43,780 bases of DNA from Bdellovibrionota bacterium (GCA_044351695.1 JBILFF010000002.1:1-43780), one strand, 5' to 3'; shown: positions 1 through 43,780, counted from the stretch's first letter. Numbers and translations are program-made. The notes: a model not told the origin generated them from the sequence alone.

Positions 1-97
1 CAGCTTCTGCCATGGGTGTTGCAAGGCTCAGAATATCAGAGCTCATCAGGTTGCTGGATGGAAGAGGACTTGAAACCGAATTCCAAAGAATACTCAT
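1..97 (-). CDS. possible 5' end of another gene downstream of the cyclase (partial, runs off the window)
   Basis: ATG at 97..95 lies 20 nt after the cyclase stop. The frame stays open to the window edge (MSILWNSVSSPLPSSNLMSSDILSLATPMAEA...). Only 32 codons are visible and no family is recognisable. Confidence 0.25.
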   Translation of the reverse strand, partial: MSILWNSVSSPLPSSNLMSSDILSLATPMAEA

Positions 98-117
98 ATA
101 CTAACAGCCTGCCATTC

Positions 118-1674
118 TCAGTGGCGGCTGTCCATTTTGTTTGCAACGAGCGCTTTAAGTTGGTTCTTAGGTAAAACTTCGTAGACATGAACGGTCTGCT
201 GACGACCCTTTAAATGATGGCGGCCTAAGTCGCTGAATCGAAACTCCTCGCTAGCTTGTAGCTCCTCGAGACTTTCTGCACTCACGAGGATTTCTTTGTT
301 GAGTTCTTTGCACAGCGCTTCTAATCGAGCCGCCACGTTTACGGTATCTGAAATGACCGAGCATTGGGTCTGGCTTTCAAAGCCCATGACCCCCAAAATC
401 ATGGGTCCGGTCGATATGCCGATGGCGGCGTGAAGGGGCTGTTCGCCGTGCGGAAATCGAAGGGCGACAAGCGACTCCTGAATCTGGAGCGCACAGCGAA
501 GAGCATCAAGACTTTGATGAGGAAACAGCGCCATCAGTCCATCCCCCATGAATTTATCGACAAAGCCTCGGTGCTTTAAGATGATAGGACCCACAACGGC
601 CATGACTCGATTCAAAAGATGAAAGACCTCCTCGGGGCTCGATTGTTCTGAAAAACGAGTAAACTGACGAAGATCAAAAAACATCACACTACATTGAAGT
701 CGTTGATTTGTTCCCCTCGTCATGAGGCCAATGTCATCAACTCCTAGAAGTTTTAAAAATTCAAAGGGTACAAATTTTTGATAGGCCGCACTCAGAGTCT
801 CGATACGCTCTTTGGCGCCTTGAAGCATGAGATATTTTTGATCCTGATCTTCAAGAGCGCTCGATGCATTCGCAAATGCCAAACGCAGCCGACGAGCTTC
901 GAGGGCAAAAAAGATCATGGCCCCCGCGGTGAGGCTCAGCAGTCCCGCAAAAAGTTCGGCCAGCGGACCCAAGCTTGTGAGTGGTAAAAGAGCAGTGACC
1001 AGTGCGGGTATTCCAAGGATGCTTGCAATCGAGTTTGCAAGGCGCGGTCTGCGATTTAAGTAGCGAATTTTAAATTGATACTCAGGGATGCCTTTCGTTT
1101 CGTTGGGAGTTCTCTCGTGATCCACAGAGGCGCGAGGGAGTCCGTGGTAAGTCGGAAGGCTCATGTAATAACCCACAGCATTCTGCAGGATCGTGGGATA
1201 AAGTTTTGCGAGATCTTCTACTTCTGGAGAGCTCAATTCATCCACCCGCGGAATCATGCGAAACTCGATGAAGCCTTCACGCTCCTCTACCAGCGCTAAG
1301 CGAATGACTTGAGAGTACTGATTTGTGAGCTTCGGAATGTTTTGATAAAGATAGCGGGTCGAAGCAAAATCCCGTGCAAGATAAAAGTTAAAGGTGCCGA
1401 TGGCCTCGGGGGAAAGGCTCTGAAGTCCCGCCTCAAACCAAATGTCAGGATTTCCGGTTTCTCTGATCAAATGCTCCGTGAAGCGCGCCGCGGGCGAAAT
1501 CGAAACCCAATTTCTTTCGTCACTCATGTACTGTAGGGATAGGCCAGCTTTTTGGCAGAGAGCCTCAAGATCAACTTGTGGGTAGGTCTGACGACAATGA
1601 TTAAAAAGAGCGCGGTAAAGCATCGCGCTAATGTGTTGCTTGGTGAATGCGGCTGGTAAACTGCTTTGCTTCAC
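118..1674 (-). CDS. membrane-anchored class III adenylate/guanylate cyclase with an N-terminal cytoplasmic sensor-like domain
   Basis: The C-terminal catalytic domain has motifs FFDLRQFTRFSE, VDKFMGDGLMALF and SDTVNVAARLE. A hydrophobic hairpin (about 2 TM, IPALVTALLPLTSLGPLAELFAGLLSLTAGAMIFFAL) separates it from a roughly 210-aa N-terminal domain. The track start is GTG at 1674; an alternative ATG is at 1623. Confidence 0.85.
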   Translation of the reverse strand: MKQSSLPAAFTKQHISAMLYRALFNHCRQTYPQVDLEALCQKAGLSLQYMSDERNWVSISPAARFTEHLIRETGNPDIWFEAGLQSLSPEAIGTFNFYLARDFASTRYLYQNIPKLTNQYSQVIRLALVEEREGFIEFRMIPRVDELSSPEVEDLAKLYPTILQNAVGYYMSLPTYHGLPRASVDHERTPNETKGIPEYQFKIRYLNRRPRLANSIASILGIPALVTALLPLTSLGPLAELFAGLLSLTAGAMIFFALEARRLRLAFANASSALEDQDQKYLMLQGAKERIETLSAAYQKFVPFEFLKLLGVDDIGLMTRGTNQRLQCSVMFFDLRQFTRFSEQSSPEEVFHLLNRVMAVVGPIILKHRGFVDKFMGDGLMALFPHQSLDALRCALQIQESLVALRFPHGEQPLHAAIGISTGPMILGVMGFESQTQCSVISDTVNVAARLEALCKELNKEILVSAESLEELQASEEFRFSDLGRHHLKGRQQTVHVYEVLPKNQLKALVANKMDSRH

Positions 1675-1780
1675 GCCCTTACGCCAATCCTTAAAACCAT
1701 TTTACCGGCTTTTCGAATTGGCGCTTGGGAGCGCAGCGTCAGAGTCTAAAAAATCAGCACAAACACGTAGAGAACCCTGC

Positions 1781-2527
1781 TTAGCTTGCGTGACGCAAAC
1801 TCGCAGAGGCGGTCGAGTTTTGAGTGGCGCTGGCTTCTTTGGGATTTCGATCAAAACATTTGTGACCAATATCGGCTGCTGCAAAGGCATCTTCAATCAT
1901 TCGGCCGTAAAGAGTGGCTGTGGTTCTCATGCCAAATATAAAATCTGCACAAGACTGATCGTCGATGACCAGGGCCTGAATGTACTCATCATTCAGCCTC
2001 ATATGCTGCACGTCAAATTGTGCATGCTCATCAATAAAGCTGGTCGCGGCTTCAGGGATGCCCATGGCGTGCAGTCGCTCGAGATGAGCTTTGCCCGAAT
2101 GAACAGGCATAGACTCCAAGTAGTAGAGATATCCAAAATAAGCAGCGGGGCTCATATGCATGGCTGCGTGATAAGAAAATCCCATCATCGCTGCCGTGCC
2201 CGGCAGTGGACGCATCGATGCCACGTCATGAATGTCTTCGCCCAAGTTTGCAAGATCAGCGAGAGCAAGTTGGTCATGCCCAACCTCAGCAAGAGCATGG
2301 CCCATCATTTTTTTGATAAGGCTTCGTGCGGCGCCTTGGATTTTCATGGTCACAGCCGCTTGCACTTGCGGGTTATCGCGAGTCTGCAAATAGGTTTGTC
2401 GCATCACGCTCATGTAGTGCTCCACGCTCAGCTGACCCGAAGCGAGTCGCTGAAAGGCGGGCATTTGTAGCATGCGAGTGTTGATTTCTTTCCATTCGGT
2501 TTTGATGATTTCTTTGTGATTTTTCAT
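1781..2527 (-). CDS. heme-oxygenase-like diiron oxidase/oxygenase (iron-containing redox enzyme family)
   Basis: All-helical protein with the ligand pattern ExxH (ALAEVGH), E (YYLESMP) and H-x3-D-x2-H (DEHAQFDVQH). The ATG at 2527 is preceded by AAGGAA 7 nt upstream. The longer track ORF (to 2557) abuts the upstream stop. Confidence 0.75.
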   Translation of the reverse strand: MKNHKEIIKTEWKEINTRMLQMPAFQRLASGQLSVEHYMSVMRQTYLQTRDNPQVQAAVTMKIQGAARSLIKKMMGHALAEVGHDQLALADLANLGEDIHDVASMRPLPGTAAMMGFSYHAAMHMSPAAYFGYLYYLESMPVHSGKAHLERLHAMGIPEAATSFIDEHAQFDVQHMRLNDEYIQALVIDDQSCADFIFGMRTTATLYGRMIEDAFAAADIGHKCFDRNPKEASATQNSTASASLRHAS

Positions 2528-2557
2528 TTTAAGTTCCTTTTTGAGTGTGTTGATCAA

Positions 2558-3268
2558 TTACGAGTACTGAGCGGCCCAAAATACTTGGGACGCTCGAATT
2601 TCTTTTTTTTCCTCTAAGAGAGATTCACAGATGGGGAGAATGGGAGATCGCTGGCTGCGAAGGTGCTCTAAGTCAAAGGGATCAATCACCATGCAATTCG
2701 AGGTCCCATAGTCGAGCCAAGTGGTGGTGGGCTTGTATTGAACGAATCCAACTCGAGCAAAGATACCCACCAAGTGATTACCCGTTGCAATCACCACTCT
2801 TCGGGTCGACCGACGAATGCTTTCGATGCTCATGCGCTCGCAAAGTTGCAAAAACAAGCGGGTTCTTCGGTATCGATGATCGATAATCATTTTAGAGATC
2901 AAAGAGACTCGTCCGGGGTGCAGAGCCTCAAATTTTGAGAATTCATAAAGCTCTTCTTCAGGAAGAACAGTGTCCGAAGAAAAGTTCATGCGAGCCGTGC
3001 CGACCACCTCTCCATCAGCTACCGCCATCAGGATGAGGGCTGTTTTGTCGAGCTGATCGCTGAGCATTTGGTTTTCGTGATCGGCGGTCTTTTGATCGCG
3101 TCCCATTTCTTTGACGTAAATGCGATAGCGAAATCGATAGACCTCTCGTTTTTCAGCTTCGGTCTGGGCGATTCGAATAATCGGGGTCGCCAATGTGGCT
3201 CTTGCAGAAAGTTCTTGGGTCGATGTTTGTGTCTCTGTGTTCATGCTGCTGTTTCCTTTCATGAACAA
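2558..3268 (-). CDS. GNAT-fold N-acyl amino acid synthase-like acyltransferase (FeeM/LuxI-like; an OlsB-type is an alternative)
   Basis: The motif region EKREVYRFRYRIYVKEMG...SDQLD...LILMAVADGEVVGTARM is typical of the Acetyltransf_5 / N-acyl amino acid synthase family. Candidate starts are ATGs at 3268, 3262 or 3244; the last has an AGGA upstream. Confidence 0.65.
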   Translation of the reverse strand: MFMKGNSSMNTETQTSTQELSARATLATPIIRIAQTEAEKREVYRFRYRIYVKEMGRDQKTADHENQMLSDQLDKTALILMAVADGEVVGTARMNFSSDTVLPEEELYEFSKFEALHPGRVSLISKMIIDHRYRRTRLFLQLCERMSIESIRRSTRRVVIATGNHLVGIFARVGFVQYKPTTTWLDYGTSNCMVIDPFDLEHLRSQRSPILPICESLLEEKKEIRASQVFWAAQYS

Positions 3269-3543
3269 AGAATTAGTGCGCTTGGGCGCAAATAGCCCCG
3301 AACTCCCACTGACAATCCCAACCCTCTAAGATGTTGAATTTATTGATTATTTTTACAAATCCCAGAGGGGCGAGAATCGGATCAAATAAAACATGAGTGA
3401 TTTCAAATAGTTATAACTAGGGCTTAGCCCTCGGGAGATCCCATTTGAGCCGATAAACTTTGGGTCGATGAAATCGAGCGATCGGGTTCCCTGGGTCGAT
3501 CTGATGAAATGCTTGGAGTTTTTTGCTGTAGGCTCGCGGTTTT

Positions 3544-5169
3544 TTAAAACAAAAACTCAAAACCGCTGCCCACGCGGTAGAGCCATCGCTGACGATCGTT
3601 TGAGAATTCAAAACTCTCTGCATGCTCGAGACCCAAGTTGCCGCGTGCAATCCATTGATTGCCCAAGGCCCAGCGCCCAGCCAAATCCAGCACAATCGAG
3701 TGCTCATTGGGTTTGTTTTCGGTCACCGTCACGCGTCTAATACCATCGGGTTTGTGAAAAATCTGTTTGTAACGATCGCCCGTTCTTAAGACATAACTCA
3801 CATTCATGCTCAGTTGTTGATGTCGATCTTGGGCCCACTCGGCTTTGAGTCCTACGGAGCGACTATCTCGCCCCCACGCGTCCCCTAAGCTTCCGCCAGA
3901 AAGATTGTAGCCATCTCGCCAGACGCTGTGGCTGTAAAAAACCGCAGGTATCTTAACATATTCGAGTCGCATACTCAGTCGAGGGTCAAAAAAGTCAGGC
4001 AGAAAGAGTCCCGCCTTTACACCCACGACATCTTCGATTGAGTCCAAAAAGTTGCTAAAGCTTTTAAGAATATTTTTACGATTATCTTCGACAACCAGCT
4101 CTGAGTAGAGAGCAAACGGAAACGGCTCAAAAGCTCGAAGATGAAAATCGATATAAGATTTTTGATCGCTAATGTTGCTTCCTCCTCCTCCCGGACTAAA
4201 GTTGAGGGGATGATAAAAAACTTCTCTCAAAAATCTACCCACGCTCATGTCTGGCGCGTTTTTTCCGCCAAAAATCATGCTACGTCCAATGCCGAACTCG
4301 AAAAACCGAGAGGGTGAAAAACTCGCCTTCCATCCAAATGCCCACGAATAATCATTGTGACGATGAGGGCCTAAATTGGCTAAAAGGGCCGAAACCTTGA
4401 CAGGGCCGATGTGCTTAAAAAATCCAGGCAGTCTCCAGGGCCGAGACGAGCTCACTCGAACTTGATCGATGGGTCGAGGATTCAGCGAGGAGGCGAGTCC
4501 TCCGGTATGAGTGGGTCCCCAGTGCCAGTCATCTCGACCAATCAAAATCTCAAAATTTCTCCATGCGAGCGTCACGTTCGCGCGTCTTAAAAAGACCTCA
4601 CCCTGAAAAGCTTTTGCTCCATCGGGCCATTCCATTTCAAATCGCGGCTCCCATTGACCGGCCGAGTATCGTGAAATCTTCCACTGAGCTGAGCTTTGAA
4701 AAGCCAACTGCTCGCCATTAAAAAAGCGGCCTCCAAATTCGTTGCGGTGTAAGGGAGCATAGCTTCCTTTGACATGTCCAAGTCCATTCATACGATAGTC
4801 TCGAGCAGAGTTTGAACTATCAAAAAGAACACTAAGCTTCTCGGGCGCGTGAATGCTTACCGGGCTTTGCGTACAAACGCGGGCTCGTATTCTTTCGTAC
4901 TCCGTCGCCGTCCACGGTCTAAGGGATGAGTCTTCTTCGAGCCGTGGGAGTGCATGAGAAAGCAGTCTGAGGGCTTCTCTTTCATTAAGATTATTCTGAT
5001 GCAAGATGGTGTGGGGCAAGTATCCGCCCAAGAAAAGCTTCTCGATCAAAATATAGATTGGATCCTCGGCAGATAGGGATGGGCTCGCAAAAGGAGCGGA
5101 GCAGTCTTGACTAGCTAACGCCATAGGGCTGAGCAACAATGCGAGTAGCAAAACCCCTCGTTTGATCAT
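3544..5169 (-). CDS. outer-membrane beta-barrel protein, possibly capsule-assembly Wzi-like
   Basis: Sec signal peptide from the ATG at 5169 (MIKRGVLLLALLLSPMALA). The body is Gly/aromatic-rich with alternating beta-strand patterns and a C-terminal ...GSGFEFLF. The N-terminal helical segment plus barrel of about 540 aa resembles Wzi, but this is unverified. Confidence 0.6.
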   Translation of the reverse strand: MIKRGVLLLALLLSPMALASQDCSAPFASPSLSAEDPIYILIEKLFLGGYLPHTILHQNNLNEREALRLLSHALPRLEEDSSLRPWTATEYERIRARVCTQSPVSIHAPEKLSVLFDSSNSARDYRMNGLGHVKGSYAPLHRNEFGGRFFNGEQLAFQSSAQWKISRYSAGQWEPRFEMEWPDGAKAFQGEVFLRRANVTLAWRNFEILIGRDDWHWGPTHTGGLASSLNPRPIDQVRVSSSRPWRLPGFFKHIGPVKVSALLANLGPHRHNDYSWAFGWKASFSPSRFFEFGIGRSMIFGGKNAPDMSVGRFLREVFYHPLNFSPGGGGSNISDQKSYIDFHLRAFEPFPFALYSELVVEDNRKNILKSFSNFLDSIEDVVGVKAGLFLPDFFDPRLSMRLEYVKIPAVFYSHSVWRDGYNLSGGSLGDAWGRDSRSVGLKAEWAQDRHQQLSMNVSYVLRTGDRYKQIFHKPDGIRRVTVTENKPNEHSIVLDLAGRWALGNQWIARGNLGLEHAESFEFSNDRQRWLYRVGSGFEFLF

Positions 5170-5274
5170 AGAGCCACCATCCCTAAAAGTAGGACCTGAG
5201 CACAAGAAATTATTCAGATTGTTTATGAGTCATCAATTTTAAAGAAGCTCGATTTGATTCGTCTTATCTCTTCA

Positions 5275-6222
5275 TCATCTCAAAATTCTCATCAGACTTT
5301 TAAGATGATGAGTACAATCATGGGCCGTGCTATTTGAAAGCCAGCCGCTGCCGATAAAAGAAGATAACGAACCCCCCGGAAGAAGCGCCTGAACAAAGTC
5401 AGTGTTTCGAAGCAAATTATGAGAATCAGCACCGGCAGCAAAATTTTGCTCGACAATTAAAATGTTCGACCCCGATGACACTTGATCGTTCAAGTAGCGC
5501 ATTCCCAAATCTTCTTGGCCCTTTAAGATTGGATCCCGAGGATCATGAAACACCAGGATAGGAACTTGCGACTGAAGGGGATTCCTTCGAACTTGCCTGA
5601 AGGCGCGCATCAGGTCTCGAAGATTGCCCGCTGCCTCTGTGACAGGTAGATCACGCTCGGTTCCCCCTTTTTTTCCTAGCCGAACAGAGACCACCATTTG
5701 ATGTTGGCGAGGCTCAGAGTTTGCTCGAAAGGCCTCGACACGAGAAAGTGGAGACTGAAGAACGGGATTGGTTAGTACCAAAAGCTTCATTAGATCCTGA
5801 GAGGTTGTTGAGGTTTGCAAATGTCTTAACATCCAAACGGCTGAAAGGGAGTGGGCAATCACGATCGAGGGGCCTCGGTGGGCGCCTCTAAACAATTTTA
5901 GAGCCAATTCGAGATCCCTTTGGCGTATGCCAAGCCCATCTCGACTGCGAGCACACAAAAAGCCAACTCTCTTTCCATAACTCAAAAGCTCAGCCAAAAT
6001 ATTTCTATATCTCGATGGGTCTTCGCCAAAGCCTGGCACAATCAAAACCCCAAAATCATCGTCTTGCTCTTTCCCCACGATCGTTAAAATCGTTGATTCA
6101 TTTAAACCAATCAGCTGCGGCCTTGGAGGAGTCTCTGCTGCCTCGACCGCTGCAAAAGAGCAGCCGCAGAGCCACAAGGTCCAGAGCCAAAAAAATCCAA
6201 CCTGTCTTGCCGTCTCAGGCAT
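5275..6222 (-). CDS. exported alpha/beta hydrolase
   Basis: Hydrophobic signal sequence (MPETARQVGFFWLWTLWLCGCSFAAVEA) and nucleophile elbow VIAHSLSAVW. The ATG at 6222 lies 7 nt after the receiver stop. Longer starts at 6252 or 6276 would overlap the upstream gene. Confidence 0.65.
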   Translation of the reverse strand: MPETARQVGFFWLWTLWLCGCSFAAVEAAETPPRPQLIGLNESTILTIVGKEQDDDFGVLIVPGFGEDPSRYRNILAELLSYGKRVGFLCARSRDGLGIRQRDLELALKLFRGAHRGPSIVIAHSLSAVWMLRHLQTSTTSQDLMKLLVLTNPVLQSPLSRVEAFRANSEPRQHQMVVSVRLGKKGGTERDLPVTEAAGNLRDLMRAFRQVRRNPLQSQVPILVFHDPRDPILKGQEDLGMRYLNDQVSSGSNILIVEQNFAAGADSHNLLRNTDFVQALLPGGSLSSFIGSGWLSNSTAHDCTHHLKSLMRILR

Positions 6223-6229
6223 TCGTCGA

Positions 6230-6679
6230 TTAAAAATTTTGGCAAAATACATTGGATTCATTGATGAGGCTTTCAATCTTTTTCAAAATAAAATCATACT
6301 CAAAAAAACTCGCAGGCTTTGTAAAATAATAATTCGCCTCATGGCTGAGGGCGGAGACAAGATCGTCTCTGAGCTCCGAAGATGTCAAAACAAAAACAGG
6401 AATACTCGCCCAGGAGGCATTTGATTTGATTTCTCTCAAGATTTGTCGCCCATCTTTTTTGGGAATATTCAAATCCAAAAGAACGAGGTCGGGCCGGGGT
6501 GCTTCGGTCCACGGAGCTTGGCGATGCAAAAATTTAAGCCCCTCTTCTCCGTCCGTTGCTTGAAAAAACTGAGACTTCCAGCCGCGACGCTGAAAAGCAT
6601 GCTTGATCAACTTAACGTCGCCGGGATTGTCTTCGATTAAAAGGATGTTCATCACTTTTTGAGAGCCAAAAAAATTCAT
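6230..6679 (-). CDS. single-domain response regulator (receiver only)
   Basis: Receiver motifs ILLIEDNPGD, DLVLLDLNIPKKDG, VFVLTSS and YYFTKP. The ATG at 6679 is preceded by AGGAGG, which lies within the last codons of the kinase gene. Confidence 0.9.
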   Translation of the reverse strand: MNFFGSQKVMNILLIEDNPGDVKLIKHAFQRRGWKSQFFQATDGEEGLKFLHRQAPWTEAPRPDLVLLDLNIPKKDGRQILREIKSNASWASIPVFVLTSSELRDDLVSALSHEANYYFTKPASFFEYDFILKKIESLINESNVFCQNF

Positions 6680-6681
6680 CC

Positions 6682-8220
6682 TCAGCCTCCTAACCATCGG
6701 CCTCGATACTTTGGCCATGCAAAAACAAAAGCACAGCCTCCCAGAAGCGGTGAATCCTCAATCCAAATTCTCCCGCCCCTCGATTCGATGATCTTTTTAA
6801 CAATAGAGAGTCCCATTCCAGTGCCCGGATACTGGTCGCGATTGTGAAGTCGTTGAAACATTTTAAAGACCAAATCACGATACTTTGCCTCAATACCGAT
6901 TCCATTATCTTCGACCTTAAAGACATACTCAGCAGCTGACTCTAGGCAGGTAATCTGAAGCAAGGGCTCTTCAAGAGAGCGATATTTGAGAGAGTTATCT
7001 AGAAGATTTTGAAAAACTTGAACCACCTGACTTTCGATTCCCTGAATACAGGGCGGAAGGTTTCGGAGTCTCATTTGAGCTTGGGGTCTCTGATGAGTAA
7101 TTTGGAGTGTCGTAAAAATTTCTCTAAGAATCTTCGCAAGATCAACGACGTTCTCTGGTGTTTTGTCTTGATCGAGTTTTGCAAAACCGAGCAGTTCACT
7201 GATGAGCTCTTGAGCGCGTCTTGATCCACTTAAAGCAAAATCAACATATTCGTGGCTTTCTGAGTCCAGAGAGGCGTGTGATCTCTCGATTAAGAGCTCT
7301 AAAAAATTGGTGACCATTCGTAGGGGCTCTCGAATGTCATGCGCCACGACGTAGGCAAATTGAGCAAGATCCGTATTGGATCTTCCAAGATCGAGCGCAT
7401 GTTGACGAAGCAGCGCCTCTTGATAAATTCGTGTCGAGATATCGACGATTTGGGATACAAAATAAAGAGGCTCTCCTTTTTCGTCTCTAATGCTTGCGCT
7501 TGCTAAAATCACATGAATGATCCGACCGCTTTTATGAGTGTATCGCTTTTCAGTGCGGTAAACAGAAATTTTACCCTCTCGTAGCTGCCGAAGGGCTTCC
7601 ACCCCTTTGCCGCGATCTTCTTCGAGAGTGAGATCAAAAAAAGTCATTTTTTCAAGCTCCTCCGCAGAGTATCCAAAGAGCTCGCAAGCGGCACTATTCA
7701 CCGCTGTAAAATGACCACCCAGCGAAACGGTGCATTGGGCAATGGGTGAGCTCTCAAAGGCAGCACGAAATTTTTCTTCGCTTTCTCTTAGAGAGCGTTC
7801 CATCCAGCGCTGCTCAGTGATATCTCGACCCACCCCCTGAAACTCCAGAATCTGATTCTCAGAATCGCGGATGGCATAACCTTCCCAAAGAGTCAGTCGC
7901 CATTCCCCGCTAAACCAGGAGCGATGTTCCACAAAGCCTCGATGGGGAGGAAATTTGAGTGATTCGACGAACTTTCGCACATGAGCTAAGTCCTCAGGGT
8001 GAACAAAGGGGTCGAAGCTCGTGCCAATAAGTTGTTGAGCACTTCGACCGAGTTTTCGGCAGTAGGCTTGATTAACAAAAGTAAAGCGGCCGCTTGAATC
8101 AATTCGGATAACGAGATCTTTGAGGGACTCAATAATGGCTTCATACCGCTGTTCGGTGCGCCTTAGCCGCTCGGCTGGATCTGAAAACTCTGAGCTGTTT
8201 GAGAGCGAGTGTCCCTGCAT
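6682..8220 (-). CDS. cytoplasmic PAS-PAS sensor histidine kinase
   Basis: Two PAS-like segments, H-box VVAHDIREPL, N-box QNLLDNSLKY, G1 EDNGIGI and G2 GTGMGLSIV. No TM segment is present. Confidence 0.9.
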   Translation of the reverse strand: MQGHSLSNSSEFSDPAERLRRTEQRYEAIIESLKDLVIRIDSSGRFTFVNQAYCRKLGRSAQQLIGTSFDPFVHPEDLAHVRKFVESLKFPPHRGFVEHRSWFSGEWRLTLWEGYAIRDSENQILEFQGVGRDITEQRWMERSLRESEEKFRAAFESSPIAQCTVSLGGHFTAVNSAACELFGYSAEELEKMTFFDLTLEEDRGKGVEALRQLREGKISVYRTEKRYTHKSGRIIHVILASASIRDEKGEPLYFVSQIVDISTRIYQEALLRQHALDLGRSNTDLAQFAYVVAHDIREPLRMVTNFLELLIERSHASLDSESHEYVDFALSGSRRAQELISELLGFAKLDQDKTPENVVDLAKILREIFTTLQITHQRPQAQMRLRNLPPCIQGIESQVVQVFQNLLDNSLKYRSLEEPLLQITCLESAAEYVFKVEDNGIGIEAKYRDLVFKMFQRLHNRDQYPGTGMGLSIVKKIIESRGGRIWIEDSPLLGGCAFVFAWPKYRGRWLGG

Positions 8221-8342
8221 ACGTGCATCTCACCTGGAATTCCTAAATACCTTCACGATCTACTCGCACAGCTAGGGTTCAAATACAAGAAGGGCTGTCT
8301 TTTTGAGCCTCGACGAAACGCTAGGCTTAGAAAGGCTGGGCT

Positions 8343-8762
8343 TTAGCCTGAATCCCTCGAAGATCGAGAGATCCGCATCAAAAGCCAAGCGAAGGGAGCC
8401 CACCAGATCAGGTCATTTCCAATGATGATCCAGCCAAACTCTAGAGGAAACACCCCTTCATAAAGGGCTTTCGCAAATCCGATTGGGCCAAAGATTTTTC
8501 CTAAAAATCCCACTAATATGATTGGCCAATATCGAATGGGGTCTGAAGCAGCGATCCAATAGCCCACCCCATAGACCCCCACAATCATTCCAATGCATTG
8601 CCAAAGCTCAGGATAGTTGGGCGGAATCATACTCAACCACTCAAAAACAGAGAGTGGAAACAAGATCACCCACGCACCAAAGATCATATTATAAATACCC
8701 GCTGCTCTCAGAATGAATCTGGATTTTTTCTCAAAACGGCGATCTGTCGACAAGACAATCAT
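8343..8762 (-). CDS. small polytopic membrane protein, function unknown
   Basis: Four predicted hydrophobic helices. Its start overlaps the stop of the upstream hydrolase gene (ATGA), suggesting translational coupling. Confidence 0.6.
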   Translation of the reverse strand: MIVLSTDRRFEKKSRFILRAAGIYNMIFGAWVILFPLSVFEWLSMIPPNYPELWQCIGMIVGVYGVGYWIAASDPIRYWPIILVGFLGKIFGPIGFAKALYEGVFPLEFGWIIIGNDLIWWAPFAWLLMRISRSSRDSG

Positions 8763-9460
8763 GCGGCAGGTCTTTGCGATATTTTAAGCTGGTCAATTTT
8801 TTGAAGGACAAAGTCATGAATAACGGGCGCATTCTTCCAGAGAATCAAATGCTGAGCGTGCTTGATCTCTAGATCGACGGGTCGATGCGGAAGGGGAATG
8901 ACCCAGTCGTCTTGACCATGGATCGAGAAGACGGGGCATGCGGGCTTATCTTTCGATGTGAATGACCAGTCTGCAGAAGCCGCGATTGCCCAAAGTAAGA
9001 AGTCATAATTAATCTCTTGAGCCATGGCGCGAAGTCGGCCCCTCCAGTGAGAGTCGAGATGTTCTTGAAAGGCAAACAGGTTGGTTCCAAGGGTTGGAAT
9101 GCCTAACTTAAGAAGAGATTTGATTGGGCCCTGCGGTAAGCGTTTAAGAAGTCTTGCTTGCTTTAAAAACCGCTGAGGCAGCTCGCGATCCTGCAAGAAA
9201 CCAGAAACCATAAAAACGCCTTTTACCGGATGCGTTCGTGCGATTTCGAGCGCGACTTGTGAGCCAAATGAAAAGCCCATCAAAAAGGTGGGAATATCAA
9301 AGTCAATTTTACTCGCAAAACGCGCCGAATAATCACGAAGAGATTCTTGAGGCTTTGGCTCGATCCAGGGAAAGACGTAAAATTCGGGAAGGCCCACTTT
9401 TTGATTCTCAAAAAGACATTCATTTGCACCTAATCCTGGAAGACCAATGATTTGAAACAT
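8759..9460 (-). CDS. alpha/beta hydrolase
   Basis: Nucleophile elbow LMGFSFGSQVA with a late HG..D and H pattern (SIHGQDDWV ... KHAQHL). No signal peptide. Confidence 0.7.
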   Translation of the reverse strand: MFQIIGLPGLGANECLFENQKVGLPEFYVFPWIEPKPQESLRDYSARFASKIDFDIPTFLMGFSFGSQVALEIARTHPVKGVFMVSGFLQDRELPQRFLKQARLLKRLPQGPIKSLLKLGIPTLGTNLFAFQEHLDSHWRGRLRAMAQEINYDFLLWAIAASADWSFTSKDKPACPVFSIHGQDDWVIPLPHRPVDLEIKHAQHLILWKNAPVIHDFVLQKIDQLKISQRPAA

Positions 9461-9629
9461 GCCCTATCTTGATCAAGAGTGAATCAAGGCGCAAGCGATG
9501 GGGTTGGGCTTTCGCAGTGCGATGGAGTCCGCCGCAGTCGAGAGATCTGGATCGAAAAAAAACGAAACAATTATAATGCCTTGGACGATCTTCTGGGGGT
9601 ATGGGACTTGCATTTTCTGAGAGCTCGGT

Positions 9630-11054
9630 ATGCGAGTTTTGAGCGCCCTCTTTTTATTTGCTTCAGGCGTCTTTTTTTTCGTGGGCGGAGCTTTTGTCTC
9701 GGCTGCCTCCGAAGATCATCTCAATCAAGAGAGACTCAGGCATCCTTTTTTTAAAGAAGATCGAGTCTCGTATCATCTCTTGAGAGGTCGGCTTGGAGTT
9801 AATCTTGAAAATGATTCTACGGGCTATTTTTTGGGGCGAAAGCCGTCAGGTGGGCAGGGGCGAATAAAAATGATAGAGCCTCAAGAAAAATTAATGCGCG
9901 GGGGGATTTGGATCGAAGTTGTCGATAAGCCCGGTAGCGCATTTTATTTTCGTTATGATGAGGCGCTTCCTGCGTTTAGCGTGCTGGGACCCGTTCGATT
10001 TTATCACACTGCCCAGTTTTTGGATGACGGAAAGCGGGCAGAAACTTTTCAGCTTCGTCTTGTGAGGGAGCTTAATTTTTCGGAATTGTTGTTGGATTTA
10101 GACGAGATTCCCAACATTCAAATGCTCGTCGAGGAGTTGCACAAAAAATCTCTCTTAGATCAAGAGGACTATCTTCAAGTGAATATGGCGCCGCGGGGCG
10201 AGGGCCTCGATCGACCACACTTGTATTTAAAAACTCGCAGTCATCGAGAGCTGCCAAAGTTTAGGGGAATCTGGCCGCCTGATAAAATGGAGGATCGAAT
10301 CAAAAATGATCCCCTAAAGATTAAAGGCTATTGGCTCGAGAATTCCGATAAGCCCGGTGTTTTAATTTTTTATCCGCTGGATGAGCCATTGCCAGAACCA
10401 GAGGCGGAGCACTACGAAATTGCTATTTATGATCGAGATAGTTTTGCGCTCCCTTTGTTTCGGCTGAGAACAGAGTCCTACCCCAAAGCGGCAACGCTGC
10501 GCTCTCTAGAGAGCTTGATTCGCTCTTCGCAGAAGCGAGGCAAGACGGCTCGTTTGCCCCCTTCGGCGGAGCGAGTGGGGTTTGAGCTGCGGCCTCTCAA
10601 AAAAACTGACGAGAGAGCTTTTGCAAAATTTTCTCAGGGTGATCGCTCGCTCACTTACCATCTGCCGGCTGACCGATTGATTCAGATTCAACAGGCGGGG
10701 CGTGAGCATGAAACCGACTGGGATTCCTATTTGGGGGATGGATACTGGGTGTCTTTGCCTGAAGTCGACGATCGATTTCATTGGTTTAAGTTAGATGATG
10801 AATTCAAATTACCTTTAGAGGCTAAAGTAGAAGTGTTTCGCTTTCTTGTCCCTCGAGTCGATCGATGGAGGGGCAAACTTTCTGATCTCAAATCAAAAAT
10901 CGATGCGGCTCGGGAGGTGTCAAAGCAGACGGGCGCCTTTACTCTCCGAGAACTTCTGGCCGCCGTACCCGAAGCTCAAACATGTACGGATTTAATCTTT
11001 CAGATTCCAAAGATTTTTGGCTCCAAGAAACCACCTGACGGAATGTATCCCTAA
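9630..11054 (+). CDS. exported protein of unknown function built from three roughly 140-aa internal repeats
   Basis: Signal peptide MRVLSALFLFASGVFFFVGGAFVSAAS. Repeat cores are GIWIEVVDKPGSAFYFRYDEALP (aa 92), GYWLENSDKPGVLIFYPLDEPLP (aa 233) and GYWVSLPEVDDRFHWFKLDDEFKLP (aa 371). Confidence 0.6.
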   Translation: MRVLSALFLFASGVFFFVGGAFVSAASEDHLNQERLRHPFFKEDRVSYHLLRGRLGVNLENDSTGYFLGRKPSGGQGRIKMIEPQEKLMRGGIWIEVVDKPGSAFYFRYDEALPAFSVLGPVRFYHTAQFLDDGKRAETFQLRLVRELNFSELLLDLDEIPNIQMLVEELHKKSLLDQEDYLQVNMAPRGEGLDRPHLYLKTRSHRELPKFRGIWPPDKMEDRIKNDPLKIKGYWLENSDKPGVLIFYPLDEPLPEPEAEHYEIAIYDRDSFALPLFRLRTESYPKAATLRSLESLIRSSQKRGKTARLPPSAERVGFELRPLKKTDERAFAKFSQGDRSLTYHLPADRLIQIQQAGREHETDWDSYLGDGYWVSLPEVDDRFHWFKLDDEFKLPLEAKVEVFRFLVPRVDRWRGKLSDLKSKIDAAREVSKQTGAFTLRELLAAVPEAQTCTDLIFQIPKIFGSKKPPDGMYP

Positions 11055-12877
11055 CTTTTCGAGAGAAGCCGCGCTAACTTTCCATCGCTTTGAAGCTCTT
11101 CTTGGAGGATCTCCGTGGCTGCTTTGACAGCGTCATTAAAGAGATAGGGGGCGTGATGGACTCCGGGGTTGCGTATTCGCTCCACGATTTCTTTGTCTTT
11201 CAGTCGTCGATAAAGGTGTTGTGCCGCTGCATCGAGCAGTAAGTTAAAGCTAGCCACCTCAGGACTGATGTCGTTGCTCGAATTTTCTTGAAGAAAACTG
11301 AGCAATCCTGGGATCGGCAGCCAGCGTTGCCAATCGCTTGCTCGATAAGGGGGTAGATCTCGCATGCGCGCCCTCAGGGGAATGGCAAAGTTTCGTGCGA
11401 TGGTCGCTACAACCCAAGCGACTTGAGCTTGCCGCCGGCGATTAACTTCGTATCCGTCCTGTATAAGAAATCCAAGCAGGGCTGTGAGGGCCGCATTTGA
11501 AAGATTGGCTTCGTGAGCTTTTACTGGCTCTACACCAAAAACCAAAGGCACGGCTTCTGGACCAAGCAAACCACTCGGCGAAAAAATTTTTTGCCCATAC
11601 TTGATTTGAGTAGAGTCATGAAATTGTTTCCAAAGTTGGATTTCCTCGGTGAGTAGGGGTTGAAATCTCGGGTCTTTTATTCCATGGCGAACACAAGTTC
11701 TCACCAAGCCCGAGCAGTACTGACTTAGCGGATCATCTCTTTCGTCTCCATTGAATCTTGAATCGTAACGAATAAAAGTATTTTTGGCGGCTTCAGCCTC
11801 GATGAGATCCAGAATCGGCGTGATTCCGTCATCCAAAATCCTCATGTCCTTCAATGAAAGATCTTTCCAGTCTGTAAAATCAGCAAGAGTTTTCTCCCAA
11901 TCTACAAATTCAATGTAAGCATACTTGTCTGCCAACAAGTGCATGGTTCCATGATGTCGACGAATCTGCGTGCCGCTTTCAATATAAGACTCAGGGCGGA
12001 CGAACTCCCCACCAGAGAGATCTAGTTCCCCCGAGGGAGTGTATTGCGTTCGGGCGATATGCGGAAATCTTCGTCTAAACTCTGCGGCAGACTTTACCCG
12101 ATAAAGGAGTGTGGCATGAGCAAACACGGAATCTGCAAGAAAACCCTCGCCGCCGGGCACGGTGGCTATGAGAGATGACACTGCTCGAATGTTAGGATTC
12201 GATCTCGTCAGAGCAGCGAGCGTGTCGGGGAGTTCAGCCTCGACGATCGGATAGCCTCTCTTATCTTTCATCGAGAAACTAGGAATCAAATCTCGATTGT
12301 AAAAAACGATAGGCTCTCCTCGGTCGTGAGGAAAACCCCGATAACCAAAAATACTACCGTCTCGGATTTTTGGGACGATCACGGTCTGATAAAATAGAGA
12401 CTCCGCAATGGCCATGTGAATCACTCTGCGAAGACTCGCAATCGTTGTTTTATCGTCGAGGCTCAAGAGACCTTTTGCGTGCCATATTCGAAGATGCTTT
12501 GAAAAATGGAGTGACGCCAAATACAGATTTTCTGCAACAAGAGCCGGAAAGACGCCGGGATTGTTTTCACTGAAGCCATCGTAAACAGAGTAACCAAAAG
12601 AGGGGCGATCATTTCTTGCTTTTCTACGGAGCCGCTGGGCGAACTTTGGCCGATCTGGAGTGGCTATCGGATTGGCCACTTGAAGAACGCTGAGATCGTC
12701 ATACATTCTCACGAGTTGCTCAAAGCAATTCGACTTTTCTAAGCTCGGATCTTTTAAAAAGCTCAAGATTCGCTCGGACTGCAGAAGATAAGGATTGTCG
12801 TGCGATAAGCCGATCTCAGGTTGAGCTAGTACAAGAATCGCCGAGATAAAAAGCCACGTGCGGCCTTGTCTAAACAT
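11051..12877 (-). CDS. exported protein of unknown function; possible permuted papain-like (YiiX/C92-like) core
   Basis: Signal peptide MFRQGRTWLFISAILVLAQP. The segment RRHHGTMHLL...YIEF...IRYDSRFNGDERDDPLSQYCSGLV resembles the His...YD..F...YCSE.V pattern of YaeF/YiiX amidases. This is recalled from memory and unverified. Confidence 0.55.
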   Translation of the reverse strand: MFRQGRTWLFISAILVLAQPEIGLSHDNPYLLQSERILSFLKDPSLEKSNCFEQLVRMYDDLSVLQVANPIATPDRPKFAQRLRRKARNDRPSFGYSVYDGFSENNPGVFPALVAENLYLASLHFSKHLRIWHAKGLLSLDDKTTIASLRRVIHMAIAESLFYQTVIVPKIRDGSIFGYRGFPHDRGEPIVFYNRDLIPSFSMKDKRGYPIVEAELPDTLAALTRSNPNIRAVSSLIATVPGGEGFLADSVFAHATLLYRVKSAAEFRRRFPHIARTQYTPSGELDLSGGEFVRPESYIESGTQIRRHHGTMHLLADKYAYIEFVDWEKTLADFTDWKDLSLKDMRILDDGITPILDLIEAEAAKNTFIRYDSRFNGDERDDPLSQYCSGLVRTCVRHGIKDPRFQPLLTEEIQLWKQFHDSTQIKYGQKIFSPSGLLGPEAVPLVFGVEPVKAHEANLSNAALTALLGFLIQDGYEVNRRRQAQVAWVVATIARNFAIPLRARMRDLPPYRASDWQRWLPIPGLLSFLQENSSNDISPEVASFNLLLDAAAQHLYRRLKDKEIVERIRNPGVHHAPYLFNDAVKAATEILQEELQSDGKLARLLSKS

Positions 12878-12980
12878 AGCTCTGACTAGCTAGCAGATGT
12901 TCGTTAAACCTCAAAGATGAGTGTCAAACACTCCTCTGAGCCTTGATTGATTTTTACTTCGTAGGTCGCTAAGGGGGCAT

Positions 12981-14324
12981 ATGTTTAAAAATGAGGCTGT
13001 GATTGTTGCAGGCGCGGGTCTGGCGGGTTCTGAGGCAGCTCTGGTTTTGGCAAGAGCTGGGCGCAAAGTCATCTTGTACGAACAAAAGCCCAAGATTTTT
13101 TCTCCGGCCCATAAACTCCCGGGGGCAGCTGAATTGGTTTGCAGCAACTCCTTTAAATCACTTGAGCTTAGCTCCGGAGCGGGCTTGCTTAAAAGAGAAC
13201 TATTTGATTTAGGCAGTCCGGTGCTGCGGGCCGCCATGGAGAGCCGGGTGCCTGGTGGAAAAGCTTTATCTGTCGATCGTGAAAAACTATCGGCGGCAGT
13301 GACTCAAGCGATTGAGTCCGAGCCACTGATTGAGTGGCGTCGTGAGCCGCTTAATGCTGTGATCGAGGGCGCGCCTTGTTTGATTGCGACAGGACCTCTC
13401 ACTTCTGAGGCTCTGATTCAAGATGTTCTGAGGCATTGCAACGATCAGGGTTTGTTTTTCTACGATGCGACCTCTCCAGTCGTGACTTTGGACTCACTTG
13501 ATCTCTCAAAGTTTTTTTGGGCCTCAAGAAATCAAGAGGGAGATGATTACTTAAATCTTCCACTGACACGAGAGCAATACCTCGAACTTCGGGCAGATCT
13601 TTTAGCGGCTGAGAAGTTTGAAGGACATTTGCCCGAAGAAAAAATGAAGTTTTTCGAAGGCTGCTTGCCCATTGAGGTGCTGGCTTCGCGCGGAGAAGAA
13701 GTGATGGCTTGCTCCTGCATGAAGCCGAATGGATTTGGCATTCATTCAGCGAAGAAAGGCGTTTATGCCGTCATTCAATTTCGAAGAGAAAAAGCTGCTG
13801 GCGAGTTGCTGAGCATGGTGGCCTTTCAAACTCGAATGAAGTGGCCTGAACAAGAGAGGGTATTCAAAAAGTTGCCTGGAATGCAGAATGCTCAATTTGT
13901 TCGTTTTGGAGTAATGCATCGAAATACTTTTATTAATTCTCCGCAGCACTTAAATGATCGTTTAGAATTTAAAAATAGAGCAGATTTGTTTTTTGCGGGG
14001 CAAATTACGGGCAGCGAGGGTTATACCGAAGCGCTGGCCACCGGTCATTACGCTGCGCTTCAGATTTTAAGATATCCCGCGATGCCCGAGACTTCAGCGA
14101 TACGAAGTCTCGTTCGATTCATTACAAATTCGGATCCCAAGTACTTTCAGCCGATGAATTTTAATTTCGGACTCTTGCCGCCGATTCAAATCGATAAGAC
14201 TGAGAAAATGCCTAAAGGCATGTCGATGAAGATGTGGGTGAACCAAAAGCGATCGCAAAGAGCCCTAGACGACTTGAGAGCTTGGAAGAGCGATCTCGAT
14301 GCGTCTCAAGCGATTGCGGTTTAG
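12981..14324 (+). CDS. trmFO: methylenetetrahydrofolate--tRNA-(uracil54-C5)-methyltransferase TrmFO
   Basis: FAD motif VIVAGAGLAGSEAA, then ELVCSNSFKS and an FFAGQITGSEGYTEA signature. The length of about 447 aa fits, and there is a strong RBS (AAGGGGG) before the ATG. Confidence 0.9.
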   Translation: MFKNEAVIVAGAGLAGSEAALVLARAGRKVILYEQKPKIFSPAHKLPGAAELVCSNSFKSLELSSGAGLLKRELFDLGSPVLRAAMESRVPGGKALSVDREKLSAAVTQAIESEPLIEWRREPLNAVIEGAPCLIATGPLTSEALIQDVLRHCNDQGLFFYDATSPVVTLDSLDLSKFFWASRNQEGDDYLNLPLTREQYLELRADLLAAEKFEGHLPEEKMKFFEGCLPIEVLASRGEEVMACSCMKPNGFGIHSAKKGVYAVIQFRREKAAGELLSMVAFQTRMKWPEQERVFKKLPGMQNAQFVRFGVMHRNTFINSPQHLNDRLEFKNRADLFFAGQITGSEGYTEALATGHYAALQILRYPAMPETSAIRSLVRFITNSDPKYFQPMNFNFGLLPPIQIDKTEKMPKGMSMKMWVNQKRSQRALDDLRAWKSDLDASQAIAV

Positions 14325-14395
14325 GGTAACGGCTTGCCGTCCTCGCAGTGAAATTCCGCTAGCGCCCAGCAAGCACAAAGCCCTAGCATACGAGA

Positions 14396-15394
14396 ATGGA
14401 TCCCATTACACATGCGGTTTCGGGCTGGGCCGTTTCTCATCTGATCCCTCGATCTCCGGCGGCTTTGCTGGACCGATCTTCGCGTTGGAAAAGTAGGCTG
14501 ATCGGGCCATTTTGCGCTCTCTGTGCGATGTCTCCAGACATTGATATCGTTTTTACCTATCTGGGTCCTGAAGCGACTCTTTTATATCGTCGAGCGATCA
14601 CCCACTCGATTTTTTTTGCGCCGATACTAGCAGCGGTGTTGTGGATTTTGGGAAAAAGCTTGTTTGAGCACCTGAAGGCTCGAGATTCTTATGCGATCAT
14701 TTTGGGCTTGTGCGGTCTTCATCTGGTCTTTGATTTGGTAAACTCATATGGAACGCAGATTCTCTATCCTCTGAGTGATCACCGCTTCGCTTGGGATCTT
14801 GTTTTTATTGTGGATCCTTTTTGGATGATGAGTTTACTCACTGCCTCGGTCTTAGGAGGTCTTCCGGGTCAACCCAGACGATGGATCGGAAAAATCGGTT
14901 TATCGGTTTGTTTATTATATCCGTTACTATGCTTCGGGGCTCGCGAATGGATGCAGTCAAAAATCGAGGCTCAGGATGGCGCTGTGGAGAAGGTTTCTCT
15001 TCTGCCCGATGCCTTTAGTCCCTGGTATTGGAAGATCATTCAAGAGCGAGAGACTCAGTATCAAGTATGGGGCCAGAGTTTTGGAGGCGCTCAAACGCCG
15101 CCTAAAAGTTTTGAAAAGCTTTCGATTGAAACTCAGGCGGAATGGCAGAGGGTGATCCCTTTTTTTAAAACTTATTTTTGGTTCAATCGGTTCCCTGCGT
15201 TAGCAGAGCAAGCATCTCCCCCATCCGTCGAGCAAAACCTGCGAGTGCTTGATCTTCGATTTGTGAGCATTCACCCGTGGCTAGCAGAGTCTCGAGGAGG
15301 CGATGAACCTCCATTTTTTGTCGATATTCTCATTCATGAGAGTATCCCCATGAAAGCTGTATTTAGCGGGGTCAGTTACTTAAGGGCGCAGTAA
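14396..15394 (+). CDS. membrane-bound metal-dependent hydrolase (YdjM/YbcI, DUF457-like) with an extended C-terminal domain
   Basis: The N-terminus MDPITHAVSGWAVSH, multiple TM helices and a conserved His (ITHSIFF) fit the family. The C-terminal 150 aa or so are extra relative to typical family members. Confidence 0.65.
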   Translation: MDPITHAVSGWAVSHLIPRSPAALLDRSSRWKSRLIGPFCALCAMSPDIDIVFTYLGPEATLLYRRAITHSIFFAPILAAVLWILGKSLFEHLKARDSYAIILGLCGLHLVFDLVNSYGTQILYPLSDHRFAWDLVFIVDPFWMMSLLTASVLGGLPGQPRRWIGKIGLSVCLLYPLLCFGAREWMQSKIEAQDGAVEKVSLLPDAFSPWYWKIIQERETQYQVWGQSFGGAQTPPKSFEKLSIETQAEWQRVIPFFKTYFWFNRFPALAEQASPPSVEQNLRVLDLRFVSIHPWLAESRGGDEPPFFVDILIHESIPMKAVFSGVSYLRAQ

Positions 15395-15649
15395 GATCCA
15401 GATGCCCATGGCAATAAAGAGTCCGCCCGATAAATATTTAATCATGTCGGGTCGAAGATGATGAGACATGACTTGGCCGGCATAAAAACCGATCGTGCCT
15501 GCTAACGCGAGCGCCAAGATCACAGCTCCGAGCACCTCGATGGCACCCTTGGAGTCGGCCGAGGCCGCAAGCGCTGCGAACTGAGTTTTATCTCCCATTT
15601 CGGCAATAAAAATAGTCATGAAGGTTCCAATAAAAAGCTTCCAGTCCAT
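15380..15649 (-). CDS. GDT1/TMEM165 (UPF0016) family cation transporter subunit
   Basis: Signature E-x-GDKTQ (IAEMGDKTQFAALA) and three hydrophobic helices. The ATG at 15649 is preferred over the TTG at 15682. Confidence 0.75.
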   Translation of the reverse strand: MDWKLFIGTFMTIFIAEMGDKTQFAALAASADSKGAIEVLGAVILALALAGTIGFYAGQVMSHHLRPDMIKYLSGGLFIAMGIWILLRP

Positions 15650-15756
15650 AAGTCTTGGTAGCCGAAGGCCAGAAGTGTTCAAAGATAAGATTAAAATATC
15701 TTCGTATTTTGATTAATCGGTTTAATCTAAGGATGAAAAGTGAAAGGAGATTCGTC

Positions 15757-16116
15757 ATGAAAAATAGGGAGTCAAAAAATCTGAAGGTATATTTTCAAGA
15801 TCATCATTTAAAGAGAAGAGGCTTTATTTTTGGTTTGGTGGGAGCATCGTTGGCTTTGGTCGCTAGTGCTCGAAAAGTAATCGCACAAACTCTACTCAAT
15901 CCTAATGAGCAGTTGGCGAAGACTTTGGGTTATGCTGAAGAAGCGACCAAAGTGGATGCTAAGAAGTGGCCCACTTGGAAGGCCGGGAATATTTGCTCAA
16001 ATTGCAATCTTTACAAGGCGGTGGGGCCAGACCGCGGCTCATGCACGCTCTTTCCGGGCAAGCTCGTCAAGGCTAAAGGCTGGTGCAGCACTTGGGTAGC
16101 CATTCCCAAAAAATAG
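15757..16116 (+). CDS. high-potential iron-sulfur protein (HiPIP), Tat-exported
   Basis: Twin-arginine signal KRRGFIFGLVGASLALVASA and cluster cysteines CSNC...C...GWCSTW. An AAAGGAG RBS precedes the ATG at 15757. Confidence 0.85.
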   Translation: MKNRESKNLKVYFQDHHLKRRGFIFGLVGASLALVASARKVIAQTLLNPNEQLAKTLGYAEEATKVDAKKWPTWKAGNICSNCNLYKAVGPDRGSCTLFPGKLVKAKGWCSTWVAIPKK

Positions 16117-16176
16117 TCGCGCCATTTTATCAGATTTTAGTGTTCGAGTGCGTCGTCAGCTTGAGAGGCAATGCTT

Positions 16177-16539
16177 TTAAACGAGTGAAGGTAAAACAAA
16201 GCTGAGAAAAAAGCCTAGGAGAAAGAGGCCGAGAGAAATCATGTACAGCGGCCCCGACCAGCTTCGAGTCTCTCGGCAGGCTGATTGAAGAGCGGGATCA
16301 AGCGGGCAGGCTTGAGCCCTCGCTCTCCACAGTAACAGGCCGCTCAGCAAAAGGATGCTTGCTGAGCAGCCAAACAGCCAAAATTTATGCTCAGATAGCC
16401 AAACAATTTGAGGAAAGTAACCGAGCAAGCTCGCCAGGCTCGCCCCGGCACCGACGCTCACCAGGAGGCTGGGAATCGCACAGCAGATCAGAGTGCTGCT
16501 TGATCCTAAGAGGTTGATATACGAGACTGCTCGGTTCAT
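16177..16539 (-). CDS. MerT-like three-TM thiophilic metal transporter
   Basis: A vicinal Cys pair sits in TM1 (STLICCAIPSLL) and a Cys pair in the TM2-TM3 loop (QACPLDPALQSAC), which is the MerT arrangement. The gene lies directly downstream of a periplasmic HMA protein. Confidence 0.55.
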   Translation of the reverse strand: MNRAVSYINLLGSSSTLICCAIPSLLVSVGAGASLASLLGYFPQIVWLSEHKFWLFGCSASILLLSGLLLWRARAQACPLDPALQSACRETRSWSGPLYMISLGLFLLGFFLSFVLPSLV

Positions 16540-16541
16540 CT

Positions 16542-16838
16542 TCACTTGCCGTCTCTTTTTACTTCTTTGAGTTCATATCCAGCATCCGTGATGAGTTTTT
16601 TTAGGCGCTCGTCTGGGATCTCGACTCCAGTGGAAGTGCTCACGACCACTATTTTATTGTCGAGATCTACTTTTACGTCGGTGACCCCCGGCTCTTTCTT
16701 AAAAGTCTTTTCGATGCCTTTTGCACAAAGCTCGCAGGTCATTCCGTAGACTTTCATCTGAATTTCCTTTGCCCATGCTGGCAAGCTGGCGATGCTGATC
16801 AGGGGTGTCGCAATAAGGCAGATCCATAGTTTTTTCAT
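16542..16838 (-). CDS. periplasmic heavy-metal-associated (HMA) domain protein, MerP/CopZ-like
   Basis: Signal peptide MKKLWICLIATPLISIASLPAWA followed by the GMTCELCAKGIEK (GMTCxxC) ferredoxin-like HMA fold. Confidence 0.8.
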   Translation of the reverse strand: MKKLWICLIATPLISIASLPAWAKEIQMKVYGMTCELCAKGIEKTFKKEPGVTDVKVDLDNKIVVVSTSTGVEIPDERLKKLITDAGYELKEVKRDGK

Positions 16839-16977
16839 TTAAAGTTCCTTTCGTTCAGTGGATTTAGGTTCTCACTAACCAATAAAACGTATGAGCCCTA
16901 AATTTGTTACACGAAAAACAGGCCCCATCTTCAATTTTTTAAAGCTCCTGATTTCTCTGGGTTTTTTGCATTCTTCA

Positions 16978-17003
16978 GTAACTTTTTTCGATAAATTCCG
17001 TAA
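16978..17003 (+). promoter_or_regulatory. candidate ECF-type promoter (GTAAC-N16-CGTAA) upstream of the ECF sigma gene
   Basis: AAC at 16980-16982 and CGT at 16999-17001 are separated by 16 nt. This resembles the TGAAAC-N16-CGTA class of autoregulated ECF promoters. Confidence 0.3.
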
Positions 17004-17057
17004 TAGTTTTAAGGAGTGTCTCAGAGTGCAGAGAGTCAAAAGTCAGACGAGGTCTTA

Positions 17058-17573
17058 ATGCAAGAATATGCAATGGGATCCAAAGAGGCTTTCAGAATCT
17101 TGTTTGATCGATACGAGACTAAGCTTCGGCATTTTTTATCGCTGCGCATGAGTGGCGGGCTTTGGTCGGAGCAAGAAGATGTTTTTCAAGTGGTCTGGCT
17201 AAAGATTCATCAAGCTCGAAAACAGTTCAATCCTCAGAAACGCTTCTCCGCATGGTTTTTTGCGATCGCTTGGAACAGTCTTTATGATCGCTACCGCAAA
17301 TTGAACTTTGATGAAGACGAGGGCGATTGGGAGGTGACTGAGGCCTCGAGTCTGGGTTCAGACGCTCTACTGAGTCTTAAGCAAGATCTGCTTCAGCTCT
17401 CTAAGCTGCTAAAAGAGCTGAGCCCACGACAGCGTGAGGTTCTACTGCTGAGCGACTTTGAGGAGCTAAGTGCAGAGGAGATTTCAAAGATTTTAGAAAT
17501 TTCATCGGGAGCTGTGCGACAGGATTTGTTTAGAGCGAGACAGATTTTGCGAAGAAAGTGGAAGAATTCATGA
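17058..17573 (+). CDS. ECF (group IV) sigma-70 factor
   Basis: Region 2 (AFRILFDRYETKLRHFL...VFQVVWLKIHQ) and region 4 (LSPRQREVLLLSDFEELSAEEISKILEISSGAVRQDLFRARQ). The ATG at 17058 has GAGG upstream. The GTG at 17016 is the alternative, and would retain the SDEVL segment. Confidence 0.85.
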   Translation: MQEYAMGSKEAFRILFDRYETKLRHFLSLRMSGGLWSEQEDVFQVVWLKIHQARKQFNPQKRFSAWFFAIAWNSLYDRYRKLNFDEDEGDWEVTEASSLGSDALLSLKQDLLQLSKLLKELSPRQREVLLLSDFEELSAEEISKILEISSGAVRQDLFRARQILRRKWKNS

Positions 17574-19012
17574 GTGATGTGCGAGCGAGTATTTTAAGGG
17601 CTGTCGAAGAGGAGCGAAGCTCAAAGCTGCGACCAGGTTTAACGGGTCTTGGGGCTTTAGCACTTGGCCTGGCGTTTCTCTTTTTCGTGGTCGGCCGGGT
17701 CTGGCAAGATCGGCCTGATTCGTTTCTTATGGTTTCGATTCTTTGGTCTGTCGCTTTTGGGGCGGGAGTCTTTTTGTTTTTTCAACCTCAAGCTCGCATG
17801 GAGGTTCGGGGATTTTGGTCAAGGTTGGTTTTGTCAAAAATTTTGATCGTTTCAGTTTTGGGATGCTCGACTCAGTTGGTTCTCTGTCCGCATTTTGCTT
17901 TTCTTGATCACCAACTCCCAGGCGTCCATTTTTTCTCTTACATCGTCGAGTTTTACACTCTCATTGCAGGCCACACGGGCTGTTTGCTTTTGTGTGGGGC
18001 GAGTTTTGGTGCCATCACAGCGTCTCTGGGTTTTGTTTGGATTCGTCGATCTCTTTCTTTAACTCACTGGCGAGCCATCGCCTGGGCAGCACTGTGTATG
18101 GCCGTCGTCTCTCTTCCCGTGGGAGTTTGGCAGTTTTCACAGTCACACCACGGAGCAGGCTCGATATTTTGGGGAATCGGCTTAGTCGGGGGAATTCTTT
18201 TGAGTGCGGTTTTGGTTTTTGCTTTTTTTCGCAAGCACGACGTGTCGATGGCGGTGCCTGGCGACCTGCGTGATTTCAATTTGCTTTATCGAACCCATCT
18301 GTCTCACCAGGAGGGAGTAGAGAGCCCCCATTTTTTTGATCAAGGAGAGAGTCATCTGTATTCAGACTGGCTTTTACCCTCGTGTATTCAAACGGGTTGG
18401 GACTATGGGGATGAGTACTACTTAGCGGGCTTTCCCGATCTGTCGGAGGTCCTAGAGCGAGAGGCTTCGAACGTTCGAGTTCATGCGGATATCTGGCAAG
18501 AATATCGAAGAAACGGACTCACTCCCTTGGGGCGGTTGCTGCGCAAGCATTTGCGGGGGCGAGTTTTTATAGACCTGGGCTCTGGGCGAATCGAGAAATC
18601 AGTGGTGCCTCGACTGCTTGCAGAGGAGTTTGAGGCTGCATTTTATCTTGGAGTCGACCAAAATCTGAAGACGTCCGAGATTCGCCGAGCGGAGTTTCAG
18701 TTAGATGAAAGTCGGACCGGTTTTAGAAGCTTGTTTTTCAAGGATTCTGCCCTTTCATTTTTGAAGTCTATGAAGCCGGGTATTGCTGGGGTGGTTCACA
18801 TTGCCGGCTTTGAGTTGAAGAATTCGGCCTCTGCAGATTCGCGGCTCGAGGTGCTTGAAATTTTGCAAGAGCTCCATCGCATTCTAAGGCCGGGATCTGT
18901 TTTAATGTTGGGGGCGGCGAGTCATGATTTTCAGCCTCAGACAAGCCGTTGGAAGAATGATTTTAAGGTCATTGGGCAAAATCGTTATTATCGCCTTTTT
19001 AGGAGGCGATGA
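17570..19012 (+). CDS. polytopic membrane protein (NrsF/DUF1109-like putative anti-sigma module) fused to a class I SAM-methyltransferase-like domain
   Basis: Its ATG overlaps the sigma stop (ATGA). The first 225 aa or so carry 6-7 TM helices. The C-terminal 255 aa or so carry VFIDLGSGRIEKS (motif I-like), YLGVDQN (post-I acidic) and LRPGSVLMLG. Confidence 0.6.
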   Translation: MSDVRASILRAVEEERSSKLRPGLTGLGALALGLAFLFFVVGRVWQDRPDSFLMVSILWSVAFGAGVFLFFQPQARMEVRGFWSRLVLSKILIVSVLGCSTQLVLCPHFAFLDHQLPGVHFFSYIVEFYTLIAGHTGCLLLCGASFGAITASLGFVWIRRSLSLTHWRAIAWAALCMAVVSLPVGVWQFSQSHHGAGSIFWGIGLVGGILLSAVLVFAFFRKHDVSMAVPGDLRDFNLLYRTHLSHQEGVESPHFFDQGESHLYSDWLLPSCIQTGWDYGDEYYLAGFPDLSEVLEREASNVRVHADIWQEYRRNGLTPLGRLLRKHLRGRVFIDLGSGRIEKSVVPRLLAEEFEAAFYLGVDQNLKTSEIRRAEFQLDESRTGFRSLFFKDSALSFLKSMKPGIAGVVHIAGFELKNSASADSRLEVLEILQELHRILRPGSVLMLGAASHDFQPQTSRWKNDFKVIGQNRYYRLFRRR

Positions 19013-19035
19013 CGTAGCTCGGCGCACAGATTACA

Positions 19036-19770
19036 ATGAGAGCCATGAGCCGTAGTGTGAGGAGTTTAATCCTGTGCTTTGTGGGCATAAGCTTTTTAAG
19101 TGGTAGTTTGGCGGCACAACCCAAGACGAACAAAAAATTTCCAATCTTAGGGTTTCATCAAAACGGTAAAGTCGTCATTCCTTCCTTTCAAGACAAGATT
19201 TCGGAATCCATGCCGCTTGAGTTATTCGGCTGGGTGATGATTCCTCGCGAGGTGGAGCCCACTCCAGCGGATCTTAAATCGATGGGACCTTTCAAATTAG
19301 TTTACGAATCTAAACTCAGTCGAAAGGACTTGAGCACAGTTTCGAGCGATAAATGGTTAGTGCCGCAGGGATCACGCTCGGCACTCCTGTATCGATTTGA
19401 ACGCATGCCCAGCCCAATCGAAGCATCGGGTGCTCCACTGGTGATCTTTGAAAAAGACTTAAACTTGAATCCTGATTATCAGAAGCGCTCAGTCGCCTAC
19501 ACAGACTCTGAGTATGTTGAGGGCTTAGAACGATTTCAATCGGTCGAGCGTAGTTATACGGTTCTCTGGCCCATTTTGACTTTCGAGAGCGAGGTGTTTC
19601 GACTCATGGAATTACCGAATGGTGCCGGCCATTCGCTTTTCTTGAATCACTTGAAGGGGCTTGAATGTCAAAAAACGATTCCGGTCGACTTTTACAATCG
19701 TTCTAAAAATCAAGAGGCGGCGGACTTTGAGATGACGGCCGCGGTTTGTGGGGATCTCGAGTTTCAGTAA
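19036..19770 (+). CDS. exported protein, function unknown
   Basis: Signal peptide MSRSVRSLILCFVGISFLSGSLAAQP. It starts 23 nt downstream of the preceding gene on the same strand. Confidence 0.6.
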   Translation: MRAMSRSVRSLILCFVGISFLSGSLAAQPKTNKKFPILGFHQNGKVVIPSFQDKISESMPLELFGWVMIPREVEPTPADLKSMGPFKLVYESKLSRKDLSTVSSDKWLVPQGSRSALLYRFERMPSPIEASGAPLVIFEKDLNLNPDYQKRSVAYTDSEYVEGLERFQSVERSYTVLWPILTFESEVFRLMELPNGAGHSLFLNHLKGLECQKTIPVDFYNRSKNQEAADFEMTAAVCGDLEFQ

Positions 19771-19787
19771 GACCCTCGCGGCTCTGA

Positions 19788-20876
19788 CTAAGAAAAGTAG
19801 CGCATCAACAAAAAGACTCGGCTCATGATTCGTTCAAAAAAACTAAGCTCCGATAGATGCGGAAGCTCAAGCTTTCGAGACTCCTGAAGTTCTTCTAAAA
19901 ATCGTGTCTCAAGAAGTGCGCGGTTTTTGAGGTCAAAGATTTCGACTTCGATTTCGCGATCATGCAAAAAGCTTCGATGATTAAAGTTGATGCTCCCAAT
20001 AAAGGCGCGATCATCGACTTGAAGAATTTTTTGATGCGAGAAGGAGGGTAGATATTCAAAGACCTGAATTCCGGCTTTCATCAAATATCGAAAGTAGTAG
20101 TAGCTGAGCCATCGAATAAAAAAGATGTCGTTTCGTCGTGGAACGATCACTCGAATATCAATACCTCGTCGTGCTTGAGCGATCAAAATATCGAGAACGG
20201 GTCGAATAGGAATAAAGTAGGGATTCTGAATCCAAATTCTCTTTTGAGCTTCTTGGAGGCGTTTTTTAAGAATTCGATTGAATTGCAAGGAGCTGCCGGG
20301 CCCCTGGTTAATCAAGCAACGGGTCCATCGCCGACGCCACCAGTGAAACGGGCGTCGGCGATACAAATCGCGCATGGCCTCCGAGAGAATAGGTGTATCT
20401 GCGTCTACGAATTGCACCGCGATATCGCGCCAAGCATCTTTGCCATAAATTTCAGGCGAGTTGCGGTCGTCTATATTAAAGCTACCGACGATGGCCTCTT
20501 GGCCATCGCGAAGAATAATTTTTCGATGATTGCGGCGGTTTAGAATACTGATGACTCGGGTGATAGAGAGTCGCCCTTTAAAGACGCGGTTAATGGCTTT
20601 ATTGACTCGGTTAAAGAGTCTGAAGCTTATACTCGCCATTTTTAATCGACTGCCATAGCGAGTCTCAAATTCTGGCGAGCCAATCGCATCAATGAGTATT
20701 TCAATCTGAACGCCGCGCTTGGCCGCCTTGAGAAGTTCTTCCACAATCAAATCGCCAAACTCTCCCGGCGAAAAAATATAAAACTCGATCTGGAGCTTCG
20801 TTTGAGCAAGAGAGATTTGCTTAAGAAGTCCCCTTTGAAAATCAGCTTGCGTGGTAAGTAGGAGTTCAGAGGACAT
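19788..20876 (-). CDS. phospholipase D family protein (two HKD motifs; cardiolipin synthase/PLD-like, soluble)
   Basis: HKD motif 1 is HRKIILRDGQEAIVGSFNIDD. HKD motif 2 is HQKILQVDDRAFIGSINFNHRS. No TM helices. Confidence 0.85.
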   Translation of the reverse strand: MSSELLLTTQADFQRGLLKQISLAQTKLQIEFYIFSPGEFGDLIVEELLKAAKRGVQIEILIDAIGSPEFETRYGSRLKMASISFRLFNRVNKAINRVFKGRLSITRVISILNRRNHRKIILRDGQEAIVGSFNIDDRNSPEIYGKDAWRDIAVQFVDADTPILSEAMRDLYRRRPFHWWRRRWTRCLINQGPGSSLQFNRILKKRLQEAQKRIWIQNPYFIPIRPVLDILIAQARRGIDIRVIVPRRNDIFFIRWLSYYYFRYLMKAGIQVFEYLPSFSHQKILQVDDRAFIGSINFNHRSFLHDREIEVEIFDLKNRALLETRFLEELQESRKLELPHLSELSFFERIMSRVFLLMRYFS

Positions 20877-21006
20877 TAAGTCATTTTAGCTCTAGAGGCT
20901 CACTGAGCGATATGAATCTTTCTGCGCGCGAGCTGCTGATTTTGTTTCCCAAACTATCAGTCATTTGTTTAGCGTGGTCTAAAGCCCTGCCTAGTACACT
21001 AAAAGT

Positions 21007-21777
21007 ATGACCACTAAACTTCTCCTCATCTCTGATATCGACGACACACTCAAGCGCACGCATCGGCACTCTAAAGCCGAGATGCTCAAAAAGGGAATGC
21101 GCTCACGCAATTTTTTTGTGGGAATGCCTGAGCTCTACCGAGGATTTGCGTTGGGCTCTCTTGAGCCCGAGTCGCGTGAGCGATCAGCGCGCTGGGCTTG
21201 TATCGATCGCGATGGGCATCGTCGGGTGGCCTACGTGACGGGAGCGATTTCTAAATTTCAGTGGTTTTCAAGTCTGTTTCTCATTCGTAGTGGCTTTCCG
21301 ATTGGTCCATACATGGGCCGCGACGAGGGCCCCTCTTTTGAATTCAAGATGCGAGCCATTGAGGCTTTGATTCGAGACTACTTGGACCATGAAATCATTC
21401 TCGTGGGCGACAATGGCGAGAGTGATCCCGCCGTCTTTTCGGCCATCAGACAGCTCAAACTCAAGACCACGATTCACAGCTTCGTTCATGTGGTTTACGC
21501 GCATCGGCCGATCCAAGGTCATCAGACTTTCTTGAGTTCTTTAGGTCTCGCCGCTCATTTTTTAAATCGAGAGTGGATTTCGGAACTCGATTTTTCTTGC
21601 GTCCTCAGGGTGGTGCGAAGCTCCATCAAAGAGGATCCTCAGAAAGTGCTTCCGAGCTGGGTGAGCCCGCCTAAGCAACATGAAATCTTTCCAAACTTAA
21701 GTGACGACGTAAGAAAAGAGCTGCGTCAAGAGTATCGACTTTTAACGAGATATTTTCAGAAAAATCGATCAATCTAA
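21007..21777 (+). CDS. App1-like (DUF2183) phosphatidate phosphatase family protein
   Basis: A DxDxT motif near the N-terminus (LLISDIDDTLK) and a later GDNGESDP motif. The gene is divergent from the PLD gene. Confidence 0.6.
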   Translation: MTTKLLLISDIDDTLKRTHRHSKAEMLKKGMRSRNFFVGMPELYRGFALGSLEPESRERSARWACIDRDGHRRVAYVTGAISKFQWFSSLFLIRSGFPIGPYMGRDEGPSFEFKMRAIEALIRDYLDHEIILVGDNGESDPAVFSAIRQLKLKTTIHSFVHVVYAHRPIQGHQTFLSSLGLAAHFLNREWISELDFSCVLRVVRSSIKEDPQKVLPSWVSPPKQHEIFPNLSDDVRKELRQEYRLLTRYFQKNRSI

Positions 21778-21815
21778 CGCACCATATCGGCAGTTTTTAG
21801 GAGTTACAATAAAGT

Positions 21816-22937
21816 GTGATTCAGGGAGTTCCGGCGGCAGATCTTATCAATGGCATGAAAGAGCCTATTCTTTTGCTGGATCGCGAGCTCCTGATTGTTC
21901 ATTTGAATCACAAGGCGTGCGAGCTGTTAGATCGATCGGAAGCAGAGCTGGTGGGACAAGTCGTTGAAAATTTTGTTTCTCATCGAAAACTTTTTTTATC
22001 CGCAGTGTTAGATCCGTTTCGTCAAGAGTCCGAGCATCCGCCCACAGAAGTTTCGATTCATATTGGATCTCAAGAAAAGACTGCTCTGCTGACGGCCAGT
22101 TTTATCGCTCATGACGAGGTGAGTTGGATGCTGCGCCTTGAGGATAATTCACTCCTTAAGGCAGAGCAGCGAAAGCAGGCCGAACGTCAAATCGAGCTCT
22201 TTAAGAACTCGCGTCTCGAAAGCATCGGGACCCTGGCGGGTGGAATCGCTCATGAAATCAACAATCCTTTAGCGATCATCATGGGTTACACTCAAAAACT
22301 TGCTAGACTCGCTTCGGATCCTCAGGCAGTCCTGCCCCACACGAAGATCGCTGAGATCTCAGAAAAAATTCAAAAGACCGCACTTAGAATTGGAAAGATT
22401 GTGGGGAGTTTGCGGATGCTGTCTAGAGATGGTGAGGAGGAGACTTTCGAAACGATTCATTTAAGAGACCCGATTGAGGGGACGCTTCAGATCTTCCGCT
22501 CAAGAGCACAGTCTGAGGGCATCGACTTACAAATCGATGTTCAACAGGAGAGCTTAGAAATTCGAGCGAAACCCTCACAAATTTCACAGATGTGTGTTTA
22601 TTTGCTTACCAATGCGATCGAAGCAGCTACTCGATCTCAGGGCGCAAAATGGATCAGAGTAGAAATTCGAGCGCGCGCTGAGACCCAAGAGCTGGCCATT
22701 GTCGATAGTGGGCCGGGCGTTGCTCCCGAGATTCGAGACCAAATCATGCTGCCCTTCTTCACCACAAAAGATCCAGGCAAAGGAACGGGCTTGGGCCTGA
22801 GCATTGCTCTTCGGATCGTCAAGGAGCACGGCGGAAGGCTTTGGTTAGACACTTCATCGCCGGCCACGCGATTTGTAGTCGAATTTCCTAAAGAAATTCA
22901 GTCTGTTAAGCTGCGTCCCTTCCATGAGGTAAAATAA
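21816..22937 (+). CDS. cytoplasmic PAS sensor histidine kinase
   Basis: PAS-like N-terminus, H-box GGIAHEINNPL, N-box LLTNAIEA, G1 VDSGPGV and G2 GTGLGLSIA. The track start is GTG at 21816; an ATG at 21855 is possible. Confidence 0.85.
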   Translation: MIQGVPAADLINGMKEPILLLDRELLIVHLNHKACELLDRSEAELVGQVVENFVSHRKLFLSAVLDPFRQESEHPPTEVSIHIGSQEKTALLTASFIAHDEVSWMLRLEDNSLLKAEQRKQAERQIELFKNSRLESIGTLAGGIAHEINNPLAIIMGYTQKLARLASDPQAVLPHTKIAEISEKIQKTALRIGKIVGSLRMLSRDGEEETFETIHLRDPIEGTLQIFRSRAQSEGIDLQIDVQQESLEIRAKPSQISQMCVYLLTNAIEAATRSQGAKWIRVEIRARAETQELAIVDSGPGVAPEIRDQIMLPFFTTKDPGKGTGLGLSIALRIVKEHGGRLWLDTSSPATRFVVEFPKEIQSVKLRPFHEVK

Positions 22938-22943
22938 AAAAAG

Positions 22944-23336
22944 ATGTCGTCTGATGCTCGTCGGCACCCACGCTTCGATGTTTCGCATGCCTCTCAATAC
23001 GGTGGCAGCTTGCAGGGCAGTTCGGTCAAAATGCGTCTGTCGAGTTTGAGCCTGGGAGGTTGTGCGTTTTACGGTGAAAGTCCATTTAATCAACAGGCAA
23101 CGACTTTGGAGCTTGCACCTCCCCAAGAGGTTATTTGTGATCTTTTTGAGGTGGATCCAAAAACAGAAAAACCAGTCTTTCATCGAGTGAAAGGTAATTT
23201 AATTTATATATTGCCCGTCAATCAGCTCTCGGGAGGGGTTTATGTTTACGGCGTAAAGTTTTTTGAAGAAGAAAAGCAGAAATTAGAGGCCATGATCACT
23301 CATCTTAAGCATCTAGCCTCTCTCGGGCGTATCTAA
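22944..23336 (+). CDS. PilZ domain protein (second c-di-GMP-binding motif is non-canonical)
   Basis: RxxxR is present (RRHPR). The D/NxSxxG position reads SLSLGG. The protein is about 130 aa, and the gene starts 6 nt after the kinase stop. Confidence 0.55.
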   Translation: MSSDARRHPRFDVSHASQYGGSLQGSSVKMRLSSLSLGGCAFYGESPFNQQATTLELAPPQEVICDLFEVDPKTEKPVFHRVKGNLIYILPVNQLSGGVYVYGVKFFEEEKQKLEAMITHLKHLASLGRI

Positions 23337-23388
23337 AAAATCACAATTAAAATTGATCAGTCTTTATCGGCACTGCTACTGCCATCAC

Positions 23389-24594
23389 ATGTTAAACATC
23401 ATCAGTTTCTTGGGTCTTCTCACGATGGTTTTTTTAGCATGGCTCATTTCCAGTCATAAAAATAAATTTCCCTGGCGAGTTGTGTTGTCTGGTCTCGGAC
23501 TTCAATTGGTTCTCGGTTTCTTTGTTTTGCAGACAGAGATAGGCCGGGGGTTGTTTAATGGCGCTCGATCTTTTTTCGAAAAGATCATCGGCTTTTCAGA
23601 TGCCGGAGCGAAGATGGTTTTTGGCAGCCTTTTTACCAAAGAGAGCTTTGCTTTGAATGTTTTGCCTCCGATCATTTTTGTTTCTGCGGTTCTTGCGATT
23701 CTTTTTCATTTCGGAATTATGCAAAGAATAGTGAGGGGGATGGCCTGGGTGATGGTGCGATTAATGAATACCTCGGGTTCCGAGAGTCTGACTGCAAGCG
23801 CTGAGGTTTTTTTAGGACAAACAGAGGCGCCGCTGGTGATTCGACCGTACATTCCAACGATGACTCAGTCAGAGATCTTAGCCATGATGATTGCCGGAAT
23901 GGCCACGGTGAGCGGAGGAACTTTGGCGGCCTATATAGGGTTTGGTATGGATGCGGGCTACTTGCTTGCTGCCTCGATCATGGGCGCACCTGCTGCACTT
24001 CTGATTGCAAAATGTATCCTGCCTGAGACCGAAGAGTCGCCGACCAAAGGGGTGGTGAAGCTTGAAATCAAAAAGCAAGATAGCAATTTTTTAGATGCGG
24101 CCTGTCGTGGAGCAGGCGAGGGGCTCAAGCTTGCTGTGAATGTAGCCGCGATGCTGATTGCTTTTGTGGCTCTGGCCGCACTTTGTAATTTTATCTTAGG
24201 GCTGCTTCCAGAGGTTTATGGTTTGCCTGTTTCAGTAGAGCGAGTTTTGGGATGGATCTTTTGGCCTGTGGCTGCAGTCATGGGGGTTCCTTTCGATGAC
24301 GTCTCTGCACTTGCTCAATTGCTTGGCCAAAAAATGTTTTTAAATGAATTTGTGGCCTATATGGAGTTAGCAAAAATTCAATCCGAGCTTTCTCCTCGAA
24401 CAACAATGATTGCGACCTTTGCTCTTTGTGGTTTTGCCAATTTTGCTTCTGTCGCCATTCAAATTGGTGGCATCGGGGCTTTGGTGCCAGAGCGCCGAAA
24501 AGATCTTGCTAAGTTTGGCATTCGCGCAATGATTGGAGGAATGCTGGCCACTAATATGACTGCCTGTGTTGCTGGTATTTTTTCGGCTCTTTAA
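23389..24594 (+). CDS. nupC: NupC/CNT family nucleoside transporter
   Basis: Polytopic membrane protein with the C-terminal signature LCGFANFASVAIQIGGIGALVPERR. The ATG at 23389 is preferred over the TTG at 23353. Confidence 0.88.
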   Translation: MLNIISFLGLLTMVFLAWLISSHKNKFPWRVVLSGLGLQLVLGFFVLQTEIGRGLFNGARSFFEKIIGFSDAGAKMVFGSLFTKESFALNVLPPIIFVSAVLAILFHFGIMQRIVRGMAWVMVRLMNTSGSESLTASAEVFLGQTEAPLVIRPYIPTMTQSEILAMMIAGMATVSGGTLAAYIGFGMDAGYLLAASIMGAPAALLIAKCILPETEESPTKGVVKLEIKKQDSNFLDAACRGAGEGLKLAVNVAAMLIAFVALAALCNFILGLLPEVYGLPVSVERVLGWIFWPVAAVMGVPFDDVSALAQLLGQKMFLNEFVAYMELAKIQSELSPRTTMIATFALCGFANFASVAIQIGGIGALVPERRKDLAKFGIRAMIGGMLATNMTACVAGIFSAL

Positions 24595-24614
24595 GACTGC
24601 TGAGAGGTTCAAGT

Positions 24615-25475
24615 TTACTGAGATGCTGGAATGTTTGGTGCTACCGGATAAACAGCGATTTGCGCATCTCCCAGAGCTCGCAATTTTGTCTTGCATGGAT
24701 CCTCGCCAGTATCGGAACCCAAAACAACCGCGCTAGCCGCAAAAGGAGCGGTGCTATCTTCAAGACTCTTTGGTCGTAAGGTTCGAATCTCTGAGCGTCC
24801 AATATTTACTGGAGCCATCCCCTCGCGCGTCATTTGTACTACCCCTCGTATAACGTGCAGAAGCTGACGACCGGGGATCATCGGTAGGCTAGCCTCTTCG
24901 CCACCTCGGACTACGATCAACCTGCGAGAGAGTTTCGAAAGATCAAGAGAATGGCCCGATACGAATTTCAAGGCCGATAAATTTTCGACGTCAAAGACCA
25001 TCAAAGGCTCAAAACTCAGCTGATGAATGGGTGTCGCCTTCTCGGAACCCAGATTGATCCAGTCCGACTCCAAGTAGATCGCCAAAGAAATGTTCGTGAT
25101 GCTGGTCTCGTTGACTCGATCTACGATAAGGTCGCTGTGAAAGATAAACTGCTGCCCTAAAGAAGTCGCCACCCCTTCTTTGACCAGCTCACCACAGCTC
25201 GTCGATCGTCCGCTAACTAAACTAAGTTGGTCAAATCGAAGTACTGCTACAAGCTTTTGCCTAATCTGACCGATTAACTCTAACTTAGCAAAACCTCGAT
25301 TGCCCTCTAAGCCTCGGGTGAGCTGGGCGCGAATCGGGCTTTTTTCGGGCTGCTCAAAAGTCCATCGCGTGTCGCTCTGGACGAGCGAAGGCAGTTCATC
25401 GGCGGCCTCTGAAAAAACTGCCTGTGGCCCGAGAGCGCTGAGCGATAAAATTAAAATGATTAAGGCACGTCCCAT
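24615..25475 (-). CDS. exported protein, function unknown
   Basis: The ATG at 25475 gives a clean signal peptide, MGRALIILILSLSALGPQAVFS. The longer track ORF would overlap the upstream gene. Confidence 0.55.
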   Translation of the reverse strand: MGRALIILILSLSALGPQAVFSEAADELPSLVQSDTRWTFEQPEKSPIRAQLTRGLEGNRGFAKLELIGQIRQKLVAVLRFDQLSLVSGRSTSCGELVKEGVATSLGQQFIFHSDLIVDRVNETSITNISLAIYLESDWINLGSEKATPIHQLSFEPLMVFDVENLSALKFVSGHSLDLSKLSRRLIVVRGGEEASLPMIPGRQLLHVIRGVVQMTREGMAPVNIGRSEIRTLRPKSLEDSTAPFAASAVVLGSDTGEDPCKTKLRALGDAQIAVYPVAPNIPASQ

Positions 25476-25546
25476 TAAATTAAACTCACTTTGTTTAGGC
25501 CAAACATTTCTAGCTACCAATCTCATGGCTAATTGTCCATTTTCTC

Positions 25547-27517
25547 CTAGAACAGCGGGCGTTTCGGCTCGGAATTTATAGTTCTTGAGATTTGAGCTAA
25601 CGCTCCCCGACAAGAGGACTTCAGGCTTTGGCCCAGGGCTCGAAGCCTACCGACTCGCTTGAGCTCTCCATGCTCGTCTTTTTGATCTGTAAAGAGGCTG
25701 CGATTGATGAGCTCTAAGCTCACTTTGACTGGTGGAATCACGGCCCTCTTTACCCCACGGATGGCAGAGGCGCCTAGAGATCCCGCGGGAATAATCGGAA
25801 TAATGTATTTAAACAAAAAGGGTTTATGAATCTGATTGAGGATCGGCATTCGATGGCTGAGGGGGGCCTCCCACTTAGCACGAAGAATGGGTGCGAGATC
25901 TGAGCCCATCGCTTCGGCATGTTTAACAGCCTTCCATTGATAGTAAGGGTAAGCCGACCAAAACATGATTTTTCCGATCGGCAAATCGAAGTCGATCATC
26001 GGTATTCGGATCCTCAGATCGGTGATGTCGGCCAGCCGATAAGTGAACGTTTTTAAAGAAATCACTCGACGGTCAAAATCACGCTTTTTGTCCGAAACCA
26101 CAAAAGGAATTAGATTGTCGCTAAGCGCTTGGCCTGGCACATAACGCGAGGGCACCATCACCACAAATTCACCGGTGTTGAGTCGAAGTCGTTCATCTAC
26201 TTCGGTGGGTTTTTCCATCTGGTCTTTGACTAGATTAGAAAGAGTGATGTTGATGGCAAGCTTCGCCCAGTTGATCCAGCCCGAAGGTGAGGTGAGATCA
26301 AATGCCATCATTCCATAAGTGGCGAGATAAGCCGGAATGTTATAGGTCAAGCCTGTCGTGACAGAACGTCTGAGATTTTTTTCTGTCTTAGAAAAAAATG
26401 GATCGTTAGTGAATTTGCCAAGCTGAGGTTGAAAGAAGCCCCAAAAAGTCGAGAAGCCCCAGGTAAACAAATAAAGCTCCCAGCGATAGTCTCGGTTGTC
26501 GACGCCTGTGAGGTGCATCAGGGCATCCATTCCTGCCAGAGTCACTGCCTGTAAAAATCCCATCACCAGCCCCCACTTCACAGCGTCGAGGCTGAATTTC
26601 GATGACAGAAACAGAAGCGAGTCTTCTCGATACTGACGATAGTTTTTCCAGGGATGTGGGCGCGGATAAAATCGAACTTGTTTGACTCGCTCCTTCTCTA
26701 CGCCGTTGCTCACCCAGCAATCGATCACATCCCGACCTCGCTGAAGGTCGCCGCTATCTTTACCTGCTTTTTGGTGTTGAGCGGCAATGTACTTGTGATC
26801 GTGATGAGATTTGGGATTGATTTTCGTCGAAGAACGAAACCGAATAGCCTCGCGAAGAGCTGGATGAAGCACGCGTATCATTTTTACTCCATCGATCGAA
26901 TTCAGTTCGGCTCGGCCTTGCGTGTCTGCGACCCAGAGTTGATTTTTATCTAAAGCTCTGGCGAACTCCTCTTTAGACATTTCAGCTTCTTTTTGGCGCC
27001 CATAATCTAGCGCCCGTGTTCGGATTTCCCAAATTTCGCTCGCCACTTTTTCGGCATCCTCCGAATAGCGTTTGAGCACCCCCAAAAGTTCATCGCGCTC
27101 TTGTTCTGCGAGCTCTCCCGAGATCCGCATTTTTTCTAAAAGAGCCTCCGGGGTGGCTTCTCGTGCAAAAAGATTTTGAGCCTCCTGGTAGTGAAGCTTT
27201 TGAATATCCCAAAAATCACGTTCTTGACGACTGAGAGACTCCGGGGACGGGGCAGAATCCAGAGCCCACTGCATTTGAGCGAGGGCCGTCGATAGACTGC
27301 GAATCTCAAGTCCTAGCTTTTCGAGAATCTTCTGATCTGAGGCAGAAAGAAGCTTTAAAACCAAAAAATTCTTAAGCGGCTCGTAATCGGATGTCTCAGG
27401 TGAGCTCCGGTTGTAAATCTCACTGATTTGGTAGGCTTTACTGCGGAGTCTGGGAGCCTCGCTCGATGCCGAGGCTTCTGCAAAAAGGATCCCACTCCAT
27501 AAGAAAAATAAAAACAT
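25547..27517 (-). CDS. large membrane protein, function unknown (signal peptide, coiled-coil-rich region, about 4 TM, C-terminal soluble domain)
   Basis: The ATG at 27517 gives MFLFFLWSGILFAEASA. Charged helical region covers roughly aa 60-230. Hydrophobic helices include WGLVMGFLQAVTLAGMDALM, WELYLFTWGFSTFWGFF and GLTYNIPAYLATYGMMAF. No family recognised. Confidence 0.6.
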   Translation of the reverse strand: MFLFFLWSGILFAEASASSEAPRLRSKAYQISEIYNRSSPETSDYEPLKNFLVLKLLSASDQKILEKLGLEIRSLSTALAQMQWALDSAPSPESLSRQERDFWDIQKLHYQEAQNLFAREATPEALLEKMRISGELAEQERDELLGVLKRYSEDAEKVASEIWEIRTRALDYGRQKEAEMSKEEFARALDKNQLWVADTQGRAELNSIDGVKMIRVLHPALREAIRFRSSTKINPKSHHDHKYIAAQHQKAGKDSGDLQRGRDVIDCWVSNGVEKERVKQVRFYPRPHPWKNYRQYREDSLLFLSSKFSLDAVKWGLVMGFLQAVTLAGMDALMHLTGVDNRDYRWELYLFTWGFSTFWGFFQPQLGKFTNDPFFSKTEKNLRRSVTTGLTYNIPAYLATYGMMAFDLTSPSGWINWAKLAINITLSNLVKDQMEKPTEVDERLRLNTGEFVVMVPSRYVPGQALSDNLIPFVVSDKKRDFDRRVISLKTFTYRLADITDLRIRIPMIDFDLPIGKIMFWSAYPYYQWKAVKHAEAMGSDLAPILRAKWEAPLSHRMPILNQIHKPFLFKYIIPIIPAGSLGASAIRGVKRAVIPPVKVSLELINRSLFTDQKDEHGELKRVGRLRALGQSLKSSCRGALAQISRTINSEPKRPLF

Positions 27518-27682
27518 TGAAACGACACTGATCCCCGGGCCTGCAACACGCCCAAAAAAACGGGGGCTTGGTCCTGAAGAAACTAAAATCTGCACCTGTT
27601 CCTTCGCGCTCAAATTGAGTAACAAATGACGGTGCCTAACGAATACAGGAATTTCGACAATAATTGGTTTAGAAGGAGCTAT

Positions 27683-28732
27683 ATGACGCCCCGATTCATT
27701 AAGGCTTTATTAAGAATGCCTCAGTTTTTGTTTGTGGTCCTCGTTTTGGGGCTTACAGCATGCTCCACCAAGGCCCCTCAGCCAAACCCCTGTGTGGAGC
27801 GCCGCGCGATTTTTGATGTGGGTTCAGGAAGTACTAAACTGAAGCTGGCCGATGTGAATTTCTGTGAAAGCAAGATTTTGCGAGTCGTTTTTGAGCAAGC
27901 CCGGGCAGTCGACTTTGCTTCCGATCATTCGGCTTCTCCAAAAGGTGTTTTGAGCAGTGCAGTACGGGCTGCGGGAAAGAAGGCCATCGCAGAGCTTTAT
28001 TCGCAGGCCAAAGTTTATGAGCCCAAAAAAACGATCGCCATTATGACGGGAGTTTTTCGCAAGGCTGTAAATGCTAATTCTTTTCGCTCTCAACTTCAGA
28101 ATAAGTTTGGTTTCTCCTTTCGCATTGTTACCCAAGAGCTCGAGGGGCGATATGGATTTGAGAGCGTGCGAGCCTCGCAAAACTTAGAAGCTTCTGCACT
28201 GGTGGTGTGGGATATTGGAGCATCTACCCAGCAGTTTATCTCAAAAAGAGGTGATGTTTTCTTGATGGATTTAAAAGATGTCGCCTCTGTGGGATTCAAA
28301 GAGCGAGTGATTCGTGAAGTTCACAAAAAGAATCCGAAGAAAGTAAAATCCCCGAATCCCCTAGGCGAGGAGAGGGCTGCGCCGGCTCTTTTATTGTCTC
28401 GATCACTCGCAAAAAAGATGAGCGCTGATATGAAGTTCAAGCTAGCTGAGCCGGGAGTGCGAGTGGTCGGAATTGGTGGTGTCCACCGTTTTAGTATTGC
28501 GGGGCAAACAGGAAAAAAGAAGTCTTATCGACTCCGGGATATTCAACGAATTCTTCCCAAGCAGGCGGGTAAAACAGATCAAGAGATCGGCGGAGATTAC
28601 GCTTCGACCGAGGTGACAAACCTTATTTTAGTTGCTGGTTTTATGGAGGAGCTGGGAATTGATCGGGTCGAGATCACTCGAGCCGATATTCAAGAGGGGG
28701 TACTTCTGAGCCACGACGCGTGGTCGAAGTAA
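27683..28732 (+). CDS. lipoprotein of the Ppx/GppA (ASKHA-fold) phosphatase family
   Basis: AGAAGGAG RBS and a lipobox signal peptide, MTPRFIKALLRMPQFLFVVLVLGLTAC. Phosphate-binding loops are AIFDVGSGSTKLKL and VVWDIGASTQQF. Also present are TGVFRKAVNANSF and IVTQELEGRYGFESV. Confidence 0.65.
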   Translation: MTPRFIKALLRMPQFLFVVLVLGLTACSTKAPQPNPCVERRAIFDVGSGSTKLKLADVNFCESKILRVVFEQARAVDFASDHSASPKGVLSSAVRAAGKKAIAELYSQAKVYEPKKTIAIMTGVFRKAVNANSFRSQLQNKFGFSFRIVTQELEGRYGFESVRASQNLEASALVVWDIGASTQQFISKRGDVFLMDLKDVASVGFKERVIREVHKKNPKKVKSPNPLGEERAAPALLLSRSLAKKMSADMKFKLAEPGVRVVGIGGVHRFSIAGQTGKKKSYRLRDIQRILPKQAGKTDQEIGGDYASTEVTNLILVAGFMEELGIDRVEITRADIQEGVLLSHDAWSK

Positions 28733-28789
28733 AAAACTCTGCGTAGTTTAAAACACGCATCATCAGTATCGCATCGTCATCAGATTTAT

Positions 28790-30484
28790 TTGAATCGATG
28801 GTATTTTGCATGGGGCGCCTTGGCTCTCGTCGTGGTGGATCTGATTGGGCTTGCAGCACCGCTGCTGATTAAGGCCGGAATTCATAAAATTGAAGGGCAA
28901 GAGGCTCCAATTTATATTCCTGATTCGCTCTGGTTAATGCCTCCGAGCGCATTTCTTTTTACTTTGATTTCAATTTTTATATCGTTAGCTGCGCTAGGAG
29001 TGATTGGCCGCTATTACTGGCGCGCAAATATGGTTTGGCAAGTCTTTCCGAATATTCGCGCCATTCGCCAAAAAATTTTTGATCATCTGGTGAGTTTAGA
29101 TTGGCAGGCTTTACGAAGCCGTAAGATCGGGGACTTGATTGCTGCCATTTCTGAAGATGCTGAGAATCTTCGGATGACCATCAGTTTTGGAACTCTTGCC
29201 GTCATGGATACGATCATCTGTTTTATTCTTTTGCCGCTCGTGCTTTTGATGATCGCCCCTCAGCTGACGATTCTGATTTTTCCGCCTTTGGTTTTGATTG
29301 TAATCGTCATGGTGATCTGGAGTGATCGTTGGTCGAAGCTTTACGAAGGAATTCAGGATCAGCAAGGGGAATTGAGCGCTAAGGCTTTCGATTTAGCGTC
29401 TGGCCTCAGGGTCATTAAAGCTTTTGGAAGAGAATCTGCTTTCGAAAAAGATTTTCATGTGGAGAGTCATAAGTTTTTTGAAAAACAAAAATCTGTTGCG
29501 GCTTATCAATCAGGTTTTGGCCCGTTTATGAGAATGGCGCTTGGGCTAGCGACGGTAGTCAGCCTGATCAAAGGGGGTAGTCTCGTCATGAGCGGAGAGC
29601 TGAGCCTGGGAGCTTTTGCTGCTTTTACTCTCTATCTCTCTCAGCTCGACTGGCCATTGACCGCGATGGCGTGGTTTGTCGAGCTTTATCGAAGCTCTCG
29701 AGCTTCGAAGCGGCGGTTGATGGGAGCTCTGGAGCTGAGGTCTGAGCTTCCTCAATCGATAAAGGATCTGGGGTCTCCGCTTGAGCAGGTGCGTGTCGAT
29801 TGGGGTCAAAGAAATCGATCGATTATCTTGCGACGAGGAGAGCGATGGGCGCTTTCGGGCCCCGTAGGGTCTGGAAAGACTTTATTTTTAGAATGTTTAG
29901 CAAAACTAAGAAAACGAGACGGGATCAATATTCAGGTGAATGGAGTCCCTCTCGACGATCTTTCAGCTGACTCTTGGCAGGGGCGATGTCTCTTTGTTCC
30001 GCAAGAGGCGAGTATTTTTTCGAGAAGTCTGCGATCTAATATTTTGCTCGGCAAAGCTTCAAAGACGGACTCAGAGATCTGGAGAGTTTTAGAAAGTTTG
30101 AAGATCTCACAGCAGCAGTGGGAGGAGCGCGGGGGTCTGCTCTCGAGAATTGGGGAGAGAGGGCTGAATCTGTCGGGGGGACAAAAGCAGAGAATCTCTT
30201 TGGCTCGAGCTCTTGTACGAGATCGAGAGATCTATTTGTTTGATGATGTTTTATCTCATCTCGATCCAGAGACCGAGCAGCGTGTTTTAGATGAGTTGTC
30301 ACGGCGCCTGCCTCAAGAGGCGATTCTTGTTTTCGCGTCTCAGAGATGGAGTGTTCTAAAACACTTTGATCAGCATATCGTGATCGAAGATCTGCGTCAG
30401 CGCGAACTTTGCACGGGGAGTCGCGAGGAGGTTCTCAGTCGATCCAGATATTTGAGAGGACTCAGGGAGCTGCAAACAGCATGA
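28790..30484 (+). CDS. ABC exporter half-transporter (TMD-NBD) with a degenerate ATPase site
   Basis: Six-TM domain, Walker A GPVGSGKT and signature LSGGQKQR. Walker B reads IYLFDDVLSHLD, with Asp in place of the catalytic Glu. The switch region reads FASQRWS, with Gln in place of His. TTG start. Confidence 0.85.
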   Translation: MNRWYFAWGALALVVVDLIGLAAPLLIKAGIHKIEGQEAPIYIPDSLWLMPPSAFLFTLISIFISLAALGVIGRYYWRANMVWQVFPNIRAIRQKIFDHLVSLDWQALRSRKIGDLIAAISEDAENLRMTISFGTLAVMDTIICFILLPLVLLMIAPQLTILIFPPLVLIVIVMVIWSDRWSKLYEGIQDQQGELSAKAFDLASGLRVIKAFGRESAFEKDFHVESHKFFEKQKSVAAYQSGFGPFMRMALGLATVVSLIKGGSLVMSGELSLGAFAAFTLYLSQLDWPLTAMAWFVELYRSSRASKRRLMGALELRSELPQSIKDLGSPLEQVRVDWGQRNRSIILRRGERWALSGPVGSGKTLFLECLAKLRKRDGINIQVNGVPLDDLSADSWQGRCLFVPQEASIFSRSLRSNILLGKASKTDSEIWRVLESLKISQQQWEERGGLLSRIGERGLNLSGGQKQRISLARALVRDREIYLFDDVLSHLDPETEQRVLDELSRRLPQEAILVFASQRWSVLKHFDQHIVIEDLRQRELCTGSREEVLSRSRYLRGLRELQTA

Positions 30485-32232
30485 AGCGTCGATCTTTGGG
30501 CCAGCTCTGGATGTTGCTTATCGAGTATCGAGCTTCGATTCTTTGCGGTGCTTTTTTAACTTTGCTGCCTGCCTATTTTGCGGTGTGGATTCCCTTGTTG
30601 ATTGGGCGGTTAGTGGACGAGGCTCTTCTCACCAAAGACACGGCCGTCGCACATCAGTTTTTGTGGTTGATTGCTTATGTTTTTGTTTGTCAGTTTGTGT
30701 TTTCAATCGCGGTTAATTATTTGCTCATTCGTCTGGGCCTCAAGGTTTTGGTCGATTATCGGTTGAGTTTGGTTCGAAGAATTCTCCGGTTTGAGCTCAG
30801 ATTTTTAGACAAGATCAGTGCCGGAAAGCTGGCGACTCGTCTAACCAGTGATGTGAACGCACTTTACGAGTTTTTCTCGACGGCAGTTGCGGGCTTGCTG
30901 GGAAGTTTTTTTGTCATTGTTGCGGTTTTTGGAGTTTTATTTTGGATGGACTGGCGCTTGGCCAGCGGTGTGGCGCTGAGTTTGCTGGTTTTGTCTTTCA
31001 TCACCGTTTACTTCAATGAGCGAATTCGTAGACGTTTCGGTTTTTCTCGCAAGTCGATGACGCAGCTCAACACCTTTACAGGTGAGAGTTTGATGGGCCT
31101 TCGCGATCTCCAGGGCATGGGCGTTCGAGAATCTACCATGCGAGAATTTGAATCTTGGTCTCAGCGCCAGGCAGCTCTCCACTTAAAGGCTGTCCAAGAA
31201 TACGCGTACTATCAACCCCTGATTGCTTTTGTCTTGAGCATTCAGACGGCCGTGCTTTTGGGTTTTGGGGGTTTGATGGTGATGCATCAAGAAATTAGCT
31301 TGGGTCAGCTCGTGAGTTTTTTGGCTTTTGCTAATTTCTTTGCGGGGCCTTTGCAAGAATTCGCTGAAAAGATTTCTGTTTTTCAGCAAGCGATGGCTGC
31401 TGTAGACCGGCTGACTGAGATTTCTTCTGGAAAAATAGAAAAATCAGAGGGTGAAAGCCTGGAAGCCCATTGGAACTCCATTGAATTGCGAGACTTGAGT
31501 TTCAAATATCCAGACGCGCATCAGAGCGTTTTTGAGAGTTTAAATCTAAGGCTTCGAGCTGGTGAGAAGATTGGTGTGGTCGGGGAGACAGGAGCCGGAA
31601 AGAGCACCCTCTCGTTTTTGCTGCTTCGATTCTATGAGCCGACTGCGGGTTCGATTTTGATCGACGGAAGAGATCTTCGCTCGATTTCCATGCAAGATTG
31701 GCGGCGGCAATGCGCTTGGGTTTCGCAGGATGTTCAATTGTTCACCTGTTCTCTGCGAGAGAATCTGCGGCTCTTTGAATCTCGGATCACTGATTCTGAG
31801 ATGATTCGTGCACTGGAGGTCGTGCAGCTTGGCGCTTGGTTTAGAGCTCTGCCACAAGGCTTAGATACTCTGCTTCGCGAGAAAGCTCTTGAGCTTTCGT
31901 CAGGTCAGAGGCAGCTGTTGTCGGTGGCCCGAGCCCTGTGTTTGAAGCCTCGGTTATTGATTTTTGATGAGGCGACGGCCTACATCGATAGTTCCACAGA
32001 GTGGCAGTTTATCACGGCTCTAGAGCGTCTTTGGGAGGAGCGAGATTTTAAAGAGGCGACGAGCTTAGTGATTGCCCACCGCTGGAGCACTTTAAAGCGT
32101 TGTGATCGTATTCTCTGGATTTCTCGGTCAAAACCGATCAAAGAATGTACGTTTGAGGATTTGAGATCGCATAGGATGGATTTGAACTTTTATGAAAATA
32201 CGGCTCTGCCAAATCAACCCCAAAGTCGGTGA
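30481..32232 (+). CDS. ABC exporter half-transporter (TMD-NBD), consensus ATPase site
   Basis: Its ATG overlaps the upstream stop (ATGA). Walker A GETGAGKST, signature LSSGQRQL, Walker B LLIFDEATAYID and H-loop VIAHRWST. Confidence 0.9.
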   Translation: MKRRSLGQLWMLLIEYRASILCGAFLTLLPAYFAVWIPLLIGRLVDEALLTKDTAVAHQFLWLIAYVFVCQFVFSIAVNYLLIRLGLKVLVDYRLSLVRRILRFELRFLDKISAGKLATRLTSDVNALYEFFSTAVAGLLGSFFVIVAVFGVLFWMDWRLASGVALSLLVLSFITVYFNERIRRRFGFSRKSMTQLNTFTGESLMGLRDLQGMGVRESTMREFESWSQRQAALHLKAVQEYAYYQPLIAFVLSIQTAVLLGFGGLMVMHQEISLGQLVSFLAFANFFAGPLQEFAEKISVFQQAMAAVDRLTEISSGKIEKSEGESLEAHWNSIELRDLSFKYPDAHQSVFESLNLRLRAGEKIGVVGETGAGKSTLSFLLLRFYEPTAGSILIDGRDLRSISMQDWRRQCAWVSQDVQLFTCSLRENLRLFESRITDSEMIRALEVVQLGAWFRALPQGLDTLLREKALELSSGQRQLLSVARALCLKPRLLIFDEATAYIDSSTEWQFITALERLWEERDFKEATSLVIAHRWSTLKRCDRILWISRSKPIKECTFEDLRSHRMDLNFYENTALPNQPQSR

Positions 32233-33799
32233 CTTTGCCCGCAATTTTAAGAAGATGGATCAAGCGCTTTCTGGAGCCCTAGCAGAGGAGCTCGTGGTGT
32301 TTCCCGAGTGTTGTGTAACGGGCTATCCCGCTCTCGATTTGCTTGAGCGATCGGATTTCTTAAAAGCTGCTGAGGATGTTCTCGCCTCTCTTCTCACAAA
32401 GCATCCGACGAAAAGCTTTGTCTTGGGGACGATCGGAGCAGGTCGTCGAAGAATACAAAACCAAGCAGTTTATGTTTCGCATGGCCAAGTGAAGGCTCGG
32501 TACGCCAAGAGGCTTTTGCCCAATTACGATGTGTTTGATGAGCAAAGGTATTTTGAAGCTGGCGATCGAGCATGCGTGATTGAACATCACGGAAAAAAGA
32601 TTTTTTTAACGATTTGCGAAGACATCTGGGCTCAGTCCAGTGATCCCCGAATCCCAGGCCGATATGAAAAAGATCCGCTCGATGATTTTGGCAGTGCCGA
32701 TCTTCTTTTAAATCTATCAGCTTCACCCTATGAGAGATCGAAAGATCGGATTTCGCTCGTGCAGACGATTGCTCAAAAGTTAAAGAAGCCCGTTGTGCAG
32801 GTCACACAAGTAGGGGTGGCCGATAGTATGATTTTCGCTGGAGAGAGCATCGCTGTCGACTCTCGCGGTATGTTGATCAGCTATCTTCCTGCTTATGAAG
32901 AAGCCGAGAGTTCTCTTGATCTTTCCAGTACGCCCACACCAGTTGACCGGCCCCAGCCGCAATCGATTGAAAGGCTTTACGACACTCTTGTTTTTGGTTT
33001 GCGAGATTTTGTGACCAAATCAGGTTTCAGCTCTGTCGTCTTGGGTTTGAGTGGAGGGATTGATTCGGCCCTGGTGGCCTGTTTGGCAGAGGATGCTTTT
33101 GGGGGTGATCGAGTGCGATTAGTGCTCTTGCCCTCTCGGTATACTTCGAGCATCTCAAATATCGATGCTGTCGAGATCGCCAAAGTGACTCGATCGCCCC
33201 TGCATATCTTGTCGATCGAGGCGGTGTTCCCGGCAGTCCTCCAAACGCTCGAAAGTAGTTTTGAGGGTTTGGAGCCGAATACCACAGAAGAAAACTTGCA
33301 GAGCCGTATTCGGGGCATGCTGTTGATGGCCCTTTCAAACAAATTTGGTGATTTTTTACTCGCTTGTGGAAACAAAAGTGAATTGGCCATGGGCTATTGC
33401 ACGCTTTATGGAGATATGTGTGGCGGCCTGGCACCGATTGCAGATCTTTACAAGACACAAGTTTACGAGTTGGCGCGTGAAGCCAATCGACGAAAAAAGA
33501 GAATTCCCGAGCGAATTTTCACGCGCGAACCATCGGCAGAGCTGCGTCCCGATCAGCGAGACACCGACAGCCTGCCCCCCTACGAGATTTTAGACGAGAT
33601 TCTTAGATTGTTCATTGAAGAGTCCAGGAGTGTTTCAGAAATCATCGCTCAGGGATTTGAGTCTTCGGTTGTTTTGAAGATCATTCATAAAGTTTCGTCC
33701 CAAGAGTTTAAGCGTCAGCAGTCAGCGCCAGTTCTTAAGCTTTCTTCGAAGGCTTTTGGCTTGGGACGACGACATCCGATTATTCAGTCGACGTATTAA
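32192..33799 (+). CDS. nadE: glutamine-dependent NAD+ synthetase
   Basis: N-terminal nitrilase/CN-hydrolase domain (MKIRLCQINPKVGDF, FPECCVTGY, TICEDIW) and C-terminal ATP-PPase domain (GLSGGIDSAL). It overlaps the ABC gene end by 41 nt. Confidence 0.92.
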   Translation: MKIRLCQINPKVGDFARNFKKMDQALSGALAEELVVFPECCVTGYPALDLLERSDFLKAAEDVLASLLTKHPTKSFVLGTIGAGRRRIQNQAVYVSHGQVKARYAKRLLPNYDVFDEQRYFEAGDRACVIEHHGKKIFLTICEDIWAQSSDPRIPGRYEKDPLDDFGSADLLLNLSASPYERSKDRISLVQTIAQKLKKPVVQVTQVGVADSMIFAGESIAVDSRGMLISYLPAYEEAESSLDLSSTPTPVDRPQPQSIERLYDTLVFGLRDFVTKSGFSSVVLGLSGGIDSALVACLAEDAFGGDRVRLVLLPSRYTSSISNIDAVEIAKVTRSPLHILSIEAVFPAVLQTLESSFEGLEPNTTEENLQSRIRGMLLMALSNKFGDFLLACGNKSELAMGYCTLYGDMCGGLAPIADLYKTQVYELAREANRRKKRIPERIFTREPSAELRPDQRDTDSLPPYEILDEILRLFIEESRSVSEIIAQGFESSVVLKIIHKVSSQEFKRQQSAPVLKLSSKAFGLGRRHPIIQSTY

Positions 33800-33819
33800 A
33801 AAGGGGCGAGAGCTTAACG

Positions 33820-36800
33820 CTATCGATTTTTCATAAATCGTAGCGCCGCACTACAAGCATTCATTTCACGACCCAGAAAGGACTCTGCGATTTTTGATGC
33901 AGTTTGTGTTCCCCCGACGCCTAAAACTTTTTCGCGATATCTCAAGGCAACATGCGGACTTAAACTGCGATCGTCAGATCTAAAGAAAAGACTTTCAAAT
34001 TCATGACTCATGACGGCTCCAAAAAGATAAATCCAGAATAAAGCTTCGTAACCGCCGCCACCGATGTGAGAAAAACTAGCTACGGGGTAAGTGTCTGGCG
34101 GGAGAGCATAGAATAACTTTTTGCTCAGTTTTGATTCGATCACATCTGGGCTGTTTAGCATCGCTCCCAGAGATCCCTTAGATCTCGATTTTCTTCTTTT
34201 GATTTTTTTGTGTAACTCAAAATCCAGGCGGGCACGCAGGATTTGCTCTTGCTTTAAATGTGCTGAGCCAAAAACCATGGCCGCTCTTAGCTGCTCAATC
34301 TCTGGCTCTGAAAAAGGCTTGGCCGTTTCAGGATCAACAGCTGCAAGCTTTAAAAACTCGGGGTCAAAAAAACGTCTTTCATAAAAATTCGAAGGCATCT
34401 CCGTCATGTCGTCTACGGCTCGAAAACCTGAGATGGTTGAAAAGCTAACCTCCGTCAGAAGATCATGCATGGCATGACCTAACTCGTGAGCGAGAGTCGG
34501 GCCATCCCCCTCCGTCGACAAGAAAGATTTTCCGTCGGAATCCGGCGGAGAAAAATTGGCCGAAATCAAGTTGATAGGAAGGCTTGGCAACTTGCCGGGC
34601 GCGGCATCCCGCGCTTGCAAGCTCATCGAGAAGAACCAGCGGTCTTTGTCTGGTCGAGGAAAGGGGTCCAAAAGAATAATTCCAAGAGCTTTTTTTGTCT
34701 TCGTATCTCTCAACATGAAAGCGCGCACCGAAGGATGCCAGGCCGGATAATCTTTGATTTGCTCTGTTTGAAATCCAAACCGGCCACCGTAACGCAGCAG
34801 AGCCGCCAATGTTTGATCGAGCTCAAAGGCCTTTTCGAGCCTTGGGGCTAAATCGCCGAGAGTCTTTCTTTGATACTGATTGATTTCATACAACCAGTCC
34901 CAGGCCCGAATCTTTAGATCGCCTTTTTTATTTCGCCGTGCGCGCTGTTTTTGCAGAATATTTTTCTCTTCTTGGAAGGCGGTCCGATTCGCCTTTTCAA
35001 GGCTGCTTAAAAATCTTTCAAGATCCTGTCGTGTTTCAAAAAAGCTTTGCTCGATCTTCCAACTCACAAAGTCGGGGGAGTCATGGTAGTCCGCAATTCT
35101 TTCTCGTATTTCAAGAATGTTTTGAAGTAGCTCTAAATTCACCTCTGCCGCCAAACTGAATCGAGCTTGAAACACTTTTTTACGCGTGTTCGAGCGGTGC
35201 GCGTATCTCATCACTTTGTCGTACTGATACCAATGCTGGCTTTCGATAACGTACTTTTCGCCTTTTCGACGCAAAGTACTCAAAAAATCAACGGGTAAGC
35301 CGTCTAGTTCTTGGAGCGAAAAACTTATACTTCGCGAGCTCTCCTCAATATTTCTCTCGTACTCGATTTCGAGTCGCTCCAAGGTTTTCCAAAGGTTCGA
35401 AATTTTTTGTTGTGTCTCGCGAGTCTCATCGGGGTCATTTTCATCATCGAGCTCTGTATGATAAAACCGAAAATTTTCAATCTCATGTTTTAAAAAAGAG
35501 GCCTCCTCTTTGCTCAATTGGTCTCGATCGATCTCCAGATGCTGTAGTCGACGAAAAAGCTCAGGATTGCTGTAGTATTGTTCAATCCAAAACTCATAAA
35601 CACGAAGTGACTCTTTATCGACAGATTTGCGCAATTTCTTATCGCCTAAAACAACAGAAGCGACCGACAAAACACCATCTGCTCGAATACTTTGAGAATG
35701 GAGTGAATCAATGGCTCTCAGAAAGGCCGATGTTTCGGTGATCGTCTTGAGTTCTTCGATGTCCTTGCTCCACGACTCCAAAAGTTGACTCGTGAATTCT
35801 ACCACTTCGGTGGGGGTTTTAGGGATCTTCGGGAGCTCAAAACTAAAATGACCTCTCAGCTCTTTCTCGACTTCCTGCCAAGATCGCATGGGGAGCGGTT
35901 CAGGCATTGATTGAGAGTTGAGGAGTGGTGCGTGAGTGAGCAAACACGTGAGTGCAAGTGCCAAGACCTTTATCTTTTGCCAATCGGTGCTCGTGATCCC
36001 GCACCAGACTTGCTTGAGGGTCACACAAGCAAACAAGAGCGTGCCTGTGGTGGCATGAACAAGGCCGTGGCCCTGACGGTCGAGGGCGATGACTCCAAAT
36101 TTTTTATCACGATGCGGCGCAAAGCTTTTTTGTACAGCCGAGGCTAAATCATGACCATCTTCAAGTCGAACATGGATGGCTGTAGCAACGCCGGCTTCTA
36201 GAATTTGCTCGCCCACTCCAGTGCATGAAATCGCTCCACTTGGCCCTGCGTAATTGCCCGCTGGAGAGCAGCTATCTGAAATTCGACCCGGCCTTTCAAA
36301 GCCGCGTCCACCCGTAGAGGTTGCCGCAAAGCAATGCTGATCGATATCCACCGCCACGCATCCCACTGTTCCCGTTTGGCCTTCAAGCTGTCGAGTCCAC
36401 TCCTCTTCGCGTGCAGGAGTTTCTGGCTTTTTAAATGAAAGACCACGCTCCATCGCTAGTTCGGTAGCAAAGATTCCCGACATATTTCGGTCAGACTCAT
36501 CCAACAAAAGTTCAGCCACAGCACTGGCATGGGCAACCGATTCAAGATTGGAAACCGAGGAAAATCGAAGGTCTCTTCCGCGCATGAGAGAGGCCGAGAG
36601 CCGCGCCCGGCCATCGCGCTGAAGTTTGGCGCCAATGCCCGCATTAAAAAAAGGGCAGGCTTCGAGTTGTCTAATGCCGTGTAAACTGAGCTCTTGAGAG
36701 TGGGCCCCCGTTTTCATGAGTCCTTGCAAATTTTGAGCGATTTCCGAGATCGCCTTTAAAAGGTGGGGGGGGCGAAGCCGTCTATGACCAATACTATCTT

Positions 36801-36912
36801 TCGGCCCCAATCCAGCATGTAAAATAGCCAAGGGCAGGCCAAATTTCCGGAATTGGGCCTGTGGCCAAGCGGGTGGGGGGCGGTCTAAACTCGATCTATT
36901 GCTTTTGAGCAT
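33820..36912 (-). CDS. single 1030-codon ORF: N-terminal isoaspartyl peptidase/L-asparaginase (Ntn hydrolase) domain fused in frame to a complete M3 family oligopeptidase
   Basis: The N-terminal 300 aa or so carry LAILHAGLG, GQTGTVGCVAVD (Thr nucleophile), TSTGG, SCTGVGE and FGVIALD. A signal-peptide-like segment, WQKIKVLALALTCLLTHAPLLNSQS, sits at aa 311-335. The C-terminal 695 aa or so carry HELGHAMH...TEMPSNFYE (M3 zinc site). Confidence 0.75.
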   Translation of the reverse strand: MLKSNRSSLDRPPPAWPQAQFRKFGLPLAILHAGLGPKDSIGHRRLRPPHLLKAISEIAQNLQGLMKTGAHSQELSLHGIRQLEACPFFNAGIGAKLQRDGRARLSASLMRGRDLRFSSVSNLESVAHASAVAELLLDESDRNMSGIFATELAMERGLSFKKPETPAREEEWTRQLEGQTGTVGCVAVDIDQHCFAATSTGGRGFERPGRISDSCSPAGNYAGPSGAISCTGVGEQILEAGVATAIHVRLEDGHDLASAVQKSFAPHRDKKFGVIALDRQGHGLVHATTGTLLFACVTLKQVWCGITSTDWQKIKVLALALTCLLTHAPLLNSQSMPEPLPMRSWQEVEKELRGHFSFELPKIPKTPTEVVEFTSQLLESWSKDIEELKTITETSAFLRAIDSLHSQSIRADGVLSVASVVLGDKKLRKSVDKESLRVYEFWIEQYYSNPELFRRLQHLEIDRDQLSKEEASFLKHEIENFRFYHTELDDENDPDETRETQQKISNLWKTLERLEIEYERNIEESSRSISFSLQELDGLPVDFLSTLRRKGEKYVIESQHWYQYDKVMRYAHRSNTRKKVFQARFSLAAEVNLELLQNILEIRERIADYHDSPDFVSWKIEQSFFETRQDLERFLSSLEKANRTAFQEEKNILQKQRARRNKKGDLKIRAWDWLYEINQYQRKTLGDLAPRLEKAFELDQTLAALLRYGGRFGFQTEQIKDYPAWHPSVRAFMLRDTKTKKALGIILLDPFPRPDKDRWFFSMSLQARDAAPGKLPSLPINLISANFSPPDSDGKSFLSTEGDGPTLAHELGHAMHDLLTEVSFSTISGFRAVDDMTEMPSNFYERRFFDPEFLKLAAVDPETAKPFSEPEIEQLRAAMVFGSAHLKQEQILRARLDFELHKKIKRRKSRSKGSLGAMLNSPDVIESKLSKKLFYALPPDTYPVASFSHIGGGGYEALFWIYLFGAVMSHEFESLFFRSDDRSLSPHVALRYREKVLGVGGTQTASKIAESFLGREMNACSAALRFMKNR

Positions 36913-36980
36913 GTTAAGTTTACAATTAAGTAGGGATTCAATTCCCTACCTTAGTGATTTGAGATATTAGAAAGCGATTT

Positions 36981-37355
36981 ATGCAGCAAGCTACGAATTC
37001 TTCAAACCAGGACGAATCGAATAAAAATCTGATTCAGCTGACGGCGGCGGCAGTGGACAAGGTGCGAGCCTTAATGAAGCGAGAGTTGGGACATGAGTCT
37101 TCGGGGCTTCGAATTTCTGTGGTGGGCGGCGGCTGTTCGGGTTTTTCTTATAAGATGGGATTCGAAAATGAACCCAAAACCGGAGACCACGATTTTGTTG
37201 AAAATGGTCTGCGTGTTTTTGTGGATCCGAAGTCTGCTTTGTTTTTGAAGGGTCTTCAAGTCGATTACGTGGATGGCTTGAATGGTGCTGGATTTGTTTA
37301 TGAGAATCCGAAAGCGGCAAAGTCTTGCGGCTGCGGCACCTCGTTCGCGGTCTGA
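36981..37355 (+). CDS. erpA: A-type iron-sulfur cluster carrier (IscA/ErpA family)
   Basis: GGGCSGFSY and the C-terminal CGCGTSF cysteine triad, in a protein of about 124 aa. Confidence 0.85.
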   Translation: MQQATNSSNQDESNKNLIQLTAAAVDKVRALMKRELGHESSGLRISVVGGGCSGFSYKMGFENEPKTGDHDFVENGLRVFVDPKSALFLKGLQVDYVDGLNGAGFVYENPKAAKSCGCGTSFAV

Positions 37356-37435
37356 TCTCTCAGGGTGAGTGAAACTTCACAATTTCAGTAATTCAATTTC
37401 TTGAAAGGCGTTTCGCAAGTGTTTAGCCTTGGGGC

Positions 37436-37726
37436 ATGCCGAAGATTACATTTTTAAACTTGGGAGAGAGTTTTGAAGTAGCGCCAAACACTTCGATCTT
37501 GGAGTGTGCGATTAACAACAATCTTCCGCTCGAGCACGATTGCGGCGGTAATTGTGCATGTACTACCTGTCAAGTCTTCATTGAATCTGGGATTGAAAAT
37601 CTGACACCCATGGACGGAGATGAGAAAAGTCTTCTCGAGGCCAATGATAAACTTGACGAGAAAGCGCGATTGGGGTGTCAGTCACGAGTACGGTCTGGCA
37701 CAGTGGTAGTGCGAATTCCAGATTGA
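37436..37726 (+). CDS. fdx: [2Fe-2S] ferredoxin, adrenodoxin/ISC Fdx type
   Basis: C-x5-C-x2-C (CGGNCACTTC) plus a distal Cys (LGCQSRV). Confidence 0.85.
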   Translation: MPKITFLNLGESFEVAPNTSILECAINNNLPLEHDCGGNCACTTCQVFIESGIENLTPMDGDEKSLLEANDKLDEKARLGCQSRVRSGTVVVRIPD

Positions 37727-37803
37727 GAACTTCTCGAAGATCTTTCAGAAGAATCTGGGGGCGACTCGCAAAGTGTGACGACCAGAATTGAGGGAAGCAA
37801 GAG

Positions 37804-38190
37804 ATGGCGAAGAAGACACAAAAAAAATTAGGCTGGGCTGATACAGAAGAACTCTCGTTTCGATTGATCGACGAGTATCCTAATGTCGACCCGCGTCGGT
37901 TATCTCACGACGAGTTGTTTGATATGGTGACGGGATTGTCGGATTTTTCGGATAAGGCCAAGCCGAGCGCCACGAAGCTCGAGGAGCTGGCAACCAATTG
38001 GTATAGTGAGCGCTCTGAAATGGACGATGAATTAGGAGCTCTTGAGGATGTGGCGTCTGAGGATCTGGACGAAGATGATTATCGTGAAGATCGAAATTTT
38101 GATGAAGACGACGAAGATGAGTCCGACACTGTGAGTCTGGATGAAGTAGAAGAAGATGAAGACGAAGACGAAGAGGACGATCGTTACTGA
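37804..38190 (+). CDS. iscX: IscX (YfhJ)-like Fe-S assembly protein with a long polyacidic C-terminal extension
   Basis: LGWADTEELSFRLIDEYPNVDPRRLSHDELFDMVTGLSDFSD aligns by eye to E. coli IscX ([22 protein letters not shown]...). The last 55 residues or so are mostly D/E. Confidence 0.7.
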   Translation: MAKKTQKKLGWADTEELSFRLIDEYPNVDPRRLSHDELFDMVTGLSDFSDKAKPSATKLEELATNWYSERSEMDDELGALEDVASEDLDEDDYREDRNFDEDDEDESDTVSLDEVEEDEDEDEEDDRY

Positions 38191-38242
38191 TTTGATAAAA
38201 ACGAGTTTCTAAACTGAAAATCGCTCGCGGAGAGGAGGCCTT

Positions 38243-39382
38243 ATGGCAGAAATAAAAACAAACACGGCAGAGACCAAAACAAAGTCTCCGGCCCCGCATC
38301 GCTCAGTGGACCCCGAGAAGTTAAAAGCGCTTCAAGTGGCGGTCGCTAGCATTGAAAAACAATTCGGTAAGGGCAGCATTATGCGTCTGGGAGAAGACCA
38401 GGTGCGGTTGCCGAGTGAGGATGTGATTCCCACAGGATCTCTAGGTCTCGATATCGCTCTTGGTATTGGAGGAATTCCTCGCGGGCGTATTGTTGAAATT
38501 TTTGGCCCTGAAAGCTCAGGAAAGACCACGCTTACTCTTCATTTGGTAGCAGAATGTCAGAAAAAAGGCGGTATTTGTGCGTTTGTAGATGCAGAGCATG
38601 CCATTGATGTTTCTTACGCTCGTCATTTGGGGGTGAATGTCGATGATCTTTTGATTTCTCAACCCGATACGGGAGAGGAAGCGCTAGAGATCGTCGATGC
38701 GCTGATTCGCTCGAATGTGGTGGATTTGATTATTGTCGATTCAGTAGCTGCCCTGACGCCAAAGGCTGAAATCGAGGGTAGTATGGGTGACTCTCATATG
38801 GGGCTTCAGGCTCGATTGATGAGCCAGGCGCTTCGAAAGCTTACGGGAACGGTGGCTAAATCCAAATCGACAGTCGTTTTCATTAACCAAATTCGAATGA
38901 AGATTGGGGTCATGTTTGGTAATCCCGAGACAACCACTGGCGGAAACGCTTTGAAGTTCTATTCATCGGTTCGTCTCGACATTCGAAGAACGGGAGCTCT
39001 TAAGGTTGGTGAAGAAGTCGTGGGCAATAAGACCACAGTGAAGGTGGTTAAGAACAAAGTAGCTGCCCCCTTCAAAAAAGCTGATTTCGACATCGTGTAC
39101 GGTAAGGGAATCGATCGCGACGGAGAGATTTGCGACAAGGCCGAAGAGCTTGAGATTGTTCAGAAGGCGGGCTCTTGGTATTCGTACAGCGGCGAAAAGA
39201 TTGGTCAGGGTCGAGATGCGGTGATCGAGTTCATCCGAACGAAGCCTGCGATCAAGAGCGCTTTGCTGAAAGCGATTTATGAAAAGTTGGGCATCGCGAT
39301 GCCTAGCGGTAGTGCAGCGCTCAGCAACACTGTGCCTGCGGCCGAGGCCAAAGAAGTCGTGAAAAAAGTCCAATCAAAGTAG
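38243..39382 (+). CDS. recA: recombinase RecA
   Basis: [13 protein letters not shown], Walker [10 protein letters not shown], the [10 protein letters not shown] motif and [40 protein letters not shown] precedes the start. Confidence 0.97.
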
Positions 39383-39399
39383 TTCAATTTCTGGGGATC

Positions 39400-39423
39400 A
39401 TCCGCCGAGTTTTCTCGGCGGAT
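39400..39423 (+). terminator. stem-loop directly after recA (10-bp perfect stem, 4-nt loop)
   Basis: ATCCGCCGAG-TTTT-CTCGGCGGAT begins 18 nt after the recA stop. The trailing sequence GCTTCAA is not U-rich, so intrinsic-terminator function is plausible but not certain. Confidence 0.5.
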
Positions 39424-39547
39424 GCTTCAACGCGGGCCGCTAACAGCGCGCTTCATTTTGGCTCCAAGCCAAATATTACTTAAGATTTTCATCACTCCTC
39501 ATTAAGATTGGATTGTCACAGTAATGTGGCACTGGGGGGAGTAATTA

Positions 39548-40951
39548 ATGAAAGTAAGTGTCGTCGCTCAAGTCGAGCGATTTCTTTACTATATTTTTCT
39601 AATCGTCATTCTATTTGCCTGTTTCTCGTTAGAGGCGCAGAGCGAAAAAATTGATCCATGGTTGCAAGAAGCGATGTCTCGAACAGATGAGGCGATTCCT
39701 GTAGTGGTGACGCTTGTTCCTGTGGAGCCCATTGAGTCGGGTTATTGGGGCGAGAAGCCCTCTCCCAACGAAGTGGAGTATCATCTCAAAAAAAGAAGCC
39801 TAGAGCTTCAGTGGCAAATGAGACAGCTCGTCAATGATTGGGCGAGTACCAACGCCGGCATTTCTCAGATCAAATATTTTTGGAATGCCAATGCGATGAT
39901 GGCTCAGATGACGCCCGAGCTCATTCTAGAGTTGGCGGAACTACCTGAGGTCACAAAAATTCTCTTCGATCGTCGAGTTCAACTCACCTATGCTCGCGGA
40001 GAGCCGGGTGCTCAAGCCGATTTCACTTATGGTCTTCAAAAGCTTGGAATTCCGCAGCTCCGGCAAGAGTACTCCGAGCTCACCGGTCAGGGTGTGGTTG
40101 TGGGCATTCTTGATACAGGCATTGATGCCAATCATCCTGAGCTCAAAGGCAAAGTGGTGGCTTGGAAGGATTTCATTCAAGATAAAGATCAGCCCTACGA
40201 TGACAACTCTCACGGCACTCATGTTGCCGGAACCATTGCTGGCTCGGGCGTTGGCGGAACTCAAATCGGCGTCGCCCCTGGTGTGAAGCTAGTCATTGGA
40301 AAAATGCTGAGTGGGCGCGGCGGTGGCAGCTTAAGTCAAATCTTAAGATCGATGGAATGGATTGCAAATCCGGACCGGTCTGCAGCTGGATCTTTGAGAC
40401 CGCGAGTAGTGAGCAACTCGTGGGGGGGGCCGATGGGCGATGACTTGCGAACAGATCCTTTTGTTCAAGCCGTCAATGCTTGGGTTCAGCTTGAGATTTT
40501 TCCTTCTTTTGCAGCTGGCAATGAAGGGCCTCGTCAAGGAAGCGTGGGCTCGCCCGGGGGAGTTCCAGAGGCTTTTGCCGTGGGTGCAACTGATCAAAAC
40601 GATCAAGTGACTAGCTTTTCATCGCGAGGACCAGTGGTGGTGACGGGGACGGACGGCAAACGATTGAGCCTGATGAAGCCCGAGATTTCGGCTCCAGGCA
40701 AAGACGTTTACTCGACTGTGCCGGGAGGGCGCTACGCCTCTTACAGTGGGACTTCAATGGCTACGCCGCATCTTTCGGGCGTGGTCGCTTTGCTCTACCA
40801 AGCGAATCCCAGCCTCAAAGTGGCGGACGTGAAAAAGATCCTCATGCAAAGTGCTGTGGATATGGGCCCCGAAGGTAAAGACAACTCCTATGGAGCCGGT
40901 CGAGCCGATGTCATTCGTGCGATTGAAGTTGTTCAAAAAGGGAGCTTTTAA
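39548..40951 (+). CDS. secreted subtilisin-like serine protease (S8) with an N-terminal propeptide
   Basis: Hydrophobic signal sequence. Catalytic Asp (VGILDTGID), His (HGTHVAGTIAG), oxyanion Asn (NSWGG) and Ser (SGTSMATPHLSG). Confidence 0.9.
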   Translation: MKVSVVAQVERFLYYIFLIVILFACFSLEAQSEKIDPWLQEAMSRTDEAIPVVVTLVPVEPIESGYWGEKPSPNEVEYHLKKRSLELQWQMRQLVNDWASTNAGISQIKYFWNANAMMAQMTPELILELAELPEVTKILFDRRVQLTYARGEPGAQADFTYGLQKLGIPQLRQEYSELTGQGVVVGILDTGIDANHPELKGKVVAWKDFIQDKDQPYDDNSHGTHVAGTIAGSGVGGTQIGVAPGVKLVIGKMLSGRGGGSLSQILRSMEWIANPDRSAAGSLRPRVVSNSWGGPMGDDLRTDPFVQAVNAWVQLEIFPSFAAGNEGPRQGSVGSPGGVPEAFAVGATDQNDQVTSFSSRGPVVVTGTDGKRLSLMKPEISAPGKDVYSTVPGGRYASYSGTSMATPHLSGVVALLYQANPSLKVADVKKILMQSAVDMGPEGKDNSYGAGRADVIRAIEVVQKGSF

Positions 40952-41001
40952 CAAAGCTCGAAGCCGTTGACCTTTTGGAGAGCCCTCACTAGTTTTCGCT
41001 G

Positions 41002-42327
41002 GTGTTAGAGGCTCTCCAAAATCGATTTGAAAAAACACTAAAAACTTTAAAAGGCGAGGCGAAGATTCGCCCTGCCCATATTGAATCCGCCCTTCAAGAA
41101 ATTCGAACGAATTTGCTCGAAGCAGATGTGCAGTTTCAAGTGGTGAAGCGCTTTATTGAGCGAGTCAAAGACCGAGCTTTGGGCTCAAAGGTCCTCGACG
41201 GTGTCAGTCCTTATCAGCAGTTTTTGTATATTCTGCGCGAAGAGATGCTTGAGATTCTGGGCAAGTCCGATGGATTTGAACTTTCAGGAAAGCCACCAGT
41301 GGTTATCTTAATGGTCGGCTTGCAAGGTGCAGGTAAAACGACCAGTTCAGGTAAACTGGCTCTTTATTTGAAGCGAAAAATGAAGCGGCGCCCCCTTTTG
41401 GTCAGCACCGATGTGCGACGACCGGCGGCGATCGAGCAACTTGAGCGGCTCGCTAAGGATGTGAAGGTCGATTATTTTAAAACCGACTCGATGCTAGCTG
41501 TGGAGCGAGCACAGAGGGCAATGGATTACGCCACTACCTATGGCGTCGATACTGTTATTGTCGACACAGCGGGCCGTCTCTCGATCGATGCCGAACTCAT
41601 GAGCGAGTTGGGCGAGATTCGCAGCGCTGTGAATCCAAAGCATATCCTTTATGTCGCAGACTCGATGAGCGGACAGGCGGGTCTTGAAGTGATGGAGGGA
41701 TTTAGCTCCCAAGTTGCATTGACAGGAGCCATTCTGACGAAGACCGATGCCGATGCTCGTGGGGGATTGGCCCTGTCTGTTCGAGAGAGTTTGGGAGTCC
41801 CGCTCTTTTTTGTGGGAACCGGCGAAAAAATGGAGGGTCTTGATCTATTTGTTCCCGATCGTTGGGTGGGTCGAATCTTGGGAATGGGAGATTTGCAGGG
41901 ACTCGTCGAAAAGGTTCAGGACGCTATGTCCGATGATGCCGAGGCAGAGAAAAAAGCCGAGAAGGTGGCTCAAAAGGCTCTCAAGGGCCAGATGAGTTTA
42001 AGAGACTTTCAGGAACAAATGAAAATGCTATCCAAACTCGGATCCCTCAAAGGCCTCATGGGAATGATTCCTGGGGTGAGTGGCCTCGCCTCCAAAATTG
42101 ACTCAGAGGCCGTAGAGAAGCGGCTCAAGCGGATCGATGCCATGATCAACTCCATGACCGTAGGGGAGCGCGAGAATCCCGACCTCCTCAATGGGGGTCG
42201 AAAAAAGCGGGTGGCTCTGGGCAGTGGAACCAGTGTTGAGGAGCTCAACCAGTTCCTTAAGGAATTCTGGCAGATGCAAAAAATGATGAAGTCTCTTAAG
42301 GGTAAGCCGATGGGGCGCTTTTTCTGA
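41002..42327 (+). CDS. ffh: signal recognition particle protein Ffh
   Basis: The N-terminus MLEALQNRFEKTL parallels MFDNLTDRLSRTL of E. coli Ffh. GTPase motifs are GLQGAGKTT, DTAGR and TKTDAD. The M domain is Met-rich. GTG start; an in-frame TAG lies 9 nt upstream. Confidence 0.95.
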   Translation: MLEALQNRFEKTLKTLKGEAKIRPAHIESALQEIRTNLLEADVQFQVVKRFIERVKDRALGSKVLDGVSPYQQFLYILREEMLEILGKSDGFELSGKPPVVILMVGLQGAGKTTSSGKLALYLKRKMKRRPLLVSTDVRRPAAIEQLERLAKDVKVDYFKTDSMLAVERAQRAMDYATTYGVDTVIVDTAGRLSIDAELMSELGEIRSAVNPKHILYVADSMSGQAGLEVMEGFSSQVALTGAILTKTDADARGGLALSVRESLGVPLFFVGTGEKMEGLDLFVPDRWVGRILGMGDLQGLVEKVQDAMSDDAEAEKKAEKVAQKALKGQMSLRDFQEQMKMLSKLGSLKGLMGMIPGVSGLASKIDSEAVEKRLKRIDAMINSMTVGERENPDLLNGGRKKRVALGSGTSVEELNQFLKEFWQMQKMMKSLKGKPMGRFF

Positions 42328-42386
42328 GATTTTTGTAGAAATCAGGATTTGGACTTTTTTGGCGAAGCTGCTAAGGACTCTGCAGT

Positions 42387-42680
42387 ATGGTTAAGATTCG
42401 TTTAGTTCGAAAAGGCACAGTAAAACGACCCATTTATCGAATTGTCGTGGCCGACTCTCGTCGTGCCCAAGGGGGCAAGTTTTTAGAGGTCTTGGGCAAC
42501 TACGATCCTCGCAACCAGCAGCTCAAGAAAGACTCTGAGCAAAAGAAAGAAAAAGGTCTGATCACCTTGAAGACCGATCGAGTTCTCTTTTGGTTGTCCA
42601 AAGGGGCACAGCCGACCGAAACGGTCAAAAAGATTTTCAATCGCGAGAAAATCAGCCTCGACGCTCTTAAAGCAGCTTAA
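42387..42680 (+). CDS. rpsP: 30S ribosomal protein S16
   Basis: MVKIRLVRKGTVKRPIYRIVVADSRRAQGGKFLEVLGNYDP is the canonical bS16 N-terminus. Confidence 0.95.
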   Translation: MVKIRLVRKGTVKRPIYRIVVADSRRAQGGKFLEVLGNYDPRNQQLKKDSEQKKEKGLITLKTDRVLFWLSKGAQPTETVKKIFNREKISLDALKAA

Positions 42681-42752
42681 GCGGTCCCTTTTAAGGCCCT
42701 GACATTCTGCCATTGGACTTCATGGTCGCTTTGGATTAAACGAGCCCAGTTT

Positions 42753-43385
42753 ATGCGTTTTAGCGTGCTTAGCCTTCATCCGGAGATGATCCAAGCCTTT
42801 GCGAGCGAGGGCATACTTCATCGCGCGTGTGAGAGCCAAAAAATTCAAATCGATACAGTGCAGATTCGTGATTTTGCTGAGCCTCCCCATTATCGCGTGG
42901 ATGATAAACCCTTCGGTGGGGGTCCTGGAATGATTCTACAGCCGGCTCCTTTAGTGAAAGCTCTACGCAGCGTTTGTATGTCGGAGAGTTATGTGGTCGT
43001 GCTTTCGGCTCGTGGCGCAGCCTTCACGCAGCAGAAGGCCGTAGAGTTTTCGAAGTACAAGCATCTGGTGTTGATCTCGGGGCGCTACGAGGGAATCGAT
43101 CAGCGAATTGCCGATTATTATGCTCACGAAGAGCTGCGAATTGGTGATTTTGTGATGATGGGTGGCGAGATCGCTGCGGCGGCGGTGATTGAGGCGACGG
43201 CTCGTCTTGTGCCGGGAGTTCTTCAGAATGAAGAGTCGATTCAAGAAGAAAGTTTCTCGCACGGCTCTAACCGAGAAGCTCCCCAGTATACTCGTCCGCG
43301 AGACTTCGAGGGGCATGAAGTCCCAGAAGTGTTGGTCGGAGGAAATCATCGGCAAATTTTGAGTTGGAGGAAGAGCTTTTCATGA
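42753..43385 (+). CDS. trmD: tRNA (guanine37-N1)-methyltransferase TrmD
   Basis: GRYEGIDQR, RIGDFVMMGGEIAA, PQYTRPRDFEGHEVPEVLVGGNH and ILSWRK motifs. Confidence 0.9.
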   Translation: MRFSVLSLHPEMIQAFASEGILHRACESQKIQIDTVQIRDFAEPPHYRVDDKPFGGGPGMILQPAPLVKALRSVCMSESYVVVLSARGAAFTQQKAVEFSKYKHLVLISGRYEGIDQRIADYYAHEELRIGDFVMMGGEIAAAAVIEATARLVPGVLQNEESIQEESFSHGSNREAPQYTRPRDFEGHEVPEVLVGGNHRQILSWRKSFS

Positions 43386-43780
43386 AAGGCTTTTACGTGG
43401 GTCTCATTCACTTTCCGGTGGTGAATCGAAACAAAGAAATCATCACCTCATCGGTGACCAATTTGGACCTGCACGATATCGCTCGTGCTAGTCGCACCTA
43501 TGGAGTAACGGGTTATTTTGTGATTCACCCCTCGCAAGATCAGCAAGCTCTCAATCGACGAATCGTGAGGCACTGGGAGGGAAGATACGGCACGGATATG
43601 AACCCCACCCGAAAAGATGCGCTTCAGCTACTTCGGCTGGCCTATGGTTTTGACGAAACCATCGAGCAGATTCGCCAAGAGCAGGGGCAGGCTCCCTTGG
43701 TGGTGGGTACTCATGCCCAACCTATGGGTGATCGGTCGGTCTCCCTGGTCGATCTGCGTCAAAGGCTGCAAACTCAGCCC
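43382..43780 (+). CDS. putative SPOUT-like RNA methyltransferase (Methyltrn_RNA_4-like), partial, runs off the window
   Basis: This ORF is not in the supplied track. Its ATG overlaps the trmD stop (ATGA) and 133 codons are open to the window end. The sequence MKGFYVGLIHFPVVNRNKEIITSSVTNLDLHDIARASRTYGV... matches my recollection of that family. Confidence 0.55.
   Translation, partial: MKGFYVGLIHFPVVNRNKEIITSSVTNLDLHDIARASRTYGVTGYFVIHPSQDQQALNRRIVRHWEGRYGTDMNPTRKDALQLLRLAYGFDETIEQIRQEQGQAPLVVGTHAQPMGDRSVSLVDLRQRLQTQP

What the first reader, a model, noticed from the sequence alone, without database searches (positions are those of the whole stretch)
118..3268. Same-strand cassette: N-acyl amino acid synthase-like GNAT, diiron heme-oxygenase-like oxidase, receptor-type class III cyclase
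Seen in the sequence: three minus-strand genes follow a 275-nt intergenic region. The gaps are 30 nt (GNAT stop to oxidase ATG) and about 106 nt (oxidase stop to cyclase start). A possible fourth gene starts 20 nt after the cyclase. Established knowledge: FeeM-type N-acyl amino acid synthases share the LuxI fold and make lipid signals or antibiotics from acyl-ACP. Heme-oxygenase-like diiron oxidases (UndA, BesC, SznF and others) oxidatively decarboxylate, desaturate or N-oxygenate fatty-acid or amino-acid substrates. Inference: the trio reads as make an N-acyl amino acid, oxidatively tailor it, and couple its perception to cAMP/cGMP output. That would be a quorum-sensing-like synthase-modifier-receptor module. 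I am not aware of a described system with this architecture.
Basis: partly seen in the sequence, partly recalled or inferred. Interest (0 to 1): 0.7.

Follow-up and report, generated by a model that had tools for sequence, protein, structure and literature searches.

The report
Conserved acyltransferase–diiron oxidase–cyclase gene trio
Three neighbouring genes (a lipid-amino-acid synthase-like enzyme, an iron-dependent oxidase and a membrane-anchored cAMP-making sensor) stay together across distantly related uncultured bacteria even when their order changes, which points to an undescribed small-molecule pathway tied to cAMP signalling whose product and direction of signalling are still unknown.

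Summary
Three minus-strand genes encode a FeeM-family GNAT (2558-3244), a heme-oxygenase-like diiron oxidase (HDO) with a complete 3-His/3-carboxylate ligand set (1781-2527), and a class III cyclase (118-1674).

The gaps are 30 nt and 106 nt, and a fourth ORF starts 20 nt after the cyclase.

The GNAT and HDO form a conserved two-gene unit. They were adjacent in 48 of 52 fetched loci, from Alpha- and Gammaproteobacteria, Planctomycetota and Bacteriovoracia-like MAGs. They occur in either order and are fused into one protein at least once (L036), probably twice (L020).

The cyclase carries a roughly 200-aa cytoplasmic N-terminal sensor domain with no Pfam family of its own, only a weak PF12625 resemblance. 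Cyclases with this domain lie next to the pair in about 11 distinct loci of one lineage, in five different arrangements. Four of the five nearest cyclase clusters that could be checked sit beside a pair.

The link between the three genes is well supported. The "signal made, modified, then sensed" reading is only one option. The sensor is cytoplasmic, not a surface receptor. Related FeeM enzymes are fused to cNMP-binding or PilZ domains, which suggests the reverse flow. Pho-box-like repeats upstream allow a membrane-aminolipid reading. I found no description of this system in the searchable literature.

The parts
3245..3543 (-). Intergenic region upstream of the GNAT. It holds four elements. 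(1) A conserved AT-rich box, AAAAATAATCAATAAATTCAACATCTTA (3354-3327). (2) Phased direct repeats, TGTCAG-N5-GTTCG (3314-3299); relatives carry 2-3 copies of (T)GTCAG at a 10-bp period. (3) A palindrome, TGCGCCCAAGCGC (3290-3278). (4) An RBS, GAAAGGAA (3260-3253).
   Evidence: Alignment of the upstream regions of 10 loci. A regex scan finds the repeat upstream of the GNAT in the cyclase-linked loci and not in the proteobacterial ones. The palindrome occurs only twice in the window (a pattern chosen post hoc) and is not conserved in L001 or L002.
2558..3244 (-). FeeM-family GNAT, a predicted N-acyl amino acid synthase-like acyltransferase (228 aa).
   Evidence: Pfam FeeM 2.1e-12 and Acetyltransf_5 7.1e-10. 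OlsB and exosortase-acyltransferase NCBIfam models score far below their cutoffs. There is a weak PDB hit to an AHL synthase, E=0.014. Orthologues lie next to the HDO in 48 of 52 loci.
1781..2527 (-). Heme-oxygenase-like diiron oxidase (HDO, 248 aa). Predicted ligands are E81, H84, E138, H168, D172 and H175.
   Evidence: Pfam PF14518 8.4e-17. Best PDB sequence hits are 3dde at 2.7e-16, then MboA and CADD. The AF2 model has pLDDT 81. Foldseek matches are 3dde, CADD, TenA homologues, UndA, BesC, HrmI and RohS. The ligand columns are conserved in 28-33 of 33 homologues.
1675..1780 (-). HDO-cyclase spacer of 106 nt. It holds the second copy of the palindrome, TGCGCTCCCAAGCGC (1735-1721). No terminator-like site was found.
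1045..1674 (-). Cyclase N-terminal cytoplasmic sensor domain (about aa 1-210). It is a helical bundle followed by hairpin, long helix, hairpin.
   Evidence: AF2 pLDDT is about 90 over this domain. An exhaustive search found 250 clusters at E<=0.001, with the domain at the N-terminus in nearly all of the 150 listed. Carriers are cyclases (53 of 65), GAF proteins, histidine kinases, GGDEF proteins and SpoIIE. The PF12625 match is weak, in 12 of 30 members and below the cutoff.
895..1041 (-). Two-helix membrane hairpin (aa 212-260). It is flanked by RRPR on one side and ARRLR on the other, so both ends are predicted cytoplasmic.
   Evidence: Hydropathy scan and AF2 helices.
193..696 (-). Class III nucleotidyl cyclase catalytic domain (aa 327-494). 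It has D334, K374, D378, S439, N446 and R450, the canonical adenylate-cyclase set.
   Evidence: Pfam, alignment to bPAC, and residue checks.
1..97 (-). Start of a fourth ORF, 20 nt after the cyclase stop. It is cut by the window end and its identity is unknown.

Best explanation
The GNAT and the HDO are one biosynthetic unit. The FeeM-type enzyme N-acylates an amino acid or amine from an activated fatty acyl donor. The diiron oxidase then modifies that product oxidatively, or modifies its amino-acid precursor. The result is a lipid-like N-acyl amide.

In this lineage the unit is functionally tied to a membrane-anchored adenylate cyclase. I think it most likely that the cyclase's cytoplasmic, membrane-proximal N-terminal sensor domain binds this lipid or a derivative and sets cAMP output. 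That would be an autocrine or quorum-like circuit with an intracellular or membrane-face receptor.

Shown here:
- the domain identities, the intact metal ligands and the intact cyclase catalytic residues;
- conservation of the GNAT-HDO pair, and the fusion proteins;
- adjacency of the cyclase to the pair persisting through rearrangements.

Inferred:
- the substrate class;
- the order of the two enzymatic steps;
- that the sensor domain's ligand is the pathway product;
- that the nucleotide made is cAMP.
For: **The pair**
- A GNAT lies next to the HDO in 48 of 52 fetched loci, across Alpha- and Gammaproteobacteria, Planctomycetota and Bacteriovoracia-like MAGs, in both gene orders.
- L036 encodes a single 440-aa FeeM::HDO protein. 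L020 probably does too.
- The three close exceptions (L025, L026, L056) belong to one sub-lineage. In L025 and L026 ligand E81 is replaced by Lys.
- Neighbours elsewhere are lipid-related or redox-related: FA_desaturase in 7 loci, M20 peptidase, KAS III, amidohydrolase and flavodoxin.

**The cyclase link**
- A cyclase with the same N-domain lies next to the pair in about 11 distinct loci, in five arrangements: co-directional downstream; convergent; convergent with HDO-GNAT order; upstream of the fusion; and divergent from the HDO with a PilZ::FeeM.
- HDO identity among these loci falls to about 38%, and they form two deep groups in a rough tree.
- From the cyclase side, 4 of the 5 nearest clusters that could be checked lie beside a pair.
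- The N-domain is a modular input domain of signalling proteins. It sits right before the membrane hairpin, a good position for a lipid ligand.
Against: - No experiment exists and no product is known.
- The pair occurs widely without any such cyclase (L009-L031), so the cyclase is a lineage-specific addition.
- One N-domain protein (P0025, histidine kinase-REC-cyclase) is not next to a pair.
- FeeM relatives fused to cNMP-binding or PilZ domains suggest that second messengers act on the synthase, not the reverse.
- The purine-specifying Lys is replaced by G, Q, N or S in several orthologous cyclases, so the output nucleotide is uncertain.
- Much of the lineage may be closely related, so part of the synteny could be inherited, not selected.
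- The taxonomy of the window is not established. Only L011 (Bacteriovoracia) and L012 ('Deltaproteobacteria CG11') carry names.
Confidence: 0.4

Rival explanations
1. Reverse flow. The cyclase senses some other cue through its N-domain. The cAMP it makes then switches on the GNAT-HDO pathway, either transcriptionally through a CRP-like factor or allosterically in relatives whose synthase carries a nucleotide-binding domain.
For: Several FeeM homologues of the window GNAT are fused to cNMP_binding PF00027. In L042 the FeeM enzyme beside the HDO and the N-domain cyclase is fused to a PilZ domain.
Against: The window GNAT (228 aa) has no nucleotide-binding domain. No cNMP-binding or CRP-like protein was found among about 35 window ORFs scanned. 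The cNMP-binding fusions (L033, L034) have no HDO neighbour and are only about 33% identical. PilZ binds c-di-GMP, not cAMP. The conserved upstream motif is a direct repeat, not a CRP-type palindrome.
Confidence: 0.2
2. Membrane aminolipid remodelling. The pair makes and hydroxylates or desaturates a phosphorus-free lipoamino acid for the envelope, in the way OlsB works with the OlsC/D/E hydroxylases. Expression would be driven by an OmpR/PhoB-type response regulator, for example under phosphate limitation. The cyclase would monitor membrane state or be only loosely related.
For: Upstream of the GNAT, in the cyclase-linked loci, are 2-3 direct repeats of (C)TGTCAG at a 10-bp period. These resemble the Pho box CTGTCAT direct repeats; that resemblance is from my own knowledge and is a lead, not a test. 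Neighbours in other phyla include FA_desaturase, KAS III and M20 or amidohydrolase enzymes. There are weak OlsB-model hits.
Against: OlsB models score 19-32 bits against cutoffs of 320-350. No OlsA or PlsC-type second acyltransferase lies beside the pair in the window or the loci inspected. The repeat period is 10 bp, not the 11 bp of the Pho box. No pho-regulon gene was available to compare sites. This reading does not explain why a dedicated sensor cyclase tracks the pair through rearrangements.
Confidence: 0.2
3. A secreted secondary metabolite, such as an antibiotic, surfactant or predation factor, with no signalling role. The cyclase adjacency would be synteny inherited within one lineage.
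For: FeeM-type enzymes were first found as antibiotic-producing eDNA clones (own knowledge). MatE and MFS exporters lie near the pair in some loci.
Against: Adjacency survives at least five different rearrangements and deep divergence of the HDO and GNAT. No other flanking gene is conserved among the cyclase-linked loci.
Confidence: 0.12
4. Chance neighbours, with no functional relation among the three genes.
For: The promoter and terminator scan is at chance level, so an operon is not demonstrated.
Against: There are fusion proteins, pair conservation across phyla, and repeated cyclase adjacency in different orientations.
Confidence: 0.03

Closest known systems
FeeM / N-acyl amino acid synthases (Pfam PF21926; Brady and Clardy eDNA NAS enzymes), with OlsB and LuxI as wider relatives
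   Same: GNAT/LuxI-like fold family. The Pfam FeeM model is passed. The expected chemistry is N-acylation of an amino acid from an acyl carrier.
   Different: Only about 33% identity or less to anything outside its own orthologue group. It is not an OlsB equivalog or the exosortase-associated acyltransferase by NCBIfam thresholds. It is invariably partnered with, and sometimes fused to, an HDO, which I did not find described.
Heme-oxygenase-like diiron oxidases (UndA, BesC, CADD, SznF, HrmI, RohS, AetD); the closest structure is 3DDE (Sden_3740, function unknown)
   Same: The same fold and the same E-x2-H...E...H-x3-D-x2-H ligand pattern.
   Different: Sequence identity to characterised members is 12-18%. 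The closest solved relative has no known function. The substrate is presumably an N-acyl amino acid or its precursor, which is not a described HDO substrate class as far as the searches show.
Synthase-receptor signalling pairs encoded side by side (LuxI/LuxR, CqsA/CqsS, RpfF/RpfC)
   Same: A small-molecule synthase gene is kept next to a sensor gene through evolution.
   Different: The output is a class III cyclase, not a transcription factor or histidine kinase. The sensor domain is cytoplasmic and of an uncharacterised family. Autoinduction is not shown, and the direction of control is unknown.
Sensor-domain class III cyclases (bPAC/OaPAC BLUF-cyclases, soluble guanylate cyclase H-NOX-cyclase, CyaB MASE2)
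   Same: The architecture is an N-terminal sensor, a coiled-coil transducer and a class III catalytic domain. The best PDB sequence hits are bPAC, and the best fold hits are full-length sGC beta.
   Different: The sensor is neither BLUF nor a heme H-NOX. It has no YxSxR motif, and hhalign probability against an H-NOX is 3.8%. A two-helix membrane hairpin is inserted between the sensor and the coiled coil.

Membership tests
FeeM / N-acyl amino acid synthase (PF21926) | Matches the family profile above the curated gathering score | tested here: met
   47.6 bits against a cutoff of 27, E=2.1e-12, residues 42-182.
FeeM / N-acyl amino acid synthase (PF21926) | Makes long-chain N-acyl amino acids from acyl-ACP | not testable with these tools
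   Needs expression and LC-MS.
OlsB ornithine-lipid N-acyltransferase (NF052554/NF052555) | Equivalog model score above the cutoff | tested here: not met
   32 bits against 350 and 19 bits against 320, and only residues 31-82 align.
PEP-CTERM/exosortase-associated acyltransferase (TIGR03694) | Model score above the cutoff | tested here: not met
   30.5 bits against 111.95.
LuxI-type AHL synthase | Significant sequence similarity to solved AHL synthases | tested here: inconclusive
   The only PDB hit is TofI (3p2f), E=0.014 over 64 residues.
Heme-oxygenase-like diiron oxidase (PF14518 Haem_oxygenas_2) | Profile match above the gathering score, and the HO-like helical fold | tested here: met
   62 bits against 28.9. 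AF2 pLDDT 81. Foldseek TM 0.70-0.72 to 3dde, CADD and UndA.
Heme-oxygenase-like diiron oxidase (PF14518 Haem_oxygenas_2) | Three His plus three carboxylate metal ligands on the core helices | tested here: met
   E81, H84, E138, H168, D172 and H175 are invariant in the 6 close orthologues. Each is conserved in 30-33 of 33 wider homologues.
Heme-oxygenase-like diiron oxidase (PF14518 Haem_oxygenas_2) | Binds two Fe and activates O2 | not testable with these tools
   Needs metal analysis and an activity assay.
CADD-type pABA synthase (TIGR04305) | Subfamily model above the cutoff | tested here: not met
   26.1 bits against 200.
Class III adenylate/guanylate cyclase (PF00211) | Profile match, plus two metal Asp residues and the transition-state Asn and Arg | tested here: met
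   74.7 bits against 21.9. D334, D378, N446 and R450 are present.
Class III adenylate/guanylate cyclase (PF00211) | Adenine specificity (Lys plus Asp, Thr or Ser pair) | tested here: inconclusive
   The window protein has K374 and S439, as in bPAC (K and T). Orthologues carry G, Q, N or S at the Lys position. No assay has been done.
AraC-type ligand-binding domain PF12625 (Arabinose_bd), for the cyclase N-domain | Profile match above the gathering score | tested here: not met
   19.8-21.4 bits against 27.6, over the first 60 positions only. 12 of 30 family members give weak hits, best 5e-5. This counts as remote resemblance only.
H-NOX heme sensor domain, for the cyclase N-domain | Proximal His and the YxSxR heme-propionate motif, or significant profile similarity | tested here: not met
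   No PF07700 hit. The family motif is GYYxAxP, not YxSxR. Only the predicted topology and the full-length sGC-beta Foldseek hits are suggestive.
Quorum-sensing synthase-receptor module | Synthase and sensor genes are co-conserved neighbours | tested here: met
   About 11 distinct loci in five arrangements.
Quorum-sensing synthase-receptor module | The product accumulates outside the cell, is bound by the sensor, and changes its output | not testable with these tools
   Needs biochemistry and genetics.

The most novel reading that the evidence does not exclude
This could be a new kind of bacterial chemical signalling circuit. An oxidatively tailored N-acyl amino acid, made by a FeeM-HDO pair or fusion, would be read by a previously uncharacterised cytoplasmic lipid-sensor domain sitting on an adenylate cyclase. 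Cell-to-cell or membrane-state information would then be converted directly into cAMP in Bdellovibrionota-like bacteria. The widespread FeeM-HDO pair would separately define a new HDO reaction class acting on lipoamino acids.
Probability: 0.25. Interest if true: 0.85.

Novelty: new variant of a known kind. Interest (0 to 1): 0.65.

Why it matters
**For enzymology.** HDO enzymes are a fast-growing source of unusual oxidative chemistry, including alkene, alkyne, nitrile, N-N and N-O bond formation. This clade is always partnered with a FeeM-type acyltransferase and sometimes fused to it. It spans several phyla and its nearest solved structure (3DDE) has no known function. That makes it a clear target for discovering a new reaction and a new class of lipoamino-acid metabolites.

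**For signalling.** A sensor domain with no family of its own sits at the N-terminus of hundreds of cyclase, histidine kinase and GGDEF protein clusters. Its persistent linkage to this enzyme pair gives the first testable guess at a ligand. If the circuit is real, it would link lipid-like signals to cAMP in a group that includes predatory bacteria.

Tried and rejected
- **N-domain word-index search.** The protein search with the N-domain found nothing, not even the protein itself. The exhaustive representative search replaced it.
- **Metagenome scan from the cyclase side.** Alignments A6 and A7 had no stretch conserved enough to search with. I used the HDO alignment instead.
- **Promoter and terminator scan of 1-3700.** Counts were at or below shuffle expectation, so this is no evidence for or against an operon.
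- **RNA genes.** Rfam and tRNA scans of the window found nothing.
- **Palindrome.** TGCGC(N0-2)CCAAGCGC lies upstream of both the GNAT and the cyclase and occurs only twice in the window. The pattern was chosen after seeing the two sites, and it is absent from L001 and L002. I did not build on it.
- **H-NOX idea for the N-domain.** The topology and the sGC-beta fold hits are suggestive. The sequence profile test failed and the heme motifs are absent. I kept it as a lead only.
- **PDB profile search with the N-domain.** No meaningful hit.
- **Sigma-54, CRP and IHF readings of the upstream motifs.** I checked these by eye. There is no sigma-54 -24/-12 spacing and no CRP palindrome. The AT-rich box is only IHF-like.
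- **Literature.** I found no paper combining N-acyl amino acid synthase or FeeM with heme-oxygenase-like or diiron enzymes, or with adenylate cyclase. Nothing relevant came up for Bdellovibrio or for 3DDE.
- **Window taxonomy.** It could not be established.


Full report
**1. Observation**

The region holds three minus-strand ORFs.

- **GNAT.** The stop-to-start ORF is 2558-3268. The likely start is the ATG at 3244 (228 aa). It lies behind the RBS GAAAGGAA, which is conserved in related loci, and it matches the catalogued protein P0001.
- **HDO.** It runs from ATG 2527 to the stop at 1781 (248 aa).
- **Cyclase.** It runs from GTG 1674 to the stop at 118 (518 aa). A gene caller used M18 (P0018, 501 aa). 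The nearly invariant TKQH motif of the domain family lies upstream of M18, so I keep the GTG at 1674.

The fourth ORF shows only 32 aa before the window ends. It does not resemble the MgsA-like gene that follows the cyclase in L001.

Pfam places all three above their gathering scores: FeeM plus Acetyltransf_5, Haem_oxygenas_2, and Guanylate_cyc. GC content is the same as the surroundings. The window is ordinary chromosome, with RecA, Ffh, TrmD, NadE and a GidA-like gene.

**2. The two enzymes**

*The GNAT.*
- It is not an OlsB equivalog: 32 bits against a cutoff of 350.
- It is not the exosortase-associated acyltransferase: 30.5 bits against 112.
- Its only PDB sequence hit is a weak match to the AHL synthase TofI.

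*The HDO.*
- Its best PDB match is 3DDE, a structural-genomics protein of unknown function (2.7e-16). MboA and CADD match weakly.
- An AF2 model (pLDDT 81) matches 3DDE, CADD, TenA homologues, UndA, BesC, HrmI and RohS.
- The ligand pattern is E81-x2-H84, E138, H168-x3-D172-x2-H175. These residues are invariant in the close orthologues. Each is conserved in 30-33 of 33 wider homologues.
- The exceptions are informative. The extra HDO paralogue in L001 has lost four ligands. L025 and L026 have Lys in place of E81, and they are among the few loci with no adjacent GNAT.

**3. The pair is a conserved unit**

I started from HDO homologues and looked at their contigs. I then scanned one genome per species and metagenome contigs, and searched every locus with the window proteins.

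- A GNAT homologue lies directly beside the HDO in 48 of 52 fetched loci, roughly 35 of them non-redundant.
- The named MAGs include Allosphingosinicella, Rhodospirillales, Parvularculaceae, Marinicaulis, Pseudomonadales, Planctomycetota, Bacteriovoracia and 'Deltaproteobacteria CG11'.
- Both gene orders occur.
- In L036 the two are one 440-aa protein, with FeeM at residues 16-162 and Haem_oxygenas_2 at 237-402.
- L020 has a single 484-aa ORF that matches both.

Other neighbours differ by lineage:
- a membrane fatty-acid desaturase follows the pair in seven Pseudomonadales and other Pseudomonadota MAGs;
- an M20 peptidase follows it in two alphaproteobacterial loci;
- KAS III precedes it in L021, and an amidohydrolase is nearby in L029;
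- a flavodoxin follows a more distant pair in L035.

These neighbours fit an acyl-chain-bearing product that is oxidised, possibly hydrolysed, and needs electrons.

**4. The cyclase**

*Catalytic domain.* It has the full canonical set: D334, K374, D378, S439, N446 and R450. This is the Lys plus Ser/Thr pattern of adenylate cyclases such as bPAC. Several orthologues carry G, Q, N or S at the Lys position, so nucleotide specificity across the family is uncertain.

*Architecture.* AF2 (pLDDT 85) and hydropathy give this layout:
- an N-terminal domain of about 200 aa at pLDDT about 90, built as a helical bundle, then hairpin, long helix, hairpin;
- a two-helix membrane hairpin (aa 212-260) flanked by Arg-rich segments on both sides;
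- a long coiled coil;
- the catalytic domain.

The sensor and catalytic domains are therefore both cytoplasmic, and there is no periplasmic receptor domain.

*The N-domain family.*
- An exhaustive search with the N-domain found 250 clusters at E<=0.001, with the domain at the N-terminus in nearly all of the 150 listed.
- Of 65 carriers, 53 have a cyclase domain. Others have GAF, HisKA/HATPase, REC, GGDEF or SpoIIE domains.
- It is a modular input domain with no Pfam family of its own. 12 of 30 members give sub-threshold hits to PF12625, and nothing in the PDB matches by sequence.
- The best Foldseek hits for the full-length model are full-length sGC beta subunits (H-NOX-PAS-coiled coil-cyclase), and the predicted topology resembles H-NOX.
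This is a lead only.

**5. The cyclase-pair linkage**

A cyclase with this N-domain lies next to the pair in the window and in about ten further distinct loci. Five arrangements occur:
- **(a)** GNAT-HDO-cyclase, co-directional: the window, L001 (which has an extra degenerate HDO) and L002-L005.
- **(b)** GNAT-HDO with a convergent cyclase, often overlapping at the 3' ends: L006-L008 (only the cyclase C-terminus is on the contig), L011, L037, L038/L045 and L046.
- **(c)** HDO-GNAT with a convergent cyclase: L012.
- **(d)** Cyclase followed by the FeeM::HDO fusion: L036.
- **(e)** PilZ::FeeM convergent with the HDO, and an N-domain-GAF-cyclase divergent from the HDO: L042.

HDO identity among these loci falls to about 38%. 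In a rough NJ tree they form two deep groups. No other flanking gene is shared among them.

From the cyclase side, I looked up six of the nearest N-domain clusters.
- Four lie beside a pair: P0019, P0021, P0022 and P0034.
- One does not: P0025, a histidine kinase-REC-cyclase.
- P0026 could not be judged because its contig is too short.

The proteobacterial and planctomycete loci have no such cyclase within the flanks. The linkage is therefore real but lineage-specific. Adjacency is conserved. Co-transcription is not.

**6. Direction of control and rivals**

Two observations argue for caution.
- Several of the window GNAT's remote homologues are fused to a cNMP-binding domain. The FeeM enzyme in the L042 trio is fused to PilZ. 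Nucleotide second messengers may therefore act on the synthase.
- The region upstream of the GNAT has a conserved architecture in the cyclase-linked loci: an AT-rich box, then two or three (C)TGTCAG direct repeats at a 10-bp period, then the RBS.

Such phased direct repeats are typical of OmpR/PhoB-type response regulators and resemble the Pho box. That statement is from my own knowledge and the period differs by one base pair. It would fit a phosphate-limitation aminolipid like the OlsB system.

Against the aminolipid reading:
- no OlsA-like second acyltransferase accompanies the pair;
- the OlsB models fail.

I rank the readings as follows.

| Reading | Confidence |
|---|---|
| Product sensed by the cyclase | 0.40 |
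| Cyclase controls the pathway | 0.20 |
| Membrane aminolipid remodelling | 0.20 |
| Secreted metabolite with inherited synteny | 0.12 |
| Chance neighbours | 0.03 |

**7. Comparison with known systems, and novelty**

Each component belongs to a known superfamily. What I did not find in full-text searches is:
- the obligate FeeM-HDO partnership, including the fusions;
- its coupling to a class III cyclase through an uncharacterised cytoplasmic sensor domain.

The searchable corpus excludes many subscription papers, so absence of a hit is not proof of novelty.

I rate this a new variant of a known kind. It is a synthase-sensor neighbourhood with new chemistry and a new sensor and output.

**8. 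Verdict**

- The comparative evidence for a functional three-gene module is strong.
- The chemistry and the signalling logic remain inferred and can be tested with the experiments listed under next steps.

Noticed in passing
window 3299-3354 (minus strand); also L002 ~730-775, L006 ~620-690, L037 ~3540-3585, L038 ~7960-8010: There is a conserved non-coding architecture upstream of the GNAT. An AT-rich box (AAAAnAATnAATAAnTTCAA..ACTTA, IHF-like) is followed by 2-3 direct repeats of (C)TGTCAG at a 10-bp period. It is present in the cyclase-linked loci and absent upstream of the pair in the proteobacterial loci. It resembles a Pho box or another OmpR-family operator.
   Followed up: partly
window 3278-3290 and 1721-1735 (minus strand): The palindrome TGCGC(N0-2)CCAAGCGC occurs only twice in 43.8 kb, once upstream of the GNAT and once upstream of the cyclase. 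The pattern was chosen post hoc, and it is not conserved in L001 or L002.
   Followed up: partly
L001 6541-7209: A second HDO paralogue lies between the GNAT and the intact HDO. It has lost four of the six metal ligands (T, Q, V and S at positions 81, 84, 138 and 172), so it may be a non-catalytic partner.
   Followed up: partly
L006 17-358 and 704-1459: Two FeeM-type GNAT genes sit in tandem upstream of one HDO, which suggests diversification of the acyl or amino-acid specificity.
   Followed up: no
L033 6001-10199; L034 6001-7095; L042 2764-4209: FeeM-family enzymes are fused to second-messenger receptor domains: cNMP_binding in L033 and L034, and PilZ in L042. In L033 the fusion is followed by a B12-binding-domain protein and a ketoacyl synthase.
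   Followed up: partly
L006 2181-2233; L037 2048-2055; L038 6527-6530: Where the cyclase is convergent with the HDO, the two coding regions overlap at their 3' ends by 4-53 nt. That could allow convergent-transcription interference.
   Followed up: no
L036 2418-3446 and 8136-11578: The cyclase and FeeM::HDO fusion locus is embedded among heme-biosynthesis genes (ferrochelatase, ALAD, GlutR, porphobilinogen deaminase). This is seen in this one locus only.
   Followed up: no
window 33820-36912 (minus strand): A 1030-aa ORF combines an Asparaginase_2 domain (aa 51-302) with a Peptidase_M3 domain (aa 567-1019), which looks like an unusual fusion.
   Followed up: no
window 19788-21777: A PLD-like phospholipase D/cardiolipin-synthase-type gene lies divergent from an APP1-like phosphatidate phosphatase gene. 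This could be a membrane-lipid remodelling pair about 17 kb from the trio.
   Followed up: no
window 3544-5205 (minus strand): A Wzi-like capsule-assembly outer-membrane protein is encoded directly upstream of the trio. It is not conserved beside the trio in L001 or other loci.
   Followed up: partly
window 9630-12877, 17558-19770, 24615-27625: Several long ORFs (474, 608, 484, 244, 332 and 692 aa) have no Pfam match at E<=1e-4.
   Followed up: no
window 1631-2470 (plus strand): A 279-aa ORF lies antisense to the HDO gene. It is most likely a shadow ORF of the HDO coding frame and not a gene.
   Followed up: no
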